This document shows, piece after piece, positions 1-64,000 of a stretch of 64,000 bases of DNA. The notes beneath the pieces are model-generated. The model was not told the DNA's origin and did not search any database. It worked only from the letters and a program-made list of their open reading frames with translations. Position 1 is the stretch's first letter; every line of letters starts with the position of its first letter. Source of the stretch: Meyerozyma guilliermondii (Eukaryota); the NCBI GenBank assembly GCA_051546255.1, contig CP128816.1:1488001-1552000 (forward strand), given 5' to 3'. The translations under genes were made by a program, and so were the position numbers.

Positions 1-1272
1 CACATCTCCCTCAACAGTGGTGCAAATTTTGGAAATAACCAAGTTTTTCTGGCTGATTCTGAACTGTAAGGATTGGATTGTATCAACGTTGATAGGCTCC
101 ACATTGGGTACATTTAAGTAGGTTGGGAAGCAATGGTCGTCCAATCTCATATCCATAGCATCTATTCGGTCAAAACGAATAGAGTTTGGAGGATCTTGAC
201 CAGCGTTCACCATTGCAAATATGACAATGTTCCCTTTCGTTCCAATCGCTAATAGTAGGTCCAATGTCTTGAGATCCTGGCTTTGGAGGTAGCGAGTAAT
301 GTTCGACTCTTCCTTAGTAGCATTCAACGCTGGAACTACGGTTCGCTGAAGGTGATAATTGTCGATGATGATAGAGCCAAGAAGTTTCTTATCCTCAAAG
401 CAGTCCCCCAAATCAATATGGGACCACGCTTTGATGTGGCTGTGGTCACTGTACTCGTATGAAGCCCACACGGTTAGTCGTCCTTCGTTGGTAATGGTGT
501 ATAAAGTGTCACAATCATCTGACAGGTTGTCAATATAGTCTCGTATGTTTTTGATGTTTGCCATTGACTTGTCGGTGACTTTGGTTATTGAGTTCGAAGG
601 GATTTTGTATCGCCATTGCACTTCAACGGCGTAGGTTCCTGGAGGATGAGGAAGATACGAGACATCGAATTGTGTCGTTTCGTCGCCATAATTGGCACGC
701 GACCACACTTTAAGCAAGTTGTCGTAGTGGTTGCTAACAGACACGATCTTGTTGGCATTGGCAGTGATCTTAACCTTGGTAACTGAGCTAGGCTGGGGAC
801 AGTACCATCGTCTTCGATGACAAGTTTCGCCAAAGTTGTCGAAAATATAATGTAATGATATCGATTTTGCCGTGCCCACGCAAAGTTCCAGCTCTATAGT
901 GGCCCAATCCATACAATTGACGTTGGAATTGTCGTCCTCGTTGATTATAGTGGTTCCTTGCGTCCATCGTGGACGACTCAGAAACTCGTTTTCTGGTTTA
1001 AAAATGATAATTGTGCTTTTTACTGAAACCGCAATGTACCCTGTAGTTCCGTCAATGACCACACACCCCAAATCCCCCAGTAAATATATCGTTTGAAGGT
1101 TATCGAGTCGTTGGAGCAGGTCCAGTTTACTTCGCCGATCGGGTTTCAAGGTCGATGAGATGATCAAATTGTTTCCCAGACCATATGCTACTAGATAATG
1201 AGACTTCCATAGTGCGTGCAGACTGGAGTTGGTTCCTTTATTGACTTCCCCCGGTATGAAAGTGATGGTCAT
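1..1272 (-). CDS. RAV1: RAVE complex subunit Rav1 (WD40), 5' part only; runs off the window start
   Basis: Missing from the ORF track because its stop lies outside the window. Hand translation from the ATG at 1272 gives MTITFIPGEVNKG...W..HYLVAYG(CTG=S)GNNLII...LQTIY, matching the recalled Rav1 N-terminus (FLPG...AYCSGNNLII...LQTIY). Confidence 0.88.
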   Translation of the reverse strand, partial: MTITFIPGEVNKGTNSSLHALWKSHYLVAYGLGNNLIISSTLKPDRRSKLDLLQRLDNLQTIYLLGDLGCVVIDGTTGYIAVSVKSTIIIFKPENEFLSRPRWTQGTTIINEDDNSNVNCMDWATIELELCVGTAKSISLHYIFDNFGETCHRRRWYCPQPSSVTKVKITANANKIVSVSNHYDNLLKVWSRANYGDETTQFDVSYLPHPPGTYAVEVQWRYKIPSNSITKVTDKSMANIKNIRDYIDNLSDDCDTLYTITNEGRLTVWASYEYSDHSHIKAWSHIDLGDCFEDKKLLGSIIIDNYHLQRTVVPALNATKEESNITRYLQSQDLKTLDLLLAIGTKGNIVIFAMVNAGQDPPNSIRFDRIDAMDMRLDDHCFPTYLNVPNVEPINVDTIQSLQFRISQKNLVISKICTTVEGDV

Positions 1273-1426
1273 CACCGGTAGTATATGTAGAATGATTTGT
1301 GCGGTTGCGAAAAATGAGAGTGAGAACATAAGAGAGTGAGACGAACGAGAACAGAATAATGAGTATGAGAAAAGGAAGTCATTTTATAAATAGAATCTCG
1401 ATTAAATATACTGATTACATGTAGAA

Positions 1427-2962
1427 TTAAACAACATCCTCGTGCATCGAGACCGCCGTGGAGTGAACCACCGACTTGACCGACTTCAATTCATCAGCAG
1501 CGACAACCTCCTGCAAGCCATCTTCCTCAACAGTAGTGTGGTCAGAGACTCTGAACAAGAGGAGTGGTGCAGCGATGAGCAATGAACCATGGACCAATCC
1601 CCATGAACTGGCAAACATGGCCATGTATGGCTTCTGGAGAGCATCCAATCTCCATGCGATGGCAGCTGCCGCAGACTGAATACCCTTGTAGAATCCAGCA
1701 TACAAGGACACCGTCTTGGGGTTATTGGACATGGTTCCCAACGACCAGAAAATGAAGGTTTGGAACATGGCATCGTACATTCCGTAGAAAATGTACAAGA
1801 ACATGGGTCCAATATAGGAACCATCTTTATAGTCAATTGGAGTCAATTTGGGTTTAGTTGGATCAGCAGTTTCTCTGGTGAATCCTTGTTGGAACTTAAG
1901 ACCTCCTCCCCAGATTGCCATACCTGTAATGAACAAAATACCCCATCCAATTCTTGACCGAGTGACTCTTCTGAATCTGTTCATATCCAATACAGTACCA
2001 ATAATGATGGCTCCAACCATTTGTGCAAGCCAGTAAAGCAACGAGTTTAAAGAACGAGTTCTCAAGTCAAACCTTCCCAAGTTGAAATCGTTGAATTGGT
2101 AGGTGTAAAACCAGTTGGAAGCGAAAAACATGGGGAACATGAAAAAAATTGATGGCTTGTCCTTCAAGAGTCTAGCCATACGAATGAGTTCATCTTTCCA
2201 GTGAGGGTGCTTCTGGGTGAGAACACGAGTATTATCGGCCTTCCACACCTTTGACATGGGGAGCATAAAGCATGCAATGATGGAACCACAGCACATCAAA
2301 ATGATGAAAGCAATAAATGTACCATCGTTAGCACTTGAAGACTTATTGTTCATATTATTGGCAAGAGGAATAATCGAACCAATCACGGCACCCAAATTGA
2401 AAATGATCCAGAAAACCATAATGGCTCTTCCCTTGGTGTTTTCGGTGGGGTAAGACATGATAATTGTACCTTGAGCAGCCCAAAGACATGAAGCGCAAAT
2501 ACCCAAAAATGCCCCTGAAAAAATCACAAATCCCTTATTTTCAGTATGTTGGAAACACAAGAGAGACCCAGAGTAAAGAGCATATCCGAAACCTCCAAAG
2601 ATCAAACAAGCTCTGGGACCAATCATATTACAGATGGTTCCACCGAAAAACCCAATACTGGCAAATGTCGAGTACAACGCAACAGTAGCATTATTACTGG
2701 TGGTAACGTCAGAGATGGAAGCACCAATACCAGTCAACGCATTGTACATACCTGGGGTCATAAACACCACAAAAGCAAGCATGACAATTTGGATCATGGC
2801 ATGCGAGTATTGAGGAAGTCCTGGGACAAGTTTCCTATCGTACCATTTTCCCAGCGATAATATTTCTTCTGTGGAGTGTCTTTGGAGCTCCAAATGAGTT
2901 TCCTCGTGCCCGTAGGTATCGGGACTGCTGTTCACGTTGATATCTGTTCCTGATTTTTCCAT
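1427..2962 (-). CDS. NGT1: MFS transporter of the UNC-93-like family, probable N-acetylglucosamine transporter
   Basis: 511 aa with about 12 hydrophobic segments and UNC-93-like motifs (PGMYNAL, LWAAQG, FNLGAVIG). The NGT1 name rests on size, family and my recollection that C. albicans NGT1 lies beside the decarboxylase, PET191 and RSE1 genes. Confidence 0.7.
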   Translation of the reverse strand: MEKSGTDINVNSSPDTYGHEETHLELQRHSTEEILSLGKWYDRKLVPGLPQYSHAMIQIVMLAFVVFMTPGMYNALTGIGASISDVTTSNNATVALYSTFASIGFFGGTICNMIGPRACLIFGGFGYALYSGSLLCFQHTENKGFVIFSGAFLGICASCLWAAQGTIIMSYPTENTKGRAIMVFWIIFNLGAVIGSIIPLANNMNNKSSSANDGTFIAFIILMCCGSIIACFMLPMSKVWKADNTRVLTQKHPHWKDELIRMARLLKDKPSIFFMFPMFFASNWFYTYQFNDFNLGRFDLRTRSLNSLLYWLAQMVGAIIIGTVLDMNRFRRVTRSRIGWGILFITGMAIWGGGLKFQQGFTRETADPTKPKLTPIDYKDGSYIGPMFLYIFYGMYDAMFQTFIFWSLGTMSNNPKTVSLYAGFYKGIQSAAAAIAWRLDALQKPYMAMFASSWGLVHGSLLIAAPLLLFRVSDHTTVEEDGLQEVVAADELKSVKSVVHSTAVSMHEDVV

Positions 2963-3970
2963 GATTTTCGTTCGACGTCAAAGGTTAATTCAAAGTGAAA
3001 TTAGACAACAAATATGTTGGTTCCAAAGCAACTGATAAAGTTTCAACCACGATGCTGAGTGCCACTAGATGTTGCTTGGTACTTTGCGTGAACTTGATAT
3101 ATCTGGTCAACAGATATGTTCATATTATATACCCTAGCTTCTCAGTATCTGGCGCACAGCGCGAGCCGCACGCCAGGTTACATTTGCAAGAACACCAGAA
3201 ACACTAGCATTTGAACGAGGGTAGGTGAAAAGTGGTCCAAATGAGCCGAAAACAAGTCAAGATGAAGTACACAAAGTATAGTCCATTCTGGCCACTCAAC
3301 TTTTAATTTCGTCTTGTTTTGACAAATCTACCATCATTATGGTCCCAATCGCACCCCGAGATCCGCACCTCAAGCCGTACAATGTAACCTCCAAAACGCC
3401 ATTTGGGACCCCGCTTATCAGGTGCACCGGGTGTTGCATTGTCTGTGTGCAGGCAATTGGGTAGGAGCCAGATAAGACAAGCTACGCCGTCACGTTGTAA
3501 ATAGATGGATCATGGAGATGTTGCGAAAATATCGTGTTGACGAAATGAGTTGTTACATCGTGTAACCATGAATGTTGCAATCAGTAATTTCGATCAGCGA
3601 CAAACACAACAAACGAATGTGTATAAGCTCTGAATCTCATCAGATGGTGTTGTTGCATACTACATCTTACCGCTTTTGTAAATAAGTTTCTTGTGTGGTT
3701 TCGTTGTGGTATTACTTGGATACGCTCTTGTGCCCGCTTGTGTGCACTCCCGGAGATATCCGGTGCAACGTTACCTACGATGCAACGCTCGCTTGGAGTA
3801 TACACGCCGCATCACCATGCATTGCAACGAACTATTCTCCCCATGGGGATCCTCGTAAACGAGTGCAACAATGATTCCGTTTGACAAATGAGGCAGAAAT
3901 TACAGATACAATGTCATGAATATTCGGTTTTCTATTCTAGTCCCTGACTTCATCATTCTACTCTCCATTT

Positions 3971-5500
3971 TTATTCTTTTTGTCCATAATCCTGTCCGAT
4001 TTCAACTATACTCTTCACCAAATCGGCCACCACCTTGTCGGTCAATATTGGTGAGTTGAATACAACTCTGAAAAACTCCCCTTTTTTTTCTTGACCTGGT
4101 TGAGGATTGGGTGAAAAATCCACCAAATACTTTCCTTGCTTGTGTAGTTCCCGGGAAATGTACCTGGTGACTTCGCTATGGTCCTCGTTCGTCCAGTGTG
4201 AAGGCCGGAAGTAGAAGCATACCTGGAGACATGGAGGAGGATTTTCAGGGCTTCCCAACACTAGTTCAAACCGCTTATCAGCGCTGATTAAATCAACGAA
4301 CCTTTTGGCTATGTCGAACGCATGGTCAACCCTCTTGGCAAACCCGTTCTGACCAAAGTAAATCCACGCCATGTAGAACTTGAACGAATCGGCTCTGCGA
4401 CCACAACCCATGGTTCCATCTGCCAAGTCAAAGTTCTCTTCCAGTTCATTCTCTCTTCCATGGAACAAGTATGGAGCAGAAAGAGACATGGCGTTCTGGA
4501 AATCCACCACATGAGGCACCAATAAGAACGAACAAGTGGTAGGAACCCCAAGCATCTTGTGAGGGTTGACAGTTATTGAGTCTGCGAGTTCGCTTCCCTT
4601 CAACTTTGCACTATGAGTAGGTGAAAAAATCACGTTTCCACCCCAAGATCCGTCGATATGGAACCACAAATTGTGCTCCTTCGCAACGGCTGCAATTTCC
4701 CCAAACGGATCGTACGATCCAAAAACCGTGGTTCCAGCTGTCGCGTTGACATATAATGGAATGTAACCTTCCAGTTTCGACTTTTTGATGGCTTGCTTCA
4801 AACTAGCCACATCCATGGTTCCATCTTCCAATATGTCCACTTTGAAAAGTGAACCCGAACCCAATCCAAGCAAAATAGCTGCCTTTTCCACCGAATAATG
4901 GCAGTGCTTTGACGAGTAAATTGCAAATCTTCTTCCATTGTTTCCTTCAATCTTCGTGTCAGGGTACTTCATGGCGCGGGCCATCTGGAGAGACGTGATA
5001 TTAGACCATGATCCGCCGGAAAACGTGAGTCCTCCACAAGTTTCTTGGTGGTCTTTGAAGAAAAGTCCAGCATACTTTTTTCCAATATAATTTTCCAACA
5101 CTGACAATACCGGTGAAACCGTGTATACGTGTGAGTTTGTGTTTAAGACCGACAAAATGATGTCAGAAACCACTCCTATAGGATTATTAGATGCATATAA
5201 TTTATCCAAAAAACCAGGATTCCATGTATTTACAGAGTACTCAAGCACTTTGTCAATCACCTCAAAAACTTCCTGGGGGTGTTTCCTGATCCCACTTTGC
5301 AACTTGGCATCGTCAGTAAACTCCTTTTTGAGAAATTGAGGACTATGGTAACGTCCAAGTGAGTCCTCTTGGTACTCGTCCCGGCTCGGATCCGCTTTGG
5401 ATATGTAGTCCAAAATTCTAGGCTGGAGTTGTTTGAGCAAAGAATCGAGTTCTTCTGTTCTGTACGACTCCAAATCGCATTCTATCGTTTCGTTGGTCAT
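3971..5500 (-). CDS. Group II PLP-dependent decarboxylase (GAD/CSAD/aspartate decarboxylase-like), 509 aa
   Basis: Motifs TAGTTVFGSYD, WFHIDGSWGG, the PLP-lysine motif NPHKMLG and GCGRRAD. Start moved from the track's 5638 to the ATG at 5500 (MTNETIE). Confidence 0.9.
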   Translation of the reverse strand: MTNETIECDLESYRTEELDSLLKQLQPRILDYISKADPSRDEYQEDSLGRYHSPQFLKKEFTDDAKLQSGIRKHPQEVFEVIDKVLEYSVNTWNPGFLDKLYASNNPIGVVSDIILSVLNTNSHVYTVSPVLSVLENYIGKKYAGLFFKDHQETCGGLTFSGGSWSNITSLQMARAMKYPDTKIEGNNGRRFAIYSSKHCHYSVEKAAILLGLGSGSLFKVDILEDGTMDVASLKQAIKKSKLEGYIPLYVNATAGTTVFGSYDPFGEIAAVAKEHNLWFHIDGSWGGNVIFSPTHSAKLKGSELADSITVNPHKMLGVPTTCSFLLVPHVVDFQNAMSLSAPYLFHGRENELEENFDLADGTMGCGRRADSFKFYMAWIYFGQNGFAKRVDHAFDIAKRFVDLISADKRFELVLGSPENPPPCLQVCFYFRPSHWTNEDHSEVTRYISRELHKQGKYLVDFSPNPQPGQEKKGEFFRVVFNSPILTDKVVADLVKSIVEIGQDYGQKE

Positions 5501-5795
5501 TTTACTGAAATAGTATATAATTGTAAATTTTGAAAAATTCACGTTTTGCGCACATGCCACAGTGCTAGCTATATACAATATTGTGGGTCCAGACTGAGTG
5601 ACGGAAAAGGGGACGGAACTAAAAAAGCAACAAGACAATAGAAATAATGGGAAAGCAATAAAAACCGATTGTAGGAATCTTGGGAATCTTCACATCAACT
5701 GTAATCCATGTAGATCCAAGCTCGAAACTGCCTTTATCAATTCCTTCATTTTTCCTTCAAAATTCCCTTTTCACTATTTTCCTTCATTTTTTTCA

Positions 5796-6188
5796 CTATT
5801 TCTCCTCCTTTCTTGTCAAATTACGGTTCATCACCTCCAATTTTCTCATCTCCTCGTGAGGATCAAAGTTTCCACTGGACAATTTATCATAAGTATCATC
5901 ATATTTGCCCGTAGACAATGGAGCATTTCCTCTCATACGTTTCCGCATATCGAAAAAACCATTTTTACATTCTAGGAACGCCTGAAGATTAGCCACACAC
6001 AACTCAGGCAAATCCTTCTTCAATTCTGGTTTTGTTAAACAATCCAGAGGAGTGTTACGTTCTATGAGAACACACGGAGACCTCTGAAGACATATTGCAA
6101 GAGCACGCTTCTGATCTTTGCAACTGGTGTTAGTATACAGACAGGTTTCTTTAAAAGATATTTGCGTATAAACTTACCTTGCACCCAT
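5796..6188 (-). CDS. PET191: Cytochrome c oxidase assembly factor Pet191/COA5, two exons (6188-6178 and 6123-5796), 112 aa
   Basis: The spliced product MGASCKDQKRALAICLQRSPCVLIERN...DLPELC..LQAFLECK.G..DM.KR..GNAPLSTGKYD matches the recalled twin-Cx9C Pet191 sequence. Confidence 0.93.
6124..6177 (-). other. Spliceosomal intron (54 nt) in PET191
   Basis: 5' splice site GTAAGT (6177-6172), branch point TACTAAC (6135-6129), 3' splice site CAG (6126-6124). Splicing restores the frame ATG GGT GCA AG|T TGC. Confidence 0.92.
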
Positions 6189-6303
6189 ATCAAACCAGTT
6201 TGATTTCTCTAATTTGGAGAGGACCCGCTGCCCAAATACAGGACACAGCTCATCGGTGCGACTAAGGCTGCGATACATACTGCAATTCTAGTCCCCATTC
6301 ACA

Positions 6304-9300
6304 ATGCTAATAGAAGACGACTCGCTACATCTATACCACCTAACGCTAACGAAGCCCACAGCAGCTATCAAGTCGATTTTGGGACAGTTTTTGGACAATA
6401 AAAAATCTCAAGAACTCGTTCTTGCAACGTCCACCTCCATCGAACTATGGCAATTTCACCTGGAATCGGGCAAGATCAAGCAAATATGCCACCAGCAGGT
6501 TATAGGAGTGATCCAGAACATCGATCGTATAAGAAAAGGAGGATCAAATCTCGATCTACTTGTAATTACAAGTGATTCTGGTCGATTATCAATACTCGAG
6601 TTCGACAAAGATGAGCTTAAATTCTTCCCCGTGGTCCAGGAACCACACTCAAAAAATGGAATGAATAGAACTACTCCCGGCGAGTACCTCTGTGTGGATC
6701 CCCAGGATAGAACCATCACCATAGGTGCAATTGAGCGTGACAAGTTGATGTACAAGGCTCAAACCAACAACAACAAACTCGAACTTCTGTCGCCACTAGA
6801 ATCAGTATCGAAAAACACCTTGACCATACAAATGGTGTCTTTGGATACAGGTTATGAAAACCCTATGCTTGCTGCAATTGAGTGTAATTATGCTCATTAT
6901 GATGCTAGCCTAAAATACGATCCCCAATCTTCCAACCTTACCCTTCAGTATTACGAATTCGAACAAGGTCTAAACTACGTCGCCAGACGAAAAGATACCC
7001 TAGAAATACCCTCTTCTTCAACTACGTTAGTACCATTGCCGACTCCCATAGGTGGAGTTATTGTTGCCGGTTCCTCATTTATCTTTTATCATAACCCTAC
7101 AATTGACCAGCAATTATACTTGCCGATTCCACTGAGAGCAGGCTCATCTCCAGTACCAATAGTCTGCTATGCGGTACACAAATTGAAGAAGAACAATTTC
7201 TTTATTTTATTGCATAATGAATTGGGCGACTGTTTCAGAGTTCTAATAGACTACGATGATGATTCTGAAAAGGTTACTGAACTCAGCGTGGGGTATTTTG
7301 ACACAATCTCTCCTAGTACCAGTATTAATGTGTTTAAAAAGGGCTATCTTTTTGCCAATGTGACGAATAACGATAAAATGCTATACCAAATTGAAGATCT
7401 TGGGGATAATGATTCATATATAAGCTCGAGCCAGTTTTCTTCGCTTGAAGATGTTTTTGATGGTAACAAGAAACATGAGTTTAAGCCTCGGGGGCTCAGA
7501 AATCTTGCCTTGGTGCAAATCATCGACTCATCAAACCCATGTTTTGGAGGTGCTTTAGTCAAGACCAGTGAAAGCAAAGAGTCCAGGATAGCTATGATCA
7601 CGGGCCACTCACATTTAAAGCTCAAGACCCATGGAATTCCGATCTCGACTCTTGTCTCGTCTCCATTACCAATGATTGCAACATCTGTCTTCACCACCCG
7701 GTTGTCAGCTGAGTCCAAGAACGACGAATATATGGTGATTTCATCGTCAGCATCGTCTAAAACTCTCGTTCTCGCAATTGGAGAGGTAGTAGAAGAGGTC
7801 CAAGACTCATCATTTGTGACAGACCAACCAACAATTGGAGTTCAGCAAGTGGGTCTTAAATCACTCATCCAAATATATTCCAATGGTATCAGGCACATAC
7901 GACAAACTGAGACCGAAGGAAAGATTACCAAAAAAACTTTCGACTGGTATCCTCCTGCTGGTATCACCATTATCAGCGCAAGTACAAACCAGGAACAAGT
8001 GTTGATTGGTTTGTCGAACAGAGAACTCTGCTACTTTGAAATTGATCCTACCGATGACCAGCTCATTGAGTATCAAGAACGAATTGAGATGTCAGGCGGA
8101 CAGATTTGTGCCTTAGCATTAGCGTCTTCCTTCGTTAATAAGTCACAGCGGAAAAGTCCCTTTGCTTTGGTCGCCTGTACGGACGAGACAGTTCAGGTAA
8201 TCTCTTTACAGCAGCATAATTGTCTAGAGACGTTGACGTTTCAGGCACTCTCAGCTAATTGCACATCTGCTGTCATAATATCAAACGAAACTTCTCTCGT
8301 TGCCCATCTCGGCCTTGAGAATGGACTATATGTCAGAAGTACTCTTGAGTCCATTACTGGAAAGTTTAGTGACACAAGAGTCAAATATCTAGGAGCCGAT
8401 AGTGTAAAACTATCTGCTATTTCACTTCGACAACTGCAACAAGTTGGCGTTCTTGCTGTATCCACTTATCCATGGTTATGCTACAGATCCAAAAATAAGA
8501 CCAGAATTACCCCGTTAATGGGAGCTAACATCAAATGTGGTACTTCGTTCTACTCTGAGGAAATTGGCGAGGGTATAGTTGGAGCTTCTGCCAGCGAGTT
8601 GACTATCTTCACAATTGGCGAAGACGAAGATAATTCTGAAATGAGCATAGAGGATGAGTTGGCGATAGAGGACATCAGACTTCGTTACTCTCCCACCAAG
8701 ATGATACTTGAAGACCAAACCGCTTTTGTTATTGAGTCAGAATATGGTGTGGTCCTGCCATATCAGAGTGGTGAAGAAGTCGATTCAGACTATTACAGTG
8801 CTTTTGGCTATCTGAGAAAGGATGAATCATGGGCTTCGTGTGTGCAAATCCTTGATCTTGAGTCCAAAAAGATAACTTTCAGCACTGAACTTGAAGACAA
8901 CCAAAAACCGCTTTCATTGTGCCGTATGAATTTCGGTAACCAAAAGTACCTTATGGTAGGTACAGCTAAAGATTTGACTTTTCAACTCAATAATAACCCA
9001 AAGTATAAAATAATTACATTTCTCATCAATGGCTCAGAATTAGAATTGTTGCATTACACAGAGGTAGACCATCCTCCTGCGGCGATGATTCCCTTTGAAG
9101 GTAAACTTCTCGTCGGCATGGGCAAATATTTACGCCTATATGAATTGGGCAAGAAACAACTCCTTCGAAAATCGTCTACATTAGTTGACTACCTTACTAA
9201 AATAGTACAGATTACCCACCAGGGCAAGCAAAGAATAGTGGTGGGCGATGGTAGCAACTCGACCACTTTTTTGAAATATGATAGCCTGGATAACATTTTT

Positions 9301-9924
9301 GTTTCCTTCGCCGACGACGTTATGAAGCGCCATATCACTGCATTAGAATGTTTGGATCATGATACTGTAATTGGTGGTGATAAGTTTGGGAACGTTTTCG
9401 TGAATCGCATACCTTTTACTTTGTCCAAGCAGGCCGACCAAGAATGGAGTTTGGTGAAGTATCAAGATCACTACCTTAATAGTGCAGGAAATCGCCTGAA
9501 GGGCCTATGTGAGTTCTTTCTTCAAGATATCCCAACGCTGTTTTTCAAGGGAACACTTGTCACTGGTGGTAAGGAGTCTATCTTCTACACCGGTTTATGT
9601 GGAAGTTTGGGATTTTTTGAACCTTTAATTTCGAAGCTGGAGGTAAGTTTCTTCACAGCATTGGAGAACTCTATACGAAAAGTTCTCGACCCAAACCTCG
9701 AGGAACACGATAAGAAAAGGCTTTATTGTCAGCTTCTTGGAAAAGATCAACTCAAGTTCCGCGGCTACTACAATCCAGTTAAAAATGTCATAGATGGAGA
9801 TTTTGTTGAGTACTATTTTGAACTTGACCCCCGCACAAAGACCAAGATAGCCACAGAGCTAGATAGAACCCCTCGTGATATCGAACGAAAGATTGCCGAC
9901 ATCAGAAGCAGAGTGGCATTTTGA
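6304..9924 (+). CDS. RSE1: U2 snRNP SF3b subunit Rse1 (SF3B3)
   Basis: 1206 aa with the motifs LYHLTL, TSDSGRLSIL, PGEYL.VDP, LYELGKKQLLRK and YYNPVKNVIDGD. Confidence 0.96.
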   Translation: MLIEDDSLHLYHLTLTKPTAAIKSILGQFLDNKKSQELVLATSTSIELWQFHLESGKIKQICHQQVIGVIQNIDRIRKGGSNLDLLVITSDSGRLSILEFDKDELKFFPVVQEPHSKNGMNRTTPGEYLCVDPQDRTITIGAIERDKLMYKAQTNNNKLELLSPLESVSKNTLTIQMVSLDTGYENPMLAAIECNYAHYDASLKYDPQSSNLTLQYYEFEQGLNYVARRKDTLEIPSSSTTLVPLPTPIGGVIVAGSSFIFYHNPTIDQQLYLPIPLRAGSSPVPIVCYAVHKLKKNNFFILLHNELGDCFRVLIDYDDDSEKVTELSVGYFDTISPSTSINVFKKGYLFANVTNNDKMLYQIEDLGDNDSYISSSQFSSLEDVFDGNKKHEFKPRGLRNLALVQIIDSSNPCFGGALVKTSESKESRIAMITGHSHLKLKTHGIPISTLVSSPLPMIATSVFTTRLSAESKNDEYMVISSSASSKTLVLAIGEVVEEVQDSSFVTDQPTIGVQQVGLKSLIQIYSNGIRHIRQTETEGKITKKTFDWYPPAGITIISASTNQEQVLIGLSNRELCYFEIDPTDDQLIEYQERIEMSGGQICALALASSFVNKSQRKSPFALVACTDETVQVISLQQHNCLETLTFQALSANCTSAVIISNETSLVAHLGLENGLYVRSTLESITGKFSDTRVKYLGADSVKLSAISLRQLQQVGVLAVSTYPWLCYRSKNKTRITPLMGANIKCGTSFYSEEIGEGIVGASASELTIFTIGEDEDNSEMSIEDELAIEDIRLRYSPTKMILEDQTAFVIESEYGVVLPYQSGEEVDSDYYSAFGYLRKDESWASCVQILDLESKKITFSTELEDNQKPLSLCRMNFGNQKYLMVGTAKDLTFQLNNNPKYKIITFLINGSELELLHYTEVDHPPAAMIPFEGKLLVGMGKYLRLYELGKKQLLRKSSTLVDYLTKIVQITHQGKQRIVVGDGSNSTTFLKYDSLDNIFVSFADDVMKRHITALECLDHDTVIGGDKFGNVFVNRIPFTLSKQADQEWSLVKYQDHYLNSAGNRLKGLCEFFLQDIPTLFFKGTLVTGGKESIFYTGLCGSLGFFEPLISKLEVSFFTALENSIRKVLDPNLEEHDKKRLYCQLLGKDQLKFRGYYNPVKNVIDGDFVEYYFELDPRTKTKIATELDRTPRDIERKIADIRSRVAF

Positions 9925-9999
9925 TACTATATACTACTCATTAACTCAATATAATGCATTTGTTGAAGTGAACGATTTTCTATGTACTCAATTAGCTCC

Positions 10000-11925
10000 T
10001 TAGATGCTGATCTCTTTGGTTTTGGGCTCGTCATTGCCGTCCTTTAATGGCGAATCATCCTTGTCTTCGTTCGGCCCTTTTCTTCTACCAAGAGTTGGCG
10101 ACGCTTGACTTGTTTCATCGCTGTTTTTCCTCATCGGCGAGGGACCATTGGGGGTACTGAATTGAACGAAGTTCCAGAACGCCGGGGAAGATTGGTTCGT
10201 GTTAGTACCATTGGGGACTCCAAGCCGGTGAGAGTTTGGTTTTGTTCCTCTTTCTGGAGTGAACGCCTCAAGAGGAGTAATCTTCTTTGGACTTGTGAAG
10301 CTCAAACCGAGATCTGAAGTATTTTGAGTGAGTGAAGCTGACATATGATTTGAATTTTGATTGGACTCATTGCTGGAGTTTGGGTAAGACTGATCTTGAA
10401 TTCCATGATTATAGGAGTTCAGCCGCGAATGATGGGCTTGTGGGGCGGAAGATACCGCTCCAGTGGTGGAAGGTAACGGAGGAGGAAGATTAAACACGTT
10501 ATTATTTCCTGCTCTTGGAGTGTTACCAAACTCCCCTAACTGCCTGATCGGTGACGATAATTCAGACTTCACACCGAAGTTTTGCTGGGAAGGAAAACTT
10601 TGATTTGTCGCACCATAGAACATCTGTTGTGACTGGTCAGGTTGGTAAGGAACCGCGTTGTTGTTTGTGTAGTTTGCTTGTTGTGGCATGTAATTATTAC
10701 CACTCATTGAATACTGCATTGGTTGCCCCAATTTAGGAAGCATCTGTTTGCGGGCAAGATCGGTGTCCATTGACATTGACTTTTGATGTCTAAAAGTGTT
10801 ATCCTTCAGGTGATACCTGTTTGATTCAGGTAATTGTTGATGGGTTGCAAGATGCAATTGTAACTGTCTCAGAACAGAGGATCCACGCCTCGATTTCAGA
10901 AGTGAGCCACTTTGCACTTTGTTCATGAACTCCTCTTTGTAGGATTCACTAATTTGCCATTTCATTCCTTTTCCTGGTTCATTAGGACGTCTGGGGACCT
11001 TCTCAAAAGCTTTATTCAACGAGAGGTTGTGTCTGATTGAGTTTTGCCAACCAGTTTTTGAGTATTTATAGTACGCGTAGTGAGAGGCAATCCAGTTGTA
11101 TATCTCTGCCAATGACATGACTCCATCAGGATTGGACAATATCGCCTGGGTGATCATCGTGGCATAAGAATATGGGGGTTTCATATCTTTGGCCTCTTCT
11201 TTAGAAAGGTCCTGGTCGAGGTTGCTTTGAAGCGAGGTGGCAGAGAGTGCTGAGGGAGATTGAGTCAAATGGGCCTTGTCGAACATTTGAAAGCTTGGAG
11301 CTCTATGATTGACCACTGGAATGGTATGTTGCTGGGGGTAACCAGATTGGTTTGGCTTTGCAACTTTTGCTAAATTAGCCTTATATTTGGCCAAACAAAT
11401 GCTTAACATTTTCTCGCTTATTGTTGGAGGTGAATCAGGTAAGATGAACATCATTTGTGTGCCACCAACATCGATAATGGCACCAGAATGCAAGGGAGTG
11501 GCGTGTGATTCTCCAACAGGGATCTTGGTACCGTCTATACGAGCACCATTGCGTCCTAATACCTTTAGTTCCCAGCACCTCAGTTCCAAATTATAGGTGA
11601 TGTTCGCATGGTTTCGTGACACCACTTTTGCTGGACCTAAATCGATATCAATTGTCGACTGGTTGGTCGATGCACCCTCAGTATTTCTTCCTATGCTAAC
11701 GGCTAAAGATTTAACATAGAATGTCCAATCACATCCTGCAATCTTTGCGTATGCTTGTACTTCCGTGGCGGTGTTTTTGACATTGGAATAGTTCTGCGAA
11801 ACGTAGGTTTTTTCTTCAGGAGTTTGAAGAGTCGATATCACGGCATTGATCAAATCTGCTGGATCGTCGAATTGCGGTCTGTCATCGTTGGAACCTCTTT
11901 TTTCAGGAGAAGATGCTTCTGACAT
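10000..11925 (-). CDS. FKH2: Forkhead transcription factor with FHA and forkhead domains
   Basis: FHA region ([13 protein letters not shown]...IGRN...VSRNHA) and forkhead domain (KPPYSYA...[20 protein letters not shown]). The first in-frame ATG is at 11925; the track's start is TTG. Confidence 0.92.
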
Positions 11926-12577
11926 GACGGATGAAGATGGCGCCAATAATTGATCAGCTGTTTTTTTTAGATCCAAAAACTAGCAAGGGGTCCTCTTGTC
12001 CGAAAAGGCAACTAATTACAGTGTGTCAGAGCTATAATTGTTGCTTAAAGCCACTTTTTGGCTGCTAGAAGAGTAGCGAAAATTGACGGGAAAACTACTA
12101 CTCGAGTATGTTACCTGAGAAGCAAATTTGATGTCCAAAAAGACACTTTATCAGTAGGAATACCTTTTAAAGTCCTCCACACTTCTTCCCTAATCTGTTA
12201 ACCAGATCGATATTTAAGAACGTCTGTTTACGTATTTATGTTTTGGTTTCATTGCTCGAAATTTTTTGACGACTATGTGCAGGATAACACCGAGCTACGC
12301 ATTTAGAATAGAGGATAGGAAAGGCTCTAGGGGTGAAAGAAGTGTTAAACCAGCTCATAATGAATAATTGTAGTTGTAGAGGTGACTGTGCTTTGTGCAA
12401 GCATTAATTTTTTATATTATTAAGGTGCTCGTATCACTCGGATGAAAATGCGGAGAATGCATGGAATCCTTATAGAAGCTAAAAAAAGCCTTATAGAAGC
12501 CTAAAGGAGCCCTATAGTTGGAATATATACAATTCGGCCCACTCTTGTTTGATGACCAAGATATCCTTAACGCAATT

Positions 12578-13849
12578 TCATGCTCCATATTTGCGTCTGT
12601 AATCGACGGGGATAACAAATGCCTCCTGTATCGTGAACCCACGGGCATCCACCAATTCCTTCAGCAAGACGTCGACTTGTAGATCTTCTTCCTGAAGCCT
12701 TTTCTTGTTGAGTAGATCGTCGTCGATGATATCGAACTCATCTTCTTTTTCTTCGTACTCGATGTTCTCTTCTATCTCCACGAAATCCGGTGCTAAAGCA
12801 CTCCATTTCTGTGGGAATGGCACCAGCCACAAGTAGATAGTACCGCTATCAAGTCCCGTGGAACCAATTATACAGCGAGGGTAATTCCACTTGAGATCCA
12901 CCAACTCTTCCGAACTCCCCTCCAAGATCTTAATGAGCGATCCGAGAGAAGTCTCCCAAACGTACAAGTCTTGGGACAGTTGACCGAATGTAGAAGCACA
13001 TAAGAAGTCGCCGTTGTGGTTGAATGCCACAGTATTCCATTGGAGCCGATTGACTACATCCTGGTACTTGTGTTCAACCTCGAACTCCCATTCTTCTGGT
13101 GCCGTATTGATGAAATCGGAAAGGTTTATTTGGCGTATGATTCTGTCTGAAGCATTGACAGCGAGCTTGCGGCCGTTTGGTGATATAACGACGTTTTTGA
13201 TATTAGCATTTGCAACCTTTACGGAGTGCACTTTGTTTAGGGTGGACAAGTCAAAAATGTTGATCCAGCCCTTTGACGTTCCTGCAAAGATATAAGACCC
13301 TTCTTCGTCTGGTGTAAATACCGAAGTGAGGGTCAAATGTTTGTCTTTTGAGTCTTCTTGTCCCTTAGGATGAGCAGATAAACGGGAGATCTTGATATCA
13401 TCAGTCATGTCCACAACAGCAGCACTGTCTTCAAACAACGAAGCCACGAACAAAAACGGGTTTTTGGGATGAAGTACTGCACTCCACACGGGTCCATCGA
13501 ACGTAACAGTTCTTATAACTGGATCAATGTCGTCACCTTGATTCACCATTGATAAGTCCCAGAGCTTGATTGTCCAATCTTGTGACGTTGACAACAAGTA
13601 GCGACCACAGCGAGACCAGCTGAGTGAGGTGATCGGTCGTAGATGGCCATTGCGATATAAATGTGTTATTATACCTCCGTTGCATACCAAGTCGTAAATC
13701 ACGATCGAGCCATCGGCAAGCCCCAGAGCCAAATAGTCACCTTTGTGACTAAATTGAATCACTACAGAATGCCCATATGCCAAGGATTGTGTGAGTGATT
13801 CGGGGTACTCTTTCGCCACAGCAAAGGGGTCCAGAAGCGATAAGTTCAT
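12578..13849 (-). CDS. SWD1: COMPASS/Set1C WD40 subunit Swd1 (RBBP5)
   Basis: Begins MNLSLLDPFAVAKEYPE, has WD repeats and the motif QKWSALAPDFVEIEENIEYEEKEDEFD. ATG at 13849. Confidence 0.95.
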   Translation of the reverse strand: MNLSLLDPFAVAKEYPESLTQSLAYGHSVVIQFSHKGDYLALGLADGSIVIYDLVCNGGIITHLYRNGHLRPITSLSWSRCGRYLLSTSQDWTIKLWDLSMVNQGDDIDPVIRTVTFDGPVWSAVLHPKNPFLFVASLFEDSAAVVDMTDDIKISRLSAHPKGQEDSKDKHLTLTSVFTPDEEGSYIFAGTSKGWINIFDLSTLNKVHSVKVANANIKNVVISPNGRKLAVNASDRIIRQINLSDFINTAPEEWEFEVEHKYQDVVNRLQWNTVAFNHNGDFLCASTFGQLSQDLYVWETSLGSLIKILEGSSEELVDLKWNYPRCIIGSTGLDSGTIYLWLVPFPQKWSALAPDFVEIEENIEYEEKEDEFDIIDDDLLNKKRLQEEDLQVDVLLKELVDARGFTIQEAFVIPVDYRRKYGA

Positions 13850-14139
13850 ACGCTCTTTACTCTGCAAGAAATAATGTTTATCGGAGCGAGGACTTGTATG
13901 CACTACCACTCAAATCGAGACCTCACTTGACTTCAAGTGGACCCAGCAGCACTTGATGCTGATGACAATTGATATCAATCTTTCCAGCTTTTAGTACAAT
14001 TCTTACCCCCCAGACTGTTTATATCTCACCAGGCTCCTTATAACTACAAGCAGTCTAACTTACAAGCTGCTTCAAACTACACATAGAGTAATCCAACTTA
14101 CTACATTCAATTGGTGCTCCACATCGATTGTCTAAGCCC

Positions 14140-17100
14140 ATGTTGAGTCGTCTGGAAACCCCCGTGTCTCGAATATCGGTAGATCTGCAGCAGGGGAGCA
14201 TCATAAAGAAACATTTTGACGATCGGGCTCAAACTTGGCTCAGTATATCTAAAGTCCTCGACAAGGAAAGTTCAAGAAGTCAGCTACTGAATGCCATATT
14301 AACGTCTGGTGAGGAGGTTCCGTATGAAGTTGTATGGAAACAGTCCAAGGTCTCGGAAGCTCTACATTCAGATGAATTCAAGTCGAATTATGGCTCTGCA
14401 ACTGTACTAGCAGCCACCAGCACCTTTATCGCAGTTGGAACTTCATCTGGAATTGTTGTGGGTTTCAATTACCACCAGGAAATATCATTTGTAACTGACT
14501 TGGCTACTAACTCTTCCACGACGAACTCAAATGTGCCCGACGTTTCTCCTATCACCTGCTTGGCGTTTTCTTCATCTTCGCTGTCAGTAGCTGCTGGCTA
14601 TCAAAATGGAAGCATAAGAATATGGGAAATTCCCATTGCTGCCAGCGAAATAGACCCACTGCATCCAATTGAACTAATCCACATAATAAACCCAGTCTCC
14701 CTTGAAGATAGGTTCACCATGAACAGGCTGGGACACTTGAGTTTACCGATCACCTCGATTCTGTTTGTATCCACCCTGAACACCCAGTTGGTGGCTTCTG
14801 ACGTATCTGGTCTCGTGTTTTATCACCATCTATTCAAAAGACTTATGAAACGAGGTGTGACATCTATAAAGCTCTTTGGGCGAAACGATGCAAATATCAT
14901 ATCTGAGAGTGGAAAATTCGTCATTTACGGCTGCGAACAACTTCCACTTGGCTCTGAATACCTGATAACCGATGACCTCGCCGTGTTTGCCGTCATAACA
15001 TCATCAATGTTGGCTATTGTATCCATCTTGTCTTTAAACAATAGCTCAGACCTAAAAGTCAAGACTCATTACACCGTTGGTCGAGCCACCGAGGTAGTAA
15101 GAGCGGTGAATGGTAGTAATTCAAATGGTAACCATGAAAATGGCACCGATTCAAATTCTGGAATCACATCACCGACTCCCGTTCGAGAGTCTTCTGTAAG
15201 GCTGTCCTCGTTGAATTGGGTGCCTGGTCGTAAAGTAGCCAATGGTTCATGGGAAGGTGCCAAGTTAATTTACACATACAACCGAACCCTCACCATTCTT
15301 CAACTAGACACCACTAATTTGAAAGAAATGGCACTGGCACTTGCAAACGTCAAAGATAAGGACAAACTAATCCCATCTCTTCAATTTGAACGAGTGTGTC
15401 GATGGAAATATTCTGATGATATTTCTGCGGTGAGATGGCTCTCATCTGATGTTTTCATGTTATTTGCTCCTTCAAAGTTTTCTGTGTGTCACTATGATAC
15501 GGTTCGAGGAAAGGTGACGGAGTTCTGTGGACTGCCACCACCTTTTGATGTACAACCTCTTGAACTTGTTCATTCTTCTCGTGACCAAGAATTTACAGCA
15601 TCGACTATAGATTCCTCCATAGTCATGGTGAAGCGGACTATAATGGCACATTCAAGCCTGGGTATTTTCTTTGGCTCTCTACCAAGTTGGGCAGACACTC
15701 TTGTGGGACTTCTCTCCAAACATGCTTACCGCTCGGCATTGTCTGTAGCTTTAAAGTACTTTCTGACTAGTGATCCCAGTGAAATCTCCGTGGCTGGTTT
15801 ACCTTCTGATCAGAAAGCTCGCAAGTCTTTGGTTCGGCCATACATGGTTCGAATACTCAAGGAAGTGGGACTCATTTTCGAAAGGGGCCATTTAAATTCA
15901 CTCTCAGAAACAAAAGATGAAAGTGAACAAGATTTGGCTCTAACCATATTGGTTCTTTGCATACAAACGATAGCGCAATTGCAATATCAAAGCGAGGGTG
16001 AAGACGATTACTCTTCAATTCTCGATACTTTTTACACCTCATTCAACGATGATGCATTATTCTTTGAGACGATAATTCCCTATTGCTTGAATGGAATGAT
16101 ACTGTATCTTCCACCGTTAATCTTGAAACGTTTGGTCGAGTACGCAGTATCTATGAACAAAGGAGATACTTTGACTGAGGTTATTTGCTCTCTCAACATT
16201 CAATCTTTGGACATTGACTTAACTCTTCGCTTGTGTAACCAGCATGGGCTCCGCGACTGCACTATCTACATTTGGAGTTATGTCTTGCAAAATTATGTTT
16301 ATCCACTTATTGAGTTCATCAACGAAATCATAAATGGAGAGACTGAACACTTGGACAAGGCTTTTGCGTACATGTCGTTCATTTTCACCGGCCGCCAATA
16401 CCCCACAGATCGACCCATTGACTATGCGGTGGTTAGTGGTGCACAGGATAATATTGCAAGGTTTCTATTCAGCATCAACCAGCTTCCTGAAATGCCAGTT
16501 GACGATGATACTGTCTTTCCCTATCTCCATACTTTTCTCACATTTGATTCCTTCCAAATGCTATCATGTATCAACGAATTTTTTGAAAGCTCCTACTTGA
16601 ATGAGGATAGCACAACTCATCTTACACGCCAGTACATCGTTGACTGTCTCTTGGATGTGTATCATAGTTCGTCGTCCACCTTCTCTAAACTAGACTGGAC
16701 AAACTTGGCGATATTTGTTGCCAGAAACTATGCCAAGTACTCTCAGTTCATTCGCCTTTCTGAGTCTGTATTGGAAAAAGTTGTTGATGATTTGTGTAGC
16801 TTTTCTAATGACTCGCTGTCATACGACTGTGAATTAGCACTACAGAGCTTGTTACCACACTATGAGCCACCGAACGAGGCTATACTCTTGAGTAAGCTCA
16901 AAAGTGCAAAATTTCATAATGTGTTAATTGGGCTTTACAGAGTCAAAGGCGAGTACGCTCACGCCCTAAATGCTTGGTGTGAGAGCTGGGACCATTCGCA
17001 AGAAGATATGGGCCAGGGTTCTCTTGCAGCTAACTTGGAAACCGCTTATTTGAATTGCACAACCACGTCTGCGAGAATGGATCTAAAAGAAGTGATCAGA

Positions 17101-18177
17101 AAGCATTTTTCACAGTTTATTGAAATTGATAATGTTGAGTTTGTGAGGTTGAATTCCAAGTTTGAGCCGTCTCTACACGACGAATGTATGAAAATGGGTG
17201 ATGGTTTAGCATACTCGTATCTTCGAGAACTCTTTGCTAACAATTGGGAAACACAAGATATTCCTGACATTGGAAAAATGATGACAAGATATACCACTCT
17301 ATTATGCGACAGAGACCCAGACCATGTTCTCGTTTGGGTGAAACAAAATGGAAAATTGTTATTAAAGAAGGGCGAGGTTTCAAAGGTGAAAGGTATACTT
17401 AAACAGCGCAATCAGGTGATGGCACTAGTTGTGTTGCTTCAGAATAAAGAGGACTACAATAGCGCAGTCGACGAGCTTCTTTCGGCTTTCGAAACCGATA
17501 TTGAGTCGCTTCGGCATCATAAATCGACTACGGAGAGCACCGAAGACCGCAAAGAAAAACTTCAACTATTGGCTGCTATCTGTGGTGAGAAAGAGGATCT
17601 TTGGCTTCTGGTTATTGAGCGCTTTATTTCACTCAGCAAGGACATGGCAGATGAATCTGATACAGCGTCTCGAGTGCTTCGTGAATGCATACTCTACTGC
17701 TTTAAGGAAGTAAGTGATGGATCCGTTACGAGAAGTGACGACTCGTTGATAATGAAGGTCTTGCATCGAATGATAGGCACCGAAAGTACTGTGATGTCTC
17801 AGTTTCGCAGTATACTTGGGGACGTTTTCATCTCTTATTCTTATGAGGGAACCATGTCTGAGATTGTGCTTCGAATTGTGAATCAGGATATAAAAAAGCT
17901 GATATTGACCATTCGTCTGAACAACCTTATGGGATGGTCAATAAACTCACGAAATTGTACTTCTTGCGGAAAAGTGCTATGTGGTGGGGTTGAACAAGGT
18001 AATTACGATGCCAATCGAGTACGAGAATATGAGAAATTATGGGGAGGACAAGAAGTCAATTCGTCTTTTTATGGCTTTACAATTGTGCTATTCAATTGTC
18101 AGCATAGCTACCATCTACGCTGTTTAGAAAAGCTTGGGTGGCATAGAAACGAGCCGTGTGTGATATGCAAGCCATGA
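14140..18177 (+). CDS. VPS8: CORVET subunit Vps8
   Basis: N-terminal beta-propeller, Vps8 core (LPPLILKRLV...LDIDLTLRLC..HGL, GRQYP) and C-terminal RING-H2 (C..C...CQHSYH..CL...C..C). Confidence 0.9.
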   Translation: MLSRLETPVSRISVDLQQGSIIKKHFDDRAQTWLSISKVLDKESSRSQLLNAILTSGEEVPYEVVWKQSKVSEALHSDEFKSNYGSATVLAATSTFIAVGTSSGIVVGFNYHQEISFVTDLATNSSTTNSNVPDVSPITCLAFSSSSLSVAAGYQNGSIRIWEIPIAASEIDPLHPIELIHIINPVSLEDRFTMNRLGHLSLPITSILFVSTLNTQLVASDVSGLVFYHHLFKRLMKRGVTSIKLFGRNDANIISESGKFVIYGCEQLPLGSEYLITDDLAVFAVITSSMLAIVSILSLNNSSDLKVKTHYTVGRATEVVRAVNGSNSNGNHENGTDSNSGITSPTPVRESSVRLSSLNWVPGRKVANGSWEGAKLIYTYNRTLTILQLDTTNLKEMALALANVKDKDKLIPSLQFERVCRWKYSDDISAVRWLSSDVFMLFAPSKFSVCHYDTVRGKVTEFCGLPPPFDVQPLELVHSSRDQEFTASTIDSSIVMVKRTIMAHSSLGIFFGSLPSWADTLVGLLSKHAYRSALSVALKYFLTSDPSEISVAGLPSDQKARKSLVRPYMVRILKEVGLIFERGHLNSLSETKDESEQDLALTILVLCIQTIAQLQYQSEGEDDYSSILDTFYTSFNDDALFFETIIPYCLNGMILYLPPLILKRLVEYAVSMNKGDTLTEVICSLNIQSLDIDLTLRLCNQHGLRDCTIYIWSYVLQNYVYPLIEFINEIINGETEHLDKAFAYMSFIFTGRQYPTDRPIDYAVVSGAQDNIARFLFSINQLPEMPVDDDTVFPYLHTFLTFDSFQMLSCINEFFESSYLNEDSTTHLTRQYIVDCLLDVYHSSSSTFSKLDWTNLAIFVARNYAKYSQFIRLSESVLEKVVDDLCSFSNDSLSYDCELALQSLLPHYEPPNEAILLSKLKSAKFHNVLIGLYRVKGEYAHALNAWCESWDHSQEDMGQGSLAANLETAYLNCTTTSARMDLKEVIRKHFSQFIEIDNVEFVRLNSKFEPSLHDECMKMGDGLAYSYLRELFANNWETQDIPDIGKMMTRYTTLLCDRDPDHVLVWVKQNGKLLLKKGEVSKVKGILKQRNQVMALVVLLQNKEDYNSAVDELLSAFETDIESLRHHKSTTESTEDRKEKLQLLAAICGEKEDLWLLVIERFISLSKDMADESDTASRVLRECILYCFKEVSDGSVTRSDDSLIMKVLHRMIGTESTVMSQFRSILGDVFISYSYEGTMSEIVLRIVNQDIKKLILTIRLNNLMGWSINSRNCTSCGKVLCGGVEQGNYDANRVREYEKLWGGQEVNSSFYGFTIVLFNCQHSYHLRCLEKLGWHRNEPCVICKP

Positions 18178-18576
18178 AACCCTGGAGTATTTCACCACTA
18201 ATTCACGATTATTTCGCAGCCAGAACCTAGTTAGGACCAAGCGAGGTGGTTATGCAGGAACAGCACTATCCACATGCGAAGAATAACCTATTTCAGGGCG
18301 CAGCATTTACATATAAACTTTGCAAATATTCAAAATTTGTACGTTTAGCATCATCATCACTGTTCAATCCGCAGTGTCTCTTCTATTTTTGTTTTCCCCT
18401 GCATCGCCAAAAGCCAGTTCGCTGCGGCGCGGAAGACTTTTTCTCAGATTTCCCGATTCGTCGATACAAAACATCTAAATTTGGAACACTGCTTCGCAAT
18501 TGAAACGTTGAGGCAATACTTCCACCTATTTAATATCGCTTTCACCTAAGTTCAGTATCGACGTCAACCTATTACC

Positions 18577-21534
18577 ATGAGTAAGTTGGACTTGTCGGAC
18601 GACGATCTCTTTGAAAATGAGACCCCGAGGGCGTCGGCCACCGGTTCGAGAAACGGCTCTGGCGTAAATTCAAGACACCCTTCGTCAAACAACCCATTCT
18701 TTAATCCACAAATACCGCCGATCCCCATGTATGAATACAACCACGGCCACGGGTATCAGTCTAGTTCGGCATACTCGACTGTGGTAGACGACGACCACGA
18801 CTGGATGGAAAAGGTTGAGGCACTTCCCAAGAGATCAAAGACAGTAGCCTTCAGGGAATCTGTTCCTGAGTTTCCTGCCCACGCCTACAGTCCTCGCAAG
18901 CACGGACCATACGATATGGAGAGGGTGGAAACCTATGAATTGGAAGGTCCCCAGCAATATATGCGTCCTTACTCTCTGGTATTGGCATATACTGGAGATG
19001 ATTATGGAATCAATCCGCTTCAAGATGCTGACGACGACGACGATATGGATCCGTTTGGAGACGACGAGTCACTTTTCTCCGACACTGGCGAGGAATTTGT
19101 AAGAAGAGGAACCACAACTAAGCGAAGTGGTACCCGCAAGAAGAGCATGGACGCTGGCGAGTTTGACGAAGACGACTTCACTCCTCGGCTCAATTACACC
19201 AAAACCATAAAGCGGGCCAAGCTCGTCAATGGAAACTACGTCATAGATGCCCCAGTCCCCAAAGCTTTGTTGGATACTCATGGCAAGAAGATCAGTGAGG
19301 AAGGTGATGAGATGTCCTTCATGAGATACACCGCAGCTACCTGTGGACCTTCCAACTTCGGCGCCTTCAACTATAACTTGAGACAGGCACTTTATACCCC
19401 AAAGCGTGAAACCGAGATCATGGTATGTGTTACCATGTACAACGAAAACGAGATTCTACTTGCTCGTACCCTTAAAGGTATATTCGAGAACATCACCAAC
19501 CTCACAAAGAGATCAGACCCTTGTTGGGGTGACGACTCGTGGAAAAAGGTGGTTATTTGCATAGTGAACGACGGAAGAAAAGAGTTGAATCCTCGTTCTC
19601 AAAAGTTCTTAGCTGCTCTCGGAGTGTACCAAGACGGCTATGCAAAGTCAAAAATTAATGAAAAAGCTGTCAAATCTCACATCTATGAATACACTACCCC
19701 TGTTGGTATTGACATGGTCACTGATAGGGTTTACTTGACTTCCAATTCGACTCCCGTTCAATTGCTCTTTTGTCTTAAGGAAAAAAATGCTAAGAAAATC
19801 AACTCTCATAGATGGTGTTTCCAATCATTTGCACCAATTTTAAACCCCAAGGTTATAATGTTACTTGATTGTGGTACCCGCCCAGCGAAGGATGCGTTTT
19901 ACTATTTATGGAGGGCTTTCCGTGACCCCAATGTGGCTGGTGCTTGTGGAGAAATGAAAGCTGCTTTGGGTAAGGGCAGACGATTATTGCAAAATCCATT
20001 GGTGGCAGCTCAAAACTTTGAGTACAAGATTTCCAACATTCTTGACAAACCCATGGAATCGGTCTTTGGGTTTATTTCGGTGCTTCCTGGTGCCTTTTCA
20101 GCATATAGATGGGAAGCATTGCTCAATGTCGATGGAAAAGGGCCACTTGAAAAGTATTTTAAGGGAGAGTTCTTGCATCAGGATTCTCAAATTGAAGATG
20201 ATGATGATGAAAAGTTATTGAAGGAAAAGAACTATCAAGAGGCAGGAATATTCACATCCAATATGTACTTGGCTGAAGACAGAATTTTGTGTTTCGAGCT
20301 TGTGGCTAAACGAAACCACAATTATATTTTGCGGTATGTCGAAGAAGCCAAAGCAGAAACAGATGTTCCTGAAAGAATTGATGAATTTGTGTTACAAAGA
20401 AGAAGATGGTTGAACGGTTCTCTTTTCGCTGCCGGTTATGCGGTGGTACACTGGACTAAAATCTGGAGATCTAATCACTCTTTGTTGCGGAAACTTTTCC
20501 TCCAACTTGAATTTTACTACCAATTGGTGACCTTGTTGGTTTCGTGGTTTTCGTTAGCATCATTCTTCTTGGTTTTCAGGATTTTGACTGCCAATCTCGG
20601 TGCGAAGGAAATGAACTTTGGCATTGGCAAGTATTTATCGGTGATTTTCTTGTGGTTATACGTTGGATCTGTTGTGTGTACGTTCGTGTTAGCGTTCGGA
20701 AATACCCCTCGAGGCACAAAGAAGTTTTACTCGGTAATTGCGGTGTTGTTTGCAATCATGATGTTGTATATGCTTTTCGCAGCTGTCTTCTTGGCAGTCC
20801 ATACAGTTACATCAGTACTCAAGGCTCATAAGGACGATTTCAAACCAATGATGTTGTTCACAAATTCCAAATTCAGAGACTTGATTGTGTCTACTGGATC
20901 GACTTATGCACTTTACTTTATTGCTTCACTTCTTTATGGAGCACCAAGTTTCATGGTGACGTCTTTCGGCCAATATTTGTTATTATCTCCCACATATGTC
21001 AATGTGTTGAACATCTATGCGTTCAGTAACATTGACGATGTTTCTTGGGGTACAAAAGGTGCACCCGAAGCCAAAAATTTAGGAACCGCAAGATCCACTG
21101 GAGCCAATAAAGACGATATTGTCATGGTGGTACCAGGAGTTGAAGAAGAGCTCAATGAATCCTATATGCAAACCTTGGAGTCTTTGAGAACAGTTCCTCC
21201 TCCAGAGGCAAAGATTAAGAAAGGTAAGGACGATTCTTACTATGCATTTATTAGAACCATGACGGTTTTGGTGTGGATGATTACCAATGCTATTTTAATT
21301 GCTATTGTGCTCGAGGTTGGAGGAGTCAGTATCTTTGACTCCAACAGTAAACAGAATGCTGATGGGTCTGTTGGAGGTAATTCGCAGATTTTCTTAACGA
21401 TTATCTTGTGGATTGTTGCCGGATTAGCAGCCTACAGGTTTATTGGAAGTGTACTCTACTTGTTACTTAAAACAGCCAGACCCTTAAAGTGGAGAATCAA
21501 AGCGAGGAAACAACTCAAGAACGCAACTAGGTAA
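18577..21534 (+). CDS. CHS8: Chitin synthase, class I type (CHS8/CHS2-like)
   Basis: Catalytic motifs TMYNE, KKINSH, LPGAFSAYR, LAEDRIL and QRRRW, plus C-terminal TM helices. The CHS8 name comes from recalled adjacency to PMA1 in Candida. Confidence 0.8.
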   Translation: MSKLDLSDDDLFENETPRASATGSRNGSGVNSRHPSSNNPFFNPQIPPIPMYEYNHGHGYQSSSAYSTVVDDDHDWMEKVEALPKRSKTVAFRESVPEFPAHAYSPRKHGPYDMERVETYELEGPQQYMRPYSLVLAYTGDDYGINPLQDADDDDDMDPFGDDESLFSDTGEEFVRRGTTTKRSGTRKKSMDAGEFDEDDFTPRLNYTKTIKRAKLVNGNYVIDAPVPKALLDTHGKKISEEGDEMSFMRYTAATCGPSNFGAFNYNLRQALYTPKRETEIMVCVTMYNENEILLARTLKGIFENITNLTKRSDPCWGDDSWKKVVICIVNDGRKELNPRSQKFLAALGVYQDGYAKSKINEKAVKSHIYEYTTPVGIDMVTDRVYLTSNSTPVQLLFCLKEKNAKKINSHRWCFQSFAPILNPKVIMLLDCGTRPAKDAFYYLWRAFRDPNVAGACGEMKAALGKGRRLLQNPLVAAQNFEYKISNILDKPMESVFGFISVLPGAFSAYRWEALLNVDGKGPLEKYFKGEFLHQDSQIEDDDDEKLLKEKNYQEAGIFTSNMYLAEDRILCFELVAKRNHNYILRYVEEAKAETDVPERIDEFVLQRRRWLNGSLFAAGYAVVHWTKIWRSNHSLLRKLFLQLEFYYQLVTLLVSWFSLASFFLVFRILTANLGAKEMNFGIGKYLSVIFLWLYVGSVVCTFVLAFGNTPRGTKKFYSVIAVLFAIMMLYMLFAAVFLAVHTVTSVLKAHKDDFKPMMLFTNSKFRDLIVSTGSTYALYFIASLLYGAPSFMVTSFGQYLLLSPTYVNVLNIYAFSNIDDVSWGTKGAPEAKNLGTARSTGANKDDIVMVVPGVEEELNESYMQTLESLRTVPPPEAKIKKGKDDSYYAFIRTMTVLVWMITNAILIAIVLEVGGVSIFDSNSKQNADGSVGGNSQIFLTIILWIVAGLAAYRFIGSVLYLLLKTARPLKWRIKARKQLKNATR

Positions 21535-21869
21535 TGATAGAAATTAACGTTAACGACCAATTTTCCAGTAGTTGCAAAAAATCAGAATTACTCAATTTGG
21601 GTGAGTGTGGCTCGTGCACGTTATATTAGCCAGCCGGCAATTTCAGCCCACAGACAAGATACAGGTTTCGCACCAACGTTTTCCTGATAACAGAGGTGTG
21701 GTTATGAGAAGTTCGCTTACGAAAGGTAAAGCTTTTGTTGAAAGTTGCCCCAAGTAATTAATAAATATTTAACGCTACATAAATCAAACGCAAAACAAAC
21801 TCGCTTGTCCCACATTTGCTCGAAAGATCCACAACGAAAGCTCGCCTAATTTTTCTATTTTCTGTTATC

Positions 21870-21889
21870 GAGGTGCGTCGACGCACCTC
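21870..21889. repeat. Perfect 20-bp palindrome GAGGTGCGTCGACGCACCTC
   Basis: Read directly; the sequence equals its own reverse complement. Confidence 0.9.
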
Positions 21890-23322
21890 ATCGGGCGGCT
21901 CGGAGATTGCGAAAAAATTTTTGTGCGTGCAAAAACTTCATTGACACTTATTGTAGTTTCTGTTTTATGGTTGTGCCACGAGAACTCACGTTACTTGGCA
22001 CAGATGTGCCCCACTTTTAGCGCGCGGAGAGCGTCGTCAGCGAGCGGGGATATTGAAAAATTTGGGTCAAATCAATGCATGTCTAAGCATCATTGATATT
22101 GCATTGTAGACTTTTAATATAGTGGAAAAAGGTAGAATAGAAGAGTAGAGGTCACATCGGATCAAGTGGAACACGTCGTCAAGAACAACCGGGTCTTGGT
22201 TGGCGATAACCGGTGACAGATTCGGCCACCTGCATGGCGCTCCGTCCGTGCATGAAAAAGAACACAGTCACGTGATCGGAAGACAAATTTCTTGCATGGC
22301 GTTATCTTTAAAATTGCTGGCGGGTTCGTACCTAAAAAGTCACCCTATCGGCAAAATTCCCCTGATATGGCATCGGAACGTAGCTTGGGGTAAATTTTCT
22401 ACGAAGACAAATTTTGGACCAGCATTTCTTTAGAACGCTGGTCAACGGTTAGCACGGCTTCATGACGTAATATCCAAGATATGGCAGGGGTATGAGCAGG
22501 GCTCGCAGATGGTCGTGTAATGGGTATTCGGCACAAGCGATACCTTAATCAGCGAATCGGTGCGAATTATCGGGTAAATCGGCCCAGGATTTACGTCGGA
22601 CTACTGAAAATTACCGAGTCGGCTGGTATCCGGCCGAACCCATACAAAGCTAAACGATGGAAAAAGAAATATATATGAATTGGAATTAAACGTTGGTTAC
22701 GACAAAATTCAGGTAGTTTACGGCTGAGTAGCAATCACAAATTTAAACGATGAACTTAGAATCGAAATTTCATCCAATAGCATCTCTTGATTAATCTTAC
22801 CGTTTTTGCCGGATATGTGGACCCGGCATGTTCGGAATGCACCCTAGTTACCACAACACCGCATTCCGGATAATACAGGTGTGCATCCCCTAAACAGGAT
22901 GAATGCAGCCTTTTTCGGCCCGTAGCAGTTTATAGTACACAAACAGCCCAAAAAGGCAAGTACATGCAGTCATTGTTAGCTTGTATGCCGTCATTTGACA
23001 AAGAGCGCCGCAAATAAGCCGCGAAGTCTCCGGATTCGGCGCACTTACCATACCCATTACGGCCGAACAAAAACACACACCTGTCTTATCAGGAACGATT
23101 GCCAGTCCACCTGCCGCTTCTTCCAAAAAAATTCCCTCAATTGCATATCTTATTTTTTTTTCAGCGCCGAAAATCTCTCAGCCGTATATAAACCGGTGGA
23201 TTGGCAATTTCTTAACTTAGAGGTTTTTTTGGTACCTTTACTTGTTTCCCGTTTGTGTAGTGTAATAACTTCTGTTAGCATTTAGTTACAGCTAGCTTAA
23301 TACAGAAACGGAACAATTAAAC

Positions 23323-26016
23323 ATGTCTGACGCTACCGAACCTAAGGTCGAAAAGGTCGACAAGGTCCAATCCGACGACGAGGATGAGGATATTGATCAA
23401 TTGATCATGGATTTACAATCCAACCATGGACTCGATGAAGCTGAATCTGATGATGAGGCCGAACAGGGTTCTTTCAAGGCTGTTCCTGAAGAGTTGTTGA
23501 AAACTGACCCAACCACTGGTCTTACTTCTGATGAAGTTTCCAAGAGAAGAAAGAAGTTTGGTCTTAACCAGATGGCTGAAGAGAAGGAGAACTTGGTGTT
23601 GAAGTTCATCATGTTCTTTGTTGGTCCTATTCAATTCGTTATGGAAGCCGCTGCCGTTTTGGCTGCTGGTTTGGAGGACTGGGTCGATTTCGGTGTCATT
23701 TGTGCTCTTTTGTTGTTGAACGCCTTTGTTGGTTTCGTGCAAGAATACCAAGCTGGTTCCATTGTGGATGAGTTGAAGAAGACTTTGGCTAACACTGCTT
23801 TTGTTATCAGAGATGGTACTCTCGTTGAGGTTCAAGCCAACGAGATTGTTCCTGGTGATGTTCTTCAATTGGAAGACGGTACTGTTATTCCAGCTGATGG
23901 TAGAATTGTTTCTGAGGACTGTTTGTTGCAAGTTGACCAGTCCGCCATTACTGGTGAATCGTTGGCTGTTGACAAGAGACACGGTGACTCCACCTACTCT
24001 TCTTCTACCGTCAAGACTGGTGAAGCTTTCATGATTGTTACTGCCACTGGTGACTCTACTTTCGTCGGTAGAGCCGCTGCTTTGGTTAACAAGGCCGGAG
24101 CTGGTACTGGTCACTTTACTGAAGTGTTGAACAGTATTGGTACCACCTTGTTGGTGTTGGTCATTGTCACCCTCTTGGTTGTGTGGGTTGCTTGTTTCTA
24201 CCGTACCGTTAAGATTGTTGCAATCTTGAGATACACCTTGGCTATCACCATTATTGGTGTCCCAGTTGGTTTGCCCGCTGTCGTTACCACTACCATGGCT
24301 GTCGGTGCTGCTTACTTGGCTAAGAAGCAAGCTATTGTGCAAAAGTTGTCTGCTATTGAGTCCCTTGCTGGTGTCGAAATCTTGTGTTCCGACAAGACCG
24401 GTACCTTGACCAAGAACAAATTGTCTCTTCACGAGCCATACACTGTTGAAGGTGTTGAGGCTGATGACTTGATGTTGACTGCTTGTTTGGCTGCTTCTAG
24501 AAAGAAGAAGGGTTTGGATGCTATTGACAAGGCTTTCCTTAAGTCTTTGATTAACTACCCAAGAGCTAAGGCTGCTTTGACCAAGTACAAGGTTATTGAG
24601 TTCCAGCCTTTCGACCCTGTCTCTAAGAAGGTTACTGCTATTGTCGAATCCCCAGAGGGTGAGAGAATTATCTGTGTCAAGGGTGCTCCTTTGTTCGTCT
24701 TGAAGACTGTCGAGGATGACCACCCAATCCCTGAAGATGTCCACGAAAACTACCAAAACACTGTCGCTGAATTTGCTTCCAGAGGTTTCAGATCTTTGGG
24801 TGTTGCTAGAAAGAGAGGTGAAGGTCACTGGGAAATTCTTGGTATTATGCCTTGTATGGATCCTCCAAGAGATGACACTGCTGCCACTGTGAACGAAGCC
24901 CGTCGTTTGGGTTTGAGAGTTAAGATGTTAACTGGTGATGCCGTTGGTATTGCTAAGGAAACTTGTCGTCAATTGGGTCTTGGTACTAACATTTACGATG
25001 CTGACAGATTGGGTTTGTCCGGCGGTGGTGACATGGCTGGTTCCGAGATTGCTGACTTCGTTGAAAACGCTGATGGTTTCGCTGAAGTGTTCCCTCAACA
25101 CAAGTACAACGCTGTTGAGATCTTGCAATCCAGAGGTTACTTGGTTGCTATGACTGGTGATGGTGTCAATGATGCCCCATCTTTGAAGAAGGCTGACACT
25201 GGTATTGCTGTCGAAGGTGCTACCGATGCCGCTCGTTCTGCCGCTGATATTGTTTTCCTTGCCCCAGGTCTTTCTGCTATTATTGATGCTTTGAAGACTT
25301 CCCGTCAAATTTTCCACAGAATGTACGCCTACGTGGTGTACCGTATTGCTTTGTCTTTGCACTTGGAAATTTTCTTGGGATTGTGGATTGCCATCTTGAA
25401 CAAATCTTTGAACATTGACTTGGTTGTGTTTATTGCCATTTTTGCTGATGTTGCTACCTTGGCTATTGCTTACGACAATGCTCCTTACGACCCTGCTCCA
25501 GTCAAGTGGAACACTCCAAGATTGTGGGGTATGTCCATTATCCTTGGTATAATTTTGGCTGTTGGTACTTGGATTACTTTGACTTCCATGTTCGTTAAGA
25601 AGGGTGGTATTGTTCAAAACTTTGGTGGTCTTGACGGTATCCTTTTCTTGCAAATCTCTTTGACTGAGAACTGGTTGATTTTCGTCACCAGAGCCAATGG
25701 TCCTTTCTGGTCCTCGATTCCATCTTGGCAATTGGGTGGTGCCGTCCTTATCGTTGATATCATCGCCACCTGTTTCACCTTGTTCGGCTGGTGGTCTCAA
25801 AACTGGACTGACATCGTTACCGTTGTCAGAGTCTGGATCTGGTCCTTCGGTGTCTTCTGTGTCATGGGTGGTACTTACTACTTGATGTCTGAATCCGAAG
25901 GATTCGACAACTTGTGTAACGGTAGACCAAGAAAGCCACAACAAGACAGAAGAACTGTCGAGGACTTCTTGATGTCGATGCAAAGAGTATCTACTCAACA
26001 CGAGAAGTCAACATAA
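23323..26016 (+). CDS. PMA1: Plasma-membrane H+-ATPase
   Basis: P-type motifs TGES, DKTGT, KGAP and [15 protein letters not shown]-terminus QRVSTQHEK; strong codon bias. Confidence 0.99.
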
Positions 26017-26271
26017 TCTCCTCCTTAGAGTCGAGTTATCATTTTCCACGAGTATTGAAACATGATGTTGGTTTTGGTTACCCAGCACGTGTGTTGGAAA
26101 ATGGTATTACTTTGCTCCATGATTCCCATTCCCGTCATTTAAGTTTTTTTTAATATTTAATTTCGTATTATAGCAATGATAGATAGTAACAATTTGGTGT
26201 AGAAACTACTGATGGTAGTGTAAAAGACTACAAGTCCTTTGAATTATCGTATTAACTTTATTGTGTATTAA

Positions 26272-27228
26272 CTAATTGAGCGCCCATGCATCGAAGTACG
26301 CAACTTCTTTATGTGGTTCGGTGTCTATCGTCTTGAAATGTTCAAAGATTGAGGATGACTTATTTTGCAACAATTTTTTGAAGTCTGGCGCAATGTTCGG
26401 GTCTTCTTCGTATGCTCGTCCAAACCCAGCCTCTAAAACGCTCAGCCAGGTAGCCCTATAAGTGTCTGGGACGGATGGTAATGCTTCTAGTTTGTCATCG
26501 TAAATAAGTAGTTCGTTCAAAGCTCGAATATCATTTATGACCAATTCGACGTTGGAAATATTGTTCGATGAAATGAAGTCCAGGATCTCGTTGATGTTGA
26601 CCAGGCCCATATTACTTGTTGGATACATGGCCTGGACTGGGTTCACGTTGGGGGAGGGTGGTTGGAATGCAGCAGGGTATGTCTTGGATGCAACGAATCT
26701 CCAAATTACCGACACAAGCGAGTCGATAAACTCGGTATCTAGTTCAGAATCAGTAAACCATGGTCCACCAGTAACTTCAATGGAAGGCTGTAAGTTGTAG
26801 AGCATGTAAATTTTCCTAGTAGGGTGCTTGACCGACTTGATGGATTTAATGTACCGCTGATTCTCCAAAGACTTGAGACATCTAGCCACGATATGTTGAT
26901 GCAAATTTGTTTTCGCCTTGATGGTCTTGGTCCATATTCCTTCTCGACCCGAAGCCTCGATATATGAATAAATCATCGCTTCGTCATCACTCATCGAGGT
27001 GAACTTCGATGCCTCCACAATGCTGATTGCCTGGAATCGCAATTCTCCACCTTCTTTAACCAATTTGACATACTTGGAAGTCATGAGCTCCTGTACGAGC
27101 TCCAAAAGCTCTGTTAAGTCGCTTGTTTGAAGTAATTCTTGAAGTGCTTCTTGCGAGTAGAGCTTATCCGGCAGGGCCATCATCTTGTCATGCAAGGTCT
27201 GGGCACGTTCGGAGACCGGCATTGTCAT
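26272..27228 (-). CDS. RPC34: RNA polymerase III subunit C34
   Basis: Motifs IYSYIEASGREGIWTKTIK, KSVKHPTRKIYMLYNLQPS and TGGPWFTD. Confidence 0.96.
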   Translation of the reverse strand: MTMPVSERAQTLHDKMMALPDKLYSQEALQELLQTSDLTELLELVQELMTSKYVKLVKEGGELRFQAISIVEASKFTSMSDDEAMIYSYIEASGREGIWTKTIKAKTNLHQHIVARCLKSLENQRYIKSIKSVKHPTRKIYMLYNLQPSIEVTGGPWFTDSELDTEFIDSLVSVIWRFVASKTYPAAFQPPSPNVNPVQAMYPTSNMGLVNINEILDFISSNNISNVELVINDIRALNELLIYDDKLEALPSVPDTYRATWLSVLEAGFGRAYEEDPNIAPDFKKLLQNKSSSIFEHFKTIDTEPHKEVAYFDAWALN

Positions 27229-27411
27229 TAGATTGTTGAGTGGTGGTTCTGCTGTTTACGGTATGCTTTTTTTTTGCACCAGGTATGCTACTTTTGTTTT
27301 ATGGTCCGAATCAACAAGTTTGTAGGTGATGAGATTTTTTTATTTTTGTGTCACATTTCGCAGCTCTGAGACTGGAGACGAGAGCAACTCTCCACCACTC
27401 CAAACCTCGCT

Positions 27412-28275
27412 ATGAGCGACCTTGACGATGAGTTGAACAACCCCAAAGATACTAAGACCATCAGGTTCAAAAAGCTTGCGCCTGGGGTCAGAAAGCAGAC
27501 TTCAAGGAAACCAAAATTGAGTTTTGATGACGAAAACGAAGAGGATGCTGGCATAAAACAGGCAACAAAAGTTCCGAAACCTGGTTTCAAAGGAGGTAGC
27601 GCACCTGTTACAGTTGTAGGTGAAGCAGGATTGAAACTGAGCTACACCAGAAAGATTTCTGCTGACGAAAATGCTGAAAGTCAACCGTCAGTCGACACAC
27701 CAAAAGTCAAATCTACGAACAAAAATGAAGAAATTCACCCAAGCATCACCAGAAATATTGACCCGTTAACGGGCTTACCAATTGACAGCGAGGACCATCA
27801 AAAAGATGTAAAACAGGAGGAATCTTCACACCCCTCAAATATTCATTCCATACATTCTTTCAAAGCAGACACAGAAAATATTCCTATACACGACGACGAC
27901 GAGGAGGAGATAGAAGATGGGAAAAATGAGCTTATAATGACACTCGATGATGCTTTTGTAGAAGATGGCCCACTAGGTTTATCGGGAGAACCTGCACCTT
28001 TCACTGTGGACGCAAACATGTACGACCTCGAATTGGGATCACCGGCACCTTCAGAAACAATATCCAATGGGGAGAATGAACTTTCTGGAAAATCAAATGT
28101 TTTACGTGAAAAACCACCAGATTTGCAGCTGCAAATCGACGCATTAAGACAGTCAATTGCCACCCTCAAAACCGATCAATCACAGGCTGAAAAGGATTTT
28201 TCAGAAGTAAAGGCACAACTTGACCAAATCTCTGATCAAAAGTCCAAACTCGCCGATACATTAAAAGATATATAG
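27412..28275 (+). CDS. Acidic low-complexity protein with a C-terminal coiled coil; possibly an Ntr2-like spliceosome disassembly factor
   Basis: 287-aa ATG-initiated ORF filling the gap between RPC34 and ARG3. Basic N-terminus followed by KLSFDDE, then a heptad-like C-terminus. The gene is probably real but its identity is tentative. Confidence 0.6.
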   Translation: MSDLDDELNNPKDTKTIRFKKLAPGVRKQTSRKPKLSFDDENEEDAGIKQATKVPKPGFKGGSAPVTVVGEAGLKLSYTRKISADENAESQPSVDTPKVKSTNKNEEIHPSITRNIDPLTGLPIDSEDHQKDVKQEESSHPSNIHSIHSFKADTENIPIHDDDEEEIEDGKNELIMTLDDAFVEDGPLGLSGEPAPFTVDANMYDLELGSPAPSETISNGENELSGKSNVLREKPPDLQLQIDALRQSIATLKTDQSQAEKDFSEVKAQLDQISDQKSKLADTLKDI

Positions 28276-28307
28276 ACAATATTCACTTATGGTATAGTCA
28301 CGGCCGT

Positions 28308-28386
28308 GTCACGTGCCAGATTGTCCACCGCGGTTAGAGAAAAATTACTCAATTGGTGAGTCATTACCGTAACTGAGTATATAAAA
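28308..28386 (+). promoter_or_regulatory. ARG3 promoter: Cbf1-type GTCACGTG (28308), Gcn4 site TGAGTCA (28357-28363), TATA box (28378)
   Basis: Exact motif matches upstream of an amino-acid biosynthesis gene. Confidence 0.7.
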
Positions 28387-28457
28387 CCTGGTTGCAAACC
28401 ACGTTCCCCAGTTGTTGAACCGTTCAGAGTTATTTAGAAACTCGCTCTCTTCCAGTT

Positions 28458-29477
28458 ATGTTCAAAAGTTTGTTCAAATCTAGCTCAAGGAATTTCACCA
28501 TGTCACCAACTGTTTCTTCGGCTTCTCCTCGTCACTTGAAGAGCATGTTAGATGTCAACCACCAGGAATTGACCGCTCTTGTTGATAACGCCGCCAAGTT
28601 CAAGGCAAATCTCAAGGCTGGCGTGAATGCTCGTGAATATCATCAAAAACTTTTGGGAAAATTAGTTGCTATGTTATTTTCCAAAAGATCAACCAGAACC
28701 AGAGTCAGTACTGAAGGTGCTGCTGCTTTCTTTGGTGCCCAACCAATGTTTCTTGGTAAGGACGACATTCAATTGGGCGTAAACGAGTCTATTTATGATA
28801 CAACAAAGGTGATTTCTTCAATGGTATCTTGTATCTTTGCCAGAGTGAATAAGCATAGTGAAATTTTGGAACTCTGCAAGCACTCAGATGTCCCTATTAT
28901 CAATGCCTTGTGTGACAAGTACCATCCATTGCAGGCAATTGCCGATATTTTGGCCATCAAGGAAGCTTTTGGTACTACTCAAGGATTGAAATTGACCTGG
29001 ATTGGTGATGCGAACAATGTCATCAACGACTTGGCCATAGCAGCTCTCAAGTCGGGAATTTCTGTATCTGTGGTGACACCTTCAGATATAAGCTTTGACA
29101 GCGATATCAAGCAAGAGGCTGAAAAGTTGGCTGAAGCTTCTGGACTTAAATTCGAGACCCTGCACGATCCAATTTCAGCATTGAATTCTGCTAATATAGT
29201 CGTTACCGATACATGGATATCTATGGGTGAAGAGGCTCAGAAACAAGCCAAATTGAAGCAGTTTGCAGGGTTTCAGATCAGCCAGGAAATGATCAAAAAA
29301 AGCAATATTGCTTCGAATTGGAAATTTATGCATTGTCTTCCTCGTCATCCCGAAGAAGTTGCAGACGACGTTTTTTACAGCGACAACTCAATTGTGTTCC
29401 CCGAGGCGGAAAACCGTCTCTATGCTGCCATTTCTGTGCTCGATGCGTTTGTGGTCAATAGGGGTAAAATCATCTAG
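28458..29477 (+). CDS. ARG3: Ornithine carbamoyltransferase
   Basis: Motifs KRSTRTR, HPLQ, TDTWISMG, FMHCLPR and EAENR. Confidence 0.97.
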   Translation: MFKSLFKSSSRNFTMSPTVSSASPRHLKSMLDVNHQELTALVDNAAKFKANLKAGVNAREYHQKLLGKLVAMLFSKRSTRTRVSTEGAAAFFGAQPMFLGKDDIQLGVNESIYDTTKVISSMVSCIFARVNKHSEILELCKHSDVPIINALCDKYHPLQAIADILAIKEAFGTTQGLKLTWIGDANNVINDLAIAALKSGISVSVVTPSDISFDSDIKQEAEKLAEASGLKFETLHDPISALNSANIVVTDTWISMGEEAQKQAKLKQFAGFQISQEMIKKSNIASNWKFMHCLPRHPEEVADDVFYSDNSIVFPEAENRLYAAISVLDAFVVNRGKII

Positions 29478-29588
29478 TTTGTACCACTGCTTATAAAGCT
29501 TTGCCACAAACACACGGAACACAAATGTATATATTGGGCAAATTTACAAACGCAAATCAACTTACTTTCTGTTATTTTTTTGACTATC

Positions 29589-30446
29589 ATGGTAAACTTT
29601 AATTTTATCAAGTCTGGAATCCTACCAGTCGCTCTTGGTGCATCTTTTGCTGTAGCTGCTACGGCACCCCAATTTTTGTCCAATCCAAAGGAGATTGTCG
29701 CCATTGCTGACTTTCCTTATGGTTTTGATAAACTGGTGGATGGAAACATCGTTTTCACTGCCAAAGATGGCGGTCCTGTTCATGTCCATGTAGACATCAC
29801 AGGTTTACCCTCTGAAGATTCCTTAACCTACCATGTCCACGAAGGAAGTGTTCCATCTGATGGTGACTGTGAAGCTATTGGACCCATTTTGGACCCTTTT
29901 GCGGGACAAGAAGTTTGTGGAGCCGATCCTGCTCAATGCAAGATTGGTGATTTATCTGGAAAGCACAATGAGATTACCGGCGAAATTTTTGAGCAAAAGT
30001 ATGTGGATTCGTTTTTGTCGTTGGACGCAAAAGCACCAGCTTCCATTCTTGGGAAGTCAATTGCTTTCCACCATTCCAACGGAACCAAGTTTGCTTGTTC
30101 AAACATTGAAGCTGCCGCCAAGGTGAGACTTGCCAGTCTCAAAGAAGAATACTTGGGAAGCGGTAACGACGACCTCGCATTTCTCGAGGAGATTGACGGA
30201 CCTTTGGAGACTCTGACACCATCGGTGGAGGAATCCAAGGAACCTGTTATTGCAGCCATGAGATCGGTTCTGTGGGAACATGCCAATGCCACTAAATTTC
30301 AAAATGTGTCGGCATCTGCCGACTGGAATTGCACCCACGATGAAGAAGACACCCCAGCCGTCAAGACGAGTATCTGTGAAGACTCTTCCGCGACTAGGAG
30401 TGTCTCTTTGATGTCGTTGCTTTCTTTGCTTGCATTCCTCATCTAA
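29589..30446 (+). CDS. Secreted, GPI-anchored Cu-only SOD family protein (SOD4/5/6-like)
   Basis: Signal peptide, motifs YHVHE, GDLSGKH and SILGKSIAFH...FAC, and a hydrophobic C-terminal GPI signal. ATG at 29589. Confidence 0.88.
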   Translation: MVNFNFIKSGILPVALGASFAVAATAPQFLSNPKEIVAIADFPYGFDKLVDGNIVFTAKDGGPVHVHVDITGLPSEDSLTYHVHEGSVPSDGDCEAIGPILDPFAGQEVCGADPAQCKIGDLSGKHNEITGEIFEQKYVDSFLSLDAKAPASILGKSIAFHHSNGTKFACSNIEAAAKVRLASLKEEYLGSGNDDLAFLEEIDGPLETLTPSVEESKEPVIAAMRSVLWEHANATKFQNVSASADWNCTHDEEDTPAVKTSICEDSSATRSVSLMSLLSLLAFLI

Positions 30447-30861
30447 TGACTGTTGTCATCATTCTTCACCCATAGCTCAAACCTGCCAACAGCCTAAATA
30501 GTCAATAACAGATCAAGTACCTTACTCTTCTTGTCGCTGACTCTTCGTTGTCGCTTCCTCTTTCAACTGTCGCTTGCTACCCTTTTCGTCTCGTTTTCGC
30601 AGCCGCCAAGTGCCGCGCACCGAATGTGGCTCAAGATACCGAGAATTGTGGCCCACGAAGTAAATTCTCCGTTCTGGAATAGAGAGTCGCTGTCAGGTCC
30701 AGTCAGTAGAATCATAAAACTTCACTTTCTAGAGACATTGGTTTATAGATACGAGCTTTTGAAATCGAACCAACATACTCCGTTTACCCCAATTGAGAGG
30801 GGTACTGTATACAGCTAATCTATATAAGTAATCAAAGTCCCCCCACTTACCATCATTCAGC

Positions 30862-31869
30862 ATGACTACTGTATACGTTTCTGGTGCCACGGGTTTCATT
30901 GCCCAACACGTTGTAAAGCAATTGCTCTCCAAAGGATACAAGGTGATTGGATCTGTCAGATCCACTGAGAAAGGAGACGACTTGGTAAAGAATTTCGGCT
31001 CGGACTTCAAGTATGAAGTTGTGGCTGATGTGGGGGTTCCAGGTGCGTTTGATGAATCGTTGAAAAAGCACCCAGAGGTCAGTGTTTTCCTCCATACTGC
31101 CTCTCCGTTTCATTTCAATGCGAAGGATGTTGAGAAGGATTTACTTCTTCCTGCTACTGAAGGAACCAAAAACGCATTGAAAGCAATCAAGAACCACGGT
31201 CCTCAAATCAAGAGGGTGGTAGTCACATCGTCATACGCTGCTGTGGGTGATGCTTCTCATGAGGAAGATCCAAACCATGTTAACACGGAGGAATCTTGGA
31301 ACGAAATATCATGGGAAGGTGCTTTAAAGGACGTGAGGCAAGGGTATCGAGGATCGAAAACTTTTGCGGAAAGAGCCGCCTGGCAATTCGTTAAGGATGA
31401 AAAACCAACTTTCGTTTTATCCACCGTTAATCCAGTTCTTGTTTTTGGTCCACAAGCGTTTGACTCTGCCGTTAAAGACACCCTCAACACTTCATCGGAA
31501 GTCATCAACAACTTTTTCAAGTTGAAGTCGTCCGATCCTGTGCCCTCCGCTAACGGTCGTTTCATAGACGTAAGGGACGTGGCGAGGGCTCATTTGGTTG
31601 CATTCGAGAAGGACAGTGCCAAAAACCAACGGTTGGTCATGACTGCAGGCGACTTTTCTGGTCAAGAGATTGCCGATATCATTCACAAAAACTTTGCTGA
31701 AGCCAGTAAAGATGTGCCAGTGGGCAAGCCAGGTACTGGCCCACAATTGAGGACCAACATGTCCAAGAGTAATTTTTCAAAGACTGAAAATATCTTGGGA
31801 TTCAAGTACATTGATTTGGAAAAGAGCGTTATTGACTCTGTCCAGCAGGTGATTAAAAAAAAAGCTTAG
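30862..31869 (+). CDS. NADPH-dependent methylglyoxal/aldehyde reductase (GRE2-like extended SDR)
   Basis: Motifs VSGATGFIA, HTASP, VVTSSYAA, YRGSK and IDVRDVA. Confidence 0.93.
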   Translation: MTTVYVSGATGFIAQHVVKQLLSKGYKVIGSVRSTEKGDDLVKNFGSDFKYEVVADVGVPGAFDESLKKHPEVSVFLHTASPFHFNAKDVEKDLLLPATEGTKNALKAIKNHGPQIKRVVVTSSYAAVGDASHEEDPNHVNTEESWNEISWEGALKDVRQGYRGSKTFAERAAWQFVKDEKPTFVLSTVNPVLVFGPQAFDSAVKDTLNTSSEVINNFFKLKSSDPVPSANGRFIDVRDVARAHLVAFEKDSAKNQRLVMTAGDFSGQEIADIIHKNFAEASKDVPVGKPGTGPQLRTNMSKSNFSKTENILGFKYIDLEKSVIDSVQQVIKKKA

Positions 31870-32064
31870 GCTCGAAATTTTAGTTCATCAAAGTACATCA
31901 AACAAGCGTACAACTATCAAACATATCAGGCAACGCTAAATACGTCAAATAGCTTCGTGCGATCCAATGCATACACTGCATTGAACAGTTTCTTATTCCG
32001 TTCTATTAATAATTTTCATGAGCCACCTATTGAGCCCCCGTGGCGGCTGCAGGATATTCGCGTA

Positions 32065-32102
32065 GGTATCGCATCGGTATCTCATCGGTATCGCATCGGT
32101 AT
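32065..32102. repeat. Tandem 11-bp repeat GGTATC(G/T)CATC, about 3.5 copies, intergenic
   Basis: Read directly in the spacer between the GRE2-like gene and BMT. Confidence 0.85.
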
Positions 32103-32485
32103 ATTATTCAGAGCCTAGCGGAAGTCCGCGATACAGAAATGCGAAGAGTCTGATGAGGATGCATTGCATTTGGTTAGACGATCTCACTACAGCCACACCT
32201 CCACATTCACACCCCTAACTTCTCGGCACACCCTTGCATAGTGGCTTATTTATAGTTTAGGCTCGCACTACTTAATTAGAAAATGTTTGTGATTCTTGGG
32301 CTGTGCTGAACAAAGTACGGCATACAGCCCAGCATTGCTGCAAGATTTTCCCAATGCGGCGGTGGTTGCGTCAATATGACAGTTGCTAGATTGCGCCAAA
32401 GATATGGCTCGTAATGTCGCCTGGTTGTAGAATTTTTTATCTCGTGCTACTCTTATCTTGTCTGTAAAAGCGGTTGTTTACCATC

Positions 32486-34531
32486 ATGAAGGGAACTATT
32501 CGTAACATAAACTTACCAGGTGTGGTGAAGACGAAGAAACGGGTTTTCATAATTGGCATAATCGTGTTTTTGAACTTGGCCATTCTTCTCAGTATTCATC
32601 CACACGCAGTCACCTCCAGCAAGGCTGTCACCTCGGTAGGAAACCATATCTCGGCCTATTCTCCGTTTAGGCTGAAAACTCCCATATCAGAGAAAGCTGG
32701 TGGCCGTGAAGAATCACAAGCAGCAATTATATTTCCTCTGTATTTTGAGCATGCCGAAGACGAATTAGCATACTATTACAAGACATTTCTCAAGCAAGAG
32801 AAGACCAATAATGATCTCAAATTCATCAAACATAGTGGACCGTCGGCACCTATTGTTCAAGATGTTGCACCAGAAAACTTAAGCACAAATCAGTTTGATG
32901 TTTTTGACTTTGCTGAAGGCGGAAAGAAGTGCTCACCTCTTCGTAAGAATATAACCGTTCAAGTGAGCAAACTGCAGAGATTTGATGAGCTTTTGCCCAT
33001 TGCTCACACATATATCGAACAGAGGAAACGAGATCCAGCTCTTGCGGAACTCGATGGGTTCATCAAAGAAGATATTCACGAACAGATTCTGTCCAATAAG
33101 CTCAACAGGCATTGGTACAAACTCGCAGGATCATCTGTGTGGCTCAAGGAATATGGAGTCCATTTTATGGTGTCTCGTGTGATGTATAGTCCACAAGGAA
33201 GCAAGAGACGTTCACCATTAAGTTTGACCTATGCACAAATTTTCGATGAAAAATGGAACGAAATCCATAATGGAGAACTTGTGTTCCCTTATAGAGGCTC
33301 AGGATCTGACGAAGAAGTGGAATATACCAAGATGCAATTTCCTTCTTTCCTCCCAGTACCATTCTTTCACGACTTCAAATATCAAGGCAAACGGTTTTAT
33401 GGTGCCGAAGACCCTCGCTTGTTACTTGTTAAAGATGAAGACGGCCACGATGAACCTCTCATGGTATACAACTCCCACCACCGCAAAATCGTGGACCGTC
33501 AACTTGCCGACGAAACTCATATGAACGTGACTTTAGACAGTTACAGACTGATGTTCATGGCTTGGCCATTTCGTTCTCAAAAAGGAAAAGACGTTATCAT
33601 GGGTCTTGAGGATCCCAGGTATTCAGACACCACATACATCAAGGCTGTAGAGCTTCGACTTGACACCAAAGAGAGAATCAAGACACAAAAGAACTGGACA
33701 CCATTCATTAGTGAAGTCGACAGGAATCAATTGTATGATGAAAACATCTACTTTGTTTACAGATGGGATCAGCTAGAGGTATTAAGATGTCCTCTCACCA
33801 AGTTCACGAAGGAGGGTATGTCTGCTTGCCGTCACGTTTACAGAAAGGAAAAGAACCCAAGCTCACAAGTGGGTCCATTTAGAGGTGGTACTCAAATGTT
33901 GAGTTTGAGAAGTATCATGCCAAGCTTAAAGTTGCCAAAAGACAAGGAAGTGTGGATTGGTTTTGCCAGAGCACATCTCAAGAACTGTGGATGTGGAAGA
34001 AGTATGTATAGGCCCAACTTGGCGGTGATAACGAGAGTGAAAGGACAGTTTCATGTGAGCCATGTTGGAGGATTTACTTCCTTGAATGTAGCATCACAAG
34101 GATGGGGAATTGCCAAATACCAATGTGGACCTAGAGATGCAAATGTACTTATTCCCAATGGTTTATCGAGCTGGATAGCAGAAAAGGGCAAGGAGGATAC
34201 TTTAACCGTTACCCTTTCAGTCGCTGATGAGTCCGTGGAGATGGTGCATGTAAAGGGATTACTTAACAAATTGTTCGAAGAGACCTCGATCATCGAGACT
34301 GGGCAAGATATCCCCAATGACAACACGGTGTTGGAATGTGGAGTGAAAGCATCGAACGACTTTTGTAAAGCTTATGGCATTGCTCAAATTGATCTTGGAA
34401 CCTTGGATCCAAAGTCTCCTTTACAGCCCAAGAAACCAGCAGCATCTAGAAGTAACGACGAAAAAGAAGCAAACAAGTCGGGCACAAAAGAATCTAAAAA
34501 GTCGTCGTGGTTTAATTTAGGTTTGTTGTAA
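32486..34531 (+). CDS. Beta-1,2-mannosyltransferase (BMT family, GT91), type II membrane protein
   Basis: N-terminal TM segment and motifs LAGSSVWL..YGVHFMVSR, GAEDPR, KNWTPF, GPFRGGT and CGCG..MYRPN. ATG at 32486. Confidence 0.92.
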   Translation: MKGTIRNINLPGVVKTKKRVFIIGIIVFLNLAILLSIHPHAVTSSKAVTSVGNHISAYSPFRLKTPISEKAGGREESQAAIIFPLYFEHAEDELAYYYKTFLKQEKTNNDLKFIKHSGPSAPIVQDVAPENLSTNQFDVFDFAEGGKKCSPLRKNITVQVSKLQRFDELLPIAHTYIEQRKRDPALAELDGFIKEDIHEQILSNKLNRHWYKLAGSSVWLKEYGVHFMVSRVMYSPQGSKRRSPLSLTYAQIFDEKWNEIHNGELVFPYRGSGSDEEVEYTKMQFPSFLPVPFFHDFKYQGKRFYGAEDPRLLLVKDEDGHDEPLMVYNSHHRKIVDRQLADETHMNVTLDSYRLMFMAWPFRSQKGKDVIMGLEDPRYSDTTYIKAVELRLDTKERIKTQKNWTPFISEVDRNQLYDENIYFVYRWDQLEVLRCPLTKFTKEGMSACRHVYRKEKNPSSQVGPFRGGTQMLSLRSIMPSLKLPKDKEVWIGFARAHLKNCGCGRSMYRPNLAVITRVKGQFHVSHVGGFTSLNVASQGWGIAKYQCGPRDANVLIPNGLSSWIAEKGKEDTLTVTLSVADESVEMVHVKGLLNKLFEETSIIETGQDIPNDNTVLECGVKASNDFCKAYGIAQIDLGTLDPKSPLQPKKPAASRSNDEKEANKSGTKESKKSSWFNLGLL

Positions 34532-34573
34532 AATTAATAAATTAATTAGTATAGAGCTTCCCCAGATTCTCGC

Positions 34574-34594
34574 GCTCATCGCACTGAAAAATTT
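34574..34594 (+). promoter_or_regulatory. PAC (GCTCATCGC) and RRPE (TGAAAAATTT) element pair
   Basis: Exact ribosome-biogenesis regulon motifs about 20-40 bp upstream of RTT10. Confidence 0.75.
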
Positions 34595-34615
34595 AAGTCA
34601 ACACCATATATACCA

Positions 34616-37609
34616 ATGACAGATTGCGTTATACGATCACCACGCATCGATGAGTTAGAGCACTACGGTCCTGTAACTGCACTCAGAAACCATAATAAGA
34701 TCCTCTTTTGTGGCTGCGGCCCTATACTAAAGGTTTTCGACATAAGCTCATCGCATCCTCAACTTGTCTTTCAACAAAAAGTACTTTCACGCAACAAAAT
34801 ACATACCATAGCGATCACTGACGATGGAAAGCAATTATTCGCAGGTGGTGGAAGATCATTTGTTATCATTGATATCGAAAATATCCTCAAAGGAGAGAAC
34901 AATGTATTCAAAGAGAAGGCAATTGATGAATGGATCGTTAGTGGTGAGTTCCTCAATCAGAACACGTTGTTAATACTTACAGCACACAATACCGTGTATG
35001 AGATTAACACACAATCATTTGAGCTGAAGAACACCATGGATTGTGGTGAAAAATCGATTCTTTATAGTGGAACCATTCGCATAGATACCAAAGGTCGAGT
35101 GCTCATTGGGGCTGGAACTGTGATGGAAGGAGTGATACTATGGGACTATAAGACAGGCAAAATCTTACACAATCTCACAGAACATGAGGGTTCGATTTTC
35201 GGAATAAAAATTGACCCCTCTGGAAAGTTTGCAGTTTCTTGCTCAGATGATCGTTCTATCAAACTCTACGACGTTCAACTGGGTAACATTTTAGCCACAG
35301 GCTGGGGCCATGGATCTCGGATTTGGGGCCTTGAGTTTTTCTCTGTTGGTGAAACACTTCATGTTTTTAGCCACGGAGAAGATACGACGGCTCGTCTTTG
35401 GAAATATCAACTAGGAAACACTTCCTTGGATCAGGTTCATATATGGGAAAATTGCCATTCAGGAAAACACATTTGGTCTGGATGTGTGTCTATGGAGTCA
35501 AGTGCTTGTATCACAGGTGGTGCTGATGGAAGAGTACGATTACTTGACATGGTTCCTTACCTATCCAAATCAACACTCCACTATAGCCTTGAAGATATTG
35601 CAGGGTACACTGGAGTACATTTCGAAAAAAATGAAATTATCAAGCAGTTTTTTGAACTTGAAGATGGTTTAGTGTCTATTACATCACATGGAACGATATT
35701 CTCATACTCATACTCGTCCCACAATTGGCGAGAAATAAAGTTGACATCAGATGAAAAACAAAAGTTCATGAACTTTTCTATCATGAGAGGCTTTAAAGAT
35801 GCTGGTACGGTAGCTATTACCACTCGCGTGGGCGACATTCTTCTTCTTCAGTTTCAGAGCATCAATGAAACCCCCACCAAAATCTGGATCGAAGACGAAT
35901 ATCTTCAGTCGAGCAAAGTCACAAACTTGTTGAGTTTTGGTTGTAATGGTCAATATTATTTATTGACAGACTGCCCAAACCCCAAAACACCTTTCGTTCT
36001 TCGAGAGTTCCACCTTAGCTCTGGAGAATTCAGACTCAAGAGCACCACTTGCTTAAGTCAACCTCAGCAAACCAGCTTCACCACAACTTGCATGGTTGTT
36101 GATAGCGTTAATAACTGGCTCATTTTGGCCTCTCGTTATGTTACTATCGCAATCTACGACCTTGGCTCTACTGAGAACCAACCCACTCCACTTTCAGCTA
36201 TCTTCAAGAAAATTACCTCTGGTGATACGATTACCTCATTATCAACTTTAATGGCTGCGAAAAATTGTTCAACTTTACTTCTCACCGTTAGAGACGGAGC
36301 ATATGCAACAATCACATTAAGAAAAGACAACACACTCACCTACGACATTGACCTTGAAAACAAGCTTTCCAGAGGCTTTATCGAAGGTGGCTTTTTCGAC
36401 GGCGACAACTTGATAGTATATGGATTCAAATCATCGTCATTTTTTATCTGGAATGAAACACAACAATTGGAATTAATGAGTGTTGCATGCGGAGGAGCAC
36501 ACAGGCAATGGGAGCTCTACAGAAACGAGTCCGAATACAAGTTCGTATACATGAATAAGTCTACCATCTATTTTGCTGATGCCTCAAAGAGATTTGAAAA
36601 TAACGGTGTCTTAGTTGACGGAACTCATGGAAGAGAAATTCGGGATATTGCTGTTTCAAAGTGGGAATCCGGAAACAACTATCGAGATGTAATCACAGCA
36701 TCTGAAGACACAACCTTACGATACGGTAGATTGTTCCCCAATGGTAAAGTTCATGTCTATTGGACATTGAACAAACATGTTTCCGGGCTTCAGAAAGTCA
36801 AGTTTATCGACAGCAATCTTGTAGGAAGTTGCGCTGCCAATGAAGAATTCATTGTCTGGAAACTTTCAGGCACAAAGATTCCTAGCATCGCAGACTTTGC
36901 AGTCTTACCAACTGAACATAAGAACCCTGATCTTCGTATCATGGATTTCGACTCTATTGAGGTCGATGGAGAGCTCTTGATTGCAACAGTTTATTCAGAC
37001 TCTCAAATAAAGGTGTGGAAATTTGATGAAAAACCTCAAAAATTCACTCTCGTTCTCGAAGGAACATACACCACTTGTTGCTTGCTTCACGTTAAGTTTC
37101 TTCGAGTAGCAGGAAACATCTTCCTCACTACAGCTGCTACAGATGGTCATTTGGCAATTTGGAAAATGCCCAACTTGTCAAACAAAGCAAATTTACCGGC
37201 TCCATTGATCAAGCAACAAATTCACCAGAATTCTATTAAAGGTTTGGCATTTGAAGAGGTCACCGGCGATCATTATCGGGTCTTCACAGGTGGTGATGAC
37301 AACTCTTTGATTGTTTCGGATCTCAAATTTGGATCTGAGGAGATTTCGTTATCGCTGTTAGATTTCCAAGAATCAGCAGCATCCTCAACAATAACCTCAG
37401 TGACTCTTATTGGAACTGCCAAAGTAATGACAGTTTCTGTGGACCAGATAGTGAGACTCTGGAGCTTTGAATCAGACAAGTTGGTGTGCATCTCGGAAAC
37501 TTATACCACTATTGCTGATACTGGCTGTTCAGAAGCGACGGAAATCGGAAACCTGTTGATGCTTCTTGTGGGCGGATCGGGACTCAGCACTTTTAAAGTT
37601 TCAAATTAA
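34616..37609 (+). CDS. RTT10: WD40 protein Rtt10/Trm734 (WDR6), partner of the tRNA 2'-O-methylase Trm7
   Basis: 997 aa with motifs EKSILYSG, HEGSIF, SCSDDRSI, GWGHGSRIW, CGGAHRQW, HGREIRD and DLRIMDFD. Confidence 0.9.
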   Translation: MTDCVIRSPRIDELEHYGPVTALRNHNKILFCGCGPILKVFDISSSHPQLVFQQKVLSRNKIHTIAITDDGKQLFAGGGRSFVIIDIENILKGENNVFKEKAIDEWIVSGEFLNQNTLLILTAHNTVYEINTQSFELKNTMDCGEKSILYSGTIRIDTKGRVLIGAGTVMEGVILWDYKTGKILHNLTEHEGSIFGIKIDPSGKFAVSCSDDRSIKLYDVQLGNILATGWGHGSRIWGLEFFSVGETLHVFSHGEDTTARLWKYQLGNTSLDQVHIWENCHSGKHIWSGCVSMESSACITGGADGRVRLLDMVPYLSKSTLHYSLEDIAGYTGVHFEKNEIIKQFFELEDGLVSITSHGTIFSYSYSSHNWREIKLTSDEKQKFMNFSIMRGFKDAGTVAITTRVGDILLLQFQSINETPTKIWIEDEYLQSSKVTNLLSFGCNGQYYLLTDCPNPKTPFVLREFHLSSGEFRLKSTTCLSQPQQTSFTTTCMVVDSVNNWLILASRYVTIAIYDLGSTENQPTPLSAIFKKITSGDTITSLSTLMAAKNCSTLLLTVRDGAYATITLRKDNTLTYDIDLENKLSRGFIEGGFFDGDNLIVYGFKSSSFFIWNETQQLELMSVACGGAHRQWELYRNESEYKFVYMNKSTIYFADASKRFENNGVLVDGTHGREIRDIAVSKWESGNNYRDVITASEDTTLRYGRLFPNGKVHVYWTLNKHVSGLQKVKFIDSNLVGSCAANEEFIVWKLSGTKIPSIADFAVLPTEHKNPDLRIMDFDSIEVDGELLIATVYSDSQIKVWKFDEKPQKFTLVLEGTYTTCCLLHVKFLRVAGNIFLTTAATDGHLAIWKMPNLSNKANLPAPLIKQQIHQNSIKGLAFEEVTGDHYRVFTGGDDNSLIVSDLKFGSEEISLSLLDFQESAASSTITSVTLIGTAKVMTVSVDQIVRLWSFESDKLVCISETYTTIADTGCSEATEIGNLLMLLVGGSGLSTFKVSN

Positions 37610-37670
37610 TTTACGATTCAAGCTAATATATACGTGCATTAAGTGCGTCTAATCTAAGGTTTGTAGTAAA

Positions 37671-40600
37671 TTATAATTCCAACAAACGCAAGTTGAAAAC
37701 TGTGTCGTTGATAACTTGTTCTTCATCAATGATAGGACTCGTTGAACTTCCGAATGGCTCAATTGGTCTCTTTGTACATTTCAACAACATCTCTTCATTC
37801 TCCTTCAAGATGTTCTCGAAACCTATGGTATCCTTCGACACCTTGTATTCAACCTTGACGTCATCTGTGGTGTTCAAGCCAGCCTTCTTTCTCAATCTTT
37901 GAATACGGTTGATCAACTCTCTGGCCAAGCCTTCATTTTGCAATTCAGGGTACATGTTGACATCCAAGATGATGAGAATGTCTTGCTGGGATCTAGACTC
38001 ATGTCCACTAGCTGCCAGAGCAGCTGGTAATCCTCTTTGAACTTGCAAATCTTCGGTGACTAATTCAATTCCGTCGACGGTCAATTTACCAGATTTAGCA
38101 AAAGCCTTGACTTCGTCTGAACTTACCGATGGTAAAGCAGCCTTGACCTTCTTGGCATCCTTCTTCAATTTCTTACCAAGAACTGGCCAGTCAGCCACCA
38201 CGGTATATTCGACACCATACTTTTCCTCATCGGAGGAGATTACAATGTCTCTGACATTCAATTCCTCGATGATATAGTCTTTCAAAGATTCAACATCGCT
38301 CAAGTAGTCAGGGTCAGAGTGTAAGATGACAAGTTCCTTCAAAGGAGTCTTCAAAGAGATCATCTTCTTTTCTCTGATGTTTCTTCCCAAATCAATAACC
38401 TTTTGCATTCTGCCAACAGCGGTCTCAATCTTCTCATCAAAAAGTTCCTTTCTTTCAGTAGGGTACGACATGAAGTGAATGGACCTGGTATCTTTCTCCT
38501 TAGGGTTGACACTCAAAGAGATCAAATCTTCTTCGGTGAAGTAAACCTTAAGTCGTTGGTAAATACCATCGGCAAGGAAAGGAGTGAAAGGAGCCATTGC
38601 ACGAGACAAGGTGAGTAAAGCCTCCGACAAAGTGTTGAGTGCAACTCTTGTGTCTTCCTTGTCTCCACTCAAACCCTTGAGACGTCTACGGTTGAACCGA
38701 ATGTACCAGTTAGTCAAGTCGTCAATCAAGGACAACAACTTGGGAACAACGGTGTATAACCTGTAAGCCTGCATCTCTTTGTGAATGAATGCAATTAAGG
38801 ATTGAAGAGATGCCATTAACCATTTGTCCATTACGTTGGTTGAGAACAATTTCGAGTTGTAGACAAACTTCTCACCATTGTCTTTCTGGTAAATGTTGGC
38901 AGCATCATTAAAGAACTTGAAGGAGTTATACCAAGGTAATAAGACACTTGAGACCACCTCTCTCACACCTTCTTCCTTGAACTTCAAGGTTTCAGCTCTA
39001 GCAACGGGTGACTTGATCATATACAATCTCAATGCGTCGGCACCGTACTCCTTCAAGACTATATTAGGGTCTGGGTAGTTTTTCAATCTCTTAGACATTT
39101 TCTTACCATCAGCAGCCAGCACAATACCGGTGACAATGACGTTTTGGTAAGGGGCAGTATTGAACAAGTGTGTACCCAAGACAGTCAAGGTATAGAACCA
39201 ACCTCTTGTTTGATCCAAACCTTCAGAGATGAAGTTGGCGGGGAATGAGTTCATGAAAAGTTCCTTATTCTCAAAAGGATAATGTCTCGAAGCGTAAGGC
39301 ATTGAACCGGACTCAAACCAACAATCAAACACCTCTTCAACTCTCTTCAAGTTGCCCTTACCTTGCTTGGAGGGAATGGTAACATCATCGATACTGTCTC
39401 TGTGGATATCAGTGATATCATCTCTTCCAGATAATTCCCTCAATTCTTCAATAGAGCCAACGCAAACGATTTCTTCAAAGTCGTCACTAACCCAGAGTGG
39501 AATTGGAGTACCCCAGTATCTGTTTCTGGAAACATTCCAATCTCTAGCGTTGGAAATCCAGTTGGAAAACCGCTTTTCCTTGATGTTGGATGGCACCCAG
39601 TTTGTCCTCTCGACATTCTTCAACATATCTGGGACAATATCAGTCACACGAACAAACCAAGCTGGCACAGCTCTGTACAAAAGAGGTGTATCAGATCTCC
39701 AACAGAATGGGTACGAGTGCTTGATTTGGGTGTTCATCAAAATTCTTCCATCTTCTGTCAATCTTTTGATGATGAGCTTGTCTGCATCCTTGACATACAC
39801 ACCATGGAAATCAGAAACTTCAGCAGTGAAGCGACCATTGTCATCCACTGGATTGGGTGGAGTTCTCTTCTCGTTGATAACACCAGCGTTAGCGGCAGCA
39901 TTGAAATCTTCCTCACCAAATGCTGGAGATTGATGGACAATACCAGTACCAGAGTCTGCAGTAACGTAGTCTGCACCAATAACCTGGAAGCCATGGTCCT
40001 TAAAGCTGTCGTAAAAGTAGTTGAAAAGTGGCTTATACTTGAGTCCAACTAAGTCTTTACCTTTGATTTTCTCCACGACCTTATACTTGGCGGCAGCAGG
40101 CTTCTTGTAGACGGCATTTAACAAAGACTCCAACAAAATGAAATGCTTCTGCTTCTCTTCATCAAAGATTTTGACGTACTCAAAGTCAGGATTAACACAC
40201 AACGCGATGTTAGAAGGCAATGTCCAAGGGGTGGTGGTCCATGCAATCAACCAAGTGTTCTCATCGTCGATAAGAGGAAAAGATACGGTGACTGCAGGAT
40301 CATTGACATCTTTATAGTTTTGCTGAGCTTCAAAATTGGACAAAGGGGTAGTCAAACCAGTAGAGTATGGCATGACACGCAATCCTTTGTAGACAGCATC
40401 CTTCTTGTACAACTCTTTGAAAGCCCACCACACAGATTCCATAAACTCTGGGTACAAAGTCTTGTAATCGTTATCCATATCGATCCACCTTCCAATTCTT
40501 GTCACAGTTCTGCGCCATTCATCGGCGTATCTCATCACAATCGCCCTACACTCAGCATTGTATTTGTCAATACCCATCTTCATGACATCGTGTTTACCGG

Positions 40601-40904
40601 TAATACCCAACTTTTTGTCAATCTCGTACTCGATAGGTAACCCATGAGTATCCCATCCAAATCTTCTCACCACATGGTGTCCATTCATTGTAGCATACCT
40701 TGGAATGATATCTTTCACTGTAGAAGCCAAAAGATGTCCATAGTGAGGTGTACCAGTAGCAAAAGGAGGACCGTCAAAGAATGCAAAAGGTGGAAAATCT
40801 TTTGTCAATTCCAAGGAACGTTGAAAAGCATCCACCTCATTCCACTGGTCAATAACCTTTTCTTCTTCCCTAGGGAAGCTAAAATGACCCAGTTCTTCAG
40901 CCAT
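37671..40904 (-). CDS. ILS1: Cytosolic isoleucyl-tRNA synthetase
   Basis: DGPPFATGTPHYGH (HIGH motif), WTTTPWTLP, EGLDQTRGWFY and KMSKR. The conserved start MAEELGHFSFPREEE is at 40904; an upstream in-frame ATG lies at 41018. Confidence 0.97.
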   Translation of the reverse strand: MAEELGHFSFPREEEKVIDQWNEVDAFQRSLELTKDFPPFAFFDGPPFATGTPHYGHLLASTVKDIIPRYATMNGHHVVRRFGWDTHGLPIEYEIDKKLGITGKHDVMKMGIDKYNAECRAIVMRYADEWRRTVTRIGRWIDMDNDYKTLYPEFMESVWWAFKELYKKDAVYKGLRVMPYSTGLTTPLSNFEAQQNYKDVNDPAVTVSFPLIDDENTWLIAWTTTPWTLPSNIALCVNPDFEYVKIFDEEKQKHFILLESLLNAVYKKPAAAKYKVVEKIKGKDLVGLKYKPLFNYFYDSFKDHGFQVIGADYVTADSGTGIVHQSPAFGEEDFNAAANAGVINEKRTPPNPVDDNGRFTAEVSDFHGVYVKDADKLIIKRLTEDGRILMNTQIKHSYPFCWRSDTPLLYRAVPAWFVRVTDIVPDMLKNVERTNWVPSNIKEKRFSNWISNARDWNVSRNRYWGTPIPLWVSDDFEEIVCVGSIEELRELSGRDDITDIHRDSIDDVTIPSKQGKGNLKRVEEVFDCWFESGSMPYASRHYPFENKELFMNSFPANFISEGLDQTRGWFYTLTVLGTHLFNTAPYQNVIVTGIVLAADGKKMSKRLKNYPDPNIVLKEYGADALRLYMIKSPVARAETLKFKEEGVREVVSSVLLPWYNSFKFFNDAANIYQKDNGEKFVYNSKLFSTNVMDKWLMASLQSLIAFIHKEMQAYRLYTVVPKLLSLIDDLTNWYIRFNRRRLKGLSGDKEDTRVALNTLSEALLTLSRAMAPFTPFLADGIYQRLKVYFTEEDLISLSVNPKEKDTRSIHFMSYPTERKELFDEKIETAVGRMQKVIDLGRNIREKKMISLKTPLKELVILHSDPDYLSDVESLKDYIIEELNVRDIVISSDEEKYGVEYTVVADWPVLGKKLKKDAKKVKAALPSVSSDEVKAFAKSGKLTVDGIELVTEDLQVQRGLPAALAASGHESRSQQDILIILDVNMYPELQNEGLARELINRIQRLRKKAGLNTTDDVKVEYKVSKDTIGFENILKENEEMLLKCTKRPIEPFGSSTSPIIDEEQVINDTVFNLRLLEL

Positions 40905-41095
40905 TACTAACCAAAAGTTGTTTGTGGAAGTCCAAGTCAGACGATTATAACTTGTCTGGCGGTGACTAATTGAAAAAATTTGCAGCAGATGCAGTACCGC
41001 ACTAAATAATCTCAGCATATCGGCACCATAGATTGAACGGCGCGAAGGTGACTCGACCGTAGCTATGCTTAATGAGTCAATTATTTAGGCACTGA
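40905..41095. promoter_or_regulatory. Bidirectional ILS1/TilS promoter with Gcn4-type sites and an RRPE-like element
   Basis: TGACTAA at 40963, TGAAAAAATTT at 40971, TGACTC at 41049 and TGAGTCA at 41073-41079. Confidence 0.7.
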
Positions 41096-42511
41096 ATGAT
41101 TACGATAGCACAATTCCAGAACTGCTTTCATGCGTGTTTTGGGGCAACGACCGTTAAGGCGCCAAGACGTCTAGCCATCGCATTATCTGGTGGTGTGGAT
41201 TCGATGTGTTTGGCTTATCTTCTTTCTCAGTACAAGCAGGTGTACGAGCCAAGCTTGGAGCTCCATTCTATAACCATAGACCATGGATACAGGTCTGATT
41301 CGGAAATTGAGGCCCAGAAAGTTGCGCAAGTGGTGCAAAACTGGGGTATATTACCGTCGGTCTCTCGTTTGAAATATAGTTGCAACCCTGCAAAAATTTC
41401 CAATTTCGAAGAAGTAGCCCGTACGATGCGGTACGCCGAGTTCGAAAGATTTTGCCGTGGAAATAACATTGAAGGACTTTTGGTGGCACACAACTTGGAC
41501 GACCAAATTGAAACTTTTATCCAACGGCTCCGTCAGAATTCGTCAATATTTGGACTTGCAGGCTTAAAGAGAGCTACCACACTTCCAGTTGCAACTAATG
41601 AGCCGAATGAGAGACCAATTCCTCTCTTTAGGCCTCTTTTGCAATTTCCAAAGTCTGAATTGATCAGCACTTGCATTGCGAATAAGATACAGTGGTTCGA
41701 AGACTCAACAAACCAAGACGCTAATTTGACTGAGCGCAACTTCTGGCGCTCCGAACTAAAGAAACCCGATGACGAGTCAGTTATTAATCGAGATCAGTTC
41801 TTGCAAACTTTTCTGGAAGTGGAAACTGTGGTCAACGAGCTTCGAAAGAAGGTTAAAGCGCTCAAACTTCATGTTTTTGGTACCGAGGAATGCGAATATG
41901 CTCGTAACGGAACATTGAGCTTTCAGATTCAGTACTCAGTACTTTCCAACCTTTCTGCTATGGTATTCAGTCGTTTTCTTTTTCAAATATTGCATCCTAT
42001 ATCTGCGTCTCGCGATTACCACTGGATGTACGCAAAGCTAGAACGGCATGCTGTACCAAGAATCATGAAGCATTTTGTTGTATCTCAGAACAGAGTAGCA
42101 TTGCGCCTAACATATCTCAATATTCTATGGAATATTGAACGAATTGAAGATACCTTACATTTCCATTTTGAAAGGCAGCCTATACCTCAGAATGAGTATG
42201 CTCATATATCAACCAGCATAAATCCAGACGGAAAGAGTACACTTTTTGACAATAGATTCTGGATAAGACTAAAGATTGCTACTAAGAACAAAGTCAGTGT
42301 GGAACCTTATGATCCAAAAAGACATAAAAAAATCATTCGTCAAGCCTTTCCTGAATTGAAGAAGTTTTCCAACTTATCGAAATCCCTTAAACTGACCCCA
42401 ATTGTTATTGCACAAGATATTATGGCAGTTCCGGTTCTCGATAAGGTCAAGGCGAACATTCCAGCTGACGTGGAAGTGCAACTAAAAGCTAACTTATTTA
42501 CGAACTCGTAA
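41096..42511 (+). CDS. tRNA(Ile)-lysidine synthetase family (TilS/MesJ) PP-loop ATPase
   Basis: Motifs LAIALSGGVDSM, IDHGYR, EEVAR..RY, AHNLDDQIET, GLAGL, RPLL..PK and WFEDSTN. Confidence 0.9.
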   Translation: MITIAQFQNCFHACFGATTVKAPRRLAIALSGGVDSMCLAYLLSQYKQVYEPSLELHSITIDHGYRSDSEIEAQKVAQVVQNWGILPSVSRLKYSCNPAKISNFEEVARTMRYAEFERFCRGNNIEGLLVAHNLDDQIETFIQRLRQNSSIFGLAGLKRATTLPVATNEPNERPIPLFRPLLQFPKSELISTCIANKIQWFEDSTNQDANLTERNFWRSELKKPDDESVINRDQFLQTFLEVETVVNELRKKVKALKLHVFGTEECEYARNGTLSFQIQYSVLSNLSAMVFSRFLFQILHPISASRDYHWMYAKLERHAVPRIMKHFVVSQNRVALRLTYLNILWNIERIEDTLHFHFERQPIPQNEYAHISTSINPDGKSTLFDNRFWIRLKIATKNKVSVEPYDPKRHKKIIRQAFPELKKFSNLSKSLKLTPIVIAQDIMAVPVLDKVKANIPADVEVQLKANLFTNS

Positions 42512-42851
42512 GTGTTCAAACAGAAAGGTTGCGAAGCTTACAAAGTTATTACCAGTGTAATTGCAATTCTCTTATATACAACTCGACCCACTGTAAATAG
42601 CAAAAACCGGAACGAAACCATCCTGTAGTTGAAATACGAATTCCACACATCTATGGCTTTACTCTTTTGAGTCGGCTGCAAAAGAATCTAAATGCGGTCC
42701 TGTCAACTCTCCAGCCTGTATACAGGAAAACCAAACTTGTTTAAATTTTGTCCATCATTAACACTAACGGGTGTAGACGCCACCGAATAACGCCTGCCAC
42801 TACATATAGGCAATTAATACATCATAATCACATCTCGAGTATTGCCGCAGG

Positions 42852-45800
42852 ATGTTCACTCCCCACCAAATCAACTCGTCCACTCCAAGGACTCAAAAAC
42901 GTTCTCGGCATGGTGGCCGACTGAGTCAATTGCTTCGTGTTTCTCATCAACAAGTCAAGTTGGACGTGGATATAGAACGCAAAAGTGTTTCCGGAGTGAC
43001 AGATATTGCAATAGTACCGTCATCAAACTCGTTACGTACGATTAAACTCGATTGTCGTGAGATGAAAATCTCCAGCATCACCGTCAACAAGCGCAAGGTC
43101 AATTATATCCATCAAGACCTTTTGTATATTAACAACCCCGAAGAATTCGAAAGTAAGGTGAACTCGTCATCGATAGATCTCTTTGACTTGTACTCAAATG
43201 AGTTGACCATCCATCAGCACCATCTAATCAGACAAAAACTCAACTACTTATTCGGCGATGTCAACTTTGATCCTCGAGAACCATCAACCGAAGTTCAGAA
43301 CGGAAACACCGAGGAGCTAAAGATATTATTGCCAGAAAATTTCAAGTTTGAACAAACAGACCGCTATAATAGTCCTGAAGTGCACCACCACGACTCTGGC
43401 ACTCCAATGCATCTAAGAAAATCCACATTCAGCTCAGATTACAGTCCAATCATGGTAAGGATCAAATATACCTTGAAGAACCCTCAGAATGGTTTGAAAT
43501 TTGTATCTGGAGATCACTTGGACGTCAAAAAATGGCATGTGTACACAACAAATTCAGAGTTCAACATATCGACATCATCCTGGGTTCCGTGCATAGATAA
43601 CCTCTGGGATAAGTGCTCCTGGACCATAGAATTGGACATTCCCCGGAGCACGAAAGAGTTCGAAAATAGAACCCTAGAATCTAATAATCATGAAGCAAAT
43701 GGTGATGATGACAATGCAATGAACAAGGATGAAGAAGAAAATGAAAAAGAACAAGAAGATGGAGACGATGAGAATAGTAATGAAGAAAACGAAAACATGC
43801 ATGACATTAATAACAACTTGGATGATGATGAGTATCTTGATATGGTTGTGTGTGCCGGCGACATAGACAACTACAAAGAATTACCACATCCATCAAAGCG
43901 AGACAGAAAGCTAGTCTCGTGGTCCATATTCAACCCGATCAGCGCTCATCATGTTGGCTGGTGTCTCGGACCATTTCAATCTTACACAGTGTCGAGCGAT
44001 TCCAATGATGTCGTTTTAGACGATGATTTTGGGGCCGCTGGGGCTGAAGTGGAAAGAGACTCAACAAATGCTCCTTTGACAATATATGCCCTTCAGGATG
44101 ATTTAGAGGATGCAAAGAACACATCCGCAATCATACGTGGTGCCTTGGATTTCTTCCTGCGAGAGTTTGGATCGTTTCCCTTCACATCTTATGCTGTGAC
44201 ATTTGTACACGATTTGCCAATTGAGGTGAACAACTTTGCAGGACTCAGCGTGATTAGTGACACAATGCTCTTTCCCGCCGATATCATTGAGCCCATGTTC
44301 ACCAATACAGAAATATTAATCGATACGCTCGCGGAACAGTGGTCTGGAATTAATATTACTCCCCAACAGTTCGGCGATTTCTGGGTGACTATTGGTATTT
44401 CCAAGTTCATGTCCCTCAGCTACATTCGGCATCTTATGGGACAAAATGAGTACAGGTTTAGAATCAAGATCAAAAAGGCACAAGTAGCTGATGAGGACGT
44501 TGGCAAGAAGCCCTTGGCTTATCAATTTTACCAGTATCCTTTATCTACTTCAGATTTATCTTTTGTTTCATTAAAAGCTCCTGTCGTCTTATACATTTTG
44601 GACAAGAGAATGACCAAAACAGACAAGTCCTTCGGGCTTTCCAGAGTGCTTCCAAAAATTTTCCTTCAGGCAATGTCTGGTGATTTACAAAATAGCACCT
44701 TGTCTACATTACACTTCCAGTACGTCTGCGAGAAAGTGAATCGCAACAAGCTCGAGTCTTTTTTTAAGCAGTGGGTCTTCAATGCTGGTGTACCACTTTT
44801 CCTGGTTGCTCAACGGTTTAACAAGAAAAGGTCAATCATTGAAATGCAAATTCGTCAAATACAACTGCAAATTATTCGAAAATCAAAACCCAACTCCAAC
44901 AACTTTATGGAAGACAGCATAGCCTACCTCGATGATGAACCTTCATTTTTGGTGCAGCCTGTATTTACCGGTCCCATGACAATAAGGATTCACGAAGCAA
45001 ACGGTACTCCATATGAGCATATCATTGATCTCAAACATGAAACGTCAAAGCTTGACATCCAGTATAATACTAAATTTAGAAGGATGAAGAAGAAAACGGG
45101 AGACGAGGTGCACGAGACTGTTTCTTCATTCAAACAACTTGGTGATATCTTACAAACCAAAGCTGAGATGGAGGAGTGGAACTTGGTAGAGTGGATCAAG
45201 GATGAAGAAGATCCACTGTTCAATGACGCATTTGAGTGGTTAAGAGTGGATGCAGACTTCGAATGGATTTCCAAGATGAGTGTGAAGCAACCGGACTATA
45301 TGTTTGCTTCGCAGCTTCAATATGATCGCGACGTTGAGGCTCAGTATGAGGCCGTCAGATATTTCGCCACGAGAGACAAACCGAACCGCAACTACTGTAC
45401 CGTCCTCACTAGGACTGTTATGGATAGCAGATATTACTACGGTGTCAGAATTGCAGCTGCTCGTGCATTGGCTGGCTTTTCAAAAACCAATAACTTGTTT
45501 ATTGGTCTTGAATATCTAATGAAGATTTTCAAGACGCTCTATTGCTTTCCAGAAAGTAATGTTCCCAAAACGAACGATTTCAACGATTTAGCAAGCTATT
45601 TCCTTAAGAAGGAAATGATATCGATATTTGCTACCATTCGTGATGATGATGGCAATTCACCCACCGAAGTTAAGCGCTTCCTTTTAAGCTTGTTGAAGTA
45701 TAATGACAACTCCAACAACGATTATCAGGATGGGTTTTACGTTGCTGCTTTGATCAAAGCATTGACGAGCTGTATCATCATAACTGGTGATCTTCGAGAC

Positions 45801-47657
45801 ATTCCGGATGTTTTCGACAACTCAAAACAGAAATTTGTCGACGACGCTCTTGTCGAGATCAATCGTCTCCACAAACTAGATGAGTGGGTACCTTCGTACC
45901 ATAACATGATATCTGTAGTTTGCTTGCAACTGAAGGTCCAGCTTGCTGTGCACGGCTATTATGAGTTGCCTTTTGAGGATTTACTTCCTTATACGTTGGG
46001 CAAATTCCCACTTGATGTGCGTGTTGAAGCTTTCAGAGGGCTTTTCCTCCTTGGAGGGCTAAGAAATGCTGCCGTCATGAAATACTTTTTGACAACTTGT
46101 TTGCTCACCAGGGAAAACTCCAGGTTTAAGCGCGGCCTAGTCGAAGCATTATGTTCTGCGGTGGCTTCCGTGGCTACGGGACCCGCCCCATCCACCTTGG
46201 ATGATCCTGAGTTCAATTTCTATCAGGCACTTGAAGGTGAACGTCTGAAAATTGGAACCAACAAGACAAACATGATGATAATCGATGACGGGATGGACCT
46301 GGCCAGCTCGCGCAAGGAAATGTTTGCGAAATCTTCAATAGAGGGTGCAATTGATCTCTTGCGGGCCAAGTTTGCGCAAGGTGAAGGATTGAAGAACACT
46401 TTATGGGAATTGCTTCACAATTCTCTTTTGAGCCTTTATGAGCGCCGAAGAATATTCAACTTGTGCCAAATTCTTTACGAGGAGAAGGATCAATTTTTGG
46501 TCAGATTACCCGTGCACAATGTACCTCTTGAAGACTTTAATAAGAAGATTGTGGCCAAGTACATTGGCGATAATACCGTGGTCATCAAGAGGGAAGGAAG
46601 ATTCAAGATTCAATTGGCACGTCTGATAAGTGTGGAGCACTCTGACAAGAAAAAAAGAAGACACTCTGCAGTTGAAAACGATGACGAACTTGAAGATAAT
46701 AAGTCTCGTGAAAAACGACCTATTTTACGATTCACAACCAAGCCTAAACCTGAAGAGGTTCCAACTCCTGTACAAGTAGAAGAGGTGGTTCCTGAGCTCC
46801 AAAGAATAGGTTTAGTTGCTGTTGAAGGCACCCTGGTTAACATCAAACTTTCGTCAAGGACGCTTCGTAGTTTGGCGAAAGTTAGGTCTGCCCCTGCTCC
46901 TGTTGCGAATACCCCATCAGTGGTATCAACTTATCACCCAGTTACATTGAAATTCGAGCGAGAAGTCTCCAGAAGGATTATACATCACTTTGTAAATGGT
47001 GCTTCGAACAAGAGATATGTCAAGATTTTCACTAAGGAGGGCCGTGCAGAAGTATCATCCAAACCATACACGAAATCGACAGGTGGAAAAGCTACAGAGT
47101 CACAAGACGAGAAACATGAAATTGCTGTATCAGAAACTACTGTCAATGAAGAAGCTGGAACTGAACAAGAGCGAGAAGAGCCATCAACTAAGACACCAGA
47201 CGACGGAAAAGTTGAGAAGCCAGACAATCAAGACCAGAAATCAGATGAAGAAAAAGGTCAGAATCTAGATGAAGGTGAAACTCAAAAATCAAATGAACTT
47301 AAGGCTCAGAAACCAGACGAGCAAACCAATGAAGCAGACGAAGTTAAAGGTCCGAAACCAGAAGAACATGCTGTTACTGAGCCAGATCGGTCAGAGAAAC
47401 CCGCTCTTGAGAGCAAACCTTTGAGCAGGTCGGTGAGTCCCTTTGATACTGGGCCAGCCCAAACTAAAGGTTATCGTAAGAAGAAGAAAGAGGTATACAT
47501 TCATAATGGAAGTCCGAGTCCCGCTACGAATTCGGATGAAAATAACTCGAAGAGCGGATCCGATAAGGTAGAAGAGACTAAATCATCTGGTACCGAAAAC
47601 GGAGAAAAACTGGCTCCTAAGCCTAAACTTAAGCTCAAGTTGAGCCTCAAAAAATAA
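42852..47657 (+). CDS. TAF2: TFIID subunit Taf2
   Basis: Aminopeptidase-like fold motifs WVPCIDN, LKAPVVLYILDKR, FTGPMTIRIHE, EWLRVDADFEW and LKYNDNS; basic C-terminus. Confidence 0.95.
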   Translation: MFTPHQINSSTPRTQKRSRHGGRLSQLLRVSHQQVKLDVDIERKSVSGVTDIAIVPSSNSLRTIKLDCREMKISSITVNKRKVNYIHQDLLYINNPEEFESKVNSSSIDLFDLYSNELTIHQHHLIRQKLNYLFGDVNFDPREPSTEVQNGNTEELKILLPENFKFEQTDRYNSPEVHHHDSGTPMHLRKSTFSSDYSPIMVRIKYTLKNPQNGLKFVSGDHLDVKKWHVYTTNSEFNISTSSWVPCIDNLWDKCSWTIELDIPRSTKEFENRTLESNNHEANGDDDNAMNKDEEENEKEQEDGDDENSNEENENMHDINNNLDDDEYLDMVVCAGDIDNYKELPHPSKRDRKLVSWSIFNPISAHHVGWCLGPFQSYTVSSDSNDVVLDDDFGAAGAEVERDSTNAPLTIYALQDDLEDAKNTSAIIRGALDFFLREFGSFPFTSYAVTFVHDLPIEVNNFAGLSVISDTMLFPADIIEPMFTNTEILIDTLAEQWSGINITPQQFGDFWVTIGISKFMSLSYIRHLMGQNEYRFRIKIKKAQVADEDVGKKPLAYQFYQYPLSTSDLSFVSLKAPVVLYILDKRMTKTDKSFGLSRVLPKIFLQAMSGDLQNSTLSTLHFQYVCEKVNRNKLESFFKQWVFNAGVPLFLVAQRFNKKRSIIEMQIRQIQLQIIRKSKPNSNNFMEDSIAYLDDEPSFLVQPVFTGPMTIRIHEANGTPYEHIIDLKHETSKLDIQYNTKFRRMKKKTGDEVHETVSSFKQLGDILQTKAEMEEWNLVEWIKDEEDPLFNDAFEWLRVDADFEWISKMSVKQPDYMFASQLQYDRDVEAQYEAVRYFATRDKPNRNYCTVLTRTVMDSRYYYGVRIAAARALAGFSKTNNLFIGLEYLMKIFKTLYCFPESNVPKTNDFNDLASYFLKKEMISIFATIRDDDGNSPTEVKRFLLSLLKYNDNSNNDYQDGFYVAALIKALTSCIIITGDLRDIPDVFDNSKQKFVDDALVEINRLHKLDEWVPSYHNMISVVCLQLKVQLAVHGYYELPFEDLLPYTLGKFPLDVRVEAFRGLFLLGGLRNAAVMKYFLTTCLLTRENSRFKRGLVEALCSAVASVATGPAPSTLDDPEFNFYQALEGERLKIGTNKTNMMIIDDGMDLASSRKEMFAKSSIEGAIDLLRAKFAQGEGLKNTLWELLHNSLLSLYERRRIFNLCQILYEEKDQFLVRLPVHNVPLEDFNKKIVAKYIGDNTVVIKREGRFKIQLARLISVEHSDKKKRRHSAVENDDELEDNKSREKRPILRFTTKPKPEEVPTPVQVEEVVPELQRIGLVAVEGTLVNIKLSSRTLRSLAKVRSAPAPVANTPSVVSTYHPVTLKFEREVSRRIIHHFVNGASNKRYVKIFTKEGRAEVSSKPYTKSTGGKATESQDEKHEIAVSETTVNEEAGTEQEREEPSTKTPDDGKVEKPDNQDQKSDEEKGQNLDEGETQKSNELKAQKPDEQTNEADEVKGPKPEEHAVTEPDRSEKPALESKPLSRSVSPFDTGPAQTKGYRKKKKEVYIHNGSPSPATNSDENNSKSGSDKVEETKSSGTENGEKLAPKPKLKLKLSLKK

Positions 47658-47848
47658 TCAATTGACCAAACGGAGCCGAAGTTACTCCTCATAGATCATA
47701 GAATAACGAAGACATGACGAAGAATATTGTAGAATTAGTTCACTTCAGTAGGTCCCAGTGGTCCTGTACATCGCACAATAACCACACAGGTGCAATGGGT
47801 GTGGCTGGTGAAGTTGGGAATCTCTAAGCATACAGCTCTGGTCCTAGC

Positions 47849-50032
47849 ATGTCCTACATTCCTCCATATAGCATTCCCAAATCCAGTGCTACCACTTCAA
47901 CCACAAACACCAATACAACCTCTGAATCTGTTAGCAAAGTGGCTCAAGATAATAAGATTGTTAAACCTGATATACCACCTGATAATGGAATACAAACTCA
48001 ACTATTAAGAGGTATGTTGGGCACTTCCGAGTCTCCCAGGCTACAAAGCGGCTCGCCAGGAGTATCAGATGCTGCTCCGGCAGTTGTGACTGTGGAAGAC
48101 AAAGGACAATTTAAAACAGCGACCGACAGCGGAACGAAGGACTTGGTCAGTTTGTTTGACAAGTTTGATGTGAGCAAAGAGATAGGAGAGGACAGCAAGG
48201 ACGACGAAGAGAACAAGGAAAACGACAGGCAAGACAAAGAGAGCAACAAAGACAACAAAGAGGACGATAAAGAGCACACGGAAATGGAACCGGCTTTGGA
48301 TACTGTTGCCTCTGAGGGAAAAGACGAAACCACAATTGACGAAGATCCTACAGCTCTCAACCGACCGGGTATATCTTCGATTGGCTCTGATGACGATGAA
48401 TCCACACACGAAAAAGCAGAGGAAAAGAATGAGTCAGAAGACAAAAACGAGCACCTGACGCCAGGGACCACCAGTAATACGCCCCCATTGATGGTTCAAA
48501 AGGCTCTGGCCATGACAATACAACCATATGATCCCTTTTCAAGCACAGCGAGCCCAGACCCAGAACAGGCTCAGCAGAAAGACTTATCTGACATAACGGG
48601 CGCCATAGAGCAAACTTCCATTAAAGAATTCGAGTTACCGAAAGAAACACTTGATAACGAGTTGCTGTCTGATGTGGCAGCCGAAAGCAACAAAGCTGGC
48701 AATGAAGCATCGGGCCCGGAGGAGGAGCATCGCATGTCTTCAACCAACGGAGTGGATGCTAATGAGCAGTATAAGCAGTCGCATAAACCATTTGATTTTG
48801 ACCAATTTTTAGTGCATTTACGCAAGAAGTCGGCCGATCCAATAGTCCGATTCATTCGTTCCTTCTTGCTCAATTTCAACCGCCAAGCTCACGCATTATC
48901 TTACGAGCAGAAAATCAAGATCATTTCCGACTTCAAACAATTCATGAACGAGAAATTTGCATTATATGAACCCTTTTCATCTATGGACACGATAGACCTA
49001 GAAAATTCAAGAGAAGGATTGGAAAAATTGATTATGAACAGACTATACGACTTGACTTTTCCTCCAAATGTTGCAAAGTCTCTTGGTAACCGCGAGGCCG
49101 AGTCCACGTACAAAGACTTGGAAGAAGATGAAGAATTTGCTCGTCAGCTAGAAAAGTTTAGCTGGGTCAATGGCTCACATTTGGACATTGATCTAGAGAG
49201 TCTTTCACGACTTCGAACGCAAGTTTCTGACGATGATTCTAACTTTTTGGACTACGCTATTCAGGAACTCAACAAGATCAATGATTATAGAGCTCCACGA
49301 GATAAGATAATTTGCATTCTCAATTCATGCAAAATCATTTTCAGTTTCCTTAAAGTGAACAAACAAGAGACGAGTGCCGATTCATTTATTCCATTATTGA
49401 TTCTAGTGATCATTAAAGCAAAGACTAGCCATTTCATCAGCAACATACGGTATATTGAAAATTATCGAGGTGAAGAATGGCTCTCGCACGGAGAAACCAG
49501 CTATTACCTCTCGTCGGTGCAGGGAGCGGTGGGTTTTATCTCTAAATTGGACTTTGAGCAACTCAAGATTGACAAGAAGGAATACGATGCACATCTTGAA
49601 GCCTGGCAAGCGGAAGAAACGAGGCTAAACAAGCAAAAACTGGCTACTACTAAACCCAAGGCTAGCCTTGAGACACGATTGCAACAGCCAAGGCCACAGC
49701 ATGCTGCTCAAAATACTCAAACATCACCAAGTCAGAGCTTCTCACCTTCTTCGGTTCTTCTTACTAGTGCGGAAATGGTGTCGAAGTCAATATCTAATTT
49801 TTTGTCGCCGTCACCCACAGAGGAACCACAAGTGGCTCAAAGAAGACAGCGTGAACTGAATCACCAAGCAGAACCACCCATTGACCCAGAAACCATGAAA
49901 TCCATCTACGACAATTTGACGGAAATTTTCCCCAACATAGACTCCACGGTTCTCAAAGACTTGATAGTGATCAAAAAAGGCAATCAAGACGAATGCGTAG
50001 AAGCATGTTTACAATTGGTCAACGAGGTCTGA
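47849..50032 (+). CDS. VPS9: Rab5 GEF Vps9 with C-terminal CUE domain
   Basis: VPS9 motifs RAPRDKIICILN, SADSFIP and GETSYYLSS; CUE motif IFPNID. Confidence 0.94.
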   Translation: MSYIPPYSIPKSSATTSTTNTNTTSESVSKVAQDNKIVKPDIPPDNGIQTQLLRGMLGTSESPRLQSGSPGVSDAAPAVVTVEDKGQFKTATDSGTKDLVSLFDKFDVSKEIGEDSKDDEENKENDRQDKESNKDNKEDDKEHTEMEPALDTVASEGKDETTIDEDPTALNRPGISSIGSDDDESTHEKAEEKNESEDKNEHLTPGTTSNTPPLMVQKALAMTIQPYDPFSSTASPDPEQAQQKDLSDITGAIEQTSIKEFELPKETLDNELLSDVAAESNKAGNEASGPEEEHRMSSTNGVDANEQYKQSHKPFDFDQFLVHLRKKSADPIVRFIRSFLLNFNRQAHALSYEQKIKIISDFKQFMNEKFALYEPFSSMDTIDLENSREGLEKLIMNRLYDLTFPPNVAKSLGNREAESTYKDLEEDEEFARQLEKFSWVNGSHLDIDLESLSRLRTQVSDDDSNFLDYAIQELNKINDYRAPRDKIICILNSCKIIFSFLKVNKQETSADSFIPLLILVIIKAKTSHFISNIRYIENYRGEEWLSHGETSYYLSSVQGAVGFISKLDFEQLKIDKKEYDAHLEAWQAEETRLNKQKLATTKPKASLETRLQQPRPQHAAQNTQTSPSQSFSPSSVLLTSAEMVSKSISNFLSPSPTEEPQVAQRRQRELNHQAEPPIDPETMKSIYDNLTEIFPNIDSTVLKDLIVIKKGNQDECVEACLQLVNEV

Positions 50033-50220
50033 TTACTGAAATTTGACATGGTGAAAAATCATTATCAAACTCAATAGGGAAATCGGATCCCTCGCATCGA
50101 TATGCCCAATCGGGCAAAACCAAGAGAGCCCATGATATATATAAAGAAGGTTGAAGTGATGATATTCCAGTTAAGGATACAACCCAAAACCACTCCAACA
50201 AGTCAAACAATCATTTCATC

Positions 50221-50586
50221 ATGCCAATGTTATACAAGCCAGCTGCTGAGGGTAAGGCCGTCAGACCTCCTCAAATTCCTTCCCCAGGAAACAACTCTTT
50301 CTTAGGTGACACATTCACATCTGATGCTCCAAAGGAACAACAAATGTCTTGTGGATTCTACAAGCAGGAAAAGGGTGAACCATTGGTCTACACTTACACT
50401 TATGATGAGATGAAGGTCATTTTGGAAGTCGAAGGAGAATACACCATCACCGACGAGACTGGATACCTGGTTTCCGTATCGCCTGGAGATGTGTTTTACT
50501 TCAAGAAGGGAACCACTATCACTTTCAAAACCACTGGTTACGGTCTTGCTTTCTTTACTGGCTTGAGACCAAATGGAGAGGCCTAA
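50221..50586 (+). CDS. Small cupin-barrel protein (EutQ/cupin_3-like)
   Basis: 121 aa containing MSCGFY...YTYTYDEMKVILE...PGDVFYFKKG. TATA box at about 50136. Confidence 0.82.
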   Translation: MPMLYKPAAEGKAVRPPQIPSPGNNSFLGDTFTSDAPKEQQMSCGFYKQEKGEPLVYTYTYDEMKVILEVEGEYTITDETGYLVSVSPGDVFYFKKGTTITFKTTGYGLAFFTGLRPNGEA

Positions 50587-50825
50587 GTTATTGACTAGAT
50601 TATCACAATAGTAAAATTATCTGCCCTCTGCCAAATGTAGCAATTGAAGAAGAAGTTCTGATACACTTGGTGATACTTGAGCCATCTAAGAATTGCTTCT
50701 TATTTTCTCCTTTGTAGTTGCAAACATCTGCTTTACCTGTTCCAGAAGTGTTGCGAATGTGGTGGAACATTTATTTTCGCGAATCGGTTATTTCGTGATC
50801 CACTCTACTTCACATTACCTTCGAA

Positions 50826-52313
50826 ATGCCAATTGACTATTCCAAGTGGGACCACATCGAGATTTCTGATGACTCCGACATTGAAGTACACCCCAATGTT
50901 GATAAGAACTCATTTATAAAGTGGAAACAAAGAGATATTCACGAAAAAAGACAGCAACGGAATGTAGAGATCAAGTCTATTTTGGTCCAGTCGACCATGT
51001 ATGTTAAGCTCAACGAAAGAGTTGATTATCTCTTAGAGAATTGCAACGATGAAGAGCTTTTGGATACCAAGGTGGTCATTGACAAGCTTAATCTGAAGTT
51101 CGACAAGCTGGAACGGTTTGACTACGAACGACTCATTAAGGAACAAGGTTCGAGTCTCAGGAAGGGATTGAAGGACCTCACTTTCGATAAAGAAGAGATT
51201 GGAAACACGCCCCCATACAATGAGATGGTTGAAGATTTATTCACACAGGTGAAAGAAGATCACAAAGATGCCGAAACCGATGCCTCCAAATTGCGGTCAT
51301 ATATTTCGGAACACAGACAGAAAATTGACGATGTTTTGTCGAAGCTGTCAACTAAACTAGACGACCTCTTGTACCAGAAATCATTGTTGATCACTAACGA
51401 TGATTTACATACTGGTTTTGACCGCTCGTTCATGAATAAAGATGATGAGACCAAGCCAGAACCTAAGAAAGTAAAGGAAACAACCATTGAGACATTAAAT
51501 AGTCCTCTGGTACAATCTCAAGAGGTTCTGCATCAAACAAGTTCAAACCACGAGAAATCTGAAAAAGAACTCCTCGATGAGTTGAAGGTTTTGCCAGAAA
51601 CTGAAAAGTTTTCCGTCATAAAATCAGATAATTTGGATGAAAGTGCTAAATACTTGCTCCATGACCCTCACATATGTACAGAGCAGCAAAAGGATGCATT
51701 GCTCATGACAGCTTTCGACTCCCAATTGCAAGGAGACGAAAGTAGAACAAGACAGATCATACACCAATCATTACTTCTTCAATACATTGCCCAGTTGGCA
51801 GGACCAAGACCCACCAAGGACCTGATCATCAAAGCCATAAAGTTGTTCATCAGCAAAATCAAAGATTCAAGTGCCCCAGCCAGAGGTGCTTTCTTACAGG
51901 ACTTTGAGAATACCTTCAAGCATATCGTCCAACGGTGCGAGGTACTCAAACAAGAACAAAGCAGTGGTGAACGTGGAGAAGCACTTATTCAATTGAAATC
52001 TCTTGATGATGACAAAGAACTCCTGGTCAATCTTCCTCAAGAAGACACACCAGAGTTTGAAATCTTCTCTACCCAGCTTCCGAAAGAAATGCAAGAAGCT
52101 GTCAAGGAAGGGTCCTTGGATAGAGTCAACGAAGTGTTTGCAACATTACCTTTGGAAGAAGGTGAAAGAATTCTCGAGGTGTTCAATGAGTGTGGTGTAA
52201 TAGGCTTAAGTGGTTACTTGCTGGATGAAAATGAATTCCAGGAACTACAAAAGCAGTACAACGAGAACATGGATCTCAAGCCAACGGAAGCTGTTGAAGA
52301 TACAGTGGACTAG
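50826..52313 (+). CDS. CDC37: Hsp90 kinase co-chaperone Cdc37
   Basis: Begins MPIDYSKWDHIEISDDSDIEVHPNVDKNSFIKWKQ. Confidence 0.98.
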   Translation: MPIDYSKWDHIEISDDSDIEVHPNVDKNSFIKWKQRDIHEKRQQRNVEIKSILVQSTMYVKLNERVDYLLENCNDEELLDTKVVIDKLNLKFDKLERFDYERLIKEQGSSLRKGLKDLTFDKEEIGNTPPYNEMVEDLFTQVKEDHKDAETDASKLRSYISEHRQKIDDVLSKLSTKLDDLLYQKSLLITNDDLHTGFDRSFMNKDDETKPEPKKVKETTIETLNSPLVQSQEVLHQTSSNHEKSEKELLDELKVLPETEKFSVIKSDNLDESAKYLLHDPHICTEQQKDALLMTAFDSQLQGDESRTRQIIHQSLLLQYIAQLAGPRPTKDLIIKAIKLFISKIKDSSAPARGAFLQDFENTFKHIVQRCEVLKQEQSSGERGEALIQLKSLDDDKELLVNLPQEDTPEFEIFSTQLPKEMQEAVKEGSLDRVNEVFATLPLEEGERILEVFNECGVIGLSGYLLDENEFQELQKQYNENMDLKPTEAVEDTVD

Positions 52314-52421
52314 TTAATTTTCCGGCTTACATTTGATCAGCTTGAATATATGCTCATCTCAAGAATAGAAATGCTTTACATTTTAGCTCTACGATTCGCC
52401 TGTAGCAGCCTTACAAATGTT

Positions 52422-55061
52422 CTACTGCTTACTCAATTTTGCCAATGTGTCGTAAAGAACCTTCAGCTGAGGTGAACTGATATCATATCCTTTCTTGGTC
52501 TGGAGCTGGGCCAAAAGAGTAGAAACCTGGGTTGAAGGTATCGACAGAGAAGTCGGTGCATATTCAGAAACATTGGAGGCCAAATTATACGGTGTTGCCT
52601 GCTGGTATGGAAGAGGTTGCTGTAGTGGTTGTTGTTGCAGTTGCTGAAGTGGATGCTGAGGTGGATGTTGAAATGGTTGCTGAGGTTGTTGTTGTAATGG
52701 TTGTTGGAGTGGTTGTTGGAGTGGTTGTTGGAGTGGTTGTTGGAGTGGTTGTTGGAGTGGTTGTTGGAGTGGTTGTTGGAGTGGTTGTTGGAGTGGTTGT
52801 TGGAGTGGTTGTTGGAGTGGTTGTTGGAGTGGTTGTTGGAGTGGTTGTTGGAGTGGTTGTTGGAGTGGTTGTTGGAGTGGTTGTTGGAGTGGTTGTTGGA
52901 GTGGTTGTTGGAGTGGTAGTTGTGGTTGTTGCGGTTGTTGCTGTTGTTGTTGCAAAAACATTATCATCTGTTGCATTGTCGTTGGATCTAAATTTTGCAA
53001 TGCCTGCAACAACTGAGTTTGCCCCGAGGGTTGCACCTGGTTAAAGTTCTGATACGGAGTAGTAGCCACCGGAATATTAGAGTTCACGCTCGGTGGTGGA
53101 GCATACTGCCCCTGCGGAGGAGCGCCGAATGGTTGCACGGAAGGTTTTTGGATGGTGGGGTTATATTGGAAACCTGGAGTTCCATTCTGATATGTTTGAT
53201 GATGGTATTGATTTGGCTGTGAATAACCAACATTTGCATGCTGATTCCCAATTGGTGGACCCTGAGGTGCTTGAGGTTGCTGAGCTTGGTTGTTAATTTT
53301 AGGAGTAGGAGAATAAGACTTTTGACGAGGACTGTAAGTAGTCGGTCCATACATGTCAGCAAACAGGGATTTGTGACCTTTCAGATCTCCAGAGCGAAGC
53401 AGAGCTGCATTTCTGGAACTTCTAACTCTTGAAGTCGTGTCATTTCCTCCTCTATCCTTTTTGATGCTTTGGTATATTGTTTGTGGTGCTGGTTGTGGTG
53501 CGGCCTGTGGTGCTGGTTCCGAAGCTGGTTCTGAAGCTGGTTCTGGCGCTGGCTCTGGCTCGACTGTGGTAGACTTTGAGGATGAGTTTTGAATGACTTC
53601 TACTGCCACAGTAGGTTCAATACCTGCGTATTCGTCGAACCTTATTCCATCGTCATTGGTCTTCTCAAATACTTGTAAGTCCACAGCATGTTCTTTAACA
53701 ATACATGCACTCCGAACACCAGAATATGCAACCTCACTGATAAGTTCGCTCAAGTCCTCATCTTCAATATCTTCCACCTGGAAAGTAATACCGGTTTCGA
53801 TAAATAGTTGCTTCAACTTCGCAGTATTGTGACCTGACGACTCGTTCGTAACAAATATTTGACATTGAATCGGGCCATCATTTGTTTTTTGTTGCTTCAA
53901 TTCCACATCTTGCTCTTTCACATCTACTTTTTGTCTTTTCATGCCTGGGGGTGTTTCCTCTACCGAACGTTCACGACCGCGAGCTGCTTCCAGATACTTT
54001 TTCCCTGGGAACGCGGGCGTCGCATTTAGTCTCCAATATCTTCCAAACAAAGGAACATCATGCTCCCCTTTAATTGCTTCTTTGCAATCAGCTTCATTAT
54101 GAAAGTGAATAAATGCAAATAAGGAACGATTAGTTACCTCATGCAATTTTCCGTACTGACTGAATATTCGGTAAAGGTCTTTTGCACTTACTGTCGCAGG
54201 AAGATTGCCAACAAACAACCGGATGTCACCCAGTGGTCGATGAATAGACGAAGTGTAGGATTCTTGGTGTTTGAGAAATTCATTGTACGCTAGTTCTTCA
54301 TCCGCAGACATGGGTATGGTTAAATTAGGTCTCCGGCAATATTCATTGTAGGGAATTAAGGGAATGGTATGGTTCCATAACAATGCTGGTTCGTTGAATG
54401 AATAGATTTGGTCGTAATTCATTCGGTCAATTTTTTCAGGTGTGAGGCCTGCAACAAGCTTTACTTTACTTCTCACCAACTCGCCCAAAATTGTCTTTTT
54501 TTGATCAAGCTCACTAAGAGCCTGGAATTCTTTACTTTTCACTAATTTACTTCGCATCACCGCTTCATAAGCTGCGCGAAACTGGATATGGGGATCAACG
54601 TCTATTCGAGAAAATTCAGGTGGGATAATCGGTCTAGGAGGTAATCCAGAGCCGGAAAAAGGCAAACGTACAACTGGTAAAGTGGCTTCAGGATCATACG
54701 AATCGTCATATTTTTCGTCGGCATTTGCTTGGATGTGGTTATTTTGCGGTTCGCGGATCACACTCTTTTCACCATCGTTAATAGTGTTATCGGCGCTTAT
54801 TTGCGTACTTGTAAATGCAGTTTCCGGATCATAATCATCGTCAGAATCAGATCCGGAGTTTGCTAACAATTCTGATGATTCTTTTGCAGTTTTGTAACTT
54901 TCTAAACGTAGTTCGACTTCATCTATTTTCATGTCATTTGCTTCAGGATCAACGCTTTCTGTCAAAGGAGCATCCTTGCTGGTAGACTCGCTCGCTATAT
55001 GAACTTTGTGCTTACCGCCGTTATCTATACTTTGTGGCGTACCCTCCATATGCTGCACCAT
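52422..55061 (-). CDS. NAB3: RRM protein Nab3 (Nrd1-Nab3-Sen1 termination complex) with a Q/P-rich tail, about 879 aa
   Basis: RRM RLFVGNLP...DLYRIFSQYG, acidic N-terminus, Q/P-rich tail ending LYDTLAKL (recalled Nab3 end: LLDSLAKLQK). Start reset to the ATG at 55061 (alternative 55049). Confidence 0.82.
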   Translation of the reverse strand: MVQHMEGTPQSIDNGGKHKVHIASESTSKDAPLTESVDPEANDMKIDEVELRLESYKTAKESSELLANSGSDSDDDYDPETAFTSTQISADNTINDGEKSVIREPQNNHIQANADEKYDDSYDPEATLPVVRLPFSGSGLPPRPIIPPEFSRIDVDPHIQFRAAYEAVMRSKLVKSKEFQALSELDQKKTILGELVRSKVKLVAGLTPEKIDRMNYDQIYSFNEPALLWNHTIPLIPYNEYCRRPNLTIPMSADEELAYNEFLKHQESYTSSIHRPLGDIRLFVGNLPATVSAKDLYRIFSQYGKLHEVTNRSLFAFIHFHNEADCKEAIKGEHDVPLFGRYWRLNATPAFPGKKYLEAARGRERSVEETPPGMKRQKVDVKEQDVELKQQKTNDGPIQCQIFVTNESSGHNTAKLKQLFIETGITFQVEDIEDEDLSELISEVAYSGVRSACIVKEHAVDLQVFEKTNDDGIRFDEYAGIEPTVAVEVIQNSSSKSTTVEPEPAPEPASEPASEPAPQAAPQPAPQTIYQSIKKDRGGNDTTSRVRSSRNAALLRSGDLKGHKSLFADMYGPTTYSPRQKSYSPTPKINNQAQQPQAPQGPPIGNQHANVGYSQPNQYHHQTYQNGTPGFQYNPTIQKPSVQPFGAPPQGQYAPPPSVNSNIPVATTPYQNFNQVQPSGQTQLLQALQNLDPTTMQQMIMFLQQQQQQPQQPQLPLQQPLQQPLQQPLQQPLQQPLQQPLQQPLQQPLQQPLQQPLQQPLQQPLQQPLQQPLQQPLQQPLQQPLQQPLQQQPQQPFQHPPQHPLQQLQQQPLQQPLPYQQATPYNLASNVSEYAPTSLSIPSTQVSTLLAQLQTKKGYDISSPQLKVLYDTLAKLSKQ
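52699..52914 (-). repeat. Perfect coding minisatellite of 18 x 12 bp (CCACTCCAACAA) encoding (PLQQ)n
   Basis: GGTTGTTGGAGT repeated without mismatch over 216 bp on the + strand. Confidence 0.97.
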
Positions 55062-55256
55062 AACGAGCCGAGAAAAAAAAATATGTATTCGTACGGCATA
55101 TAACATCAAGCGAAGTACTTTGACCCCCCCCCCCGCGTAGCGTGGAGGGCGCCAATTGTGCGAGCGGAGTATTCGATGCAACATGCAGTGCTCCGGTGCG
55201 GCGCGTCGACTACTAAAAGGTACTGTGGTCCTGAAATTTTCCACTTCGGAAAAACC

Positions 55257-56297
55257 ATGTCGTTGAATCTTGCTATAGTCGGAACGGGAATTTTTGCTAC
55301 TGATAAGCATCTTCCAACAATTGCCAACATCAAGGAGTTGACTCCTTCTGCCTGCTACAACAGAACCAAATCTAAGGCTGAAACCTTTGCTGAGAAGGCA
55401 GGGATCAAACAGGAAAATGTGTTCAATTCTTTGGAAGAGGTTTTCGAATCGAAGCTGGTTGATGCCGTAGATGCCCTTTTGCCTGTACAGTACAACTTGG
55501 ATGCTGTGAAGCTTGCGGTCCAACACAACAAGCCTATTTGTCTCGAGAAACCAATAGCTGCAAACTTGCAACAAGCTAGAGAAATTGTCAAGCTTTCTTC
55601 CGGTTCGTCGACTCCAATCGCCATTTTGGAACAATGGTCATTCTTGACGGTGATTAAGACCCTCAAAGAGGAAATTTTACCAAAAATTGGCGACATTGCT
55701 TCGTTCACTTACCACTCTACTGGAGCATGGAACGACAACAACAAATACTTGGCCACTGGCTGGAGACAGAACCCAGAACACATTGGTGGGTTCTTGAGTG
55801 ATGGTGGTGTGCATCAATTGGCTTTGTTGACCGATGTTTTGGGAGAAGTTGATACTGTCTCTGGTTTCACCAAACAGTTGAGAAAAGAGAGTGGAGCCGA
55901 TGACATCTTGTACTCTACTTTCAAGATGAAGTCTGGAGTCATTGGAAACTTTACTTATGGCTCTGCCTTCGGTGCTGCCGACAAGACGTTGAGATTCACC
56001 ATAATGGGAACCAAGGGTTCTGTCATTTACGACTTTTCTCCATCGTTGCCCAAGCCAACTCTCAGCTACCAAGTCGGTGAGTCTTCCCAACGTACTACTG
56101 AAAAAGAGGTTATTGAGGTGGACGAGATCGACAACATGAAAGCCGAGTTCGTGAACTTTGCTGAAGCTGTGTTGAGTAAGGAAAAGTCCAAGATCGTTGT
56201 TCCTCCTGCCAAGGCTTTCCACCATTTGGCAGTTATAGCTGCTGCTCTTGAAAGTTCGAGCAAAAACGGTACCGCTGTAAAGGTAGAGGAGCCATGA
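55257..56297 (+). CDS. Gfo/Idh/MocA family NAD(P)-dependent oxidoreductase (YMR315W-like)
   Basis: Begins MSLNLAIVGTGIFA; motifs EKPIA and GGFLSDGGVH. ATG at 55257. Confidence 0.92.
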   Translation: MSLNLAIVGTGIFATDKHLPTIANIKELTPSACYNRTKSKAETFAEKAGIKQENVFNSLEEVFESKLVDAVDALLPVQYNLDAVKLAVQHNKPICLEKPIAANLQQAREIVKLSSGSSTPIAILEQWSFLTVIKTLKEEILPKIGDIASFTYHSTGAWNDNNKYLATGWRQNPEHIGGFLSDGGVHQLALLTDVLGEVDTVSGFTKQLRKESGADDILYSTFKMKSGVIGNFTYGSAFGAADKTLRFTIMGTKGSVIYDFSPSLPKPTLSYQVGESSQRTTEKEVIEVDEIDNMKAEFVNFAEAVLSKEKSKIVVPPAKAFHHLAVIAAALESSSKNGTAVKVEEP

Positions 56298-56323
56298 ATT
56301 AAATGCTATTGAGATAAAAATAT

Positions 56324-57424
56324 TCACAATTCATCCTTTGCGTATTGCAATGCTGTAGAAACCACATCCTCCCAAGTCGAAGCAACATTGTTGGTATCAA
56401 TGTCAATAACTATATCAGAGACGACCAGGATTGCAGATTCGAGAGCTGACAGGATCGACGACGACGAGATCGATGAAATTGACGAAATTGACGAAATTGA
56501 CAGAGCAGAAAGCAGTGTCAGAGTAGATGACAATAAGGTCTCAACGATTGGCGAGGATATCGCTGCTGTGTCCATTTTTGAAGCCGAGTAATCAAAGTTC
56601 ATGTTGGGCAAAAACCATGAGAATACTCGGAACACCTTCATGATGGTCCAGAAGAGCAATCTAACTGGTAACCTGAAAATTCTTCTCCATAAGATCCATG
56701 CGCTGCAAAGTAAGAGGAACCCAATACTAATATAGATCCGCTTTTTGTCCTGTTTATCTTGCTTTTCAATAAAACGAACAATGTTTTTGGACTTTTCCAA
56801 AGTTGCGGTCAAGTCAGACAACTTGAAACTCAATTGGGCAATGTCCTGGGTTTGTTGGTCCAAGTTGTCTATATTTAGACCCGTCTGTACGACGGAAGAA
56901 GCCATCATCTGCCTCGTCGACTGTAAAGCAGCCGTTATCGACTTATTATGAGCAAAGATCTGGTCGTCTACGGTTTCCTTAGTTTTAGTTGTGCTTCGTC
57001 CAGCGAATAACTGTTCCCTCGCCTCTGTATGGTCAGGTGATTTTGGTCTGGGGGCATACTTGTCGATGCGTGCCTGGTGGATTATTTCCCGTTCACGAGC
57101 ACTGGATAATAGTTGGCTTTCTCTCAATCTTACTCGCAAGTGACCAAGTTTTTGTTGGTAGGCGAGGTAATCTTCCTTATAAAAGTCATAGTTTCCACTT
57201 GAGTTGAGTTCTGCCTTTAATATGTCCAAAAGATCTCGATAATTGTTGAGAGTTTGTTGAACTCGGCGGGTAATTTTTGTTCTTCTGGATTCAATTGAAC
57301 CTTCGTAATCATCATCAGTAACTGCAATGCTGGCTATTTGAGAAAATGCTTCATTCTGAAGTACCTGTAAGCCATGGAAACACCTTTCGATGTCGCCTGG
57401 TCGTAGTATGTCGGATGCTATCAT
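56324..57424 (-). CDS. SEC20: ER SNARE Sec20
   Basis: SNARE coil followed by DKQDKKRIY, a TM segment and WRR; Ser-rich lumenal tail ending in KDEL. ATG at 57424. Confidence 0.88.
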   Translation of the reverse strand: MIASDILRPGDIERCFHGLQVLQNEAFSQIASIAVTDDDYEGSIESRRTKITRRVQQTLNNYRDLLDILKAELNSSGNYDFYKEDYLAYQQKLGHLRVRLRESQLLSSAREREIIHQARIDKYAPRPKSPDHTEAREQLFAGRSTTKTKETVDDQIFAHNKSITAALQSTRQMMASSVVQTGLNIDNLDQQTQDIAQLSFKLSDLTATLEKSKNIVRFIEKQDKQDKKRIYISIGFLLLCSAWILWRRIFRLPVRLLFWTIMKVFRVFSWFLPNMNFDYSASKMDTAAISSPIVETLLSSTLTLLSALSISSISSISSISSSSILSALESAILVVSDIVIDIDTNNVASTWEDVVSTALQYAKDEL

Positions 57425-57592
57425 TGGGTCTGAGTTAGTTCCCAAAAGCAAATTTCCTGTGTGAATCTCGAATCTGAAACCAATTTGAAATATCCTGCGC
57501 GCTATTCCTGTATGGCATTATCGCGAGTAACTCCAAGAACTAAACCATATATCAATAATTTAGGGTAGAAGATAACTCGCACCAAATAAGCA

Positions 57593-58927
57593 ATGTCTGA
57601 CTTCCACAATACCAAACGCCCATTTGACCTCGCAGCATCTCTCGAAGAACAGCAACGACTCAGAGATGAAAGAAAGCGGTCCAAAAACGGATATACAGGC
57701 TTCGATAAGAATACTCCTCCCCATTTACAATTCATTAAAAGACCCCTTGTAACCGTCAACAAAGATCCACCTTCGCCGTTGAGGTTGAAAATCATGTCCT
57801 ACAACACTTTGGCTCAGTCATTGGTCCGACGTACTCTCTTTCCCACAAGTGGAAACGCATTAAAATGGGCCACCAGATCGAAGGTTTTAACCAGCGAATT
57901 GAAATATTACGACGCAGACATAATGTGCTTGCAAGAGGTTGACGAAGTTCAATTCGAATCCTATTGGAAAGAAAAGCTCAAGGAGCTAGGTTACGAATAC
58001 AAATTTGAGCGAGCATACACGAAGAGACATGGCATTGTCATTGCGTTCAAGCCACAATTGGTGAGCAGTACTTATTCAAGGGTTATCAACTATGATAGAG
58101 AAGATGCCGGCTTCCTTAGTTCGCAGACAACCACAGACAATCTTGGCCTTGTAACTTGCTTGAGCTTCACCAAAGAAACACGAGAAAAATACCCTCAATT
58201 GAAGTCTGGAATTGTAATCGCTACTACCCACCTCTTCTGGCATCCCATGGGAACATATGAAAGAGCCAGACAAAGCTTTCTCTTGATGCTGAGAACAATC
58301 CAGTTTGCTATGATGTTGGGTGGCTCACCAAATTCCTTTTATCATTTTATGGCTGGTGACTTCAATACCCAGCCCTTTGACTTTCCATACTTGGCTATGA
58401 CGTCGAGTAAGCCTTTGTCGAGACAAGTTGGGGAGCCTGAAGCGGTCCTTGCTAAATCTTTGGGAACAGTTATTGATGATGAAGAGGAAGAAGAAGAGGA
58501 AGCGGATGGTCAAACAAGAAGCGCTCCACAATCTGCTCCCACCGAAAACCAACTCAGCACCATTGACGAACTTAAAACTTTGTACGATGAGATGCCATTC
58601 AATGCTATTTCGTTATATTCAATAGGTTACGAGCTGGTAGATCCAGCCAACAGTGGAATCGACAATGCCGATCACGAGCCATATTTTTCCAACTGGGCCC
58701 ACGCCTGGAGGGGCTTATTGGACTATATCTTCGTTTTGGCCCCCAGAATCAACCAAAGACAACCCGATGTGCGCGAGCGTTTAGTTGAGGATCAAGGTGT
58801 GAAGCTCATTAGTCTTCTTCGTTTACCCAGAAAGCAGGAGATGGGGTCTGAACCATCGGGACAGCCAAGAACTGGACAATATCCATCCGATCATTTGTGT
58901 TTGATGGCCGAAGTAGAATTAAGCTGA
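57593..58927 (+). CDS. NGL2: Ccr4-like EEP exonuclease Ngl2/Ngl3
   Basis: Motifs [32 protein letters not shown] and YPSDH. Confidence 0.9.
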
Positions 58928-59746
58928 TAAGTCAATCATTTGTGATACCAAATCTTCTAATGGCCCGTAATCCTTTCTTTCTATCAAGTTGAACTCCTTG
59001 CTAAAAAGCACATAGTGCTTCAAGCTAGTGTTCAAATGACTTTGTAAACCCAACTCAGAGATTTCATGGAAATGATGACAATAGATGTGAGCGTAAATAC
59101 GGAACATGCGCTTGAAGATGGTTTTGACCAACATGGGGAACTGTTGCGGGAACGGAGCACCGATCTTTGAGGGGAAGATATTGTCGTTATCGAAAAAATT
59201 TTGAATCCAGTTCATCAAATGTTCGATATAGTCGGCGGCTGGTAACGAAACAGGCTTTTTAGGCAGCGAGCTGCCATTCATTGCGGGGTTGGTTTCTTGC
59301 CATAGGTACTCGTATTCATCTGTGGCTGTCATTCTAGGACAAGTTTGTGGCGAGCAAAACTCTGTAATAGCACCATATAGCATGTTTATCTGGTTGTAAA
59401 AATCTACCACATGAACCGCTAGCCATTCATTAACCTCTTCGTCTTGAGGAAGTTTTACTGCTTGGATCAATGCATTATCAGAACCCAATGTTTGCTCAGC
59501 ATAGTTTCGAATATCCTTGTGTGTGGATACGGTTTGGCCATTATTGTTCAAGTTGATGGTCTGGTACTGTTGTGGGGAGTTGGGATTGGTGTTACTTTGG
59601 TTCAATTCGTATGGGTCTAATCTTGGAGTCGAAGGAAAAGCTGAACTCGATACCGGTTGAGGACTTGAAATGGGAGACGTCAGCTTCAACTTGAACCCAC
59701 GGGTTGACCGCAACGAGTGCGTGTTGAAATTTTGAAAGAAGGACAT
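58919..59746 (-). CDS. MOB1: Mitotic exit network kinase activator Mob1
   Basis: Begins MSFFQNF; motifs [31 protein letters not shown] and [12 protein letters not shown] at 59746. Confidence 0.95.
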
Positions 59747-59853
59747 GATGTGAAGCAACTAGAGATTGCAGCACGCAGAATATATACCGATCGACTTGTG
59801 TTTACAATATCGGCCGCATTGGGTAATTGGAGCCACGTCACGTGAGCGAACAA

Positions 59854-60727
59854 TTACAGAAGCAAGTGTTTAACTGCCGCCGAATCCACAAAGTCGAAGG
59901 TCAAGGGAATTAAATCAAATGGTTGTTTTTCTTCGTCTGGAGGAGTCTGGTGTTTTTGGGCTCTTTGGAGCCTGGAATAGTATGATTTTTGTGACACGAT
60001 CTGGATGGTAGTGTACTGGGTGGAAATTCGGTTCTGCAAGTGTAGAAGCTTGGAAGCGATATGCAGGTCCACAGATAATTTGGGCTGAGTAACTCCAGTG
60101 TGTTTCAGTGGGTTGAATTCCATGATTTCCTTGATCCCCTGAACGAGCCAATTGTAGTTGATTCTGAAAAAGTTTCTGCCAAAAGGGGAGAAGACTAGTG
60201 GAACTATGTGTTCTAGGTTGAGTATTGTAGCCACTAGCAGGTAGTGAAGAGCATCAAGCAAACTTTCGATAGGAAGGAACATATGGCTCGTGTTATAATG
60301 AATACTTAGCTCAACCTTTGTGAGCTTGCATATGGAGTCCCGGCTATTGTTGAAGAAAGAACTCAATTCTGTGGTTATAGGTGGAAATATTTCACATTGA
60401 GGGTGCAACGAAATAGTGCAATTTCCATCCTCTTCAATGAACAAATGTGGCTTGTACTTGCACTGGGCCCAGAACTTGGCACTCTCCAACGCGTGTCCCA
60501 AACAATCGACCAAGTCTCCGTAATCGCCACTTCTAAGTAAAATGTTGTTGAGATGAAGTTTAATTTCAACCTGCTATCAGTACAAATTCCCCAGAAAACA
60601 GCTTCATACTTACCACAAATGAGCTACTAGGTATTTTAAGCTGTCCTAGCCTATTCTCGCCTTCCAATCGATATCCAAACGAAAACTGGTCATTATGGCA
60701 TTGAAGGGTGATCATGTTTGCAACCAT
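59854..60727 (-). CDS. REC102: Probable meiotic Spo11 partner Rec102 (TopoVIB-like), two exons (60727-60614 and 60570-59854), about 276 aa
   Basis: The spliced product aligns by eye with recalled S. cerevisiae Rec102 blocks: LKIP...VEIKLHL vs LYIP...LKIKLNF; ESAKFWAQ vs SSIRFWEEQ; LEHIVPLVFS..GR vs LEFEYPMVFS..SR. Confidence 0.68.
60571..60613 (-). other. Spliceosomal intron (43 nt, phase 0) in the REC102-like gene
   Basis: 5' splice site GTAAGT (60613-60608), variant branch point TACTGAT (60582-60576), 3' splice site CAG (60573-60571). It joins a 38-codon exon in frame. Confidence 0.75.
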
Positions 60728-60862
60728 TTTCTGGCGCGCGCGCAGTTTTATGTCAAATTACGATTCCAAGGTCATCTCTGTAGCATACAATAATAGGGAT
60801 TCTTGGTTACTGTAGTGTCTCCCAGCAGCATTGACGTGTATCCTTTGGTAGAGCTGGAGACT

Positions 60863-61525
60863 ATGGCCACTCCTCAAAGCTTCAAGACTCTTCAAGGTGT
60901 AGTTGTGCTTTCTTCGTTGTGCAGAGTTCCCACAATAGCACAACTAAAAAGCCTTCCGCTGGAGAGATCAAGGTACTTGGCACTCTACAAGCGCTTCTAC
61001 AGGCTAAGAATGTTTGTGGGACAGAATCAGTGGAAATTGGACCATTATTGCCGCATTCTCCGACGAAGGTTTCAGAGAGAAGATTTCAACGAAAGAAGAT
61101 CAGTGGTTTTGGCGGCCGCTGATCCGTCATCTGAGAGTCCAATTCCCACATTGGACAGCGATGGGATCTTGAATCGTCTCGTCAATACTTTGGCTTTTGT
61201 TCACAATTCTACAGTACATCTTCCAAGTGCCGCAGATGAGAAGCGACCTTTATACTTTGAAGATCTCAAGGTACCTCAAAGAATGGAGGCTAAAATTATA
61301 GGAACCATTCTTGAAATGGATAGGTCACAGGATCCCCGTATCAAGCATGATCCTCATTATAAATGGATCACTGATATTACATCCACTCTTGCATCAATTG
61401 ATCCTGAAATTCCGCCCAAGCAATTTCCCAAAAAGTTTCCCTCCAGTCCAGGTATGCTAATTGGTATGCGTACACATGAAATAACGTTAATGGGACTCAA
61501 CGAGACAGTGCAATTGTGCTTATAA
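60863..61525 (+). CDS. IRC19: Irc19/Rrg4-like mitochondrial protein
   Basis: ER...LYKRFYRLR.F...Y..ILR.RF..EDF..RR, NTLAFV.NS..HLP and the C-terminal TLMGLNET..L.L match the recalled Irc19 sequence. ATG at 60863. Confidence 0.78.
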   Translation: MATPQSFKTLQGVVVLSSLCRVPTIAQLKSLPLERSRYLALYKRFYRLRMFVGQNQWKLDHYCRILRRRFQREDFNERRSVVLAAADPSSESPIPTLDSDGILNRLVNTLAFVHNSTVHLPSAADEKRPLYFEDLKVPQRMEAKIIGTILEMDRSQDPRIKHDPHYKWITDITSTLASIDPEIPPKQFPKKFPSSPGMLIGMRTHEITLMGLNETVQLCL

Positions 61526-61606
61526 ATTCTTGCTGTTTGAAATGTCTCCACTCGAGTCCGCGCACAATTTCATCAAATCAGTTCTCAACTTATCAAAACC
61601 AAAATT

Positions 61607-62035
61607 ATGGGTTGGTTACCATTTGGCAAGTCTTCCTCGGAAAAGGGCCCAGCACCTACTCAAGTAGAACAAAGGAGTCATCAACCGTTGAATTTGGACC
61701 CGCAATCTGATATTTCACACACTTTGAACCAGTTGGATGAAGCCAGCAATGGACCTATTAAGCTCCAAAAAATGACTGCCGAAACCAAAAAAGCCAATGA
61801 CAAAATGGTGGGAGAGTTCGTTGCCGAGAGACCTGCTAACATGTTCATCATTGACGGCGAAAAGTACAAAGACGAAAGTATAATTTGCACCAACAATGAA
61901 ACCGGGGGCAAAACTTGCTTGAAGTTACGTTACAACTCGATTGAATTGTTCAAGCAAATGCAAAAGTTGGAATACTTTTGCTCGTTGCCTGATGATATCA
62001 ACGCCACCTACTTTGAATGTCGAAAGATCAAATAG
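61607..62035 (+). CDS. Hypothetical protein, 142 aa
   Basis: ATG-initiated ORF with typical codon usage filling the IRC19-ISA1 gap; no family recognised. Confidence 0.7.
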   Translation: MGWLPFGKSSSEKGPAPTQVEQRSHQPLNLDPQSDISHTLNQLDEASNGPIKLQKMTAETKKANDKMVGEFVAERPANMFIIDGEKYKDESIICTNNETGGKTCLKLRYNSIELFKQMQKLEYFCSLPDDINATYFECRKIK

Positions 62036-62464
62036 GATGGTCGGATTTACGCACAATTTTATGGCATTAATTAAAACGAATTTCGGCTCTTAAATGTTGT
62101 AGCAACGTCTGCTAAATACAAGGCTATAATTGTATTCAGTTGTATTTAGTGTATTTAGTTGTATTCATACTATCCTTGTGATTGCGTTTGATTGAATGAT
62201 TTCATGTAACATATCACTGTATCGCTACCATCATAAGTGGTTCAAAGTATTATTAGAGTTTTGGGTACTGCCAGGCACTATAATGCACTTTGGCTACTCC
62301 ATGATATGCTGTAGTTTATTATAATGCAAAAATCTATCCCATACGTCACTTCATTCTTCGGTTCCGAGAGTCGGACATGCTTGGTCACCGTGAACTTAAA
62401 TCCAACAGAAAGCTATATCCAACCTCTTTCCACGTCTAGCCACATCTAGCAGCACAAAAGCACC

Positions 62465-63259
62465 TTAGACCATAAACGATTCTCCGCAACCGCAGGTTCC
62501 CTTAGAATTTGGATTCTTGAAAATGAACCTGGAGCTCAATTTATCATCCAACCATTCCATTTCCGACCCAACAATGGAGAAAAGAGCTTTCGAGTCGATC
62601 ACCACCTTGACACCATCCTGCTCCACTACCTCGTCGAACTTACCGGGTTCGGAGACATACTCCAAGTGGTATGTCAATCCAGAGCAACCTCTGTTCTTGA
62701 CCCCAATTCTGATCAACTTGGGCTCTGGCTGGTCAAGTAGTCCTTTCAAATGCTCTATTGCGCTGGGACTTAACGTTATAAGAGCCTTGCGGGGCCTCAA
62801 TGTACGTCTTGGCTTCTTCTTAGTGTGGGTCGATGTAGGGTCTGTTGTAGATGATGCTGTAGATACTTTTGGAACTTCGTTGACTTTTGGTAAAGTGGGT
62901 TCTGGGATCACGATTGTCGACTTGTCATTACTACTGCTGTGTTCTTGTTTTGCCAAATCTTCTGAATCAGTCGACTTCATCTTTGGAAGCTGTTTGCTGT
63001 CGAAACGAGACGCCCTGGATCTTCTCAATGGCGGTGTACTTTGGTCTTGTGGTATGCTAAGTGAATGTTTGGCCCATTTTGAAGAAGACGAAGTTGAATC
63101 ATCGGTGTTTCCGTACTTTAAACCAGAATAAAACCCAGGTTTTGATGAAGTTGTGGAGTGAACCGTTTGCATGAATCTCTTCCCAGCCAGTCCAGTCTCA
63201 TTTGACAAGTAGCGACGACACGCATTTTGTCCATTTATTAATATTTTTCTCGATAACAT
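62465..63259 (-). CDS. ISA1: Mitochondrial Fe-S cluster assembly A-type carrier Isa1
   Basis: Motifs GVKNRGCSGL and NPNSKGTCGCGESF; presequence-like N-terminus. Confidence 0.96.
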   Translation of the reverse strand: MLSRKILINGQNACRRYLSNETGLAGKRFMQTVHSTTSSKPGFYSGLKYGNTDDSTSSSSKWAKHSLSIPQDQSTPPLRRSRASRFDSKQLPKMKSTDSEDLAKQEHSSSNDKSTIVIPEPTLPKVNEVPKVSTASSTTDPTSTHTKKKPRRTLRPRKALITLSPSAIEHLKGLLDQPEPKLIRIGVKNRGCSGLTYHLEYVSEPGKFDEVVEQDGVKVVIDSKALFSIVGSEMEWLDDKLSSRFIFKNPNSKGTCGCGESFMV

Positions 63260-63373
63260 ATTTATATCGAGGTAATAAGAATCTAAAAGTGTACAACCAC
63301 TATTATAATTAATGTCTATTTGTAAGAAAAGGTCACGAGGGTCGCACTTGTAAGCAGCACTTTCGCAGTGATG

Positions 63374-63470
63374 ATTGGTGGAGAATCAGGAGCCGATCGC
63401 GGGAACTGAAATGCAGGAATCGTTGTGCAGGAGAAGACGATCTTTAGATCTATCTCGTGTAGAGACCAAT
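63374..63470. promoter_or_regulatory. Two CCAAT boxes upstream of ISA1
   Basis: ATTGG at 63374 and CCAAT at 63466. These are short motifs and their function is inferred only. Confidence 0.35.
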
Positions 63471-63538
63471 AGAGCCCTTTATTACACCTTTATTACATCA
63501 AAAACTTAAACTCACACTAAACTTAACTCCTCTCTTTT

Positions 63539-64000
63539 TTAAATTGCTTTCGTCTCTTTCTTCAACCAATTGTACTCGACTGAATTTTTTGCGAACGACC
63601 CACTCAATTCGTTCCAAACCTGCTGGTGGTACGCATTGATCCAGGTTTTTTCGTTTTTCGTTAACATTGAAACGTCAATCAATTTTTTGCAGAACGGAAC
63701 CTTTGTTACCGTCTCAAACTCCAAAAAGTTCTTGCCGTTGTAGCTGGTGCCACTTTCCTTGACAAACATGACATTCTCGATACGAATACCATACTCTCCC
63801 TCCTCGTAATATCCTGGTTCATTACTCAACAAATGTCCAGGTTTGAGGGTGGTAGTGGCAGCGTTAGGACGAGGTCCAATTCCAATAGGGCCCTCGTGAA
63901 CGTTCAAATAAGCTCCTACGCCATGACCGGTACCATGACCATAGTCAAGTCCATACTGCCACAAATATTGTCTGGCAACTGCATCAACAGATGCTCCCGT
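63539..64000 (-). CDS. FRA1: Xaa-Pro aminopeptidase P (M24) Fra1, 3' part only
   Basis: Motifs HGTGHGVG..LNVHEGP and SNEPGYY..G.YGIRIEN; the frame stays open to the window edge. Confidence 0.88.
   Translation of the reverse strand, partial: TGASVDAVARQYLWQYGLDYGHGTGHGVGAYLNVHEGPIGIGPRPNAATTTLKPGHLLSNEPGYYEEGEYGIRIENVMFVKESGTSYNGKNFLEFETVTKVPFCKKLIDVSMLTKNEKTWINAYHQQVWNELSGSFAKNSVEYNWLKKETKAI

Follow-up and report, generated by a model that had tools for sequence, protein, structure and literature searches.

The locus analyzed here raises the question of why a gene for a TilS-type tRNA(Ile)-lysidine synthetase stands head-to-head with ILS1, an isoleucyl-tRNA synthetase (IleRS) gene, in Meyerozyma guilliermondii, and whether the two make up a tRNA-Ile module regulated by amino-acid starvation, as was proposed in the initial annotation of the window, i.e. 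the whole 64-kb stretch of DNA examined. Both family assignments hold (TilS reaches 170.1 bits with TIGR02432, cut-off 93.6), and the two conserved starts diverge as claimed (Table 1), although at 191 bp the spacer is of ordinary size for this window, where the other positive divergent gaps measure 803, 290, 183, 168, and 1116 bp. The further claim that RTT10/TRM734 abuts ILS1 stood only in part: a WD40 gene does lie 61 bp away, but it meets ILS1 tail-to-tail and therefore has no promoter in common with the pair. Pfam finds WD40 repeats and no other domain in its product, and RTT10/TRM734 is a putative name, based on the description of the syntenic C. albicans gene C6_04530C (orf19.2143) as “endocytic recycling” and on yeast nomenclature. 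A 5′ intron lengthening TilS from the TACTAAC at 40905 was considered and rejected, there being an in-frame TGA directly before the ATG and a start conserved among homologs.

Table 1. Features of the ILS1-TilS locus, in positions of the window.
Feature	Position	Strand	Remarks
WD40 protein, RTT10/TRM734-like	34616..37609	+	997 aa; convergent with ILS1
ILS1, cytosolic-type isoleucyl-tRNA synthetase	37671..40904	-	1077 aa from conserved start (ATG 40904); TIGR00392 987.6 bits
Divergent spacer	40905..41095	.	191 bp
Candidate 38-codon ILS1 extension from upstream ATG	40905..41018	-	resembles a presequence in composition (3 Arg, 10 Ser, no Asp/Glu)
TGACTAA, weak Gcn4/AP-1-like site	40963..40969	+	
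TGAAAAAATTT, presumed RRPE-like element	40971..40981	+	
TGACTC, half-consensus Gcn4 site	41049..41054	+	
TGAGTCA, perfect Gcn4 consensus	41073..41079	+	23 bp before TilS ATG; 175 bp (far edge) before conserved ILS1 ATG
TilS/Til1 tRNA(Ile)-lysidine synthetase	41096..42511	+	471 aa from ATG 41096
PP-loop SGGVDS, TilS residues 31-36	41186..41203	+	
TAF2, 3′ neighbour of TilS, synteny control	42852..47657	+	

The genome has one copy of TilS, which is intact, and the PP-loop of its product follows the motif defined as SGGXDS (PMC12069591). Thiolase models score about 20 bits on the protein, a separate Ncs6-like gene is present in the genome, and the assignment is to TilS rather than to a TtcA, TtuA, or Ncs6 type. 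The predicted structure (pLDDT 94.7) retrieved TilS at all of Foldseek ranks 1–6 and is colinear with E. coli 1NI5 over residues 6–466 (Z 24.9, 401 aligned, rmsd 5.9), with a match to Aquifex 2E89 over residues 1–357 (Z 24.5, rmsd 3.5). The PP-loop and N-terminal domain are thus common to this protein and the bacterial enzymes (E. coli 1NI5, Geobacillus 3A2K, Aquifex 1WY5/2E89), even though identity is only about 19% and the Pfam TilS and TilS_C domains were not detected in it. When the C-terminal half, where the tRNA-binding domains of a type I TilS would lie, was searched alone, TilS chains ranked 1, 4, and 5 of 48,161, weakly (Z 5.7–6.0, tied with PAS domains), and Foldseek gave no match at E<=0.001. 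Residues H132, D136, E139, D203, N206, and R218, which we take to have catalytic roles, align with Aquifex H133, D137, E140, D191, N194, and R205 and are invariant among 65 fungal sequences.

A mitochondrial TilS in fungi is already described, both as S. pombe til1 and in a 2026 survey of Saccharomycotina. S. pombe Til1 (SPAC12B10.08c) is a predicted mitochondrial tRNA(Ile)-lysidine synthase and is essential, and in fission yeasts til1 and trnI(cau) were lost together. The survey, a preprint, reports in the parts available tilS across Saccharomycotina with loss in Saccharomycetales and Saccharomycodales and proposes that it is mitochondrial; those parts describe no experiment on the enzyme, and the words “ILS1”, “synteny”, and “adjacent” are absent from the main text (PMC13015402). 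The annotated role in reading mitochondrial AUA as Ile is known as well as likely here, given the intact TilS and the listing of M. guilliermondii mtDNA (KC993176, species match inferred) under table 4, which is also the default in the absence of a CUN change; COX1 was not found in the genome assembly searched. The C. albicans TilS candidate is annotated “orthologs have mitochondrion localization”. Judged from sequence, TilS most likely serves the decoding of mitochondrial AUA as Ile. ILS1 itself is of cytosolic type, as stated initially, its best homologs being named “cytoplasmic” and most being 1070–1090 aa long. A separate bacterial-type mitochondrial IleRS, 32% identical to ILS1, is encoded on another contig (943 aa, TIGR00392 769 bits, basic N-terminus), and its presence led us to reject loss of the mitochondrial enzyme with use of ILS1 in both compartments.

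We consider it probable that TilS and ILS1 are neighbours in a conserved block with separate jobs in separate compartments and one old short divergent spacer, rather than co-regulated partners. TilS would be a nucleus-encoded enzyme, imported into mitochondria, that adenylates C34 of an mtDNA-encoded tRNA-Ile(CAU) and then adds lysine; the lysidine-bearing tRNA would be charged by the mitochondrial IleRS and would read AUA as Ile. ILS1 would be the cytosolic IleRS, with Gcn4 sites of the kind commonly present at cytosolic synthetases of this genome, and any effect of Gcn4 on TilS would be spill-over, without meaningful co-induction. The pair may persist because a short divergent spacer is seldom disrupted, here within a conserved RTT10-ILS1-TilS-TAF2 block. 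Four findings leave the proposed starvation-regulated module without support: charging of the TilS product would fall to a separately encoded synthetase whose gene lacks a Gcn4 site, the link to TAF2 is equally conserved within Serinales, the Gcn4 site is general at cytosolic synthetase promoters, and the syntenic C. albicans gene has no co-expression partner.

An alternative explanation could be a selected bidirectional promoter, in which starvation acts through Gcn4 to drive both ILS1 and TilS, coupling cytosolic isoleucine charging to mitochondrial AUA decoding, with selection keeping the pair as it appears to keep AsnRS/ProRS; we regard this as doubtful. The three Gcn4-type sites of the initial annotation were found where it had placed them and exceed chance, a point for this alternative: when the spacer was shuffled 20,000 times by dinucleotides, the probability of at least one TGASTCA was 0.026 and that of at least three TGACT[CA] sites was 0.0004, the genome as a whole having 1,226 sites in 10.66 Mb. 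A Gcn4 site is nevertheless expected for ILS1 alone because cytosolic synthetase promoters commonly carry one, the perfect site occurring at 8/15 other cytosolic promoters versus 0/12 mitochondrial promoters (Fisher p=0.003), or at 7/14 versus 0/12 (p=0.006) if the site common to AsnRS and ProRS is counted once. The mitochondrial IleRS gene is among the 12 without a site, which counts against the alternative, and MTO1-like and SLM3-like genes likewise have no perfect site at their promoters. Position does not assign the site at 41073 to ILS1, since its distance from the TilS ATG is near the 28–82 bp found at six of eight cytosolic synthetase genes; the idea that it lies too near that ATG to act on TilS was dropped, some cytosolic synthetases having sites 28–46 bp from the ATG.

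The closest parallel is AsnRS/ProRS (DED81/YHR020W-type), also divergent in C. albicans, in which a 190-bp spacer of this genome has one TGACTCA near one ATG (28/169 bp), a geometry nearly that of the ILS1-TilS spacer and a point in favour of a selected promoter. AsnRS and ProRS, however, are both essential cytosolic enzymes, expressed at similar levels and each with many co-expression partners (C. albicans TPM 264/176, co-expression degree 90/133), which is not so for the TilS candidate. In a published C. albicans table, used as a proxy from another species and with the TilS candidate identified by position and length alone, median TPM was 16.6 for the candidate versus 208.9 for ILS1, i.e. 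12-fold lower, and co-expression degree was 0 versus 17, so that by this proxy the pair does not appear to be co-expressed. In addition, orf19.2137 is missing from the supplementary RNA-seq file of an ILS1-repressed biofilm, a comparison confounded by promoter replacement.

Adjacency of ILS1 and TilS is not specific to this species but is found again across the Serinales and, probably, in a single Wickerhamomyces-like yeast, and it could seem an unlikely coincidence a priori that both neighbours are tRNA-Ile-related; both points would favour selection on the pair. However, TilS had its contig in common with ILS1 in 20/44 cases and with TAF2 in 22/44 (chance mean 0.06), and within Serinales the TAF2 link is as conserved as the ILS1 link. 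TAF2, TilS, and ILS1 are P41250/60/70 in Lodderomyces, and the four-gene block appears intact in C. albicans (C6_04500C-04510C-04520W-04530C); head-to-head orientation was shown for that species and the present genome. S. stipitis TilS and ILS1 are on a contig of equal size, but with accession numbers 392 apart. In [Candida] boidinii TilS and ILS1 are not adjacent, which again argues against selection, and in S. pombe til1 is presumably not beside the cytosolic IleRS gene. One match deeper than Serinales, in Phaffomycetales, is probable: TilS and ILS1 of the Wickerhamomyces-like yeast both come from a contig 8,304 bp long, probably the same one, and since ILS1 and TAF2 are on separate contigs in W. 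mucosus, the ILS1-TilS link may outlast or predate the TAF2 link. In fungi, strong conservation is the general rule for divergent pairs whose spacer is short, and highly conserved pairs are more often functionally related (PMC2871058); the latter point is to the credit of a selected promoter. Yeast loci were also sought in metagenomes and prokaryotic genomes, which yielded nothing but distant prokaryote-type tilS-like loci, and an inherited bacterial ileS-tilS cluster was rejected, with ileS in the flanks of 0/155 prokaryotic tilS-like loci, many flanks being short. In a bolder form, the spacer could be an ancient bidirectional Gcn4 promoter that predates the Serinales-Phaffomycetales split and ties mitochondrial AUA decoding to sensing of cytosolic isoleucine starvation, in this species perhaps together with an extended mitochondrial form of ILS1, and that dissolved with loss of TilS in Saccharomycetales, opening the way to AUA=Met; this we hold to be unlikely.

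It is improbable that TilS has another role or product, either because its substrate tRNA was lost from mtDNA or because lysidine is converted to ava2C. A cleavable presequence is not evident, which also tells against the favoured reading; the first helix is basic and conserved. The C. albicans candidate is non-essential in the GRACE set whereas S. pombe til1 is essential. On the other hand, the catalytic-domain residues are invariant and til1 disappears where trnI(cau) does, and the C. albicans candidate has few transposon hits (13 over its 1,452 bp, with a freedom index of 0.85, versus 132 over 2,844 bp in the gene next door), suggesting a fitness cost. Plant organelles and certain bacteria make ava2C, but in yeast it has not been observed.

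Least credible, to the point of being very improbable, is a module within one compartment, in which the in-frame ATG at 41018, reached by an open ILS1 frame of 38 further codons without acidic residues (and leaving a spacer of 77 bp), starts a mitochondrial ILS1 isoform, so that the pair supplies modification and charging of mitochondrial tRNA-Ile. In favour of this, besides the extension itself, a VAS1-like gene of this genome has a pair of in-frame ATGs separated by 20 codons, and the distance from its site to the first of them is 69 bp, much like the 61 bp at ILS1. Against it, a dedicated mitochondrial IleRS exists, and comparable open extensions turned up by chance at 5% of intergenic positions drawn at random. 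Among 120 ILS1 homologs only 3 others are extended, by about 20–35 residues ahead of the usual start; these extensions are not related in sequence, and two of the three have several acidic residues. Meyerozyma proteins 97% identical begin at the second ATG, a weak point since gene callers do likewise for 99.9%-identical copies.

With TilS and ILS1 read as neighbours with separate jobs, Meyerozyma TilS is a tractable budding-yeast enzyme with which the presence of lysidine in fungal mitochondria could for the first time be tested directly; the literature examined, in the parts available, reports no such measurement. There is also a practical caution, in that replacement of the ILS1 promoter in Candida also changes the region upstream of TilS. 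Co-induction of the two genes, if true, would be a rare regulatory link from cytosolic amino-acid control to the mitochondrial genetic code.

ILS1 and TilS lie head-to-head across a short spacer, and the gene positions, the divergence and the three Gcn4-type motifs put forward in the initial annotation were all confirmed in the window sequence. These motifs are enriched over chance: in 20,000 shuffles a single perfect site had P=0.026, and three TGACT[CA] sites had P=0.0004. Among the 27 genes of the window, only the ILS1/TilS pair and the ornithine carbamoyltransferase gene, a textbook Gcn4 target, carried a perfect site in the 400 bp of sequence upstream. The WD40 gene that was described as RTT10/TRM734 abutting ILS1 does adjoin it, in a convergent arrangement. 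A canonical branch-point heptamer touches the ILS1 ATG, and a search for a use for it found none. Elsewhere, an RRM protein gene carries a long QQPL repeat tract, and its longest ORF overlaps a divergent oxidoreductase ORF by 135 bp, so the real start codons are probably downstream.

Features of the ILS1-TilS locus and of other parts of the window
Feature	Position	Strand	Remark
TGAGTCA	28357-28363		101 bp ahead of ornithine carbamoyltransferase (ARG3-like) gene
ILS1	37671-40904	minus	ORF diverging from TilS over 191 bp
ILS1 codon 596	about 39117-39119	minus	CTG
TACTAAC	40905-40911	plus	branch-point heptamer
Upstream ILS1 extension	40905-41018	minus	38 residues, from ATG 41018
TGACTAA	40963		Gcn4-type
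TGACTC	41049		Gcn4-type
TGAGTCA	41073		Gcn4-type, perfect
TilS	41096-42511	plus	471-aa ORF diverging from ILS1
TilS C-terminal half	41888-42508
TAF2-VPS9	42852-50032
RRM protein gene	52422-55310	minus	longest ORF
Oxidoreductase ORF	55176-56297		divergent from RRM gene

The assignment to the TilS family was borne out by a score of 170 bits on TIGR02432 (cut-off 93.6), by three PDB sequence matches (E. coli, Aquifex and Geobacillus TilS), and by a structure model (pLDDT 94.7) for which Foldseek ranks 1-6 were TilS and 401 residues aligned with 1NI5 (Z 24.9, rmsd 5.9). The gene is single-copy in the genome. The active-site residues H132, D136, E139, D203, N206 and R218 correspond to Aquifex H133, D137, E140, D191, N194 and R205 and are unchanged throughout 65 fungal sequences. 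No cleavable presequence was evident on TilS, which starts about 26 residues ahead of the PP-loop, as do most homologs. The C-terminal half has a confident predicted fold with weak likeness to bacterial TilS C-terminal domains, and in isolation it placed TilS chains at ranks 1, 4 and 5 of 48,161, weakly (Z 5.7-6.0); excerpts of PMC7186782 describe eukaryotic TilS as without the bacterial C-terminal Pfam domains.

The enzyme is of an already known kind. The proposal that this yeast retains lysidine-dependent mitochondrial AUA=Ile decoding is likely but not new, because of prior reports of fungal TilS and the listing of M. guilliermondii mtDNA under table 4 (PMC10701893). In excerpts of the literature, fungal homologs are credited to Xavier et al. 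2012 (PMC4558845); S. pombe til1 is described as an essential, nucleus-encoded lysidine synthase that acts on mitochondrial trnI(cau), and three fission yeasts have lost it along with that tRNA and the ATA codons (bioRxiv 2022.12.06.519325; PMC3815194); a 2026 preprint (PMC13015402) maps tilS over Saccharomycotina and reports it lost from both Saccharomycetales and Saccharomycodales; ATA to Met is assigned to Eremothecium and the post-WGD clade (PMC9154068); and ava2C, which is made from lysidine in a further step, was not seen in yeast (PMC11938285). Among the papers listed by open full-text searches on wider subjects than synteny, a literature from which subscription papers are largely absent, no title or abstract opening named the ILS1-TilS adjacency, and no full-text paper was found for "orf19.2137". 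The assembly (8 contigs, 10.66 Mb, the window being on contig C2) yielded no COX1 and therefore holds no mtDNA. CTG codons 24 and 436 of TAF2 align with conserved Ser positions, and ILS1 is 96.8% identical to the Meyerozyma sp. JA9 protein; from sequence, we infer a Meyerozyma-type CUG-Ser yeast in the Serinales. Codon 596 of ILS1, directly ahead of the KMSK motif, is Leu in 27/27 NCBI-translated homologs and Ser as read here and in Meyerozyma sp. JA9, possibly a site where Ser/Leu ambiguity could tune a synthetase. Records named Naganishia cerealis (P0277, P0292, P0304) have about 99.9% identity to genes of this genome, and budding-yeast ILS1 occurs in Cerrena zonata record P0276 and Lacticaseibacillus record P0234; all are probably contaminated or mislabelled assemblies.

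On the question of whether the adjacency is species-specific, consecutive accessions, shared contigs and C. albicans gene order indicate that it is conserved. Accessions for TilS and ILS1 were consecutive in five of six named species (S. coipomensis, S. xylosifermentans, C. railenensis, P. carsonii and H. burtonii), whereas in S. stipitis, the sixth, they are 392 accession numbers apart but on a contig of equal length; Lodderomyces TAF2/TilS/ILS1 are P41250/60/70, and TAF2 and TilS were consecutive also in Millerozyma and two Metschnikowia records. Supplement rows of PMC8586148 give the C. albicans order as C6_04500C (TAF2-sized), C6_04510C/orf19.2137, ILS1 C6_04520W and C6_04530C, where C6_04510C counts as a TilS candidate on its place in this order and its length of 1,452 bp (TilS of C. 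dubliniensis has 479 aa), not on sequence. Exactly equal contig sizes across the TilS, ILS1 and TAF2 match lists served as a proxy for shared contigs. The comparison used the 44 of 60 TilS clusters whose contigs measure 8-200 kb, leaving aside 7 with shorter and 9 with longer contigs; the tree placed 2 of the 60 outside Serinales. The TilS contig equalled that of ILS1 in at least 20/44, of TAF2 in at least 22/44 and of both in at least 14/44, against a chance mean of 0.06, and over all 60 clusters was common with ILS1 in at least 25 and with TAF2 in at least 26, all lower bounds because the lists give a single contig for each cluster and stop at the best 120 matches. The ILS1 and TAF2 counts were similar (p=0.83). 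Thus the ILS1-TilS link in Serinales is no more prominent than the rest of its block. Contig sizes common to ILS1 and TAF2 were without TilS among the first matches listed in 20/36; Lodderomyces, one of these 20, proved a search miss, and some of the remainder may have genuinely lost TilS. Spathaspora record P0397 fuses TAF2 and VPS9 domains, which suggests that the TAF2-VPS9 order is likewise conserved.

A bidirectional promoter selected to serve both ILS1 and TilS is unlikely, although several observations point that way. Outside Serinales, 1/29 TilS contigs equalled an ILS1 contig in size (records P0465 and P0214, both 8,304-bp contigs and both Wickerhamomyces/Cyberlindnera clade; chance about 0.003 per trial), and most of the other 28 were uninformative because the same-species ILS1 was unidentifiable among the matches listed. 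In W. mucosus, Babjeviella and C. arabinofermentans, separate contigs carry ILS1 and TAF2. The ILS1-TilS link may therefore be older than the TAF2 link, and this is the strongest evidence favouring the co-regulated tRNA-Ile module of the initial annotation. C. boidinii lacks the link, its TilS and ILS1 genes, g2610 and g3228, lying on different contigs. The perfect site lies 23 bp from the TilS ATG, which is not disqualifying given distances of 28-82 bp in 6/8 site-bearing cytosolic synthetase genes. A near twin of the spacer separates the AsnRS and ProRS genes, which diverge over 190 bp (G000:C7:809710-809901) with one TGACTCA at 28/169 bp and are divergent in C. albicans as well. Excerpts of PMC2871058 report that conserved divergent pairs are more often functionally related, but also that short divergent fungal spacers are generally conserved.

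Ownership of the site was compared across 27 other synthetase genes of the genome from five Pfam families (Arg, Cys, Ala and His enzymes lying outside), divided into cytosolic and mitochondrial enzymes according to their N-terminal composition and presumed orthology. A perfect site within 400 bp before the first ATG occurred in 8/15 cytosolic and 0/12 mitochondrial genes (p=0.003), or 7/14 against 0/12 with the AsnRS/ProRS site counted once (p=0.006). There was none within that distance of the mitochondrial IleRS (943 aa), nor any at the MTO1-like and SLM3-like genes. Because such sites mark about half of these cytosolic synthetase genes and none of the mitochondrial ones, ILS1 alone would account for the perfect site in the spacer. 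In a co-expression network of 853 C. albicans RNA-seq runs, a compendium that may contain few starvation samples, ILS1 had a median TPM of 208.9 and 17 partners, and the TilS candidate 16.6 and 0 partners, unlike the divergent AsnRS/ProRS genes (264/176 TPM, 90/133 partners). A neighbour expressed below the candidate had 86 partners, so low level alone need not give zero. In an RNA-seq supplement on ILS1-repressed biofilm (PMC6591175), a comparison confounded by promoter replacement, orf19.2137 was absent. The candidate is non-essential in GRACE, yet has few transposon hits, which fits a respiratory function.

A mitochondrial ILS1 isoform from the in-frame upstream ATG, whose extension has no acidic residues and is presequence-like, is highly improbable, as comparable extensions arise at 5% of random intergenic positions, this one is not common to distant homologs, and the genome has a dedicated mitochondrial IleRS. 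The ValRS gene (L004, G000:C4) has two in-frame ATGs with 20 codons between, the first adding a presequence-like stretch.

With the TAF2 link as frequent as the ILS1 link, the site explained by ILS1 and the C. albicans candidate without partners, a co-regulated module is not favoured. ILS1-TilS is a real, conserved arrangement of two tRNA-Ile genes, and their pairing quite probably reflects neighbourhood rather than a module.
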